Below, one piece after another: positions 1 to 40,270 of a stretch of 40,270 nucleotides of DNA. The notes under the pieces are model-generated. The model saw only the letters and a list, made by a program, of their open reading frames with translations, ran no database searches and had not been told where the DNA came from. The position numbers and the translations under genes are program-made. The stretch is from the UHGV virus genome UHGV-0384247. One strand, written 5' to 3'. The DNA comes from a virus. Position 1 is the first letter of the stretch; each line of letters begins with the position of its first letter.

Positions 1-3
1 AAC

Positions 4-195
4 ATGGACATTTTAATCACAATCGCATTTTTGACCCTTTACTACATATTGGGACCGGGAACCGTGATTACTTTAAAGACAGGATTGGAAGAGGATGTAA
101 AACTAGAAGGTGCGGATTACCTGATGGCTGCGGGATTCCCGATACTGCTATTTGTGGTGTTTTTGGATTGGATTGTGCGAAAGATAGTGAGGTAG
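4..195 (+). CDS. small hydrophobic protein (two predicted TM helices); the ORF may begin upstream of the window
   Basis: 63-aa ORF from the track; hydrophobic segments ITIAFLTLYYILGP and FPILLFVVFLDWIV; no recognisable family. Confidence 0.25.
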   Translation: MDILITIAFLTLYYILGPGTVITLKTGLEEDVKLEGADYLMAAGFPILLFVVFLDWIVRKIVR

Positions 196-199
196 GAAG

Positions 200-796
200 A
201 TGAAAAAATTTAATTGGAACGAATTTAAAAATAAAGACAATAAGATTGCGGTGTACTGTAAGACTGAGGAGGAAGCGGTAGACTTTTGTAAGCAGATGCA
301 CGAACATGGAATGAAGTGGTGTAACGGAGAAAGTTATTTGAAAAATACAAATTATATGCGCAACAAAGGAACGTGTTATTACGGAAGCGGAGAATATTCG
401 ACTCGTGATTTTGCGGAAAAGTACAATTATAAAATCTTAGAATGGAGTGATTACATGGACAAAGAATTTACCAAGGCAGATCTGAGAGATGGGATGGTAG
501 TTGAGCAAAGAAATGGTGAAATGTATCTTGTATTGGCCGGGATGGTAGTGAGAAGAGGCGGACGCAATCATATAGGCGGTTATGATGATGACTTGAAATG
601 GGAAGGTTATACAGGAGGAGACATCGTTAAAGTCTATAGGATTACTCCGGAATCACTCGGATGCATAAAAGATGTGTTTATTAAAGGCAACCTCGAACTC
701 ATCTGGGAACGCACCGAATCGAAGAAAATGACTGTGGAAGAAATGAAACAGAAGCTGGAAGAGCTGACAGGAGAGGAAATTGAGGTAACGGAATGA
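200..796 (+). CDS. hypothetical phage protein
   Basis: 198-aa ORF with RBS-like AGGAAG 8 nt upstream of its ATG; co-directional with neighbours; no recognisable motif. Confidence 0.55.
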   Translation: MKKFNWNEFKNKDNKIAVYCKTEEEAVDFCKQMHEHGMKWCNGESYLKNTNYMRNKGTCYYGSGEYSTRDFAEKYNYKILEWSDYMDKEFTKADLRDGMVVEQRNGEMYLVLAGMVVRRGGRNHIGGYDDDLKWEGYTGGDIVKVYRITPESLGCIKDVFIKGNLELIWERTESKKMTVEEMKQKLEELTGEEIEVTE

Positions 797-833
797 ACAG
801 GGAAACCATGAGACGCAGGAAGGAGAAGAGAAA

Positions 834-1277
834 ATGCTAATTGAAGATAAAGTGCAGATAGAAGCAGTGAAAACAAGATCGTATATGATGGGCGAGATAG
901 ACGGAAAAGTGATGATTACGCAAGGTAGATATATTGTATTTGTGAAGAAAGAAGATTTCTTGCTCGACATAGATAAGCAGAAGAAATTGCCAGAAGATGG
1001 GGTGAAACGTTTTTCCACAGAAAATATTCAGAGCCAAATGAGGGCGGCCAAGTTGTCAAACAGAATGCTTACAACTGGCAAAAGCATTCTGAGAGCAATA
1101 AGAGACGAGACAACAGGGGAATACGCTTGGTTTGATAATAAATATTTGAAAATGTTTGACGGATGCACGCCAAATCTTATTAAATACCAAGGAAACTCTG
1201 AATACTACGATGCCGTGTTTACACGCTACGGAGAAATAATAGGCATCATACTTCCTGTGAGGGTGAGTGAATGGTGA
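834..1277 (+). CDS. hypothetical phage protein
   Basis: 147-aa ORF, co-directional and tightly spaced. Confidence 0.5.
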   Translation: MLIEDKVQIEAVKTRSYMMGEIDGKVMITQGRYIVFVKKEDFLLDIDKQKKLPEDGVKRFSTENIQSQMRAAKLSNRMLTTGKSILRAIRDETTGEYAWFDNKYLKMFDGCTPNLIKYQGNSEYYDAVFTRYGEIIGIILPVRVSEW

Positions 1278-1312
1278 TAATAAGCTAGATGTAGAAAGGA
1301 GACAGCGGACAT

Positions 1313-1492
1313 CATGAAGAAAATAGAAGCATACACTATGGCAACGAGAAAGCCCTGTGAGACCGCTTTAAAGCAACAGGAGCATAAAGCCTTTGCCTGT
1401 GATTTTAAAAGGGCTGACAGAACAAATACGGACACTCTGGAATACATAGCAAGCAAGTACAACATCAAAAAGCCAATTCCGGGAGGTGATTG
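1313..1492 (+). CDS. small hypothetical protein (59 aa, below the track cutoff)
   Basis: ATG preceded by GAAAGGAGA; 3' end overlaps the next gene start by 7 nt, a typical phage coupling arrangement. Confidence 0.3.
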
Positions 1493-1902
1493 AGGTGGAT
1501 AAGAATATAATCTATGAGTACATGGATGCGAAAGCGCTTGTGAAAGAGACAGAGGAAGATATCAGACGGCACAGAAGAAAGACGTTTGTGCAGGATAAAG
1601 TGACAGGCAGCAATCCAGAGTTTCCGTACCAACCACAGAGCTTTAATATCTCTGGATGTGTAGAGAACACGGTGAATATAGACGAAGAGGAACGGTTGTT
1701 GGAAGAACGAAAGCTGAACGCAAAGCAGATTAAAGTAAAAGCAGAGCGAGTAATCAATAAAGCTCCGGTAAGGATGCAGAGGATTATCCGGTTCAAGGTC
1801 ATGCAAGGACTGACGTGGGATGAAGTGGCTGCGAAAATGAAAGGAAATTGCACAGGGGAAAGCGCAAGGAAAGAATTTCAGAGGTGGATGAAAGAAAAAT
1901 AA
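1486..1902 (+). CDS. ArpU/RinA-like late transcriptional regulator (sigma-70 region-4-like HTH at the C-terminus)
   Basis: 138-aa protein directly upstream of the packaging genes, the canonical position; C-terminal RIIRFKVMQGLTWDEVAAKM resembles a region-4 HTH; size is typical of the ArpU family. Confidence 0.45.
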   Translation: MIEVDKNIIYEYMDAKALVKETEEDIRRHRRKTFVQDKVTGSNPEFPYQPQSFNISGCVENTVNIDEEERLLEERKLNAKQIKVKAERVINKAPVRMQRIIRFKVMQGLTWDEVAAKMKGNCTGESARKEFQRWMKEK

Positions 1903-1905
1903 AGT

Positions 1906-1935
1906 TTGTCCGTTTTGTCCACATTGTCCGCTTTA
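1906..1935 (+). repeat. three direct TTGTCC(G/A) repeats at 10-11 nt spacing, followed by an AT-rich TATAGTATAAC box
   Basis: read directly: tTTGTCCGtTTTGTCCAcaTTGTCCGcttt. Confidence 0.35.
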
Positions 1936-2000
1936 AATAATATATAGTATAACATGGAGTTAGAAGAAAGACTCCAAAAGCTTTCCAAACAACATTCGGA

Positions 2001-2043
2001 ACACCGCCGGACTTTCACCCTTTCTCGTCTGGCGGTGTTTTTA
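2001..2043 (+). terminator. intrinsic terminator
   Basis: ACACCGCCGGAC...GTCTGGCGGTGT gives a 12-bp stem (one G-U pair) followed by TTTTTAT. Confidence 0.6.
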
Positions 2044-2044
2044 T

Positions 2045-2089
2045 GCCGTGGCAAATGTAGGGCAGACAGGTTCGACTCCTGTACACGGC
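2045..2089 (+). other. tRNA-like acceptor/T-arm minihelix (half-tRNA or tRNA remnant)
   Basis: GCCGTG...CACGGC is a 6-bp acceptor-like stem enclosing a 5-bp stem ACAGG/CCTGT with the 7-nt loop TTCGACT (T-loop consensus); no D arm or anticodon arm. Confidence 0.25.
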
Positions 2090-2280
2090 TTCGGATGTAA
2101 AGTAGCGGCTGGTAGACGGCCCTTAAATGATTAAGCGCGCGATCGGCTTTGCATCTGATTGGTACCAATAGCAGGTATCCGCAGATCTGCAAAACAAACA
2201 AAAATAGATTCAGCAATCTATATTTAGTGTCAGTACCCGAGTGCGGATAGGGTAAAGGGTGTCAATAAAAGGCATCCTAC

Positions 2281-2353
2281 GGGTGTATAGCTCAATTGGT
2301 AGAGCAATCGGCTGTTAACCGATGTGTCGTAGGTTCGAGTCCTGCTATACCCG
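2281..2353 (+). tRNA. tRNA-Asn (anticodon GTT)
   Basis: 73 nt fold into a full cloverleaf: acceptor GGGTGTA/TATACCC, D arm GCTC-AATTGGTA-GAGC, anticodon stem ATCGG/CCGAT with loop CTGTTAA, T arm GTAGG-TTCGAGT-CCTGC, discriminator G; CCA is not encoded. Confidence 0.85.
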
Positions 2354-2357
2354 TTGT

Positions 2358-2456
2358 GGACTACTGCAAGTTACTCCTTTTTCCTATAAATTTTGATTGT
2401 GTACTTGGTTATTTTGGTTTTGTTGCTGTTATAATTCTTTCATTTTGCAGTAGTCC
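2358..2456. repeat. perfect 12-bp inverted repeat GGACTACTGCAA / TTGCAGTAGTCC flanking a 75-nt AT-rich spacer, between the tRNA and terS
   Basis: read directly; arms at 2358-2369 and 2445-2456. Confidence 0.5.
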
Positions 2457-2514
2457 TAAATTCTTAGCATCCAGAGATGGGTGCTTTTATTATGCTTAAA
2501 AGGTGGTGAGTCCT

Positions 2515-3084
2515 ATGACAGAAAAACAGAAAATATTTGCAGATGAGTACTTGATTGATCTAAATGCCACACGGGCTTACCGCGCGGCGTATCCGAATTG
2601 CAAAAAAGATAGTTCGGCAGATGCAGCAGCGAGAAAATTACTCGGAAATACTCGGATTCAAACATATATCACAGAACGAATGGAAGAACGGCAGAAACGA
2701 ACGGAGATCACCCAGGACATGGTGCTACAGGAACTAGCTGCGATTGCTTTTTCCAAGGCTTCTGACTACGCGAAAGTAGTTGAGAAACAGGCTACAGCAG
2801 AAGTAGATGGAAATATTATTCCACTCGTAGGAGAGGACGGAGAACCGATTCTGTATCGGACCGTAGAATTGGAACTTACAGATAACCTTACGGAGGAACA
2901 GCAGCGAGCCCTCGGAACGATTAAAAAGGGGCGCGATGGATTGGAACAGAAGCCCTGCGACAAGGTAAAGGCGCTTGAGCTTCTCGGCAGACATTTAGGT
3001 ATGTGGAATGACAAGCTGGATGTAGCAGGAGATATGGACATGAAGATTGTAGTAGACTATGGTGATGAGGATGAAGGAAGTTAA
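2515..3084 (+). CDS. terS: terminase small subunit (Terminase_2/P27-like)
   Basis: N-terminal KQKIFADEYLIDLNATRAYRAAYP is the signature of this TerS family; it sits immediately upstream of the large terminase; ATG at 2515 has RBS AAGGTGG (the track ORF begins at an alternative start, 2503). Confidence 0.8.
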   Translation: MTEKQKIFADEYLIDLNATRAYRAAYPNCKKDSSADAAARKLLGNTRIQTYITERMEERQKRTEITQDMVLQELAAIAFSKASDYAKVVEKQATAEVDGNIIPLVGEDGEPILYRTVELELTDNLTEEQQRALGTIKKGRDGLEQKPCDKVKALELLGRHLGMWNDKLDVAGDMDMKIVVDYGDEDEGS

Positions 3085-4327
3085 TGTTGGATTTAACAGA
3101 AATTTCAAAGAGTTTAATGAGTGCAAGAAACGATATCGACTGGCAAAAGGCTCTGCCGGATCCGGAAAGTCGGTAAACATTGCACAGAATTTTATCATCA
3201 AACTTGGTGATCCGAAGTACAAAGGTGCGAATCTTCTGTGCGTCCGGAAAGTAGACACAACAAACAAAGATAGTACTTATGCGGAGTTGAAGAGTGCAAT
3301 ATACAAGATATACGGGGATAAAGCGGGATTATTCTGGCAGATCAGAAGCAATCCAATGGAGCTGATCTCTAAAGTAACTGGAAATAAAGTGATTTTTCGA
3401 GGAATGAAAGACGATGGACAGCGAGAAAAAGTAAAGTCCATCACATTCGATGTCGGAAAATTAACATGGATATGGATTGAAGAAGCAACGGAGCTATATG
3501 AAGCGGATGTCGATATTCTCGATGACCGACTCAGAGGCGACTTGTCATTCAATCCATTTTTGTATTATCAGATCACGTTCAGCTTCAATCCGGTGTCAGC
3601 AACGCACTGGTTAAAAGCAAAATATTTCGACATAAAAAGTGATGATGTATACACACACCAGTCTACATACCTGCAGAACCGGTTCATAGACGAAGCGTAT
3701 CACCGGCGCATGATGATGCGTAAAGAACGGGATCCTGATGGATATCGGATTTATGGACTCGGTGAATGGGGAGAAACTGGCGGTCTGATTCTTACAAATT
3801 ATGTGGTCGAGGAATTCAACACATCTTCTGATCGATTTGATTACATGGTAAATTCACAGGATTTTGGATTCAACCATGCGAACTGTATCGGGGAGATTGG
3901 ATTCAAGGATGGAGATATCTACTTATGCCGGGAATTGTATGTATTTGAAAAAGATACGTCCGAAATCATACAGCTGGCTGAGGGAAAATTCCAGAAGCGA
4001 ATTACCATGTATTGTGATTCTGCTGAGCCAGACAGGATTAAGATGTGGCAGAAAGCAGGATACAGAGCATGTCCGGTCAAGAAAGAGCCGAACAGTGTAA
4101 AAGCGCAGATTGATTACTTAAAGCAGCATACAATCCATATACATCCGTCTTGCGTAAATACGATTAAGGAGATCCAGCAATGGAAATGGCGAAAAGATGA
4201 GAAGACGAACACCTTCACAGATGAGCCAGTGAATTTCTTTGATGATGCAATGGCAATGCTCAGATATTCTATTGAGCAGGAGAGAAAAGGCAAAGTGAAG
4301 TTAAAGACCTTTAGAGGAGGAATATAA
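3059..4327 (+). CDS. terL: terminase large subunit, PBSX/Terminase_3 family
   Basis: 422 aa; Walker A motif KGSAGSGKS near the N-terminus; acidic nuclease-domain residues in the C-terminal half; overlaps the terS stop. Confidence 0.9.
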   Translation: MVMRMKEVNVGFNRNFKEFNECKKRYRLAKGSAGSGKSVNIAQNFIIKLGDPKYKGANLLCVRKVDTTNKDSTYAELKSAIYKIYGDKAGLFWQIRSNPMELISKVTGNKVIFRGMKDDGQREKVKSITFDVGKLTWIWIEEATELYEADVDILDDRLRGDLSFNPFLYYQITFSFNPVSATHWLKAKYFDIKSDDVYTHQSTYLQNRFIDEAYHRRMMMRKERDPDGYRIYGLGEWGETGGLILTNYVVEEFNTSSDRFDYMVNSQDFGFNHANCIGEIGFKDGDIYLCRELYVFEKDTSEIIQLAEGKFQKRITMYCDSAEPDRIKMWQKAGYRACPVKKEPNSVKAQIDYLKQHTIHIHPSCVNTIKEIQQWKWRKDEKTNTFTDEPVNFFDDAMAMLRYSIEQERKGKVKLKTFRGGI

Positions 4328-4328
4328 A

Positions 4329-5687
4329 ATGAATGGGAAAAGACCATACAAACTGCCGGAACCGCTTTTATGTTCCGCCGACAAAGAAATCAATATGACA
4401 TTAGTAGATGAGTATATTCGCAAGCACGAAGAACGAATGCCAAGGTACAGATACCTTGAGAATCTATACAAAGGATTTCACGATGTATTCCGTCTTCCGG
4501 AAAAGGAGTCATGGAAGCCGGATAACCGACTGGCGGTGAATTTCCCAAGGTATATCACAGAGACGTTTTTGGGATATGCTTATGGGATTCCGGTTAAAAA
4601 ATCGCATCCGGACGAAAAAATAAAAGATGCGATCCTTGAATTTGACCGGGATAATGATATTTCTGACCAGGAATACGAACTGGTGAAGAAATGTTGCATC
4701 TACGGACATGCATTTGAGTATTTCTATCAAGACGAAGAAGCAAAGACAAAGACAGTAGTCTGCAATCCAAAAGAACTGTTTGTTGTCTACGATGATACCG
4801 TAAAGAGCCGCGCTCTATTTGCTGTCAGATATGGAAAAAAGGACGATAATGTTACAAGGTATGGTGAGATACTTACAAGGACAGAAATAATCCCATTCGA
4901 TGGAGAAAAGATGCAGGAGAGTATACCGAATCCTTACGGGCGTATTAACTGCGTGGAATACGTGTTGAACGATGAGAGAATCGGTCTGTATGAAGAAGTT
5001 GCCGGCATGGTAGAAACATACAACCGAGTGATCGGAGAAAAGGCGAATGATGTAGATTCTTTCGCAGAAGCGTATCTTGCAGTGCTGGGCGCCGAACTGG
5101 ACGAGGAAGGCGTTTATAAAATTCGCGACAACCGGATTATAAACCTTTATGGTACAGACAATGCAAAAGATATTATCGTGCAGTTTCTTGGCAAACCTAC
5201 GGCAGACGGAACACAGGAAAATCTTTTGAATCGGCTCGAGGATTTGATTTATCAGACAAGTATGGTAGCGAATATCTCAGACGAATCGTTTGGAAATGCC
5301 TCCGGAACTTCTCTCGCATACAAATTACAGTCCATGAGCAATCTTGCACTAACATTTGACCGTAAAGTTGAAAAGTCCATGAGGAAACGATATAAGCTGT
5401 TTTGCTCCCTTGCAACGAATGTGTCAGATCGGGACGCATGGAAAGATATTGATTTTACAATGAGCAGAAATATCCCGAAGAATCTCCTTGAAGAAGCGCA
5501 GACAGCACAGGCGCTTGAAAGCATCGTGTCCAAGGAAACGCAGCTGCAGGTCCTCTCGATCGTTAAGGATGTTTCAGAGGAGATAGATCGAATGGAGAAA
5601 GAGGAAGAAAAGAAGCAGCAAACAATCGTAGAGAAGCGGATGTTCGGAGGTGCGGCAGATGAGCAGCAGGACGTACTGGAAGAATAG
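4329..5687 (+). CDS. portal protein (SPP1 gp6-like)
   Basis: 452 aa directly after terL; size and position are typical; acidic, coiled C-terminus. Confidence 0.8.
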   Translation: MNGKRPYKLPEPLLCSADKEINMTLVDEYIRKHEERMPRYRYLENLYKGFHDVFRLPEKESWKPDNRLAVNFPRYITETFLGYAYGIPVKKSHPDEKIKDAILEFDRDNDISDQEYELVKKCCIYGHAFEYFYQDEEAKTKTVVCNPKELFVVYDDTVKSRALFAVRYGKKDDNVTRYGEILTRTEIIPFDGEKMQESIPNPYGRINCVEYVLNDERIGLYEEVAGMVETYNRVIGEKANDVDSFAEAYLAVLGAELDEEGVYKIRDNRIINLYGTDNAKDIIVQFLGKPTADGTQENLLNRLEDLIYQTSMVANISDESFGNASGTSLAYKLQSMSNLALTFDRKVEKSMRKRYKLFCSLATNVSDRDAWKDIDFTMSRNIPKNLLEEAQTAQALESIVSKETQLQVLSIVKDVSEEIDRMEKEEEKKQQTIVEKRMFGGAADEQQDVLEE

Positions 5688-6939
5688 AGAGGAAGAACAG
5701 CGGAAGAAGAATATCAAGGACGAAGCTGAATACGCGAAAGAGATTGAGAAGATCTATGCGAACATGATGGATGAAATCCAGAAAGAGATCAATGGATTTT
5801 ACACGCGATATGCAAAAGCAGAGGGAATCACAATTGCAGAAGCGAAGAAGCGAGTATCCAAAATGGACATTGATGCGTACAGCCGGAAGGCGGAGCAGTA
5901 TGTAAAGGATAAGGATTTTTCGAAGGAAGCCAATGAGGAAATGAGACTCTATAACGCAGCTATGAAGATTAACCGGCTTGAAATGCTGAAAGCAAATATC
6001 GGAATGCATCTTGTCGGTGGATTTGATGAGCTTCAGAAGTATTTTGACCAGATCCTGACGGAGAAAACGCTGGAAGAATTTGAAAGGCAGGCTGGAATTC
6101 TTGGCAAATCCATTCAGAACAATGCGAAGATGGCACATGCAATTGCAAATGCTTCATTCCACAATGCAAAATATTCGGACCGTATTTGGATGTATCAGGA
6201 TATGCTTAAAGCCGAATTATCGAAACTCTTACAAACAGGTCTGATACAGGGAAAGAATCCAAGAGTATTGGCAAAACATCTTACCAAACTGTTTGGAGTA
6301 AGCCGGGAAAATGCAGAGCGACTGATGATAACGGAACTGTCAAGGGTGCAGGCAGAAGCGCAGAAACAGTCTTATATCCGCAATGGATTTGATGAGTATG
6401 AGTTTATCGCGGAGCCGACAGCCTGCCAGATCTGCAGGGCTTTAGACGGAAAACATTTCAAGGTATCGAAAATGATGCCCGGAGAAAATGCACATCCAAT
6501 GCATCCACGCTGCCGGTGCAGTACAGCGGCATATACGGATGATAAAGAGTATCATGAGTGGCTGGACGGGTATTCTGAACATGGGATGAACTTTGAAACT
6601 TGGAAGAAGAGGGTTGAAAAGAAAACGGATTCTGGTATAATAAAGGCAGATAGAACAGTCAGCGGACATTCTGGTCCTCCTAAAATGGCAGAGGCGGGAA
6701 TGGTAATAGATCACATTGGAAAAGATGGAAAAGTAGATGTAAGAGCTTTTTACGGAGAGTCAAAATTAAAATATAAAGATATCCATACAACTGCGCATGG
6801 GAATCCCAAGCAGCATCCTTATGGAGAACATGGGGAACACGTACATGATTATACATGGGGAGATGATGGTAGACTGAAGAATAAGACAACTCGCGAATTA
6901 AGCAAAGAGGAAAGAAAGGAGAATGGCGATATATTATGA
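5659..6939 (+). CDS. minor head protein, MuF/SPP1 gp7 family, with a C-terminal extension of about 130 aa
   Basis: MuF-type Cys/His cluster CQICRAL...HPMHPRCRCS at residues ~260-292; follows the portal; ATG at 5659 with RBS GGAGGTG. Confidence 0.8.
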   Translation: MSSRTYWKNREEEQRKKNIKDEAEYAKEIEKIYANMMDEIQKEINGFYTRYAKAEGITIAEAKKRVSKMDIDAYSRKAEQYVKDKDFSKEANEEMRLYNAAMKINRLEMLKANIGMHLVGGFDELQKYFDQILTEKTLEEFERQAGILGKSIQNNAKMAHAIANASFHNAKYSDRIWMYQDMLKAELSKLLQTGLIQGKNPRVLAKHLTKLFGVSRENAERLMITELSRVQAEAQKQSYIRNGFDEYEFIAEPTACQICRALDGKHFKVSKMMPGENAHPMHPRCRCSTAAYTDDKEYHEWLDGYSEHGMNFETWKKRVEKKTDSGIIKADRTVSGHSGPPKMAEAGMVIDHIGKDGKVDVRAFYGESKLKYKDIHTTAHGNPKQHPYGEHGEHVHDYTWGDDGRLKNKTTRELSKEERKENGDIL

Positions 6940-7175
6940 ATAAAGATGAATTAAGACAAATTTTATCTGAGTGTTGCAATGATATTTCTTTCTTTTACAA
7001 AGGATTGGCATCGGGAGTGACAGTTGAAGTCAGAGATTACATTCCAACGTATCAAGCGTGGCATGGTGATGATACGAAAGAGTATGATAATGTAGATGAG
7101 GTTATGAATGATAAATTTTATAGCGGAAAATCATTAAACGATCTAGTAAAAGAAGTAGAAATTGATGCAATGTAA
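6936..7175 (+). CDS. small hypothetical protein (79 aa) coupled to the MuF gene
   Basis: start overlaps the MuF stop (ATGA); followed by a strong terminator. Confidence 0.45.
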   Translation: MNKDELRQILSECCNDISFFYKGLASGVTVEVRDYIPTYQAWHGDDTKEYDNVDEVMNDKFYSGKSLNDLVKEVEIDAM

Positions 7176-7176
7176 T

Positions 7177-7207
7177 ACCATCGGTCGAGCGGGCTGGTGG
7201 TTTTTTT
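7177..7207 (+). terminator. intrinsic terminator inside the late operon
   Basis: ACCATCGG-9 nt loop-CTGGTGGT stem (two G-U pairs) followed by TTTTTTT. Confidence 0.55.
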
Positions 7208-7231
7208 ATACCTATTTTTAAGGAAGGAAGC

Positions 7232-7549
7232 GTGAATGATATGAGCATACCAGAGAAAGTAAAAGTTTTATATAAAGAATATACAGTAGAAGAACAACAG
7301 AATCTACATGATGAAGAAGGCGATTTGTATGGGCTGATACAGTATCTCCCAGAGAAAATCGTCCTGAATGCAGATGCGTCAGAAGAACAGAAAAAATCGA
7401 CTTTAGTACATGAATTGTTGCATGCACTTGATGAAATGTACAGTATTGAACTGGAAGAGAAGCAGGTTGAGAAACTTGGAAATGCGTTGTATATGCTACA
7501 TTGCGATAATCCACAATTGTTTCACGCCGAAGGGGGCGATAACGATTGA
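7232..7549 (+). CDS. small protein with a zincin-like HExxH motif (VHELLHALDE)
   Basis: 105 aa; RBS AAGGAAGGAAG; the HELLH motif was read directly; family not recognised. Confidence 0.5.
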   Translation: MNDMSIPEKVKVLYKEYTVEEQQNLHDEEGDLYGLIQYLPEKIVLNADASEEQKKSTLVHELLHALDEMYSIELEEKQVEKLGNALYMLHCDNPQLFHAEGGDND

Positions 7550-7833
7550 TTGAGGTAAGAATTCGACCAGAGCGAATCGAAATCTCTGGACACGCCGGGT
7601 ACGCAGAACCTGGAAAAGACATTGTTTGTGCTGGCGTTACGGCGCTTACGCAGACGCTGATCCAGTCGATTGATGACTTAACGGATGATGAAATAGAATA
7701 CAGAATATCTCCCGGAAAGGCTGAGATAGAATACAGGAATCTGTCAGAGAAATCAAAAACTCTGGTGGATTCCTTTTTCGTTGGCATTCGCTTGATTGCC
7801 GATGAGTTTCCGGATTATGTAGCAATTATGTAA
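7546..7833 (+). CDS. prp: Prp-like cysteine protease (ribosomal-processing protease family, DUF464)
   Basis: 95 aa; begins MIEVRI and carries GHAGYAEPGKDIVCAGVTAL, matching the Prp catalytic His/Cys signature; TTG start overlaps the upstream stop. Confidence 0.7.
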   Translation: MIEVRIRPERIEISGHAGYAEPGKDIVCAGVTALTQTLIQSIDDLTDDEIEYRISPGKAEIEYRNLSEKSKTLVDSFFVGIRLIADEFPDYVAIM

Positions 7834-7916
7834 TTCGCGCCCAAGTCTTGAAGGCGTAAAAAGCTAGGGGAAAGGACCATGAAGAATGTCATTAAACTTT
7901 TAGGAGGTAAAGAAAA

Positions 7917-8492
7917 ATGAAGAGCAGGATGTTTAGAATGCTGCAGTTATTTGCAGAAGAAACCGTAGATCACACAGCAGAACCTGATGCGGTGAAAGAT
8001 AGTGTTAATCCGGAAAACACATCTGATGATAGCGGGGAAGAAAAAAAGTACACAGACAAGGATGTGGATGCGATTGTAAACAAAAGATTCGCAAAATGGA
8101 AAACTGAGCAGGAACAGGCGGTAAAGAGTGCTAAGGAAGAGGCAGAAAAGCTGGCAAAAATGAATGCTGAGCAGAAACAGAATTACGAGATCGAGAAGTT
8201 GCAAAAAGAGAATGAAAAACTGAAGCAGGAGGCTGCAAAGGTTGAGCTTAGCAGAAGCGCCACAGGCATTCTTGCAGAAAAAGGAATTGAAGCAACGCAG
8301 GATGTTCTTGATTTTGTTGTAGGGAATGACGCTGATGATACGAATGCAAAAATTGATAAGCTTGTAAAAATCGTGGAATCCCAGCTTAAGAAAGCCGAGA
8401 TCGCCAGAGCAACCGGAACTACACCAAAAACCATGACGAACTCAGGAAGCCAGTTGTCTGAATTTGAAAAGAGACTTGCAAAGTATAAATAA
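7917..8492 (+). CDS. scaffolding protein
   Basis: 191 aa, Lys/Glu-rich coiled coil, immediately upstream of the capsid gene; N-terminal MLQLFA motif. Confidence 0.65.
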   Translation: MKSRMFRMLQLFAEETVDHTAEPDAVKDSVNPENTSDDSGEEKKYTDKDVDAIVNKRFAKWKTEQEQAVKSAKEEAEKLAKMNAEQKQNYEIEKLQKENEKLKQEAAKVELSRSATGILAEKGIEATQDVLDFVVGNDADDTNAKIDKLVKIVESQLKKAEIARATGTTPKTMTNSGSQLSEFEKRLAKYK

Positions 8493-8505
8493 GGAGAATG
8501 TGAAG

Positions 8506-9426
8506 ATGAAGAACAGAGAATTTATGATGTTACAGTTATTTGCGGCAGGAGACAACAATGATATGCCGATAAGGAGCTACCAGCTTGAGTTTAAAAGTCT
8601 TTTGCAGGCAGTATTTAAAAAGATGTCCTATTTCGCGGATTTTTTCGGCGGCGAAATTGAGGCACTTGATGGTGTTAGAGAGAATGAAACGGCCTTTTAT
8701 GTAAAGACATCGGATATCCCGGTTGTAGTGGGAACTGGGTACGATAAGACAGCTACGAAAGCGTTCGGAACAGGAACAGGAAGCTCTAGCCGTTTCGGTG
8801 AGAGAAAAGAGATTATCTACGCAAACACACCGGTTAATTATTCTTGGGAATGGAATTTCCATGAAGGAATTGACCGACACACCGTAAATAATGATTTTGA
8901 CGTTGCGGTAGCAGATCGCTTGGAACTGCAGGCGAGGGCTAAGACAAAGAAGTTTAACAAGCAGCACGGAAAATTTATTTCCACATCTGCAGGAAAAACT
9001 TTAAGTGTTACTGATTATACGGCAGACAATGTATTAAAGCTGTTTAATGAGCTGTCTAAGTATTTTAATAACATCGAAGCAGTTGGAACGAAAAAAATTA
9101 AGGTTTGTTCCGATCTGTACAATGCCGTCGTGGATCATCCTTTGAATACGACTGCTAAAAACTCCACTGTAAACATTGATGGCAATGAGGTTGTGAAGTT
9201 CAAGGGATTCCTTGTAGAGGAGATTCCGGATGAGCTCTTCAAGTCCAAAGAATGTGCCTATGCATATATTGCCGGAGTTGCAAAAGCATTTACTGGAATT
9301 AACACAGCGAGAACGATCGAATCCGAGGATTTTGACGGTGTAGCTTTGCAGGGAGCTGGTAAGGCTGGAGAATTTATTCCGAATGACAACAAGAAAGCTG
9401 TAGTTAAAGTGTCGGTGGGGGAATAG
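8506..9426 (+). CDS. major capsid protein (HK97 fold, 80alpha/SPP1-like)
   Basis: about 306 aa directly after the scaffold; start ATG at 8506 with AAGGAGA 8 nt upstream (the track ORF begins at 8464 inside the scaffold gene); N-terminal MMLQLFA propeptide-like motif. Confidence 0.7.
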   Translation: MKNREFMMLQLFAAGDNNDMPIRSYQLEFKSLLQAVFKKMSYFADFFGGEIEALDGVRENETAFYVKTSDIPVVVGTGYDKTATKAFGTGTGSSSRFGERKEIIYANTPVNYSWEWNFHEGIDRHTVNNDFDVAVADRLELQARAKTKKFNKQHGKFISTSAGKTLSVTDYTADNVLKLFNELSKYFNNIEAVGTKKIKVCSDLYNAVVDHPLNTTAKNSTVNIDGNEVVKFKGFLVEEIPDELFKSKECAYAYIAGVAKAFTGINTARTIESEDFDGVALQGAGKAGEFIPNDNKKAVVKVSVGE

Positions 9427-9497
9427 CACCCCCTGAAGACCTCGCCTTGGTAGGCAGGGGGAAAGTCGGAAAGGCAAAAGTAGGAAAAGTAAAATAG
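9408..9497 (+). other. -1-frame open segment across the capsid stop, encoding the C-terminal extension peptide ...SVGGGIAPPEDLALVGRGKVGKAKVGKVK*
   Basis: no ATG in this frame; shares the GGGGGAATA context and a near-identical peptide with the segment at the major tail gene stop. Confidence 0.5.
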
Positions 9498-9516
9498 TAT
9501 AATGGAGGTATTAAAA

Positions 9517-9837
9517 ATGGCATATACACCAACTACATGGAATAATGATGACGTTATTACAGCGGAGAAACTGAATAAGTTAGAGCAGGGCGTGAAGAAT
9601 GAGCAGATTGGACCAGCAGGACCAGCAGGACCAAAAGGCGAAAAAGGCGATCCGGGTGCGCAGGGACCTGCTGGAACAAGTTACACTCTTCCAGCAGCAA
9701 ACAAGACAACGCTTGGCGGTGTGAAACAGATGTCTTTGATTGCAGATTTGTCCACAGAAACAGGGGCTGATTTAAAAAATAAAATCAATGCAATTCTTGC
9801 TGAAATGAAAAAACAGGGTATCATGGCGAATTCGTAA
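9517..9837 (+). CDS. small collagen-like (Gly-X-Y) protein, possible head decoration or fibre
   Basis: GPAGPAGPKGEKGDPGAQGPAG tract; ATG at 9517 with GGAGG and an 8-nt spacer. Confidence 0.5.
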   Translation: MAYTPTTWNNDDVITAEKLNKLEQGVKNEQIGPAGPAGPKGEKGDPGAQGPAGTSYTLPAANKTTLGGVKQMSLIADLSTETGADLKNKINAILAEMKKQGIMANS

Positions 9838-9851
9838 GGAGTTGAAATTGA

Positions 9852-10172
9852 ATGCTGGATGATTTAAAAAAACTTCTTGGAATCGAGGATGATTCTCTTG
9901 ATCAGAAACTGGAGTTGATACTCAGATCTGTGCAGGGGCGACTAAAGCTCCTGCTCGGAGGAATTGAAGTACCGCAAGAAATGAATCACATTGTCGTGGA
10001 AGTGGCAGTGATCCGGTTCAATCGGTTGGGTTCCGAGGGTATGTCATCACACAATGTTGAGGGAGAGAATATGTCCTACAATGACAATGATTTTGATGGA
10101 TTTATGAATGAGATACAGGCTTTTCTTGACTCACAAAAAGAATCAAAACGAGGAAGGGTGAGATTTATTTGA
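9852..10172 (+). CDS. head-tail connector protein (gp6/gp15-like)
   Basis: 106 aa; position and size; N-terminus LDDLKKLLGIEDDSLD is typical of this family. Confidence 0.55.
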   Translation: MLDDLKKLLGIEDDSLDQKLELILRSVQGRLKLLLGGIEVPQEMNHIVVEVAVIRFNRLGSEGMSSHNVEGENMSYNDNDFDGFMNEIQAFLDSQKESKRGRVRFI

Positions 10173-10483
10173 GATGCGATACAGAAGTTTTCTTTCAGTC
10201 GATCGTACCTGGGGAGTATGACGAAGCTACCGGGGATTATAGAGATGATACAGTATCAGAAGAGAAAAGACACGCCAGTGTGACAGATACCGGCACAGAG
10301 ACAATGAACCTTGTATATGGATCCATAAATCAGGGAAGCAAGACGGTGCGGCTACAGACGCATTACAAAAAGTCGTTTGATTGTATCCGGATAGGCAACG
10401 CCTTATACAGAGTGGATTTTGAACGAAAACTGCGAACAAAGCACGTGTTTGTAGTATCGGAGGTGCAAAGTGGCAGAAATTAA
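10169..10483 (+). CDS. head closure / head-tail adaptor protein (gp16-like)
   Basis: 104 aa; overlaps the upstream stop; position. Confidence 0.45.
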   Translation: MRCDTEVFFQSIVPGEYDEATGDYRDDTVSEEKRHASVTDTGTETMNLVYGSINQGSKTVRLQTHYKKSFDCIRIGNALYRVDFERKLRTKHVFVVSEVQSGRN

Positions 10484-10853
10484 ATTTGAGGGAATCGCAA
10501 AGCTGAATAAAGGCTTAAGAAAGCGAATGGATATGAGTGCGGTCAAGAGCACCGTAAAATTGAACGGCTCTGAGATGGAATCAAGGGCGAAAAGAAACGC
10601 AGTATTCAAAGGGCATTACGCATGGGAAGAAGGAAAAGGCATGGTATTCAAAAAGCCGACAGGGAATTTGAAACGGAGTATAGATTTAGAAATATCTCCG
10701 AATGGACTGAAGGCTACTGTGGAACCGAAGGCAGAGTATGCTGCTTATGTAGAATTAGGCACTCGTAAGATGGAAGCCCAACCCTATTTAAAACCCGCAT
10801 TTGAGGAGCAGAAGAAACAGTTTGAAAAAGATTTACAAAAGCTTGTGAGGTGA
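10470..10853 (+). CDS. HK97 gp10-like tail component
   Basis: 127 aa; N-terminal MAEIKFEGIAKLNKGL pattern; position. Confidence 0.5.
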   Translation: MAEIKFEGIAKLNKGLRKRMDMSAVKSTVKLNGSEMESRAKRNAVFKGHYAWEEGKGMVFKKPTGNLKRSIDLEISPNGLKATVEPKAEYAAYVELGTRKMEAQPYLKPAFEEQKKQFEKDLQKLVR

Positions 10854-10856
10854 GAC

Positions 10857-11252
10857 ATGGATCCACAGCAAGAATTATTTACAGAATTATTTACAGAATT
10901 ACTTACAGAGATCAAAAAAATAGGATATGACGTATACGACGGCTTCTTACCGCCGGATGGTACGCCGTATCCTTTTGTTTATCTTGCAGATAGCCAGCAG
11001 ACGGACGATGCCAATAAAACGGCTGTGTTTGGCAATGTGTATCAGACCATTCACGTCTGGCACAACAATCCAAGACAGAGGGGAACGGTGTCAAAAATGT
11101 TGCTGGCGATTAAAAATGTGTGCAGAAGAATGGATCATACCGAAAATTTTGCATGGAATGTCCGGAATGTAAATCAAAGAATTTTACCGGACACAACAAC
11201 AAAGCAGCCTCTTTTACATGGGTTGCTAGAAATAGAATTTAGTTTTAGTTAG
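10857..11252 (+). CDS. tail completion protein (gp17-like); contains a 3x 12-bp tandem repeat encoding ELFTELFTELLTE
   Basis: 131 aa; position before the major tail gene; repeat read at 10871-10906. Confidence 0.45.
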   Translation: MDPQQELFTELFTELLTEIKKIGYDVYDGFLPPDGTPYPFVYLADSQQTDDANKTAVFGNVYQTIHVWHNNPRQRGTVSKMLLAIKNVCRRMDHTENFAWNVRNVNQRILPDTTTKQPLLHGLLEIEFSFS

Positions 11253-11266
11253 AGAGGAGAAAAAGC

Positions 11267-11794
11267 ATGTTTGAGACAGGATTACAGTTATTTGCAGAGG
11301 CGGTATCTGGCAAGAAAATTGTATATTTGTACCGCCTTGCAGAAAAAGCGAAACAGGAAGCAGCAAAGAATCTTGCGTTTACAACGGAGAATGGAAGAAC
11401 CAAGAGTAAGGATGCAGATTCTACTGCAACGAAAGACGGTACAATCCGTACACCAGGAGCTGCGGAGACAGAAATTACAGCCACTGCTGTTTTGGCAAAA
11501 GGCGATAAATTGATCACAGAACTTGAGGACGCTATGGATTCCGATAAACTTCTTGAAATTTGGGAAGTAAACCTTGAAGAAGCAGCGGAAGCGGGTCCGA
11601 ATAAATTTAAGGGAATGTATTTCCAAGGATATCTCACAGAAGTTGAGGTCACGTCTTCTGCAGATGAGAATGTGGAAGTATCCCTTACTTTTGGCATCAA
11701 CGGATCAGGTAAACGCGGAGATGTAACCGTGACAACGCAGCAGCAGGAAATCGCGAATTACGTGTTTAAGGACAGCGTGAAAGAGGGGGAATAA
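11267..11794 (+). CDS. major tail (tube) protein
   Basis: 175 aa; RBS GAGAGGAGA; position between the tail-completion gene and the chaperone pair; threonine-rich. Confidence 0.65.
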   Translation: MFETGLQLFAEAVSGKKIVYLYRLAEKAKQEAAKNLAFTTENGRTKSKDADSTATKDGTIRTPGAAETEITATAVLAKGDKLITELEDAMDSDKLLEIWEVNLEEAAEAGPNKFKGMYFQGYLTEVEVTSSADENVEVSLTFGINGSGKRGDVTVTTQQQEIANYVFKDSVKEGE

Positions 11795-11862
11795 TGCCCT
11801 CTGACGATGTAGCCTTAATCGGCAGAGGTAAAGTAGGAAAGGCAAAAGTAGGAAAAGAATAG
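11770..11862 (+). other. -1-frame open segment across the major tail gene stop, encoding ...GGIMPSDDVALIGRGKVGKAKVGKE*
   Basis: paralogous to 9408-9497; same GGGGGAATA context. Confidence 0.5.
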
Positions 11863-11916
11863 ATCATGTACATAGAGGGCGGCAAGACCGCTCTCTTTTT
11901 AATGGAGGAATAAAAA

Positions 11917-12327
11917 ATGATGGAATTAACAATTAACGGACAGGTGTACCAGTTTAACTTTGGAATGGGATTTTTGAGAGAAATCAACAAGCAGACGAAT
12001 ATGCCTGTGGATGGATTGCCGGGAGTAAAAAAAGACGTAGGATTCCGGTATGCGCTTATGAACTTAATAAATGGTGATCCGGATGCATTGGTAAACATTC
12101 TTGATGTTGCGAATAAAGGGCAGAATCCGAGAGTGACAAGAGGCCTTTTGGATGAGTATATCGACGATGAGGACACAGATATTGATGAGCTTACAGAAAC
12201 AGTAATGGGTTTCTTGAAGAGTGCCAATGCTACGAAAAAAGCTACAAAAGAGATTGTGGACGCTGTGGAGAAAGAGAAACAGAGAATGGAAGAGGAAGAA
12301 GCGAAGAAGAGAGAGTTGATGATGTAG
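11917..12327 (+). CDS. tail assembly chaperone (gpG-like)
   Basis: 136 aa between the major tail and tape measure genes; acidic C-terminus. Confidence 0.6.
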   Translation: MMELTINGQVYQFNFGMGFLREINKQTNMPVDGLPGVKKDVGFRYALMNLINGDPDALVNILDVANKGQNPRVTRGLLDEYIDDEDTDIDELTETVMGFLKSANATKKATKEIVDAVEKEKQRMEEEEAKKRELMM

Positions 12328-12665
12328 ATTTTGAAGAATCCTACAGAGAGGCGGCGTTGAATTGTTTCCGATATCTTGGCTTTAAAAGCTTTGAAGAAGT
12401 GGATAGGTTGACAATTCCAGAATACACCCTGCTCATGGAGGCTGTGCAGCTAAGAGAAGTAGACAGGGACTACCGAAATCATCTGCAGGCATTCTTAAAT
12501 TTTGCTGTAAAAGCAGAGAAAAAGGTTGGAAAGAATAGGTCGAAACCAGTGTATCAGAGATTCAGAAAATTCTTTGATTACGAAAAAGAAGTGGATCGCA
12601 TAAAGAGCCGCAAGAAGAAAAATGAAAGATTAGACATAATCGGCAGGATGATGAAAGGAGAGTGA
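12189..12665 (+). CDS. gpT-like segment in the -1 frame (predicted G-T fusion product made by programmed frameshift)
   Basis: frame -1 relative to the G ORF is open from 12189 to 12665 and overlaps the 3' end of G; an AAAAAAG run lies at 12235-12241. Confidence 0.5.
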   Translation, partial: AYRNSNGFLEECQCYEKSYKRDCGRCGERETENGRGRSEEERVDDVDFEESYREAALNCFRYLGFKSFEEVDRLTIPEYTLLMEAVQLREVDRDYRNHLQAFLNFAVKAEKKVGKNRSKPVYQRFRKFFDYEKEVDRIKSRKKKNERLDIIGRMMKGE

Positions 12666-12669
12666 TGGC

Positions 12670-15600
12670 ATGGCAGAAAGTTATTCAGTAAAGGCAATAT
12701 TATCTGCACAGGATAGAGGATTTACGTCTGCTTTCAAATCTGCAATGGGTACCGTAAGCAATTTAAAAAGCACGCTCACGAGTGGAATAGGGTTCGGGAT
12801 CATGGCCGGAATTGGGCAAAAGGCATTTGGTGCTGTCACATCCAGTATTGGTGGTATGGTGTCAGAGTTAAATTCTTCCAGCGCTGCATGGAAAACATTT
12901 AATGGAAACATGTCGATGGTTGGCAAAGGCGCTGACGAGATTGCATCTGTAAAAAAGGAATTGCAAGAGTTTGCAGAAGATACTATTTACAGCGCATCTG
13001 ATATGGCGAGTACTTATGCTCAGCTGAGTGCAGTAGGTATTAAAAGCACGAACAAGCTTGTAAAGGGATTCGGAGGGCTTGCGGCGGCAGCTGAGAATCC
13101 AAAACAGGCAATGAAAACTTTAAGCCAGCAAGCTACACAGATGGCAGCGAAACCAACGGTTGCATGGGCAGACTTTAAACTTATGATCGAACAGACTCCG
13201 GCTGGTATATCGGCAGTCGCAAAAGAAATGGGCATGACTACCACGGAGCTGGTGCAGAATGTGCAGGACGGAAAAATCGCGACAGAAGATTTCTTTGATG
13301 CTATCGCAAAAGTCGGCACAAATGACGCATTTACGAAGCTTGCTACAGAGTATAAGACTGTAGATCAGGCAATGGATGGTCTGACCGAAACAGTAAGTAA
13401 TAAGCTGGCACCGTCATTTGATGTTTTATCCGGTCGAGCGATTAAATCTTTGGACGGGATAATCAATAAAATTGGAGATCTTGATGGAGATGCAATCGCA
13501 GGGAAATTAACTGGATTTCTCGATAAAGCAAGTGGATACTGGAATGTTTTAAAGACAGAGGTTTCCGAAATAAAGGCTGCTTTTGGAGATGCCTTTTCTG
13601 CAATCGGAGAAGATTTGGGGAAGATTACTGGTGCATTTGGCTCCACGGAAAGCATCAGTTCTTTTGCTGGTGTAATGGACTCTGCGAGTGGGGCATTGCA
13701 AACATTTGCCGGATTCCTGAAAGAACATTCGGAGACCATCGCGAAAGTGATATCAAAACTCCCACAGCTTTTCGTTGCATATAAAGGCTTTAAGATTGCG
13801 AAAAGTGTTGCTCCATTTGTAGGCGCATTCACGAGTGCGATTGCCGGCCTTGCCGGAGCTGGAATAAGTAAAATCGCTGGGAAATTATTCGGAATTTCCA
13901 AAGGACAGAGAGCAGTTGAGGTATCGAGCAAGACGAGCGTAAAAGGAGTAACCTCTTTAAAAGAAGGCTTTAATTCACTTCAAAAAAGTGCTGGTATTGC
14001 CTTAATAGTAAGCGCCTTAGCTGGTTTTGCACTTGCGGTAAAACCGCTGGCAGAATTAGGAACAACCGCTGTTGCTCCGCTTGCTGCATTCGGAGTTGTT
14101 GTCGGTGGTTTAGCAATCATACTTGGAACTATGGGAAAGAAACTGCAGGAAAGTGCAGTTGGCATTGCGGTGTTTGCTGGTGCGGTATCAGCAATGGCAT
14201 TATCCATGACACCTCTTGCTAAAACTGGTACAGACGGAGCTGTTGCAATGGGAACATTCGGAGTTGTTATCGGTGGTTTGGTTGCAGTATTTGCGGTATT
14301 TGGGACGGCTCTGACAGCTGCTATACCAGCGATGCTTGCTTTCGGCGCAACCATCCTTATGGTTGGTGCTGGAATGTCTCTGGCAACGCCTTTTGTTGAA
14401 GCACTAGGAAGCGTAATTCAAATACTTGGAGATGTTGTTGTTCAAGTAATAGGGGTAATCACTGGTGCTATCGTAGCTATCTTCCCAGTATTCGGAAATT
14501 TTGTGTCAACTGTTTCTGATTCAGTTAGCCAAATAGTATCAGTTGTTGGCAATACACTTGTAAATATTTTTAAAACTGCCGGGGACATCATTACAGGTGT
14601 TATTGATTCATTAGGGGATGGGTTTAAAAAAGTCACAGACGGGATTTCGAAAGTTATAGATTCAATTAGTGGTGGATTTTCCAGTGTTTTGGATTCTGTT
14701 GCTGGAATCATTGACTCAATCGGAAACTCTGCCAAAAATGCTGGCAAAGGATTCGAGAGCGTAGCTGACGGTATCAACACGATTGCTAGTCTATCTATTG
14801 TAGATATAGCAAAGGCACTCGGATCGGTAGCTATTGGTCTCGGAGAAATTTCTGCAAAAGGAAAAGGAATTGGTACCGTTGCAGATGGACTTAACGGAGT
14901 TATTGGAGCAATTACAATTGCATCGGTGCAGATTTCAATGTTTTCAGGAACTCTTACGCAACTAAATTCAACGGCCGTTCAAATTCCTACTAGCATGGCT
15001 ATGATTAGCGGAGCATTAGCAAGTTTTTCAATTCCTGTTATAGATACTGGCAGTATCATGGCAGCATTTGCTTCTATTAGTGCAGGTGCGGAAGCGCTGG
15101 TAGCACAACTGGATTCTTCGGCCGCGAAAGCCGGGGCGCAATTTTCAAAAGCGCTTACTAACGGTATGAATTCAGCTGCTAATTCCGTGCAGCGTGGTGT
15201 TTCTAAAATTACGTCATCTGCTAATAAACTTATTTCAATGCTGACGAATATTGCAACGCAGGCAATGAGCCAATTTAATTCCGCTCTATCCTCCGGTGCA
15301 AGTAGGGCAACTTCTACGGCGAGATCAATGTCAACGTCCATTTTGTCAGCACTTAACAGCACTTCATCTGGTGCTTATTCTTGCGGCGTGTATATTGGAC
15401 AGGGACTTGCAAAAGGCATGGCATCTACACTTGGATATATCAGATCAGTTGCAGAACAAATGGCTGCGGCTGCAGATGCGGCAGTCAGGGCAAAAGCAAA
15501 AATCCACAGTCCGTCAAGAGTATTTGCTGGGCTTGGTGTCTATGTAGGAGAGGGATTTGCGCTTGGAATTGAGTCGATGTCCAGAAAGGTTACAGAAGCT

Positions 15601-15843
15601 ACGCAGAGTATTGTTGAGATCCCAACATTATCCACAGATATGAGGATGCGAGCTTCCGGTGCCGGAGATTCTGAACTTTCCGGTGATTATTCCTATAACA
15701 GAAATGTTACATACACAATCGTTGTGCCGGTTGAATATAACGGCAGAGAAGCAGCGCGTGTTACGGCGGAATTTACGCAGAAAGATCTGGAAAGACGTGA
15801 GAGCATGAAGATGAGACTGAAAGGAGAAAGAAGCCATGTATGA
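12670..15843 (+). CDS. tape measure protein
   Basis: 1057 aa; Ala/Gly/Ser-rich with multiple hydrophobic segments; position. Confidence 0.9.
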   Translation: MAESYSVKAILSAQDRGFTSAFKSAMGTVSNLKSTLTSGIGFGIMAGIGQKAFGAVTSSIGGMVSELNSSSAAWKTFNGNMSMVGKGADEIASVKKELQEFAEDTIYSASDMASTYAQLSAVGIKSTNKLVKGFGGLAAAAENPKQAMKTLSQQATQMAAKPTVAWADFKLMIEQTPAGISAVAKEMGMTTTELVQNVQDGKIATEDFFDAIAKVGTNDAFTKLATEYKTVDQAMDGLTETVSNKLAPSFDVLSGRAIKSLDGIINKIGDLDGDAIAGKLTGFLDKASGYWNVLKTEVSEIKAAFGDAFSAIGEDLGKITGAFGSTESISSFAGVMDSASGALQTFAGFLKEHSETIAKVISKLPQLFVAYKGFKIAKSVAPFVGAFTSAIAGLAGAGISKIAGKLFGISKGQRAVEVSSKTSVKGVTSLKEGFNSLQKSAGIALIVSALAGFALAVKPLAELGTTAVAPLAAFGVVVGGLAIILGTMGKKLQESAVGIAVFAGAVSAMALSMTPLAKTGTDGAVAMGTFGVVIGGLVAVFAVFGTALTAAIPAMLAFGATILMVGAGMSLATPFVEALGSVIQILGDVVVQVIGVITGAIVAIFPVFGNFVSTVSDSVSQIVSVVGNTLVNIFKTAGDIITGVIDSLGDGFKKVTDGISKVIDSISGGFSSVLDSVAGIIDSIGNSAKNAGKGFESVADGINTIASLSIVDIAKALGSVAIGLGEISAKGKGIGTVADGLNGVIGAITIASVQISMFSGTLTQLNSTAVQIPTSMAMISGALASFSIPVIDTGSIMAAFASISAGAEALVAQLDSSAAKAGAQFSKALTNGMNSAANSVQRGVSKITSSANKLISMLTNIATQAMSQFNSALSSGASRATSTARSMSTSILSALNSTSSGAYSCGVYIGQGLAKGMASTLGYIRSVAEQMAAAADAAVRAKAKIHSPSRVFAGLGVYVGEGFALGIESMSRKVTEATQSIVEIPTLSTDMRMRASGAGDSELSGDYSYNRNVTYTIVVPVEYNGREAARVTAEFTQKDLERRESMKMRLKGERSHV

Positions 15844-17368
15844 GTTTGTGGATACAAATAAGGCGGGGAGCAAGAGTTCCCTGCCGAGTGAGGCTCTGCA
15901 GATTGATGGGACATATATTGAAAATTTGATTGATGGATACAGAACTCTGTACGTGACCGGTCGTGAGCTTTTGGGATCGGAAATTTCGGAGAGAGAAATT
16001 GATCTTGTGGATGGGTCCGAGTATACGGGAAAGCGAGATACAACCAGAAGTATTACAGTTGGATACCAGTTGCTTTGCACATCTCCTAGAGAGTTTCAGG
16101 AAAAATTCAACAAACTCTCTGGAATCTTAAATAAGGAACAGGCAAAGCTGATTTTTGCAGATGAACCGGATAAATATTTTATCGGGACGAAATCAAGTGT
16201 AGGAGATGTGGAGCCAGGCAGATTGAACGTAAAAAGCGAATTTACTTTTTATTGTTGTGATCCACGGAAATATTCAGCAGCGGAAAAATCGTTTACTGCC
16301 CATCAGGAAAGCGGATATCAGACGCTTACTATTGTAAATGGTGGTACAGAATCCGTTCCGGTAAGCTACGATATCACTCACAACCATGAAAATGGATTTA
16401 TTGGGATTGCCAGTAAATACGGTGCAATACAACTCGGCAAGATCGAAGAAGCAGACGGCGAAGACTATAAGGCGTCAGAGATACTGTCAGAGGGGTATAG
16501 CCTGTTTCAAGACGATCACGGTACTTCTCATCAAAATCCGGAGAATACCACACAAGGAACGCTGGAAGTGCGGGACGTTGCCGGATACAGCGTAATGGCT
16601 TTAAAGGGTGGGCAGGCTACGAACGGACACTGGAACGGCGGAATGAGAACACTTACTATCCCGGTTGACAGCGAGGGCAGACGTGGGGCAAAGAACTTTT
16701 ACTGTTACACGCAGCACTGGTTCGAGACTGGATTGATGGGACAGACGGGAGCACAGACTATTGCGTTTCTTACAGGGGAAAATGAAGTGATCTGCTCTAT
16801 GTCTATTAACAAGAGTGATACGGTTGGTAATACGGCGCATGTGGACTGGTTCGCACCACAAAACAAGAAGATCAAGACACTGGATTTCCAGCCGACAGCT
16901 TATGAGGGAAACCCGTTTAATTTAAAGATGGGTGGCGGTCATAATGATTTTTTAAAAGAGGGTGACAGGCTACGGATTTTTTGGTACGGTCAGTATTATT
17001 ATTTTACTATCCCGGAGATTAAAGACATGGCGTGTGAGAAGATACAGGTCTGGATCGGGCAGTGGGGAGACCGGAATCTCGGGAATCAGCTGGTTACGCA
17101 TAACTATCTTAAAAAAATCTGGTTCCGCAAAGATAACGTGGAAAAATACAGAGATGTGCCGAACCGGTATAAGTCCGGAGATGTGGTCTATATTGATGGA
17201 AATGATACAGCGGTTTATGTAAACGGGATGAAGCGGATGGAAGATGAAATCCGAGGAAGTAAGCATTTTCTGGTACCGCCGGGAGAGACGGAGATCCAGT
17301 TCTCCTACTCGGCATTTAGCAGTCCGCCGCCAACGATTAAAGCAAAAATAAGGGAGGCATATTTATAA
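15836..17368 (+). CDS. distal tail protein (Dit)
   Basis: 510 aa directly after the tape measure gene, overlapping its stop. Confidence 0.6.
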   Translation: MYEFVDTNKAGSKSSLPSEALQIDGTYIENLIDGYRTLYVTGRELLGSEISEREIDLVDGSEYTGKRDTTRSITVGYQLLCTSPREFQEKFNKLSGILNKEQAKLIFADEPDKYFIGTKSSVGDVEPGRLNVKSEFTFYCCDPRKYSAAEKSFTAHQESGYQTLTIVNGGTESVPVSYDITHNHENGFIGIASKYGAIQLGKIEEADGEDYKASEILSEGYSLFQDDHGTSHQNPENTTQGTLEVRDVAGYSVMALKGGQATNGHWNGGMRTLTIPVDSEGRRGAKNFYCYTQHWFETGLMGQTGAQTIAFLTGENEVICSMSINKSDTVGNTAHVDWFAPQNKKIKTLDFQPTAYEGNPFNLKMGGGHNDFLKEGDRLRIFWYGQYYYFTIPEIKDMACEKIQVWIGQWGDRNLGNQLVTHNYLKKIWFRKDNVEKYRDVPNRYKSGDVVYIDGNDTAVYVNGMKRMEDEIRGSKHFLVPPGETEIQFSYSAFSSPPPTIKAKIREAYL

Positions 17369-20300
17369 TGAATGAAATCAGAATTGCCGTACTGAATCCA
17401 CATGACAGGGTGCTTGCATTTTTGGATAACACCCATCGAAACTCTATGCATTATTGGAACGATGAACTCCATGAATATCTGCAGGGGACAGCGAATACTT
17501 ACACATTTACGGTAAGTTCCAAACACGAGGATGCTGTGTACATCGTAGAAGGGAATAAAGTAGCCTTTGTATATAACGGAAAAGACTACTATCTGAATAT
17601 CGTACATGTGGAAAAGGATGAATTTACAGTTACTGCGACAGCATGGTCTTTAAGTTTCGAATTGATCAATGAGAATGTGGGTGCGTACAAATCTGAAAGC
17701 GCAATGAGCTTTGAGGAATATGTAACTGCCTTTGATCCGGAACGTACCGTGCGGATCGGGATCAATGAAGTGTCAGATAAGCGGATTTCAAACGAATGGA
17801 CAGGTGAGGCAACGGTACTGTCCCGTTTATTTTCCGTGGCGAATGTATTCGATGCGGAGATTGAGTTCCAGACTGTGTTAAATGATGATTATTCACTGAA
17901 AGAAATTGTAATGAACGTGTATCGGGAACACTCAGACAATAACACGGGAGTTGGGGAGTTCCGGGGAGATATCAAACTGCGGTACGGGAAAAATGTTACC
18001 GGCATCCGGAAGGAATCCAGTATCGAAAATCTGTACACCGGTATCCGTCCAACAGGAAAGGATGGACTGACTATACAGGGAATTGAGAAAGAAGAGCTGG
18101 ATGAGAACGGCGTAGTAGAGTTTTATACACAAGGTCCAGATATCCGGGCGCCGCAGGCAAGGGACAGATTTCCATCAAACCTGATAAACAAGGAAGATGG
18201 ATACATCTTTATGCCAAAATCCTACGATACGGATAACAAAGACAAACTGTACAGTATGGCGCTATCGGACTTGAGAACAGCATCTGAACCGGTCGTGACT
18301 TATGATGTGACGGGATACTTTGATACCGCTATCGGAGATACCGTGGAGATCGAAGATGAGGAGTACGTTCCTACCTTATACTTGAGTGCAAGAGTATCGG
18401 AGCAGGTTCGCAGTTTCACGAATCCGCAAGCAAACAAGACGGTATTTACAAACTACAAAGAGCTGACATCGGAAATTTCGGACAGCTTATTACAGAGGAT
18501 GCAAGACCTTATTAATAAAAATAAGGTTTATACTTGCTCTATCTCAACAAACAACGGCGTTATCTTTAAAAATGGCATCGGTAGCACTACTCTGACCGCT
18601 TACGCTTACGATAACGGCGTGGATGTGGCAGACAAGCTACAATTCCGATGGAGCAAGGATGGGCATGAGTTTTATGTTGGTAAGAGCGTTACGGTAAATG
18701 CTACGGACGTGGATACAAAGGCGGTGTACTCGTTTGAGGCTATGGAAAATGGGATAAAACGTGGGTATTACGAGGTTACGATTACAGATGTAATGGATGG
18801 AGAGGATGGAAAAGACGGAGAACAGGGTCCGCAAGGTGAGAAAGGAGAGCAAGGCGAACAGGGACCTCCGGGTCCACAAGGCGCTCCGGGATTGGATGGT
18901 ATACAGGGTCCAAAAGGGGATCAGGGAATCCCGGGAAAAGATGGGAAGGACGGAAAAACACAGTACACCCACATCGCCTATGCGAACAGCGCAGACGGTA
19001 GGACAGATTTTTCCGTGTCCGACAGTAATAGGGAATATATCGGAATGTATGTCGATTTTATTCCGAACGACAGCACAGACCCAACAAAATACGCATGGAG
19101 CAAGATCAAAGGCGCAAACGGGGAAAACGGAACACCCGGAAAGCCGGGAGCTGATGGAAAGACCACGTATCTACATATCGCCTATGCAAACAGCGCAGAT
19201 GGCAAGACGGGATTTTCCACCACGGATGGTACAAATAAGCTCTATATCGGGCAGTATACAGATTATACACAGGCAGATAGTACAGATGCTGCGAAGTATA
19301 CATGGACAAAGATCAAAGGCGAACAGGGGGAACGTGGTCCACAGGGAGTTCCCGGTCTGCAAGGGGTACAAGGTCCCCAGGGTGAACAGGGGATACAGGG
19401 TCCCAAAGGAGATACTGGAGCTGCAGGTGTAAACTACTGGAGATCATCAGCAACGATAGACTTATCTGATACCAAAACTTACGATGTAAATAAATGGTAT
19501 CCCGTTGTGGGGAGTCAGCTTCCAACGAGTGTTTATAATCGTATTTTGGTTAATGTGTCTTTAAATAGTGGAACAAAACCATCCTGGAGTACACATGTTA
19601 GCGGATTCTCGGTGAATTTAGATCTGGCTTCCATTGGATCTGGGTGGGGAACTACTTCTGGCGAATGTATTATTTATGCAGACACGTATTCATTCTGTTC
19701 AGTGTCGCCTGCCAGCTATACACAACTGACTTATGGATCAATCCCTGTATTATATTTAAGAGGTGGCGGTAAATATTTTGTAAAGACTGATTTTGTGGTC
19801 AACTGGACACCTAAGCCAACAGGATATACATGGCAGAAAGGAAATTATAAGCAGACAGCACCTGTCTTAGATAGCAGACCTGTACCAAGCGGAACCAATA
19901 TTAAAGGGAAGAGCACCTATTTTCACATCAAGTATTCCGCAGTATCGAATCCAACCACCTCTAACCAGATGACAGAGATACCTAACACATATATTGGTAC
20001 TTACGTAGACTTCACACAGGAAGATAGCACGGATCCAAAGAAATATACCTGGTCACGTTTCCAAGGACTTCAAGGACCGCAGGGAACACAGGGGATTCCG
20101 GGGACGAACGGTACAAACGGCAAGACAAGTTATCTGCACATTAAATATTCCAACGATGGAGGGAAAACATTTACCGGAAACAGCGGAGAAGATGTAGGAA
20201 CGTATATTGGTACTTGCGTGGATTACAATCAGTCCGATCCTGCAAGTGTTGGATCTTATAAGTGGGCGAAGATTAAAGGAGAACAAGGTGCGACAGGACC

Positions 20301-21672
20301 ACAAGGAGCAACGGGACCACAGGGGCCGGCGGGGGCATCTGGAAGAGGGATAAAAACTATTACGGAATATTATTTGATTTCTTCCGCAAAAACAGGAATT
20401 ACAACGGCGTTAAGCGGTTGGAGTACATCAATTCCTACGATGACAGCAACAAATAAATACTTGTGGAACTATGAAAAATTTACGTTTACAGATAATACGA
20501 CAGCGACCACTACGCCAAAAATAATCGGGATATACGGAGACAAAGGAACAACAGGGGCTACCGGTCCACAAGGACCGCAGGGGGCAACTGGTGCAACGGG
20601 ACCGCAAGGGGCAACTGGAAACGGAATAAAGTCTATCACGAATTATTATCTTGCAACGGCAAGCGGAAGCGGTGTGTCGGCGTCCACATCAGGATGGACT
20701 ACAACTGTACAAGCAATAACGGCGTCAAAAAAATATCTGTGGAATTATGAAGTTGTTACCTATACAAATGGTAGCACGTATCAATCAGCACCATGTATCA
20801 TCGGAGTATATGGTGATAAGGGAGCGACCGGTGCTACAGGAGCAACAGGACCAAGTGGCATAATTGTATCTTCTACGGCTCCGTCAAATCCTAAAGTTGG
20901 CCAGTTATGGCAAACGGCATCCGGTCAGCCGATCAAGCGGTGGGATGGAAGTAGGTGGGTGATCCATTATATTTCTGTTGATAACTTAAACGCACAGACT
21001 TTAAGTGCGATAGCGGCAGATCTTGGAACTGTAACTGCCGGACTTATTAAGGATAAGAATGGAACAATGCTTATCGATGTTACATCCGGAAAGATTATTA
21101 GCAAGAAAATCGTGCAAGGAGCAGTGGAAAATGTTGCGTCATTGAGTAATGCGTATTTGGCTTTCTCTGGTAAGGCTCCGACAACAGATCGAGCTACTAT
21201 GAGCGTGAACTTGCAAAACATCATGTTTACAAATGAAAATACAAGAAAAGCAACGACAATCCAGTTTGAGGATGAAATGATATATGCAAGAAATTCTGTA
21301 TCCCCACGTATAAGCATATATGCGTATCGCAATTACGATTCCGGTACCGTGAAAGGTCCATATACAAGTGCAAACTCCGCTAATAACATCCGTATAGAAC
21401 TAAAAAGAAGAGGATGTATGGTAACATGCAAGATCACAATGATTGCACAATTTCCGGGAAGTGGCGAATACGGGCCATTCAACGAAGTGAAAATTCCAGT
21501 AGGATATCGACCGGTTATGGATTTCTTTGCTCCCTATAGTGAAGTTTCAGGACCTAACATATTTGGAACGGGAAGATACGGTATAGGAAAAGATGGGGGG
21601 ATCAAGATTTATGTGGAGAATGCCGGATGGACAGAACGTCACGCAACGTTCACGTGGATTACAGATGATTGA
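17368..21672 (+). CDS. tail-associated protein / tail fibre (Tal-type N-terminus, collagen-like tracts, repeated beta-rich modules); likely receptor-binding protein
   Basis: 1434 aa; phage minor-structural N-terminus; Gly-X-Y tracts (GEQGPQGEKGEQGEQGPPGPQGAPG and others); a ~75-aa module HIAYANSADG...YIG.Y.D...DSTD..KY.W.KIKG repeated 4x; a second module YYL...SGW.T....KYLWNYE repeated 2x. Confidence 0.7.
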   Translation: MNEIRIAVLNPHDRVLAFLDNTHRNSMHYWNDELHEYLQGTANTYTFTVSSKHEDAVYIVEGNKVAFVYNGKDYYLNIVHVEKDEFTVTATAWSLSFELINENVGAYKSESAMSFEEYVTAFDPERTVRIGINEVSDKRISNEWTGEATVLSRLFSVANVFDAEIEFQTVLNDDYSLKEIVMNVYREHSDNNTGVGEFRGDIKLRYGKNVTGIRKESSIENLYTGIRPTGKDGLTIQGIEKEELDENGVVEFYTQGPDIRAPQARDRFPSNLINKEDGYIFMPKSYDTDNKDKLYSMALSDLRTASEPVVTYDVTGYFDTAIGDTVEIEDEEYVPTLYLSARVSEQVRSFTNPQANKTVFTNYKELTSEISDSLLQRMQDLINKNKVYTCSISTNNGVIFKNGIGSTTLTAYAYDNGVDVADKLQFRWSKDGHEFYVGKSVTVNATDVDTKAVYSFEAMENGIKRGYYEVTITDVMDGEDGKDGEQGPQGEKGEQGEQGPPGPQGAPGLDGIQGPKGDQGIPGKDGKDGKTQYTHIAYANSADGRTDFSVSDSNREYIGMYVDFIPNDSTDPTKYAWSKIKGANGENGTPGKPGADGKTTYLHIAYANSADGKTGFSTTDGTNKLYIGQYTDYTQADSTDAAKYTWTKIKGEQGERGPQGVPGLQGVQGPQGEQGIQGPKGDTGAAGVNYWRSSATIDLSDTKTYDVNKWYPVVGSQLPTSVYNRILVNVSLNSGTKPSWSTHVSGFSVNLDLASIGSGWGTTSGECIIYADTYSFCSVSPASYTQLTYGSIPVLYLRGGGKYFVKTDFVVNWTPKPTGYTWQKGNYKQTAPVLDSRPVPSGTNIKGKSTYFHIKYSAVSNPTTSNQMTEIPNTYIGTYVDFTQEDSTDPKKYTWSRFQGLQGPQGTQGIPGTNGTNGKTSYLHIKYSNDGGKTFTGNSGEDVGTYIGTCVDYNQSDPASVGSYKWAKIKGEQGATGPQGATGPQGPAGASGRGIKTITEYYLISSAKTGITTALSGWSTSIPTMTATNKYLWNYEKFTFTDNTTATTTPKIIGIYGDKGTTGATGPQGPQGATGATGPQGATGNGIKSITNYYLATASGSGVSASTSGWTTTVQAITASKKYLWNYEVVTYTNGSTYQSAPCIIGVYGDKGATGATGATGPSGIIVSSTAPSNPKVGQLWQTASGQPIKRWDGSRWVIHYISVDNLNAQTLSAIAADLGTVTAGLIKDKNGTMLIDVTSGKIISKKIVQGAVENVASLSNAYLAFSGKAPTTDRATMSVNLQNIMFTNENTRKATTIQFEDEMIYARNSVSPRISIYAYRNYDSGTVKGPYTSANSANNIRIELKRRGCMVTCKITMIAQFPGSGEYGPFNEVKIPVGYRPVMDFFAPYSEVSGPNIFGTGRYGIGKDGGIKIYVENAGWTERHATFTWITDD

Positions 21673-21700
21673 TTAAAGGAGCGAATATGGAGATTAGAGC

Positions 21701-21724
21701 AAGACCGTGATGGTCTTATTTTTA
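21701..21724 (+). terminator. intrinsic terminator between the tail and lysis modules
   Basis: AAGACC-GTGAT-GGTCTT hairpin followed by ATTTTTA. Confidence 0.45.
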
Positions 21725-21754
21725 TACTTTAAAATCAGAAAGGAAAGTGAGGAT

Positions 21755-22207
21755 ATGAAGAAAATGGAGCAGTTGGCAAATGTAAAAGCGTTTTTATGCA
21801 TGGTGTTTGGAGCTATTGCTGGAGGATTCGTAAACCTGATCGGAGGATGGTCCGAGGACTTGACTACATTACTTATTTTTATGGGTGTAGACTTTGTTCT
21901 TGGATTGCTGATCGCTGCCTTTTGGAAAAAGAGCAACAAATCAGAGAACGGTGCGCTAAGCAGCTACTCAGCGTGGAAAGGTTTGTGCAGAAAAGGGGTA
22001 TCCCTACTGATCGTACTTATTGCATATCGGCTGGATGTTACTCTCGGCGTAGACTACATCCGTACAGCCGTGGTACTGGCATTTATAGCAAATGAGGGTA
22101 TCTCGATTTTGGAAAATGTTGGAATTATGGGCGTGAAATATCCGGAAGCGTTAAAAAAAGCACTGGATGTTTTAACAAATAAATCACAGGAGCAGGAGGG
22201 CGAGTAA
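21755..22207 (+). CDS. holin, TcdE/UviB-like (Phage_holin_4 family)
   Basis: three to four TM segments; conserved IANEGISILENVG motif; start at MKKMEQ. Confidence 0.75.
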   Translation: MKKMEQLANVKAFLCMVFGAIAGGFVNLIGGWSEDLTTLLIFMGVDFVLGLLIAAFWKKSNKSENGALSSYSAWKGLCRKGVSLLIVLIAYRLDVTLGVDYIRTAVVLAFIANEGISILENVGIMGVKYPEALKKALDVLTNKSQEQEGE

Positions 22208-22222
22208 TCGTCCTCTTTTATT

Positions 22223-22236
22223 GTGCGACATCGCAC
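22223..22236 (+). promoter_or_regulatory. hairpin GTGCG-ACAT-CGCAC immediately upstream of an SD sequence (copy 1 of a repeated leader)
   Basis: the leader TTGTGCGACATCG(C/T)ACGG occurs twice, at 22220-22238 and 22520-22538. Confidence 0.35.
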
Positions 22237-22253
22237 GGAAAGGAGTTAAAATC

Positions 22254-22520
22254 ATGGGAAGCAAGGAATTTTTAAACATTTGCAAAGCAAAGGTAGCGGA
22301 TTATTTTAATCAGAATAAAGACAAGACTGATGCATCTGACAACATGACGGTAGATGATGTATTTGTAGTTTGGTATTGCAAAACACTGCAAAATCACAAG
22401 GCATTGCTTAGTACGCCAGTAAGTGATGGTATGTATTACGAGATCACTTACAGTGGAGATAAGAATGAGATCTACTTTGATGCTTATAAAAAGTGGGAAA
22501 ACATTAAATTTGATATGTAA
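22254..22520 (+). CDS. small soluble hypothetical protein between holin and endolysin
   Basis: 89 aa from the ATG with AAGGAG and an 8-nt spacer. Confidence 0.45.
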   Translation: MGSKEFLNICKAKVADYFNQNKDKTDASDNMTVDDVFVVWYCKTLQNHKALLSTPVSDGMYYEITYSGDKNEIYFDAYKKWENIKFDM

Positions 22521-22522
22521 TT

Positions 22523-22536
22523 GTGCGACATCGTAC
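22523..22536 (+). promoter_or_regulatory. hairpin GTGCG-ACAT-CGTAC (copy 2 of the repeated leader)
   Basis: read directly. Confidence 0.35.
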
Positions 22537-22552
22537 GGTAGGAGGTGAGAAC

Positions 22553-22642
22553 ATGAGCGAACAGAACGAATTTGGCAGAGTATCCGCAGAGGAACTGGAA
22601 AAAGCATTTGAAACAGAAGAGCAGGAGGAAGAGAAAGAATGA
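22553..22642 (+). CDS. 29-aa acidic micro-ORF (MSEQNEFGRVSAEELEKAFETEEQEEEKE) coupled to the endolysin start
   Basis: RBS GGAGGTG; its stop overlaps the endolysin ATG (ATGA). Confidence 0.3.
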   Translation: MSEQNEFGRVSAEELEKAFETEEQEEEKE

Positions 22643-23442
22643 AAATTGGCTTAAGGGGAGGGCATTCCCCAAATTGTAAAGGTGCAATAGGTCTGATCGA
22701 TGAGCAGGCAGAAGTGCGGAAGATCTACAATGAGCTTGCACCAATGTTGCAGGCTGTCGGTCATACTGTGGTTGATTGTAATTCCAATGCATCCAATGTG
22801 TCCAGCGAGTTATCTAACGGAACAAATAAGGCGAATAGTGCGGGGTGCGATATCTATGTCACCTTGCACATGAACGCCGCAGGAACGGAATCAGCAGGAG
22901 GCACAGAGGTGTGGTTATATGATGCATCTAACCAGACAATGAACACGATCGCAAGCGATATCTGTAATAATTTTGCGGGTAAAGGATTTACTAACCGGGG
23001 TGTAAAGTACAGTTCGGGATACCATGATCTGAATGCATCTAATATGCCCGGTATGATTGTGGAGACATTATTTTGCACCGGCACAGATGATGTAGCACGG
23101 TATCGTAGTTTAAGCACAAAAGGAATTGCTGAGCTGATTGCAAAGGCGATCGACAGCAAAGCATCAACAGGAAGTGGACAGGGAAACAAACAGAATACAG
23201 GAGATTGGGAAGGAGAAGAGACTATGCAGTGTATGTTTACGGTAGAGGGAAAAGGATGTGTATATTGGTATCATGATGATAAGATTACGGCTTTGGGACA
23301 TCCGGACGAAATGAAGATTCTGATGGATATTTACAAAGCGAACAATGGAAGAGATATGCCATCTTATCATTGGACAAAGAAAGCGCCGTGGCACGCAAGA
23401 TTACTTGCGGTGCTGAACAGAAAACCATCTACATCTATCTAA
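22639..23442 (+). CDS. endolysin, N-acetylmuramoyl-L-alanine amidase (Amidase_3, CD27L-like) with a C-terminal domain
   Basis: MKIGLRGGHS...LAP.L...GH.V...TLHMNA...GTEVW pattern matches Amidase_3 phage lysins. Confidence 0.85.
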   Translation: MKIGLRGGHSPNCKGAIGLIDEQAEVRKIYNELAPMLQAVGHTVVDCNSNASNVSSELSNGTNKANSAGCDIYVTLHMNAAGTESAGGTEVWLYDASNQTMNTIASDICNNFAGKGFTNRGVKYSSGYHDLNASNMPGMIVETLFCTGTDDVARYRSLSTKGIAELIAKAIDSKASTGSGQGNKQNTGDWEGEETMQCMFTVEGKGCVYWYHDDKITALGHPDEMKILMDIYKANNGRDMPSYHWTKKAPWHARLLAVLNRKPSTSI

Positions 23443-23448
23443 TAAAAT

Positions 23449-23475
23449 CCCCTCGGAGATTAGCTCTCTGAGGGG
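23449..23475. terminator. bidirectional terminator hairpin between endolysin (+) and recombinase (-)
   Basis: CCCCTCGGAGA/TCTCTGAGGGG stem of 11 bp; a U-rich tract follows on the minus-strand side. Confidence 0.55.
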
Positions 23476-23520
23476 GGGGGAATATTGTATCATTTTCGTG
23501 TATATTTATAATATGTAGAA

Positions 23521-23574
23521 ATATTATAGGTTATTGTTATTTGGCGGCCCATATTGCAGTAACCTATAACATAT
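23521..23574. repeat. imperfect inverted repeat (10-bp perfect core TTATAGGTTA / TAACCTATAA, 26-bp spacer) downstream of the recombinase gene; candidate attP
   Basis: read directly; IR centre near GGCGGCC at 23543-23549. Confidence 0.4.
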
Positions 23575-23599
23575 CCGCAAACCCTTATAAACAGAGGGC

Positions 23600-25018
23600 T
23601 CACGATATGTAAAGATGGAAGATCAGTTTTCCGTTTTTCTTGTCATAAACGATATCTTCTACCAAACTTCTCATAAAAATCCCTTTGGTATCATAGTCTA
23701 TAGCATCATTTTTAATCACATCATATACAGTTTGCACGTTCTTGAGCACGTCAGATTTTGTTTTCGCGTCTTCATTATTCTTATTGAGATTTTCCAGTTG
23801 CATCAAAATATCTTCCCTGTCTTTTCGCAGACGCTCTTTGTTCCGTTTATATTCTTCCAAAGTATCTACTTCATTCTCATAAGCGAGACGGATCCGTTTC
23901 TCCCTGTTGGAAATTTTATCAAGTTCAGACAAGAGCGATTCACGTTCTGATATCTTCTCGCCGGTCTCAGCAGAGTGGTAGGAGTATTCAAAATCCATAC
24001 CGGAAAGAAGTTTTTCAAAATATTCTTCCAGTGCAGCGATCACTTTTTTCTCTGATATCGAACAGGATTCGGTATGTATTCCTTTACTGTACTTATAACA
24101 CTGAAAACCAGGTGAGTGCCTGTTTGCACCATTGTAGGCGAGAGAGGCCCCGCAGTATCCGCATTTTAAAATCCCTGATAACCAATGTTTACATGAGGAT
24201 ACATCACGGCGTTTCAGTGGCTTGTATGTAGTCTGTATCTTTTTCATGCGGGCTTCGAAGCGTTCTTTTGAGTAATGGACTTCATGTGTTCCCATGAATG
24301 TTATTCCATTCCACGCGACAAGACCATAATAGAATGGATTTTTCAAGATTCTTTCTACGCTACGGGATTCGAAAGGGTTCCCTCGTCTTGTGCGGACTCC
24401 CATATCGTTTAGCTTTCTTGTTATCTTTGTGGTATCTGAGTTGCGGTAATCAAATTCATCACAGATAAAATCCACGACCTTCATTTCATCCGGAACAATT
24501 TTATAAGGATCTCCGTTTCCAACAGCACGATACCCAAAAGGTGGGGACATCTGGTATCCTTTTTTTGTAGCCTTTTCTTTCATCCCTCTTAGGACTTCGC
24601 CAGAAAGCCGGATAGAGTAGTATTCATCCATCCATTCAATGATTCTCTCGATTAAAGAGCCGAATGGACCATCTATCAAAGGTTCTGACACACTCACAAC
24701 ATCAACGTTGCTTTGCTTCCGCAGCAGGGATTTGTATACGATAGATTCTTCTTGATTTCTTGCGAATCTGCTGAATTTCCAAACCAGAATCACATCAACT
24801 GGATGATCGGATGATTTTGCAAGCCCGATCATTTTCTGGAATTCTGGACGCTTGTCAGCTTTTCTACCGGATATTCCAAGCTCAAAGAAAACCTTCAAAA
24901 TGATAATATTGTTTTTGGCAGCATATTCCCGTAATAGTTTCTCTTGCGAATCCGGAGAAAGTTCTTCTTGCTTATCAGTGGATACACGGACGTAACCATA
25001 GGCATATCTTGCGCTCAT
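23600..25018 (-). CDS. large serine recombinase (integrase)
   Basis: 472 aa; N-terminal resolvase catalytic domain YGYVRVSTDKQ; recombinase domain; zinc-ribbon Cys pairs; coiled-coil C-terminus. Confidence 0.9.
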   Translation of the reverse strand: MSARYAYGYVRVSTDKQEELSPDSQEKLLREYAAKNNIIILKVFFELGISGRKADKRPEFQKMIGLAKSSDHPVDVILVWKFSRFARNQEESIVYKSLLRKQSNVDVVSVSEPLIDGPFGSLIERIIEWMDEYYSIRLSGEVLRGMKEKATKKGYQMSPPFGYRAVGNGDPYKIVPDEMKVVDFICDEFDYRNSDTTKITRKLNDMGVRTRRGNPFESRSVERILKNPFYYGLVAWNGITFMGTHEVHYSKERFEARMKKIQTTYKPLKRRDVSSCKHWLSGILKCGYCGASLAYNGANRHSPGFQCYKYSKGIHTESCSISEKKVIAALEEYFEKLLSGMDFEYSYHSAETGEKISERESLLSELDKISNREKRIRLAYENEVDTLEEYKRNKERLRKDREDILMQLENLNKNNEDAKTKSDVLKNVQTVYDVIKNDAIDYDTKGIFMRSLVEDIVYDKKNGKLIFHLYIS

Positions 25019-25209
25019 TTTAGATCATCTCCTCATTTAATTTATGTAAAAATAGGCACAAAAATAACAGCCAGCACATGAACAAATGTTCTGGATTGCA
25101 AGCTGTTTCCGAAGATGATACAATATTCGTGGATTTCAATAGCATATCTTCGGATGTGTAGACCGTCTCAGTGTTGGTAGCACTGGGGCGGTTTTTGTGT
25201 TCTGAAAAA

Positions 25210-26454
25210 TTATTGTTTTCGCTTCATTTTCTGACTTACTCTAAATTGTTCAGCATCTGGTACGTCAATAAACTCTACAGTCTTATCGAAGTTTTTCTTT
25301 ACGACTTCTTTTATCTCATCGAGTGTTACGTTGAAGAATTCTCTTCTTGTGTTGACCATATTTAGTTTACGATCTTCAAAAGCTTTATGAAGTGCTGCTT
25401 CTAATGCCGGTGCATCATCAGAGAAGATCATGGCATGTACATCAAAATTAAACGGAACAGATGCATCACCTAGTTCATCAACACGATCCTGAGGATCCAA
25501 GCGTCTGGTCATCCCAATCTTATAAACGTTTTCTCCAAAGGCTCCAATATTTGAAATTATGTAAACATATCCAGCACGCTGATTTGCTTCTCTGTAGTCG
25601 ATATCTTTAATAGCCTTATCTATGTCATTGAGCTGATTTTCCAATTCGGATTTTTTGGTAAGCAGATCTGCATTATCTGGATTTTCTTCTAATTGCTTGA
25701 GAAGTTTTTCGTAAGCTGTCTGGTAGTGAGTTTGTTCTTTTTCTATCTTCTTACGTTGAGCTTCAATTTCTTTTTGGAGTCGTGCGGCTTCGCGCATCTC
25801 TGCTCTTGCAGCTTTTTGAGCTTCTTTCTCTTCCTGCTTCTTTTGCTGATACTCAAAGGCTAATGTAAGTTCTTCTTCTTTCCAGTCTATATATTTTGGG
25901 GTAATCTTTAAGGACATGGATTTACCAAGTCTTTCAATAGAGTTTGCGGATTGATGAATCTTTTTAAGGGACATATCAAAATTATTGTACTTCACTTTGC
26001 TTATTACATCTTCACAATCGCTATTGAACGCTCTCAAAAACAATTTTTTCATATCTGCAATCATTTTATTGCCTTTGCTTTTACTTCCATTTACCGTCCA
26101 AGTTGTAGCTCCGATAATAGCTTTATCACTTTTTATCAATTTTTTCTGTGCATCACGAATGTTATCTAATTCTTCTTTATACTCTTCTGACGTAACAAAA
26201 TTATATCGTGGCGTATATAGACCAAATTCCTGAAATGTGATTGCATCTTCAAAAAATATCGCCTCCTTCTTCAAAGTGTCAATTTTAGAAGTGCGTTTGT
26301 CGATTTCCTTTTCAAGTCGCTCTTTTTTAGCCTCTAACTCGGCAACTTTTGAATTCAGGACTGACGCATTTTGAAATTCTGGAGACATTAGTTCTTTTAA
26401 TCCAGCATTTTCCTTTGCTATTTTCCCGATATTAAAAACATCTTTTAATCCCAT
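25210..26454 (-). CDS. DUF4041 coiled-coil protein with a C-terminal T5orf172 (GIY-YIG-like) domain
   Basis: 414 aa; long Lys/Glu-rich coiled coil; C-terminus YVYIISN...YKIGMTRRLDPQDRVDELGDASVPFNFDVHAMIFSDDAPALEAALHKAF matches T5orf172. Confidence 0.7.
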   Translation of the reverse strand: MGLKDVFNIGKIAKENAGLKELMSPEFQNASVLNSKVAELEAKKERLEKEIDKRTSKIDTLKKEAIFFEDAITFQEFGLYTPRYNFVTSEEYKEELDNIRDAQKKLIKSDKAIIGATTWTVNGSKSKGNKMIADMKKLFLRAFNSDCEDVISKVKYNNFDMSLKKIHQSANSIERLGKSMSLKITPKYIDWKEEELTLAFEYQQKKQEEKEAQKAARAEMREAARLQKEIEAQRKKIEKEQTHYQTAYEKLLKQLEENPDNADLLTKKSELENQLNDIDKAIKDIDYREANQRAGYVYIISNIGAFGENVYKIGMTRRLDPQDRVDELGDASVPFNFDVHAMIFSDDAPALEAALHKAFEDRKLNMVNTRREFFNVTLDEIKEVVKKNFDKTVEFIDVPDAEQFRVSQKMKRKQ

Positions 26455-26515
26455 AGTTACTTTTCTCCTTTAACTTACCCGTACCTCACACCACTATATA
26501 TAAACGCATCTACGC

Positions 26516-26977
26516 TCATATCATTTCCATGACCGCTAAATTAGGAATAAAATAGATAACATAATTATCTACAGCAATATACTCACCATATTTTCCTTTA
26601 TAGCAGTCAATAGCTTCTTGCAGATATTCTTCCGTGACATGTAGATGTTCTGCAACCTCATATCTATTTTGGCATCCGGCATTAAAAGCTGATATGATGC
26701 CTCGCAATCCAATCATCCGGTTATACCCGTGCAATCTTCCTTTTTGTTCTTGCTTCATATTTTCAATATCTTGTAGATCAAAGATATCACCGACAGCAGT
26801 ATGGTGATGTCCGATTTCTTCAGCTAAGACGCAAGCCTTTTCTGCGGATGTTTTCAACCTGTTGGATATCGCAATTCTATTTCTGTATATTAAACCATCA
26901 CTGCCGGAAAGAGTCTTTTCGCGGACAATCAGCCCGCTACTATTCGCCTCTTCCAAAAGTTCTTCATAAACTGTCAT
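26516..26977 (-). CDS. ImmA/IrrE-family metallopeptidase
   Basis: HExxH within EEIGHHHTAV; located just downstream of the XRE repressor, as in ImmR-ImmA modules. Confidence 0.75.
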   Translation of the reverse strand: MTVYEELLEEANSSGLIVREKTLSGSDGLIYRNRIAISNRLKTSAEKACVLAEEIGHHHTAVGDIFDLQDIENMKQEQKGRLHGYNRMIGLRGIISAFNAGCQNRYEVAEHLHVTEEYLQEAIDCYKGKYGEYIAVDNYVIYFIPNLAVMEMI

Positions 26978-26981
26978 TGTA

Positions 26982-27458
26982 TCACTCCCATTCAGAGTCA
27001 TCCATCATGATGTCTTTATCGTGTTTTCTCATTTCATCTGTTACTTTAATATCGGTGCGCTCATGAGCTGCTAATACTTCTAGATGGTTACTTGACATAG
27101 AGTAACGATCAATCAGAGTTAATTCCTCTAAACGTTTGTAAGCTTCTTTTTTCCCGAAATCATTTAACAAGTTATATAACTCCAATAAAGCCTTTTCTGA
27201 TTTTGAAATATATTCGATTGTTCCATTTCCCGTAAATAAATTTACTGTAGCTTTGTTTTTATCCCATCCCATTATATAAGATGGAGAAACATTTCCCAAA
27301 TCAGCAGCAGCTTCTATCTTGTCTGATGGTATATTGGTTATAATATTGTTTTCATATTTATACAATGTTTGCTTTGATACATTTATTTTGTCAGCAAAAT
27401 CAACTTGACTCATTCCGAGTTTCATTCTAATCTCTTTAATTCTTTCTCCAACCGTCAC
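26982..27458 (-). CDS. XRE-family phage repressor (CI/ImmR-like)
   Basis: HTH_XRE QVDFADKINVSKQTLYKYENN; C-terminal domain; likely GTG start with AAGGAG at an 8-nt spacer (the track ORF starts further upstream, at 27536). Confidence 0.75.
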   Translation of the reverse strand: MTVGERIKEIRMKLGMSQVDFADKINVSKQTLYKYENNIITNIPSDKIEAAADLGNVSPSYIMGWDKNKATVNLFTGNGTIEYISKSEKALLELYNLLNDFGKKEAYKRLEELTLIDRYSMSSNHLEVLAAHERTDIKVTDEMRKHDKDIMMDDSEWE

Positions 27459-27529
27459 ATCAATTGCTCCTTTCTTATGAAGTAACTTAATGATAACACA
27501 AAAATGTAATAAAATCAATAAAAAATATC

Positions 27530-27557
27530 TTGACAAGTTACAAATATGTGATATACT
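27530..27557 (+). promoter_or_regulatory. early rightward sigma-A promoter: TTGACA, 16 nt, TG-n-TATACT (extended -10)
   Basis: read directly; the flanking ACAAAAATGTAATA / ACAAATATGTGATA direct repeats are candidate operators. Confidence 0.55.
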
Positions 27558-27590
27558 AAGGGTAACTTAAAAAGATACGGAGGTGATACG

Positions 27591-27791
27591 GTGATAAAAA
27601 CAAATGAGTTAAGAGGCGTAATTGCTAAGAATGGATATTCTCAGTCGGATGTGGCTGGAATGATTGGAATTACGCCAAAAACGTTTTATGAAAAAATGAA
27701 AAACGGAGTTTTTGGAAGTAATGAAATACAAATTATGATAGACAGACTTCATATCGAAGACCCGGTTTCAATTTTTTTTGCCAAAGAGTAA
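27591..27791 (+). CDS. Cro-like small HTH regulator
   Basis: 66 aa; GTG start with GGAGGTG; divergent from the repressor. Confidence 0.5.
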   Translation: MIKTNELRGVIAKNGYSQSDVAGMIGITPKTFYEKMKNGVFGSNEIQIMIDRLHIEDPVSIFFAKE

Positions 27792-27819
27792 CTTTTAAAG
27801 ATACTTTGGAGGAGGAATA

Positions 27820-28476
27820 ATGACAGAACTCGTATATTTAAAAAATGATGAAGCAGTGTGTGACAGCTTACAGGTGGCTGAGAAGTTTCATAAAGAGCAC
27901 AGAAACGTGTTGCAAAATATAGATAATCTCATTGCTGAAAATTCAGCAGTGCAAAATATGTTCAGGCAATCACATTACAAAGCAGACAATGGTCAGTCAT
28001 ACAGGAAGTTTTATATGAACCGCGATGGCTTTTCGCTTCTGGCAATGGGGTTCACCGGTAAGAAAGCTCTTGAATGGAAATTGCAGTACATCAAAGCATT
28101 TAATCAGATGGAAGCGTTCATCAAAGAAAAGACAACTCAGACATGGGTAGAAACAAGAAAAGCCGGAAAACTGACCAGAAGAGCAGAGACAGACACCATT
28201 CAGAAGTTAGTGGAATACGCAAAAGAACAGGGGAGTACACACGCAGAGATGCTTTACATGACCTATTCAAAACTGGCAAATAAGATGGCTGGAATTGGAA
28301 AACGTGATGAAGCAACAGTTATGCAGCTGAACAATCTTTCGTTGATGGAAAACATCATTCTCCATGTGATCGACACTGGAATACTGACTGGAAAACATTA
28401 CAAGGAGATTTATCAGGAGTGTAAGAAGAGACTGGAAACCGTGAAGGATCTGGCTTACCTGGAATCAGTGGCGTAG
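27820..28476 (+). CDS. Rha-family phage regulatory protein / antirepressor
   Basis: N-terminal LVYLKNDEAVCDSLQVAEKFHKEHRNVLQNIDNL matches the pRha pattern. Confidence 0.6.
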   Translation: MTELVYLKNDEAVCDSLQVAEKFHKEHRNVLQNIDNLIAENSAVQNMFRQSHYKADNGQSYRKFYMNRDGFSLLAMGFTGKKALEWKLQYIKAFNQMEAFIKEKTTQTWVETRKAGKLTRRAETDTIQKLVEYAKEQGSTHAEMLYMTYSKLANKMAGIGKRDEATVMQLNNLSLMENIILHVIDTGILTGKHYKEIYQECKKRLETVKDLAYLESVA

Positions 28477-28532
28477 CCGATTACTTCGGTGTATCAGTTG
28501 AGTATTTCTTGGAGTAGGAGGCAGAAAGAAAA

Positions 28533-28820
28533 ATGAAATGTCCTAAATGTGGAGAAGAAAAGAGAGTCAGAGGTAATGATTCATTTTGTTGGAAATGCGG
28601 TTTTCCGTTAAATGCAGCAGCACGCGATGGAAATGTGCTGGAGTTAAGATCCTTTTTTCTGGATGTTGATTCAGGCGTGATGCTTGTGAATGGGAAAGAA
28701 GTAAATAATGTGACCGCATTTTCCTTTGCATTAGATAAGGGAAAATACGGTCTGTCGATAACACTAGATAACCATTTTCAAGCTATTGCATCGTTAAATA
28801 CTGGAACAAAAGTTTCATAA
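28533..28820 (+). CDS. hypothetical protein with an N-terminal zinc ribbon (CPKCG...CWKCG)
   Basis: 95 aa; strong RBS GGAGTAGGAGG. Confidence 0.4.
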   Translation: MKCPKCGEEKRVRGNDSFCWKCGFPLNAAARDGNVLELRSFFLDVDSGVMLVNGKEVNNVTAFSFALDKGKYGLSITLDNHFQAIASLNTGTKVS

Positions 28821-29337
28821 CTAGCTCTGGGAGCCAATGATGTTTAGATAAAATGTCACTAAATTTTGATAAAAATCCCTTTTTTAATGGCGTGTCATTT
28901 TCTGTTAAAGCCTCTATATATGAAATCAATTTTTCGGCTTCAACAGTATCTTTTGAAGAAATGTTTTGTGAATGGATAAAAGAAAGGGCTTCTTCAAAAG
29001 AGATGCCATTGTTTACGGTGATACATCCGGTATTGCTAATAGCTGAACCTGTAACAGGTGCATTAAAAATATTAGTTTGCGCAGTTGGATTCAGAGCAGA
29101 TTCAAATTCTTTATAATTTATACCTTTATGAGTAATTTGGTGAACAAAGCTACCACTCTTATAAAATTTGATTTTGACATATCCTTCATCTTCCAGGTAT
29201 CTCAATGCAGCATCTACTTTGAAGATAGGTAGTTGAGTGGCATCTGCTATGGTGGCAAAATTTATCATTTCTGAATTTTGATTTTGAAAAACAGAAGCAA
29301 GATAATCAAGAATAACTTTAGAATCATTAGTGATCAT
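28783..29337 (-). CDS. hypothetical protein with a winged-helix-like N-terminus, transcribed against the early operon (moron)
   Basis: 185 aa from an ATG with AAAGGA; convergent with the upstream gene and overlaps its end. Confidence 0.45.
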   Translation of the reverse strand: MITNDSKVILDYLASVFQNQNSEMINFATIADATQLPIFKVDAALRYLEDEGYVKIKFYKSGSFVHQITHKGINYKEFESALNPTAQTNIFNAPVTGSAISNTGCITVNNGISFEEALSFIHSQNISSKDTVEAEKLISYIEALTENDTPLKKGFLSKFSDILSKHHWLPELVMKLLFQYLTMQ

Positions 29338-29392
29338 AGTGTCATATCCTTTCGTATTTGATAAGGAGATTATAGCACAGACAGGAGGAATA

Positions 29393-30154
29393 ATGAACAA
29401 TTTAACAGTATTCGAGCAAAACGGTCAGCTACTCACCGACAGTAGAGAAGTAGCAATGATGGTAGGAAAAGACCATGCAAAACTTTTAAGAAATATAAGA
29501 GAGTATTGCAAACATTTGAACGAATCCAATTTTGGATTGGTTGATTTCTTCATCGAATCAGCTTACACGGATTCAAAGGGAGAAGTAAGACCATGTTACC
29601 TCTGCACAAAGAAAGGATGCGACATGATCGCCAACAAAATGACCGGAAAGAAAGGTGTCATTTTCACAGCTACATATATTGAAGCATTCGAGAAGATGAA
29701 AGACTTCATCGAAAAAGGGACGCAGTACGTAGGCATTCCGTTAAAAGAACAGGTGGAATCACTGGAAGTAGTAGCAAGCATGCTGAGAATGAACGATGCA
29801 AGCAAATTGCTGATGCTGAAAGGGTTCTATGATTCTTACCATATTCCGACAGGGTTCTTACCGAATTATGAGTTTAACGGAAATAGGGAAATGAAGTCAC
29901 TCACAGCACTGCTGAAAGAAAATAATCTCGGAATCAGTGCGGTGCAGTTCAATAAGAAACTTCTATCTTCCGGAATCTTGGAAGAAAAGGAACGCCAGTC
30001 AAGTAAGGGAAGAGTGAAGAAGTTCAAATCACTGACAGAGAAAGGTTTGAAATACGGTGAAAATGCAGTCAGTCCTCATAATCAGAAAGAAGTGCAGCCA
30101 TTGTATTACAGTGACACGTTCAACGAACTATTTGAGATGGTGATGACCGCCTAG
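29393..30154 (+). CDS. Rha/KilAC-type antirepressor paralog
   Basis: N-terminal LTVFEQNGQLLTDSREVAMMVGKDHAKLLRNIREY; ATG with GGAGGA. Confidence 0.55.
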   Translation: MNNLTVFEQNGQLLTDSREVAMMVGKDHAKLLRNIREYCKHLNESNFGLVDFFIESAYTDSKGEVRPCYLCTKKGCDMIANKMTGKKGVIFTATYIEAFEKMKDFIEKGTQYVGIPLKEQVESLEVVASMLRMNDASKLLMLKGFYDSYHIPTGFLPNYEFNGNREMKSLTALLKENNLGISAVQFNKKLLSSGILEEKERQSSKGRVKKFKSLTEKGLKYGENAVSPHNQKEVQPLYYSDTFNELFEMVMTA

Positions 30155-30211
30155 CCGGCTCTGACCCGGTGTAAATTCAGAGGACAGAATACAAGAAAGA
30201 GAGGTAAAACA

Positions 30212-30472
30212 TTGATGAAATTAAAAAAGAGATTAGAGAACCTAGAAAGAAAAAGCTTTTATTACGATTATATTACTAGAAAATACGTATCTGATAAAAA
30301 CTTATTCGATGAGTTCGACAAAATTGATTCTGAATTTAGAATTTCAGAATTGGAAAAGCGAGCAGATAAAAAAAGTACCTGCCCGCTACGGATTATCTTA
30401 ATCCTTGCAATCTCCGCTTTAATGTTGCTTGTTGTTCAGCTTTTTTTGAAATTTCGTCAGTCAAGTCATTAG
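30212..30472 (+). CDS. small protein with a C-terminal TM helix
   Basis: 86 aa; hydrophobic ILILAISALMLLVVQLFL. Confidence 0.3.
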   Translation: MMKLKKRLENLERKSFYYDYITRKYVSDKNLFDEFDKIDSEFRISELEKRADKKSTCPLRIILILAISALMLLVVQLFLKFRQSSH

Positions 30473-30596
30473 ATTTGAGAATTCGAATTAAAGAGTCTGT
30501 TAAAACTTCTTCTAATTCGGATTTTGTAATCGTTTCATTTTTACAACATGTGTTCACACAGTCGGAAACGATATTTTTAATAGTTGTATCAAGCAT
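30393..30596 (-). CDS. small hypothetical protein whose 3' end overlaps the previous ORF convergently
   Basis: internal ATG with AGGAGA; one of the two overlapping ORFs may be spurious. Confidence 0.2.
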   Translation of the reverse strand: MLDTTIKNIVSDCVNTCCKNETITKSELEEVLTDSLIRILKSNDLTDEISKKAEQQATLKRRLQGLR

Positions 30597-30703
30597 AACA
30601 TTTCTCCTTTCGTAATACTCGGACATGCCAGTGTCCTGTATTTACAGTATAGGAGATATGGAAACAAATGACAATAAAGATTCAAAACAGGAGGTAAAAG
30701 AGA

Positions 30704-31477
30704 TTGAATGAATTATTCACAATCAACGCAGATGGTAATGAACCGACCGTATCAGCAAGAGACTTACACAAGGCTCTTGGAATAAGAAAAAGATTTTCTG
30801 AGTGGTTCGAAAAGAATTCACAAGGATTTATTGAAAACGAAGATTTCTCCAACCCGTACCTAAAAGTACGAGTTCAGATTGAGGGTGGTAGAGAAGTTCA
30901 AAGGGAGGTCGAAGATTTTGATTTATCAGTAGACATGGCAAAGCACATCTGCCTTATGTGTAGAACTGATAAAGGAAAAGAATGCCGACAAAGATTAATT
31001 GACCTCGAGAAAGCATGGAACACACCGGAACAGGTAATGGCAAGAGCCTTAAAGATGGCAGGAAAGACCATCGACAGCCTGAAAGACAGGTGCAAATTCC
31101 TTGGCGGACAAGTGGTAGAGCAACAGAAGCTAATTGAGGAGATGACACCGAAAGCGAACTATGTTGACCATATTCTGGAATCAAAATCGTTGGTAGCGAC
31201 TACGCAGATCGCCAAGGACTACGGAATGTCTGCGGTGAGATTTAACCGGATTTTGAATGATATGAAAATCCAGTACAAGGTTAATAAACAGTGGGTGCTC
31301 TACTCGAAATATCAGAATTGCGGCTATGTACATAGTAAAACAATCGATATTACAAGGAGCAACGGTGATCCGGATGTAACAATGCAGACACAGTGGACGC
31401 AAAAAGGACGCTTGTTTTTATATGAGGAACTTAAGAAAACCGGTATTTATCCAGTAATTGAGCAGAACGCAGCATAA
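30704..31477 (+). CDS. AntA-like antirepressor (AntA N-terminal domain with a KilAC-like C-terminus)
   Basis: N-terminus VSARDLHKALGIRKRFSEWFEKN matches the AntA pattern; RBS AGGAGGT. Confidence 0.55.
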   Translation: MNELFTINADGNEPTVSARDLHKALGIRKRFSEWFEKNSQGFIENEDFSNPYLKVRVQIEGGREVQREVEDFDLSVDMAKHICLMCRTDKGKECRQRLIDLEKAWNTPEQVMARALKMAGKTIDSLKDRCKFLGGQVVEQQKLIEEMTPKANYVDHILESKSLVATTQIAKDYGMSAVRFNRILNDMKIQYKVNKQWVLYSKYQNCGYVHSKTIDITRSNGDPDVTMQTQWTQKGRLFLYEELKKTGIYPVIEQNAA

Positions 31478-31487
31478 GGAGGTACAC

Positions 31488-31646
31488 ATGAGCGAAAAAG
31501 AAAAGGAAATCATCAGAAAAGTAGCGCAAGCACTGCCGGATATGTCCGACATGAATAAAGGATACTTTCTCGGCTTTGCGGAGGCTATGGCATCGCAGAA
31601 AAGCCAGAAAAAGGAAGAAGAAAATGAGGACAAGGAGAATGAATAG
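31488..31646 (+). CDS. small acidic hypothetical protein
   Basis: ATG with AAGGAGGT; 52 aa. Confidence 0.35.
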   Translation: MSEKEKEIIRKVAQALPDMSDMNKGYFLGFAEAMASQKSQKKEEENEDKENE

Positions 31647-31698
31647 GACAACATACCTCGGACAATCCATCTGGCATACATAGTAGAGGGGTGGTGAA

Positions 31699-31851
31699 AT
31701 GAAAGGAATCGAAGTAGTAAGCATGATCAAAATCAATGGTTCTTGGGTAAACCAGGAGGACTTAAGCAAAGAAGAGTTTTCTCAGATTTTGGAGAAAAAA
31801 TTAGACGAGACAATGAAAAATATAGGATTCGAAAGAAGAAAAACCGCCTAG
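31699..31851 (+). CDS. small hypothetical protein (50 aa)
   Basis: ATG with GAGGGGTGG; below the track cutoff. Confidence 0.25.
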   Translation: MKGIEVVSMIKINGSWVNQEDLSKEEFSQILEKKLDETMKNIGFERRKTA

Positions 31852-31873
31852 GCGGTAGAAAGGGAGGACAAGC

Positions 31874-32062
31874 ATGGAAATTAAAGGAACCTACCACTGC
31901 CAGACTACCAACCACCCCAACACATTAAATAGCTGGGACATCCGGTCAGTCTCTGTAGAGATGCCGGAAGTGCAGGACAAGCCTTACTGGATCAGAGTCG
32001 GTGCGATGGTGATCGGGTTTATCTTGGTAATGCTGGCGTGGTATCTGGTGTTTGGGTATTAA
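31874..32062 (+). CDS. small membrane protein (C-terminal TM)
   Basis: RBS AAGGGAGGA; hydrophobic VGAMVIGFILVMLAWYLVF. Confidence 0.35.
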   Translation: MEIKGTYHCQTTNHPNTLNSWDIRSVSVEMPEVQDKPYWIRVGAMVIGFILVMLAWYLVFGY

Positions 32063-32151
32063 AAAAGAGTGCTGTCACAGGGCGGCAACCCTCGAGCACT
32101 CAAGAAAAGTAAATCAGTTAAAGTATAGAGAAAATTTGAGGAAAAGTCAAA

Positions 32152-32810
32152 TGATTACAAAAACAATACTTAGCAACCATGAAGAATGGCTTAAAAATAG
32201 AAAAAATGGAATCGGCGGTTCTGAAATTGCCGCTGTAATCGGGAAGAATCCGTACATGACAAATGTGGAGTTGTGGGAGTTGAAAACTGGAAGAAAGGAA
32301 GCAAAAGACATTTCAAATCTTCCTTATATTAAATATGGTACACAGGCAGAGCCATTATTAAGAGAACTCTTCCGGCTGGACTTTCCAGAATACCAAGTGA
32401 GATATGAGGAAAACAACAGTTTTCGAAATGATAAATATCCCTGGGCGCAGGCTTCAGTAGATGGTTGGCTTTTTGATGGAGATGGGAGACTTGGAATCTG
32501 GGAATGTAAGACAACGAACATTTTAAACGGAAATATGAGAAAGAGATGGGACCACCAGATCCCGGATCATTATTATTGCCAGTGCTTGCTGTATATGGCA
32601 GTTCTTGAGGCTGATTTTTGCGAGTTAAAAGCGCAGCTAAAAAGTGAATATGCTGGTGAGGTATTCGTTCAAACAAAACATTACCATTTTGAACGGAAAG
32701 ATGTGAAAGAAGATATGGAATACCTGATGAAAGAAGGAAAACGATTCTGGGGATACGTGGAGCGAGATGAATGCCCGCCGCTTATCATTCCGGATGTAAT
32801 AAGAAGATAA
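32152..32810 (+). CDS. YqaJ-type viral recombination exonuclease (lambda Exo-like PD-(D/E)XK)
   Basis: WLKNRKNGIGGSEIAAVIG...PYMT..ELW is the YqaJ N-terminal signature; ATG at 32152 with GAGGAAAAG. Confidence 0.75.
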
Positions 32811-32823
32811 AGGAGAGAAAAAC

Positions 32824-33741
32824 ATGGAATTAAGAGTCAATGAAGTGAAAATGCCGGAGAAAATTACATTTAATTATGAAGAATTAAGGTCAGAAATACA
32901 GAAAATAGTAGAAGACCACAGTAATTTAGTGTACACCGGAGAGCAAATTAAGGATGCTAAATCAGATAAAGCAAGCTTGAATAAGCTAAAAAAAGCCTTA
33001 AATGACGAAAGAATAAGACTGGAAAAGGCTTATTTAGAGCCATTTAACGAATTTAAGACTCAAATTAACGCCTTAATTAAGCTTATTAACGATCCTATTA
33101 ACCTTATTGATAAGCAAATTAAGGAATTTGAAGAGTACGAGAAGCAGGAAAAACGAAAGCAAATCGAGGAACTCTGGAACAGTAAATCAACACCGTTCGA
33201 AATTTCTTTGGAATGTATTTTTGACAGTAGATGGTTAAATAAGACAACATCCATGAGGTCCATCGAAGATGTTATGAATGCATTTATCACAAGCGTGGAG
33301 AAAGATGTGGATACACTTTCAAAATTACCGGAATTTGGCTTTGAAGCATTAGAAGTCTATAAATCCACTCTGGATATCAACAGGGCGTTAAATGAAGGGC
33401 AGCGCCTAGCAGAAATACAGAGGAAAAAAGCAGAATACGAAGCAGAACAGGAAAAATTGAAAGCAGAGAAGGAAGCAAAAAATGAGGCAGAGTTCCAGAA
33501 GAAAGAAGAGGATCTTCCTGGACAGATTGGATTTACAGACGCAAAATCTTTTGAAGAATGCATGAATCCACCGGAAACAGAGATGGCAAAGTGCGTGACA
33601 GGGATTGAAAAGGAAGTATTTGAGGAGTGCGTAGCTAGGGAGCGCCAGTGGGTATCATTTCAGGCAAATTTAACAACAGAGGACGCTTTGGCATTAAAAG
33701 CATTTTTCAATAGCAGAAACATTGAATTCAAAGCAATTTAA
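32824..33741 (+). CDS. DUF1351-like coiled-coil protein frequently found between phage exo and recT
   Basis: 305 aa; coiled coils; position between the YqaJ and RecT genes. Confidence 0.45.
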   Translation: MELRVNEVKMPEKITFNYEELRSEIQKIVEDHSNLVYTGEQIKDAKSDKASLNKLKKALNDERIRLEKAYLEPFNEFKTQINALIKLINDPINLIDKQIKEFEEYEKQEKRKQIEELWNSKSTPFEISLECIFDSRWLNKTTSMRSIEDVMNAFITSVEKDVDTLSKLPEFGFEALEVYKSTLDINRALNEGQRLAEIQRKKAEYEAEQEKLKAEKEAKNEAEFQKKEEDLPGQIGFTDAKSFEECMNPPETEMAKCVTGIEKEVFEECVARERQWVSFQANLTTEDALALKAFFNSRNIEFKAI

Positions 33742-33759
33742 GAAAGAGAGGAAAAGAAA

Positions 33760-34605
33760 ATGGCAGTAGGAAATAGTTTAACAGCAAGAAAAAACACAGG
33801 AATCTCAGCATATTTGACACGGGAAGCAGTTAAAAACCAGATTAACAATGTGATTGGCGGGAAGAACGGTCAGAGATTTATTTCTGCAATTGTATCGGCT
33901 GTAAATAACAATGCAGCATTACAGGAATGCACAAATCAATCGATCCTTTCCGGTGCGCTGCTGGGTGAGTCGCTGAACCTTTCACCGTCTCCGCAGTTGG
34001 GACAGTATTACCTTGTGCCGTTTAATGACAGAAACAAAGGTAAGGTGGCGCAGTTTCAGCTTGGATATAAAGGGTATATCCAGCTCGCAATTCGTTCCGG
34101 ACAGTACAAAAAGCTGAACGTACTGGCGATTAAAGAGGGCGAGCTTGTCAGGTTTGATCCTCTGAACGAAGAGATTGAGGTACATCTGATCGAGGATGAA
34201 GAAGCGAGGGAACAGGCTGAAACAATCGGATATTATGCAATGTTTGAGTATACAAATGGGTTTAAAAAGGCGATCTATTGGAGCAAAAAGAAAATGGAAG
34301 CCCATGCATTAAAGTATTCCAAAGGATATCAGGCGAAAAAGGGATACACGTTCTGGGAAAAGGACTTTGACGGAATGGCATATAAAACTATGCTGCGTCA
34401 GCTGATCTCTAAATGGGGAATCATGTCTATCGATATGATGTCGGCAATGGATGCAGATATGGCAGTGATAAACGATGACGGAACAAAAACATACGTCGAT
34501 AACGATAGCGATGTGGAGATTATTGACATGGAACAGTCGCAGGAAGAAAAAACTGAATCTTCCGAAAGAGGACAGAGTGCAGCAGCGGCATTGTTTGGAA
34601 ATTAA
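33760..34605 (+). CDS. recT: RecT-family single-strand annealing recombinase
   Basis: ALQECTNQSILSGALLGESLNLSPSPQLGQYYLVPF...GYKGYIQLAIRSGQY matches the RecT core. Confidence 0.8.
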   Translation: MAVGNSLTARKNTGISAYLTREAVKNQINNVIGGKNGQRFISAIVSAVNNNAALQECTNQSILSGALLGESLNLSPSPQLGQYYLVPFNDRNKGKVAQFQLGYKGYIQLAIRSGQYKKLNVLAIKEGELVRFDPLNEEIEVHLIEDEEAREQAETIGYYAMFEYTNGFKKAIYWSKKKMEAHALKYSKGYQAKKGYTFWEKDFDGMAYKTMLRQLISKWGIMSIDMMSAMDADMAVINDDGTKTYVDNDSDVEIIDMEQSQEEKTESSERGQSAAAALFGN

Positions 34606-34618
34606 GAGGTGAATTGAT

Positions 34619-35029
34619 ATGAATAAAATTATTTTATGCGGACGACTGACGGCAGATATAGAAATGAGATACACAAATGACGGGAAAGCAGTAGCAAGTT
34701 TTAATTTTGCCGTAAACCGCAGATTTAAGAGGGACGGAGATCCAAGCACCGACTTTTTCCGGTGCGTAGCATTCGGAAAGATTGCGGAAACATTCGAAAA
34801 GTGCAATGTTGGAAAGGGAACGAAACTCTTAATTGATGGAGAAATGAGGAACAACAACTATGAAAAAGACGGTGTGAAGTATTATGGAATGCAGATGATT
34901 GTCAGTGGATTTGAGTTTTGCGAAAGCAATGGAAGCAGCGGACAGTCTGCTCCGCAATATGGACAGCCGGACCACGATGGATTCCAAAACGTCCCTGATG
35001 GAGTTGATGAAGAACTTCCGTTCATGTAG
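34619..35029 (+). CDS. ssb: single-stranded DNA-binding protein
   Basis: OB-fold N-terminus MNKIILCGRLTADIEMRYT; Gly/Gln-rich linker; acidic C-terminal tail DEELPFM. Confidence 0.85.
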   Translation: MNKIILCGRLTADIEMRYTNDGKAVASFNFAVNRRFKRDGDPSTDFFRCVAFGKIAETFEKCNVGKGTKLLIDGEMRNNNYEKDGVKYYGMQMIVSGFEFCESNGSSGQSAPQYGQPDHDGFQNVPDGVDEELPFM

Positions 35030-35038
35030 GGCGATCAC

Positions 35039-35155
35039 ATGAAGAAAACAAGAGAATGCATACATTGCGAGAGATTTTGGGAGTGCAAAGGCAAGGAAAA
35101 GGATGAGCCTTGCCTGCACTACAAAGAAAGGAAAGAAAATGGCAGTAAACAGTAA
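35039..35155 (+). CDS. 38-aa Cys-rich micro-ORF (CIHC...ECKG...PCLH)
   Basis: read directly; overlaps the next gene start; weak support. Confidence 0.2.
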   Translation: MKKTRECIHCERFWECKGKEKDEPCLHYKERKENGSKQ

Positions 35156-35501
35156 AAAGAAAGGTGCAAGATTTGAACGGGAATTAGCTGGTATCTTCCG
35201 TGATTATGGATATCAAGAAGCGCGCAGAACAGCGCAGTACTGTGGAAATACGGGTGATGCTTCTGACGTAGTCGGTCTACCTTTGATTCACGTGGAAGCA
35301 AAACACCAAGAGCAGATGCGGCTTTATGACTGGATGGATCAAGCAAAGAGAGATGCCGCAGCGAATAGAACAGGAAAGCTTCCTGCTGTATTCCATAAGA
35401 AAAACAATCATAAAATCCTTGTTACGATGGAGCTGGATGATTGGATGCAAATATACCGCGAATACCAATCTGGAATGCAGATAGATACAGAAAGGCTGTG
35501 A
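35139..35501 (+). CDS. Hjc/RecU-like Holliday junction resolvase (PD-(D/E)XK)
   Basis: KGARFERELAGIFRDYGY...DVVGLP...HVEAKH matches the archaeal-Hjc-type pattern; RBS AAGGAAAG. Confidence 0.55.
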   Translation: MAVNSKKKGARFERELAGIFRDYGYQEARRTAQYCGNTGDASDVVGLPLIHVEAKHQEQMRLYDWMDQAKRDAAANRTGKLPAVFHKKNNHKILVTMELDDWMQIYREYQSGMQIDTERL

Positions 35502-35505
35502 TTTA

Positions 35506-36372
35506 ATGTCAAAACGATACTACTGGCTTAAGCTACAGAAAGATTTTTTTACACAGCCCAAAATTAAAAAGTTACGGAAAATTGCTGGCGGCGATACTTA
35601 TACCATTATCTATTTAAAAATGCAGCTGCTGAGTTTAAGCAATGGCGGAAAGCTGTTTTTTGATGGGATTGAAGAGAGTTTTTCAGAAGAAATTGCTCTG
35701 ACAATAGATGAAGATCCAGACAATGTGAAAGTAACTGTGCAATACCTACTATCTCAAGGACTTATTGAGCCCTGTTCCGAAACAGAATTTTTAATGACGG
35801 AAACCCAGTCTTTAATCTGCTCGGAATCGGAATCAGCGGAGCGTGTCAGGGCATCAAGAAAAAATAAGGCGTTACAATGTAACACGAATGTAACAGAGTG
35901 TAACAACAATGTGCAGAAGTGTAACACAGATATAGATATAGAGTTAGATAATAGAGATAGAGTAAGAGATAAGACTGATAGCAAAATAAGCTATCAGCTG
36001 ATCGCCGACACATTTAATGATATCTGTAAGAGTTTTGATAGAGTTGAGCGGATTTCCGATAGCAGGAAGGAAGATATTGATGCAGCCTGTAAGAAATTTG
36101 GTTTTGAACAGATCAGAACCGCATTTGCAAAAGCAGAGAACAGTAAATTCCTGAAAGGCGAAGAATGCAAAGGGGCTTATAAATTCAAGGCGAATTTTAA
36201 CTGGATTATCAAAGAAGAGAATTTAAAAAAGATTCTAGGAGGAAATTTTGATAATGAGCCGGGAAGAACAGAGAAGCAATCAAAACCGCCAGTAAGCAGA
36301 AATCTAAACAACTTTGAGCGCAGAGGATACGACATGGACTCTCTGGAAGAGCAACTACTGAACTCGAATTAA
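35506..36372 (+). CDS. phage replisome organizer (DnaD-like N-terminal domain)
   Basis: N-terminus YYWLKLQKDFFTQPKIKKLRKIAGGDTYTIIYLKMQLLSL is the phage_rep_org_N signature. Confidence 0.7.
   Translation: MSKRYYWLKLQKDFFTQPKIKKLRKIAGGDTYTIIYLKMQLLSLSNGGKLFFDGIEESFSEEIALTIDEDPDNVKVTVQYLLSQGLIEPCSETEFLMTETQSLICSESESAERVRASRKNKALQCNTNVTECNNNVQKCNTDIDIELDNRDRVRDKTDSKISYQLIADTFNDICKSFDRVERISDSRKEDIDAACKKFGFEQIRTAFAKAENSKFLKGEECKGAYKFKANFNWIIKEENLKKILGGNFDNEPGRTEKQSKPPVSRNLNNFERRGYDMDSLEEQLLNSN
35871..35990 (+). repeat. iteron array (five or more TGTAACA repeats at ~11-bp phasing plus AT-rich TAGAG/AGATA repeats) inside the organizer gene; candidate ori
   Basis: caATGTAACAcgaATGTAACAgagTGTAACAacaATGTGCAgaagTGTAACAcag followed by gatatagatatagagttagataatagagatagagtaagagataaga. 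Confidence 0.55.
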
Positions 36373-36381
36373 GGAGGAACT

Positions 36382-36564
36382 ATGGAACCGAAGAAAGTAA
36401 CAATAAATTACGCTCTGCTCTGCAAGGAACTAGAAAAGCAGGGCAAGACGAAAGAGAAATTCTCGGCAGAACTCGGGAGAAGCAAGTCTTTTGTCTGCAA
36501 TATGGCAGCGTTTATGTACGGCAGCACCAAGCGCAAGAGAAAGAAGAGGGTGAGAGGAAAATGA
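36382..36564 (+). CDS. small basic HTH-like protein
   Basis: 60 aa; AELGRSKSFVCNM helix-turn-helix-like; Lys/Arg tail. Confidence 0.3.
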   Translation: MEPKKVTINYALLCKELEKQGKTKEKFSAELGRSKSFVCNMAAFMYGSTKRKRKKRVRGK

Positions 36565-36860
36565 GTAGAGCAGCACATTTTTTGGATAAGTACCGATTCC
36601 AGATTGAAGAGATGGTGAAACTTAGATGCACAGACGATCATATCCTCAAGGTCTTACACGACACCCAAAAGGATGTGCAGTTCTCAAAGGAAACTCTCGT
36701 CCGCTACATGGATGAGACTGGGATCCGGAAACGCAGAGTAGTAAAAGGATGGACGCAGGAACAGGTCTTTGAATGGGAGGAATACTGCAAAAATCTAAGA
36801 GGAAACGAGAGAATCAAAGGAATGTTGATCGTTCCGGGAGATAAGAAGAAAGAAAAATAG
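36561..36860 (+). CDS. hypothetical protein
   Basis: 99 aa; translationally coupled to the preceding gene. Confidence 0.4.
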   Translation: MSRAAHFLDKYRFQIEEMVKLRCTDDHILKVLHDTQKDVQFSKETLVRYMDETGIRKRRVVKGWTQEQVFEWEEYCKNLRGNERIKGMLIVPGDKKKEK

Positions 36861-36910
36861 AAAGGAGCCAGCCTCCGGCCGGGGCAAGGGTATACCGGGC
36901 TTCTGAGAAA

Positions 36911-37795
36911 ATGGATAAAGAGAAAAAAGCAATCGAAAGAATTAAAATGGCAAGTGAAATGAGTCTGCATCACTATGGTAGACCGCTTATTTGCACATAC
37001 AGCGGAGGAAAAGATAGTGATGTGATGTTAGAGATTTTTAAGCGATCCGGAATCCCGTTTGAAGTGCATAACAGCCATACAACGGCAGATGCGCCACAGA
37101 CAGTTCGGCATATCCGGAAGGTATTCCGAGAACTGGAACTGCATGGAATTAGGTGCGAAATAGAAAAACCACGCTATAAAGGAAAATTGATTAGCATGTG
37201 GAGCTTAATTCCAGAAAAGCTTATTCCGCCGACAAGAATTGTAAGATACTGTTGCTCTACGCTGAAAGAAACTGGATGTGCAAACCGGTATATCGCAACC
37301 GGAGTAAGATGGGACGAAAGTACTTCCAGATTGAAAAGGGAAGAGTTTGAAAAGCTCGGACAAACCCAAAAAGAGAAAGAAAAATTTACGAAGATAATGC
37401 TGATGGAGGATAACGATGCACGAAGACGGATGAGTGAGCTATGTATGCAGCAGAAAAAAATGATTGTAAATCCTATCATAGATTGGACGCATAGTGATAT
37501 CTGGGGATATATAAATTCCGAGAAAATAGAGACGTGCGAGCTGTACCAGTGCGGATATGATCGTGTGGGGTGCATTGGTTGCGTGATGGCAGGAAAGAAA
37601 CGATACAAAGAATTTGCAGACTTCCCGGGATACAAGAAATTATACATACATGCGTTTGAAAGAATGTTGCAAGAAAGAACAAGGAGAGGAAAAGAGAATA
37701 CGTGGAAAACAGGAGAAGAAGTTTTTAACTGGTGGATGGAAGACGAAAATATACCAGGGCAAATGAGCATAGAAGACTTTATTACGGAGGAATAG
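36911..37795 (+). CDS. phosphoadenosine-phosphosulfate (PAPS) reductase family protein (PP-loop ATP pyrophosphatase, DndC-like)
   Basis: PP-loop CTYSGGKDSDVM; C-terminal Cys cluster CELYQCGYDRVGCIGCVMA. Confidence 0.75.
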   Translation: MDKEKKAIERIKMASEMSLHHYGRPLICTYSGGKDSDVMLEIFKRSGIPFEVHNSHTTADAPQTVRHIRKVFRELELHGIRCEIEKPRYKGKLISMWSLIPEKLIPPTRIVRYCCSTLKETGCANRYIATGVRWDESTSRLKREEFEKLGQTQKEKEKFTKIMLMEDNDARRRMSELCMQQKKMIVNPIIDWTHSDIWGYINSEKIETCELYQCGYDRVGCIGCVMAGKKRYKEFADFPGYKKLYIHAFERMLQERTRRGKENTWKTGEEVFNWWMEDENIPGQMSIEDFITEE

Positions 37796-38182
37796 GTGAT
37801 GGGAAAAGTTGATGATTATACAGCCGGTAGATCACAGGGATTGATTCTAGCAAGGGAGATTGTAAAAAAAGACGGTATCGAGGGACTGGAGAAAGAAATC
37901 CAGTTCCGGAATATCACAGGAATAAATACAGCATTAACCAGAAAAGAACTAAACATTGCCTGCGAGAAGATTAAAAACATGACGCTGGACACAATGATGG
38001 TGATCGCAGTTGCGACACTGCACGACGAATTCGGTTTTGCCGGGAAACGGTGCAAGAGATTTATTGACCGGATGAACCTTAAGGCAGAGTGTCTGGTGGA
38101 TGATATGGCAACGTGGGACGAATACACAAAGATGATTAAGGATGAGATCGGAATCGAGATGACGATACGGAGGAATGACTAA
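37796..38182 (+). CDS. hypothetical protein
   Basis: 128 aa; start overlaps the PAPS-reductase gene stop. Confidence 0.4.
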   Translation: MMGKVDDYTAGRSQGLILAREIVKKDGIEGLEKEIQFRNITGINTALTRKELNIACEKIKNMTLDTMMVIAVATLHDEFGFAGKRCKRFIDRMNLKAECLVDDMATWDEYTKMIKDEIGIEMTIRRND

Positions 38183-38546
38183 TGCCAAAATGAAAGAAAC
38201 ACCAGAACAAATTATCAACAAATGCGTGAATAGCATAGTCAAAGAGATAGCGAGATGGAAATACATACAAGAGCATGGATGCAACGATCCGTTCTGGCCA
38301 GATGGATGCAACATGAATCTTACAAGAAACCATATTATAAGCTACAAGCATGATATACGGGAGATGTGCGAAGAGAATAATATGCCACTGCCGGAGGGAT
38401 ATTACCTGCCAACGCCGCCGGAAGTTGATAACAACTACATGGCTAGCCTAAAGCAGAAAGAGAGAGTCGAAAGAATGTGCCGGTATGGAGCGAAGTTTAC
38501 GAAGAAAAAGACAGAATATGACTTAGAACAAATGAGTTTGTTTTAA
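38175..38546 (+). CDS. hypothetical protein; start region embedded in a 24-nt junction cassette with no SD spacing
   Basis: 123 aa; Cys/His-containing; see findings for the start-site anomaly. Confidence 0.35.
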   Translation: MTNAKMKETPEQIINKCVNSIVKEIARWKYIQEHGCNDPFWPDGCNMNLTRNHIISYKHDIREMCEENNMPLPEGYYLPTPPEVDNNYMASLKQKERVERMCRYGAKFTKKKTEYDLEQMSLF

Positions 38547-38560
38547 CGGAGGAATGACTA

Positions 38561-39001
38561 ATGCCAAAAACAGAAGAAACATGGATGGACGGGATCACCT
38601 CAGAAATGATGGAGCATATATGCGACAACCTGTGCAAGCATCCAGATCAGTTAAGCGGTGAAGCACTGGAAGATAAATGCGCAGAGTGTAAGATGGGACG
38701 GTTTGTGCGCGATATTTTGAACCAATATAACAAGGTGAATGATTTTACAAACAGCCAGTGTGCGAAGCTGTTGGAGCAGATGCATGAGCTGGAAGAGCGT
38801 GATACGGCGAAGAAACCGAAAAAATACGGAGTGACAGACAGCCAAGGTGTATTCTATCCATTGGTTGGAGTTGATGGAGTACCGTATGACTTATGTCCGA
38901 ATTGTGATAGTAATTTATGTACAACTGGTATGTTTAGAAGAAGCAAAGAAAGAATGAAGTATTGTGAGAAGTGCGGCCAGAGATTAGATTGGAGTGAGTA
39001 A
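38561..39001 (+). CDS. Cys-rich hypothetical protein (multiple CxxC pairs)
   Basis: 146 aa; SD GGAGGA with a 7-nt spacer; CxxC motifs CAECK, CPNCDSNLC, CEKCG. Confidence 0.4.
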   Translation: MPKTEETWMDGITSEMMEHICDNLCKHPDQLSGEALEDKCAECKMGRFVRDILNQYNKVNDFTNSQCAKLLEQMHELEERDTAKKPKKYGVTDSQGVFYPLVGVDGVPYDLCPNCDSNLCTTGMFRRSKERMKYCEKCGQRLDWSE

Positions 39002-39212
39002 CATGGAAGAATTAAAGAAATGCCCGTTTTGCGATTCCGACAGAGGATATTATATGCTGGAAAGAGTACATAGAGCTTTATTGTTTAATTTTGACGGTGA
39101 ACCGATCGGAGGAACAGAAGATATGACAGACTATGCGGGGCGTAGAAAACAATGTATCAACTGTCATAAGATACTCCCCAAAAAAATGTTTGAGGAAGTG
39201 ATGGAAAAGTAA
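38994..39212 (+). CDS. small zinc-ribbon protein (CPFC...CINCHK)
   Basis: 72 aa. Confidence 0.35.
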   Translation: MSNMEELKKCPFCDSDRGYYMLERVHRALLFNFDGEPIGGTEDMTDYAGRRKQCINCHKILPKKMFEEVMEK

Positions 39213-39275
39213 ATTATTATTCCAAATTTCAGAAGAGCATTTGGAAAAATATTTTGAACTGTTGGAGGTGGAGTG

Positions 39276-39428
39276 ATGAAAAAATATGATATTTTAATTG
39301 CAAAATTGTATGCGTGCTGTGGAAATCAGGAAGAGTTTCCGCGTGAGCCGATTACCGTTGATACTAATAAAATGAGTGAGTTATTAGAAGGTGTATTTAT
39401 AGAAGCGGGATTGTTGGAGGTAGAGTGA
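39276..39428 (+). CDS. small hypothetical protein (50 aa)
   Basis: preceded by the cassette TTGGAGGTGGAGTGATGAAAA, which recurs before the next gene. Confidence 0.25.
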   Translation: MKKYDILIAKLYACCGNQEEFPREPITVDTNKMSELLEGVFIEAGLLEVE

Positions 39429-39619
39429 TGAAAATAATGATAACTATATTGCGCAAAAATGGAGAATGCAGAACTTGGACAAATGCAAGTGCGGAAGAAC
39501 ACTTAGTAATGAGTCTTACAGCTTACGCGGAAGGTGTAAAAAGATGTGCGGAATCATGGGGAAAAGAAACGGAAGAAGTGGAAAGAGTGCTGAAAGAAGC
39601 GCTGGAAAACGAGAAATAA
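39425..39619 (+). CDS. hypothetical protein
   Basis: 64 aa; the same leader cassette as the previous gene. Confidence 0.35.
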   Translation: MMKIMITILRKNGECRTWTNASAEEHLVMSLTAYAEGVKRCAESWGKETEEVERVLKEALENEK

Positions 39620-39622
39620 AGT

Positions 39623-39811
39623 ATGAACGTATTAGAGAAAATCGTGGAAGAAATCGAATCCATGAAAAATGACGCCTACGAAACACTGAAGGAAGAAAAG
39701 AAAAGACATGGAGCGAGCAAAACAGCAGAAGAGCTGGAAAGCTATATGTATGGGCTGACTCGCGCAGTAGATATTGTGGAGAAGTATGTGGATAAGGAGA
39801 ATGTGGAATGA
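39623..39811 (+). CDS. hypothetical protein (N-terminus MNVLEKIVEEI, paralogous to the next gene)
   Basis: 62 aa. Confidence 0.35.
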   Translation: MNVLEKIVEEIESMKNDAYETLKEEKKRHGASKTAEELESYMYGLTRAVDIVEKYVDKENVE

Positions 39812-40270
39812 ACGTATTAGAAAAGATTTTGGAAGAGATAGGAAATGCATCAATTAAAGTGTCTACTGTAGGATTACCGCATAAATACTTTAAAGCGATC
39901 GGAACTAAAAAGATCGAGGAAATCATCCGTTCTCACATGGACGATATTCCAAATTGCGGAGATTGCAGTCGAAGAAAGCAGTATCAGATCGGATATGAAG
40001 ACGGGAAGAAAGATAAAGACTGGATTTCAGTAGAAGATAGATTGCCAGAAGATGATGATATGAGATTCTATATGTGTATTGTCGAAAATCACGAAGAGGA
40101 TTTGCCGATGTTCTGCCAGTATGATAGTGAATATGGATTTGGATTTTGGCATGATATTTACGATTCGACAAGTTTAGGATTTGTTGATACGGAGTTTAGT
40201 ACAAATGATGAATTGGGGTATGAAAAGGTTGTAGCATGGCAGCCACTTCCAGAACCATACAAGGAGGAAT
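39808..40270 (+). CDS. DUF551-like phage protein (WISVEDRLPEDDD motif), 3'-truncated by the window end
   Basis: N-terminus MNVLEKILEEI; WISVEDRLPE matches DUF551; the ORF runs to the window edge. Confidence 0.45.
   Translation, partial: MNVLEKILEEIGNASIKVSTVGLPHKYFKAIGTKKIEEIIRSHMDDIPNCGDCSRRKQYQIGYEDGKKDKDWISVEDRLPEDDDMRFYMCIVENHEEDLPMFCQYDSEYGFGFWHDIYDSTSLGFVDTEFSTNDELGYEKVVAWQPLPEPYKEE

What the first reader, a model, noticed from the sequence alone, without database searches (positions are those of the whole stretch)
7546..8560. Phage-encoded Prp protease with L27-like MLQLFA cleavage motifs on both scaffold and capsid N-termini
ORF 7546-7833 carries the Prp catalytic signature GHAGY...DIVCAGV. 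In Firmicutes, Prp removes the N-terminal extension of ribosomal protein L27 after a conserved FA motif, and in Staphylococcus phage 80alpha the host Prp trims the scaffold and capsid. Here the scaffold begins MKSRMFRMLQLFA-EETV and the capsid, from ATG 8506, begins MKNREFMMLQLFA-AGDN. Both therefore start with the same MLQLFA motif, consistent with Prp substrates. The phage appears to bring its own Prp rather than relying on the host enzyme. The shared motif also supports 8506, not 8464, as the true capsid start.
Basis: partly seen in the sequence, partly recalled or inferred. Interest (0 to 1): 0.6.

Follow-up and report, generated by a model that had tools for sequence, protein, structure and literature searches.

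The report
Phage-encoded Prp protease with tagged substrates
A temperate gut phage carries its own copy of the small bacterial protease Prp, which normally trims ribosomal protein L27. Three of its building-block proteins (scaffold, capsid and tail tube) start with the same L27-like cleavable tag, so the phage probably trims its own parts rather than relying only on the host enzyme.

Summary
It needs two corrections.

**What is confirmed**
- ORF 7546-7833 (TTG start) is a true Prp-family cysteine protease: Pfam PF04327 at 78 bits against a cutoff of 27.
- Its catalytic residues His16, Asp25 and Cys28 are conserved.
- The AlphaFold model matches only solved Prp structures, with TM-scores of 0.74-0.90.
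- Scaffold and capsid both carry N-terminal ...MLQLFA, and ATG 8506 is the capsid start.

**Corrections**
- Prp cuts between F and A, so the mature capsid should begin AAGDNN, not AGDNN.
The major tail protein (11267-11794) begins MFETGLQLF|AEAVSGKK.
- QLFA occurs only three times in the six-frame translation, all at these N-termini.

**Comparative support**
- Among 70 distinct Prp-carrying loci, 61 have two or three tagged genes in the 5 kb downstream. Upstream, 2 of 285 ORFs are tagged.
- Unrelated capsid families carry the same tag.
- Within one capsid family every Prp+ phage has the tag. About 15 Prp-less relatives start at the predicted mature end. Six Prp-less ones carry Bacillus-type tags, as in phage 80alpha.

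**Standing**
- Cleavage itself is inferred, not shown.
- This is a phage-borne variant of the known 80alpha/host-Prp system. It is common in gut Firmicutes prophages, and I found no paper describing it.

The parts
7546..7833 (+). prp: 95-aa phage-encoded Prp-family cysteine protease (MEROPS C108). TTG start; predicted catalytic His16 and Cys28, plus Asp25.
   Evidence: PF04327 E=5.6e-22 over the full-length profile. phrog_4478 'peptidase'. PDB sequence hits 2g0i at 2e-9 and 4peo/7kld at 5e-5, with GHA..DIVCAG aligned. AF2 model pLDDT 87; Foldseek top 14 hits are all Prp structures. H16, D25 and C28 are invariant in 30 homologues.
7530..7536 (+). Shine-Dalgarno (AAGGGGG) 9 nt upstream of the TTG start. 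The TTG overlaps the TGA of the upstream ORF (ATTGA).
   Evidence: Read directly from the sequence. A non-ATG start preceded by a good Shine-Dalgarno is conserved: TTG in 71, CTG in 3 and ATG in 9 of 83 loci.
7917..8492 (+). Head scaffolding protein (191 aa). Predicted 12-residue propeptide MKSRMFRMLQLF (7917-7952); predicted mature N-terminus AEETVDH (Ala codon 7953-7955).
   Evidence: PF14265 DUF4355 E=5e-31; phrog_172. Tag located. The tag is conserved on diverged scaffolds.
8506..9426 (+). Major capsid protein (306 aa from ATG 8506). Predicted 12-residue propeptide MKNREFMMLQLF (8506-8541); predicted mature N-terminus AAGDNNDMP (Ala codon 8542-8544).
   Evidence: phrog_840 E=2.9e-118, with the match starting at residue 16. 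Prp-less orthologues start M(P)T.NNNQAARSYQ, within about one residue of the predicted mature end.
11267..11794 (+). Major tail (tube) protein (175 aa). Predicted 9-residue propeptide MFETGLQLF (11267-11293); predicted mature N-terminus AEAVSGKK (Ala codon 11294-11296).
   Evidence: PF06199 Phage_tail_2 E=2e-15; phrog_238 E=1e-51, with the match starting at residue 11. Tag located. The tag is conserved in relatives, and the L050/L055 orthologues start MSVIKGKRIIYLYR, exactly at the predicted P1' position.

Best explanation
The window is a roughly 40-kb temperate siphovirus genome of a gut Lachnospiraceae-type host. Its head module runs TerS, TerL, SPP1-type portal, Mu-F minor head protein, two small ORFs, Prp, scaffold, capsid.

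Proposed mechanism:
- The phage makes its own Prp from a weak TTG start codon.
- Prp recognises a short N-terminal tag, consensus (G/N/D)-L-Q-(L/V/M)-F|A, on the three most abundant virion-assembly proteins: scaffold, major capsid protein and tail tube protein.
- It cuts between Phe and Ala. That removes 12, 12 and 9 residues and leaves mature ends AEETV..., AAGDNN... and AEAVSGKK...
- The tag copies the N-terminal extension of the host's ribosomal protein L27, which is the natural Prp substrate.
- By carrying the enzyme, the phage can process on the order of 100,000 subunits per burst (my own estimate). It would not then depend on, or saturate, the host Prp that ribosome assembly needs.

Shown here: family membership, catalytic residues, fold, presence of the tags, and their tight evolutionary coupling to the gene.

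Inferred: that cleavage happens, that the phage enzyme rather than the host enzyme does it, when it happens, and why it is useful.
For: Prp identity
- PF04327 at 78.2 bits against a 27-bit cutoff.
- Alignment to S. mutans, S. aureus and S. pneumoniae Prp structures with the catalytic block conserved. H16, D25 and C28 correspond to SaPrp H22, D31 and C34, the residues whose mutation kills activity (PMC9405229).
- The AF2 model has beta-beta-alpha-beta-beta-alpha-beta topology, pLDDT 87. Foldseek against the PDB returns Prp structures as the top 14 hits at TM-scores of 0.74-0.90, and the next hit has E=0.05.

Tags
- There are three QLFA occurrences in 40 kb, all at structural-protein N-termini.
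- They match the published motif MLxx(D/N)LQ(F/L)F'A and Lachnospiraceae L27 (MLKMNLQLF|AHKKG).

Coupling of gene and tags
- 416 IMG/VR contigs encode a relative of this Prp.
- In 70 distinct loci with 5 kb on both sides, the number of tagged ORFs per locus downstream was 3 in 42 loci, 2 in 19, 1 in 3 and 0 in 6. Upstream, 2 of 285 ORFs were tagged.
- Non-homologous capsid families carry the tag: 401-aa type ...KLGLQVF|AAP; 418-aa type ...NLQLF|DTD.
- The pattern recurs in prophages of Blautia, Faecalicatena, Mediterraneibacter, Dubosiella and Enterococcus avium.

Natural experiment within one capsid family
- Every Prp+ locus with a readable capsid start has a tagged capsid (in L144 the capsid start is interrupted by a stop codon).
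- About 15 Prp-less contigs have untagged capsids that start at the predicted mature end.
- L151 lacks Prp and lacks all three tags.

Precedent
- In phage 80alpha, host Prp cuts the scaffold and capsid at F|A, and the motif has been noted on the phi13 major tail protein (PMC5744158).
Against: - There is no biochemical evidence for this enzyme.
- The hosts almost certainly have their own Prp and a long L27, so the phage copy looks redundant. Host Prp could do some or all of the cutting.
- Six Prp-less relatives keep tags (LNLQFF|A and similar), which shows a phage Prp is not required for a tagged phage.
- In 80alpha, cleavage of the capsid and scaffold is dispensable for viability, so the benefit is unclear.
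- A few Prp homologues sit in contexts with no tagged genes: L239, L244 and L255.
- The loci come from similarity searches and are phylogenetically related, so the counts are not independent events.
Confidence: 0.8

Rival explanations
1. The tags are cut by the host's Prp, exactly as in 80alpha. The phage-borne Prp serves another purpose. For example, it could top up L27 maturation so that ribosome assembly keeps going while phage proteins compete for the host enzyme, or while host gene expression is shut down.
For: Lachnospiraceae L27 carries the same NLQLF|A or NIQFF|A extension, so a host Prp of matching specificity should exist. Prp-less relatives with tags exist. 80alpha works this way.
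Against: The gene sits inside the head module directly upstream of its putative substrates in essentially all loci. Presence of the tag tracks presence of the gene within one capsid family. In Prp+ phages P1' and P2 drift away from the L27 consensus (F|T, F|S, F|D, F|G; QVF, QAF, QRF, QMY). This suggests co-evolution with a private enzyme. The two roles are not mutually exclusive.
Confidence: 0.12
2. The N-terminal LQLF motif is an uncleaved assembly or chaperone-binding signal, and the Prp homologue is catalytically inactive or irrelevant to it.
For: In 80alpha the intact scaffold N-terminus is needed for assembly but its cleavage is not, so the peptide has a function apart from being removed.
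Against: The catalytic His, Cys and Asp are invariant across homologues. Natural tag-less orthologues of the capsid and tail tube start precisely at the predicted P1' residue, as expected if the mature protein lacks the tag. Family profiles for the capsid and tail begin after the tag.
Confidence: 0.05
3. The shared motif is a chance or compositional coincidence, or an artefact of mis-called start codons.
For: The motifs are short, and the capsid ORF has an alternative upstream TTG at 8464.
Against: There are 3 of 3 occurrences at N-termini in 40 kb. The DNA pattern gives 3 matches against 0 expected. In related loci 167 of 631 downstream ORFs are tagged against 2 of 285 upstream. A stop codon closes the upstream frame in many relatives.
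Confidence: 0.01

Closest known systems
Host Prp (MEROPS C108; YsxB/DUF464; S. aureus Prp, PDB 4PEO/7KLD) processing ribosomal protein L27
   Same: Same protein family, same catalytic His/Cys(/Asp) with the same spacing, and same fold. The recognition motif is the same type...LQ(F/L)F|A.
   Different: The gene lies in a phage head-morphogenesis module, not between rplU and rpmA. Compare the true host operons L248 and L249, where Prp sits directly upstream of L27. It is shorter (95 aa against 106). It shares only about 27% identity with my from-memory SaPrp sequence and 18-20% with SaPrp chains in the Foldseek structural alignment. Its presumed substrates are virion proteins with acidic P2' residues (A-E/A-A/A-D) rather than A-(S/H)-K-K.
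Staphylococcus phage 80alpha scaffold (gp46) and capsid (gp47) cleavage by host Prp; the motif is also noted on the phi13 major tail protein
   Same: L27-like N-terminal tags on the scaffold and capsid, cut at F|A with 13-14 residues removed. The tag is also seen on a tail protein (PMC5744158; PMC9405229).
   Different: 80alpha encodes no protease and depends on the host enzyme. Here the phage carries the protease itself and tags three proteins in one genome. Six Prp-less relatives of this phage's capsid family (L161-L163, L169-L171) look like the 80alpha arrangement.
Streptococcus phage Cp-1 orf13 protease (the only other member of MEROPS clan CR)
   Same: A small (104 aa) phage-encoded cysteine protease that trims the N-terminus of the major capsid protein. 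It is weakly Prp-like over the full profile length.
   Different: Cp-1 orf13 scores only 18.5 bits on PF04327, below the 27-bit cutoff, against 78 bits here. Cp-1 is a phi29-like podovirus. Its capsid N-terminus has no LQxF tag in its first 97 residues, and about 40 residues are removed.
Classical phage prohead proteases (HK97 gp4/S78, ClpP-like S14, U35)
   Same: The same job in outline: a phage-encoded enzyme trims capsid-assembly proteins, and its gene lies between the portal and the capsid genes.
   Different: Unrelated fold and chemistry. No such protease domain was found between the portal and capsid genes here. Those enzymes remove long delta domains or scaffolds from inside the procapsid, are not known to process tail tube proteins, and do not copy a host ribosomal-protein signal.

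Membership tests
Prp cysteine protease (Pfam PF04327 / MEROPS C108) | Full-length match to the family profile above the curated threshold | tested here: met
   78.2 bits against a cutoff of 27, E=5.6e-22, profile positions 1-89 of 90.
Prp cysteine protease (Pfam PF04327 / MEROPS C108) | Catalytic His-Cys dyad 12 residues apart, plus the essential Asp three residues before the Cys (SaPrp H22, C34, D31) | tested here: met
   H16, C28 and D25 align to the SaPrp residues in the phmmer alignment to 4peo. They are invariant in 30 homologues. The roles of these residues are taken from PMC9405229.
Prp cysteine protease (Pfam PF04327 / MEROPS C108) | Prp fold (beta-beta-alpha-beta-beta-alpha-beta) | tested here: met
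   AF2 model pLDDT 87.1, pTM 0.77. The Foldseek top 14 PDB hits are all Prp-family structures (2g0j, 7kld, 7jvs, 2idl, 1s12, 4peo) at TM-scores of 0.74-0.90.
Prp cysteine protease (Pfam PF04327 / MEROPS C108) | Site-specific cleavage at ...LQ(F/L)F|A | not testable with these tools
   Needs an enzyme assay or N-terminal sequencing. Only the presence of matching motifs was shown.
Housekeeping ribosomal Prp (rplU-prp-rpmA operon) | Gene located between the L21 and L27 genes, with L27 as its substrate | tested here: not met
   The gene sits between the Mu-F minor head protein and the scaffold in a phage genome. True host operons, for contrast, are L248 and L249. It is therefore a phage paralogue, not the host housekeeping gene.
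80alpha-type Prp-dependent virion protein processing | L27-like N-terminal tag on the scaffold and major capsid protein | tested here: met
   MKSRMFRMLQLF|A and MKNREFMMLQLF|A, plus the tail tube MFETGLQLF|A.
80alpha-type Prp-dependent virion protein processing | No phage protease; dependence on host Prp | tested here: not met
   The phage encodes its own Prp. This is the respect in which it is a variant.
Cp-1-type phage protease (MEROPS clan CR, non-C108) | Sequence family of Cp-1 orf13, and its cleavage about 40 residues into the capsid protein at a non-LQxF site | tested here: not met
   Cp-1 orf13 is below threshold on PF04327 (18.5 bits). tblastn with the window Prp did not find Cp-1. The first 97 residues of the Cp-1 capsid lack the tag.

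The most novel reading that the evidence does not exclude
A portable 'tag plus protease' maturation cassette. The phage-borne Prp has become a private enzyme that co-evolves with its own substrate set, shown by the drift at P1' and P2: F|T, F|S, F|D, F|G, QVF, QAF, QRF and QMY.

The set includes the tail tube, which would make N-terminal propeptide removal a checkpoint for tail as well as head assembly.

Because it still recognises L27-type sites, the phage enzyme might also act on host L27. It could then take over or rescue ribosome maturation during infection, much as the mobile-element protease Rrp does in pneumococcus.
Probability: 0.2. Interest if true: 0.7.

Novelty: new variant of a known kind. 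Interest (0 to 1): 0.45.

Why it matters
Prp was discovered through phage 80alpha, which borrows the host enzyme. The purpose of the L27-like tag on phage proteins is still called unclear by the groups that study it.

This phage lineage, common in human gut Lachnospiraceae and also present in Enterococcus and Erysipelotrichaceae prophages, offers natural genotypes in all three states:
- tag plus its own protease
- tag without a protease
- neither

That makes the role of the tag directly testable, and it extends the substrate list to the tail tube.

There are also practical consequences:
- **Annotation.** The gene uses TTG or CTG starts and is missed in at least one deposited phage genome (Dorea phage DO134P1).
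- **Mature termini.** Mature N-termini of the capsid and tail proteins should be modelled from Ala after LQLF.
- **Antibiotic targeting.** Prp is being pursued as an antibiotic target, and prophage-borne Prp copies are a possible source of bypass, like the Rrp protease reported in 2026.

Tried and rejected
1. **The upstream HExxH ORF as a Prp partner.** ORF 7232-7549 is M78/ImmA-like and its stop overlaps the Prp start. Rejected as a partner: it is present in only 9 of 83 Prp loci.
2. **TTG 8464 as the capsid start.** Rejected. The frame is closed by a stop codon in many relatives, and the Shine-Dalgarno fits ATG 8506.
3. **Chance occurrence of the motif.** Rejected.
4. **A classical prohead protease in the module.** None found. 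The Mu-F protein does hit a PHROG labelled 'head maturation protease' (phrog_595), but more weakly than 'minor head protein' phrog_115, and its Pfam domain is Phage_Mu_F.
5. **Literature on phage-encoded Prp.** Seven searches and six papers opened (two further paper ids were not held). I found 80alpha, the Prp reviews and the 2026 Rrp preprint, but no description of a siphovirus-encoded Prp with tagged substrates. Wall et al. 2015 and 2017 were not in the library, so prior mention there cannot be excluded.
6. **Naming the host through the look-up of encoding contigs.** It returned only metagenome records. The host is assigned at family level and from the Dorea phage hit.
7. **Cp-1 as the same family.** It is only a distant, sub-threshold relative with a different cleavage site.
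8. **The S. aureus Prp row in alignment A1.** Claims about residue correspondence rest on the PDB alignment instead.
Full report
**1. The observation**

- ORF 7546-7833 (+) encodes 95 aa beginning (M)IEVRIRPERIEISGHAGYAEPGKDIVCAGV.
- Its TTG start lies 9 nt after AAGGGGG and overlaps the TGA of the upstream ORF.
- The scaffold (7917-8492) begins MKSRMFRMLQLFAEETV.
- The capsid ORF read from ATG 8506 begins MKNREFMMLQLFAAGDN.

A six-frame scan of the whole window finds QLFA only three times. At DNA level the three tags share YTRCAGTTATTTGC, with 3 matches against 0 expected from shuffles.

**2. What the genes are**

Pfam and PHROGs results:

| Coordinates | Strand | Assignment |
|---|---|---|
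| 2503-3084 | + | TerS |
| 3059-4327 | + | TerL |
| 4329-5687 | + | SPP1-type portal |
| 5650-6939 | + | Mu-F minor head protein |
| 6936-7175 | + | 79-aa ORF |
| 7232-7549 | + | 105-aa HELLH (M78-like) ORF |
| 7546-7833 | + | Prp (PF04327, E=5.6e-22, 78.2 bits against cutoff 27; phrog_4478 'peptidase') |
| 7917-8492 | + | scaffold (DUF4355, phrog_172) |
| 8506-9426 | + | major capsid protein (phrog_840, E=2.9e-118, match from residue 16) |
| 9502-9837 | + | collagen-like head-fibre protein |
| 11267-11794 | + | major tail protein (Phage_tail_2; phrog_238, E=1e-51, match from residue 11) |
| 12670-15843 | + | tape measure protein |
| 22639-23442 | + | amidase endolysin |
| 23600-25018 | - | serine recombinase |

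The window is essentially a complete temperate siphovirus genome.

**3. Is the 95-aa protein really a Prp?**

Yes, by every test available.
- **Sequence.** phmmer against PDB sequences finds S. mutans SMU.848 (2g0i, E=2e-9), S. aureus Prp (4peo/7kld, E=5e-5) and S. pneumoniae 2idl. The block GHA-x7-G-x-DIVCAG is aligned in each.
- **Catalytic residues.** That alignment maps H16, D25 and C28 onto SaPrp H22, D31 and C34. Mutating those residues abolishes SaPrp activity (PMC9405229). They are invariant among 30 homologues.
- **Fold.** An AlphaFold2 model (pLDDT 87.1, pTM 0.77) has beta-beta-alpha-beta-beta-alpha-beta topology. Foldseek against the PDB returns only Prp-family structures in the top 14, at TM-scores of 0.74-0.90. 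The next hit has E=0.05.

**4. The cleavage site**

Published work places the Prp cut between F and A. For 80alpha and L27 the sites are ...NLQFF'ADQS...NLQHF'ASNN and MLKLNLQFF'ASKK, and the general motif is MLxx(D/N)LQ(F/L)F'A(S/H)KK.

Corrected predictions:

| Protein | Residues removed | Predicted mature N-terminus |
|---|---|---|
| Scaffold | 12 | AEETVDH |
| Capsid | 12 | AAGDNNDMP |
| Tail tube | 9 (the length of the S. aureus L27 extension shown) | AEAVSGKK |

**5. Comparative evidence**

*Annotated phages.* tblastn of the Prp against 50,697 phage records finds only five.
- One is a near-identical gut contig.
- Dorea phage DO134P1 has the gene, but it is not annotated. Only CTG or ATT is available as a start.
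- Acutalibacter phage Fontainebleau annotates it as 'peptidase'.
- In both named phages the scaffold, capsid and tail protein are tagged, even though their capsids belong to other families:
  - DO134P1: MANLQLF|AEGD, ...KLGLQVF|TAPD, ...MQGLQVF|SESN.
  - Fontainebleau...FNLQLF|DDGG...FFNLQLF|DTDA...IFDLQLF|DESR.

*Abundance.* The gene is far commoner than annotated phage records suggest.
- 1,663 clusters at 90% identity match it. Some carry the names 'MAG TPA: cysteine protease' or 'YsxB-like protein [Caudoviricetes sp.]'.
- 3,256 clusters at 50% identity match at E<=1e-3.
- 416 IMG/VR contigs encode a relative.
- One variant alone occurs in 398 assembly blocks.

*Tag counts around Prp.* In 70 distinct Prp loci with 5 kb on both sides:

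| Tagged ORFs in the 5 kb downstream | Loci |
|---|---|
| 3 | 42 |
| 2 | 19 |
| 1 | 3 |
| 0 | 6 |

Overall 167 of 631 downstream ORFs are tagged, against 2 of 285 upstream.

*Site composition.* From 104 unique sites: P5 is G, N or D. P4 is L in 101. P2 is L, then V, then M. P1 is F in 100 and Y in 4. P1' is A in 93 (S 4, T 3, D 2, G 1, C 1). P2' is E, A or D. Q at P3 and F or Y at P1 were imposed by the search pattern.

**6. A natural experiment within the window's capsid family**

Loci retrieved with the capsid as the query fall into three classes.
1. **Prp upstream and a tagged capsid.** This is every Prp+ locus with a readable capsid start. In L144 the start is interrupted by a stop codon. 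Variants include LQMF|A, LQMY|A and LQRF|A.
2. **No Prp within 4-6 kb upstream and an untagged capsid.** The capsid begins M(P)T.NNNQAARSYQ, which aligns within about one residue of the predicted mature end AAGDNNDMPIRSYQ. About 15 contigs are in this class. L151 was checked gene by gene: it has no Prp and no tag on the scaffold, capsid or tail.
3. **No Prp but a tag of Bacillus type.** KLNLQFF|A, RLDIQFF|A, LNLQYF|A, MQLQFF|A and LDIQFF|S; six contigs. This is the 80alpha arrangement. The annotated relatives of these capsids are Bacillus, Lactobacillus, Streptococcus and Lactococcus phages.

Similarly, in L050 and L055 the tail tube gene starts MSVIKGKRIIYLYR, exactly at the predicted P1' position.

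**7. Hosts and the L27 model**

- Species-representative genomes carrying relatives of this Prp in prophages are Faecalicatena contorta (71% identity), Mediterraneibacter, Blautia, Merdisoma, Diplocloster, Dubosiella, Enterococcus avium and E. raffinosus, and several Clostridia MAGs. Where the structural genes were present in the locus they are tagged.
- Two hits, L248 and L249, are genuine host operons. Prp sits directly upstream of L27, which begins MLKLNLQCF|ASKKG and MLKLDLQLF|ASKKG.
- Named Lachnospiraceae L27 proteins have the long N-terminus: MLKMNLQLF|AHKKG, MFQMNLQLF|AHKKG, MLNMNIQFF|AHKKG, and Hespellia MMKLNLQFF|AHKKG. My query contained LQLF, so the ranking is biased towards that variant.
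- The host family therefore has the L27 tag that the phage copies, and by implication its own Prp. The phage enzyme is nominally redundant.

**8. Mechanism and open points**

The best-supported reading is that the phage Prp removes the tags from the scaffold, capsid and tail tube at F|A.

Three reasons for carrying the gene are consistent with the data. None was tested.
- **Capacity.** By my own estimate, a burst needs roughly 100,000 cuts, on proteins that would otherwise compete with L27 for an essential host enzyme.
- **Independence from host Prp variants.** Published work stresses tight co-evolution between Prp and L27.
- **Freedom to drift.** Prp+ phages show non-L27 residues at P1' and P2.

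The conserved weak start codon (TTG in 71, CTG in 3 and ATG in 9 of 83 loci, each with a good Shine-Dalgarno) suggests deliberately low, catalytic-level expression.

What the tag does before removal is unknown. In 80alpha the intact scaffold N-terminus is required for assembly, while cleavage is dispensable.

**9. Comparison with what is known, and novelty**

- **Host Prp and L27:** same family and same motif. The window gene fails the operon-context criterion, so it is a phage paralogue.
- **80alpha:** same tags, but no phage protease.
- **Cp-1 orf13:** a phage-encoded clan-CR protease, but only 18.5 bits on PF04327, and its capsid has no LQxF tag in its first 97 residues.
- **The 2026 Rrp protease:** carried on a pneumococcal mobile element and cleaves L27, but it is an Ntn hydrolase, not a Prp.

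Public databases already auto-label these phage proteins as cysteine proteases. I found no paper describing phage-encoded Prp together with its tagged substrates. The two original Wall et al. papers were not available to check.

I file this as a new variant of a known kind, of moderate interest. It is a logical extension that specialists would not find shocking. It is backed here by unusually clean comparative evidence, adds the tail tube as a substrate, and offers a ready-made system for asking what the L27-like tag is for.

Noticed in passing
window 7232-7549 (+): A 105-aa ORF with an HELLH zinc-metallopeptidase motif (PF06114 M78/ImmA-like, E=4.8e-5; phrog_1233, function unknown). Its stop codon overlaps the Prp TTG start. 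It is present in only 9 of 83 Prp loci, so it is an accessory gene and not a Prp partner.
   Followed up: partly
window 9502-9837 (+): A 111-aa protein directly after the capsid gene. It has a short collagen-like stretch (GPAGPAGPKGEKGDPGAQGPAG) and a head-fibre C-terminal domain (PF11133, E=9e-10), so it is probably a head fibre or decoration protein.
   Followed up: partly
L001 (Dorea phage DO134P1, OP172779) 5962-6249: The Prp homologue (65-68% identical) is not annotated in the deposited genome. The frame offers only CTG or ATT as a start, after a good AAAGGAG Shine-Dalgarno. Across 83 loci the Prp start is TTG in 71, CTG in 3 and ATG in 9.
   Followed up: yes
L030 7293-9429 (also the other loci in the L028-L043 range whose scaffold starts about 2.3 kb downstream of Prp): A roughly 2.3-kb insertion of three ORFs (95, 524 and 95 aa) lies between Prp and the scaffold in a subgroup of close relatives. 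The 95-aa and 524-aa ORFs scanned against Pfam gave no hit; the last 95-aa ORF was not scanned.
   Followed up: partly
L050 and L055, tail protein genes (about 10375 and 9171): These phages have Prp and tagged scaffold and capsid proteins. Their tail tube protein starts MSVIKGKRIIYLYR, exactly at the predicted post-cleavage residue, so it is a naturally 'pre-cleaved' tail. L056 has LQLLA (F to L) in the tail tag.
   Followed up: partly
L161-L163, L169-L171 (IMG/VR prophage contigs): Capsid-family relatives with no Prp gene within 6 kb upstream but with Bacillus-type tags (KLNLQFF|A, RLDIQFF|A, LNLQYF|A, MQLQFF|A, LDIQFF|S). They presumably depend on host Prp, like 80alpha. Their nearest annotated relatives are Bacillus phages such as BCASJ1c and PBC1.
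   Followed up: partly
L258 (Streptococcus phage Cp-1, Z47794) 8805-9119: The Cp-1 maturation protease orf13 matches the Prp Pfam model along its full length but below threshold (18.5 bits against 27). Its capsid N-terminus has no LQxF tag.
   Followed up: yes
window 2280-2354 (+): A tRNA-Asn (GTT) gene lies just upstream of the small terminase gene. The Dorea phage carries a tRNA-Met in the equivalent position.
   Followed up: no
window 25210-26454 (-): A 414-aa protein with DUF4041 and T5orf172/MUG113 (GIY-YIG-like) domains, next to the serine recombinase (23600-25018). It may be a defence or nuclease accessory gene of the lysogeny module.
   Followed up: no
L239, L244, L255 (genome contigs): Prp homologues (31-59% identical) in contexts with no tagged structural genes downstream: a prophage remnant, a truncated 87-aa copy next to lysis genes, and a 113-aa copy in a non-phage context. 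Their substrates are unknown.
   Followed up: partly
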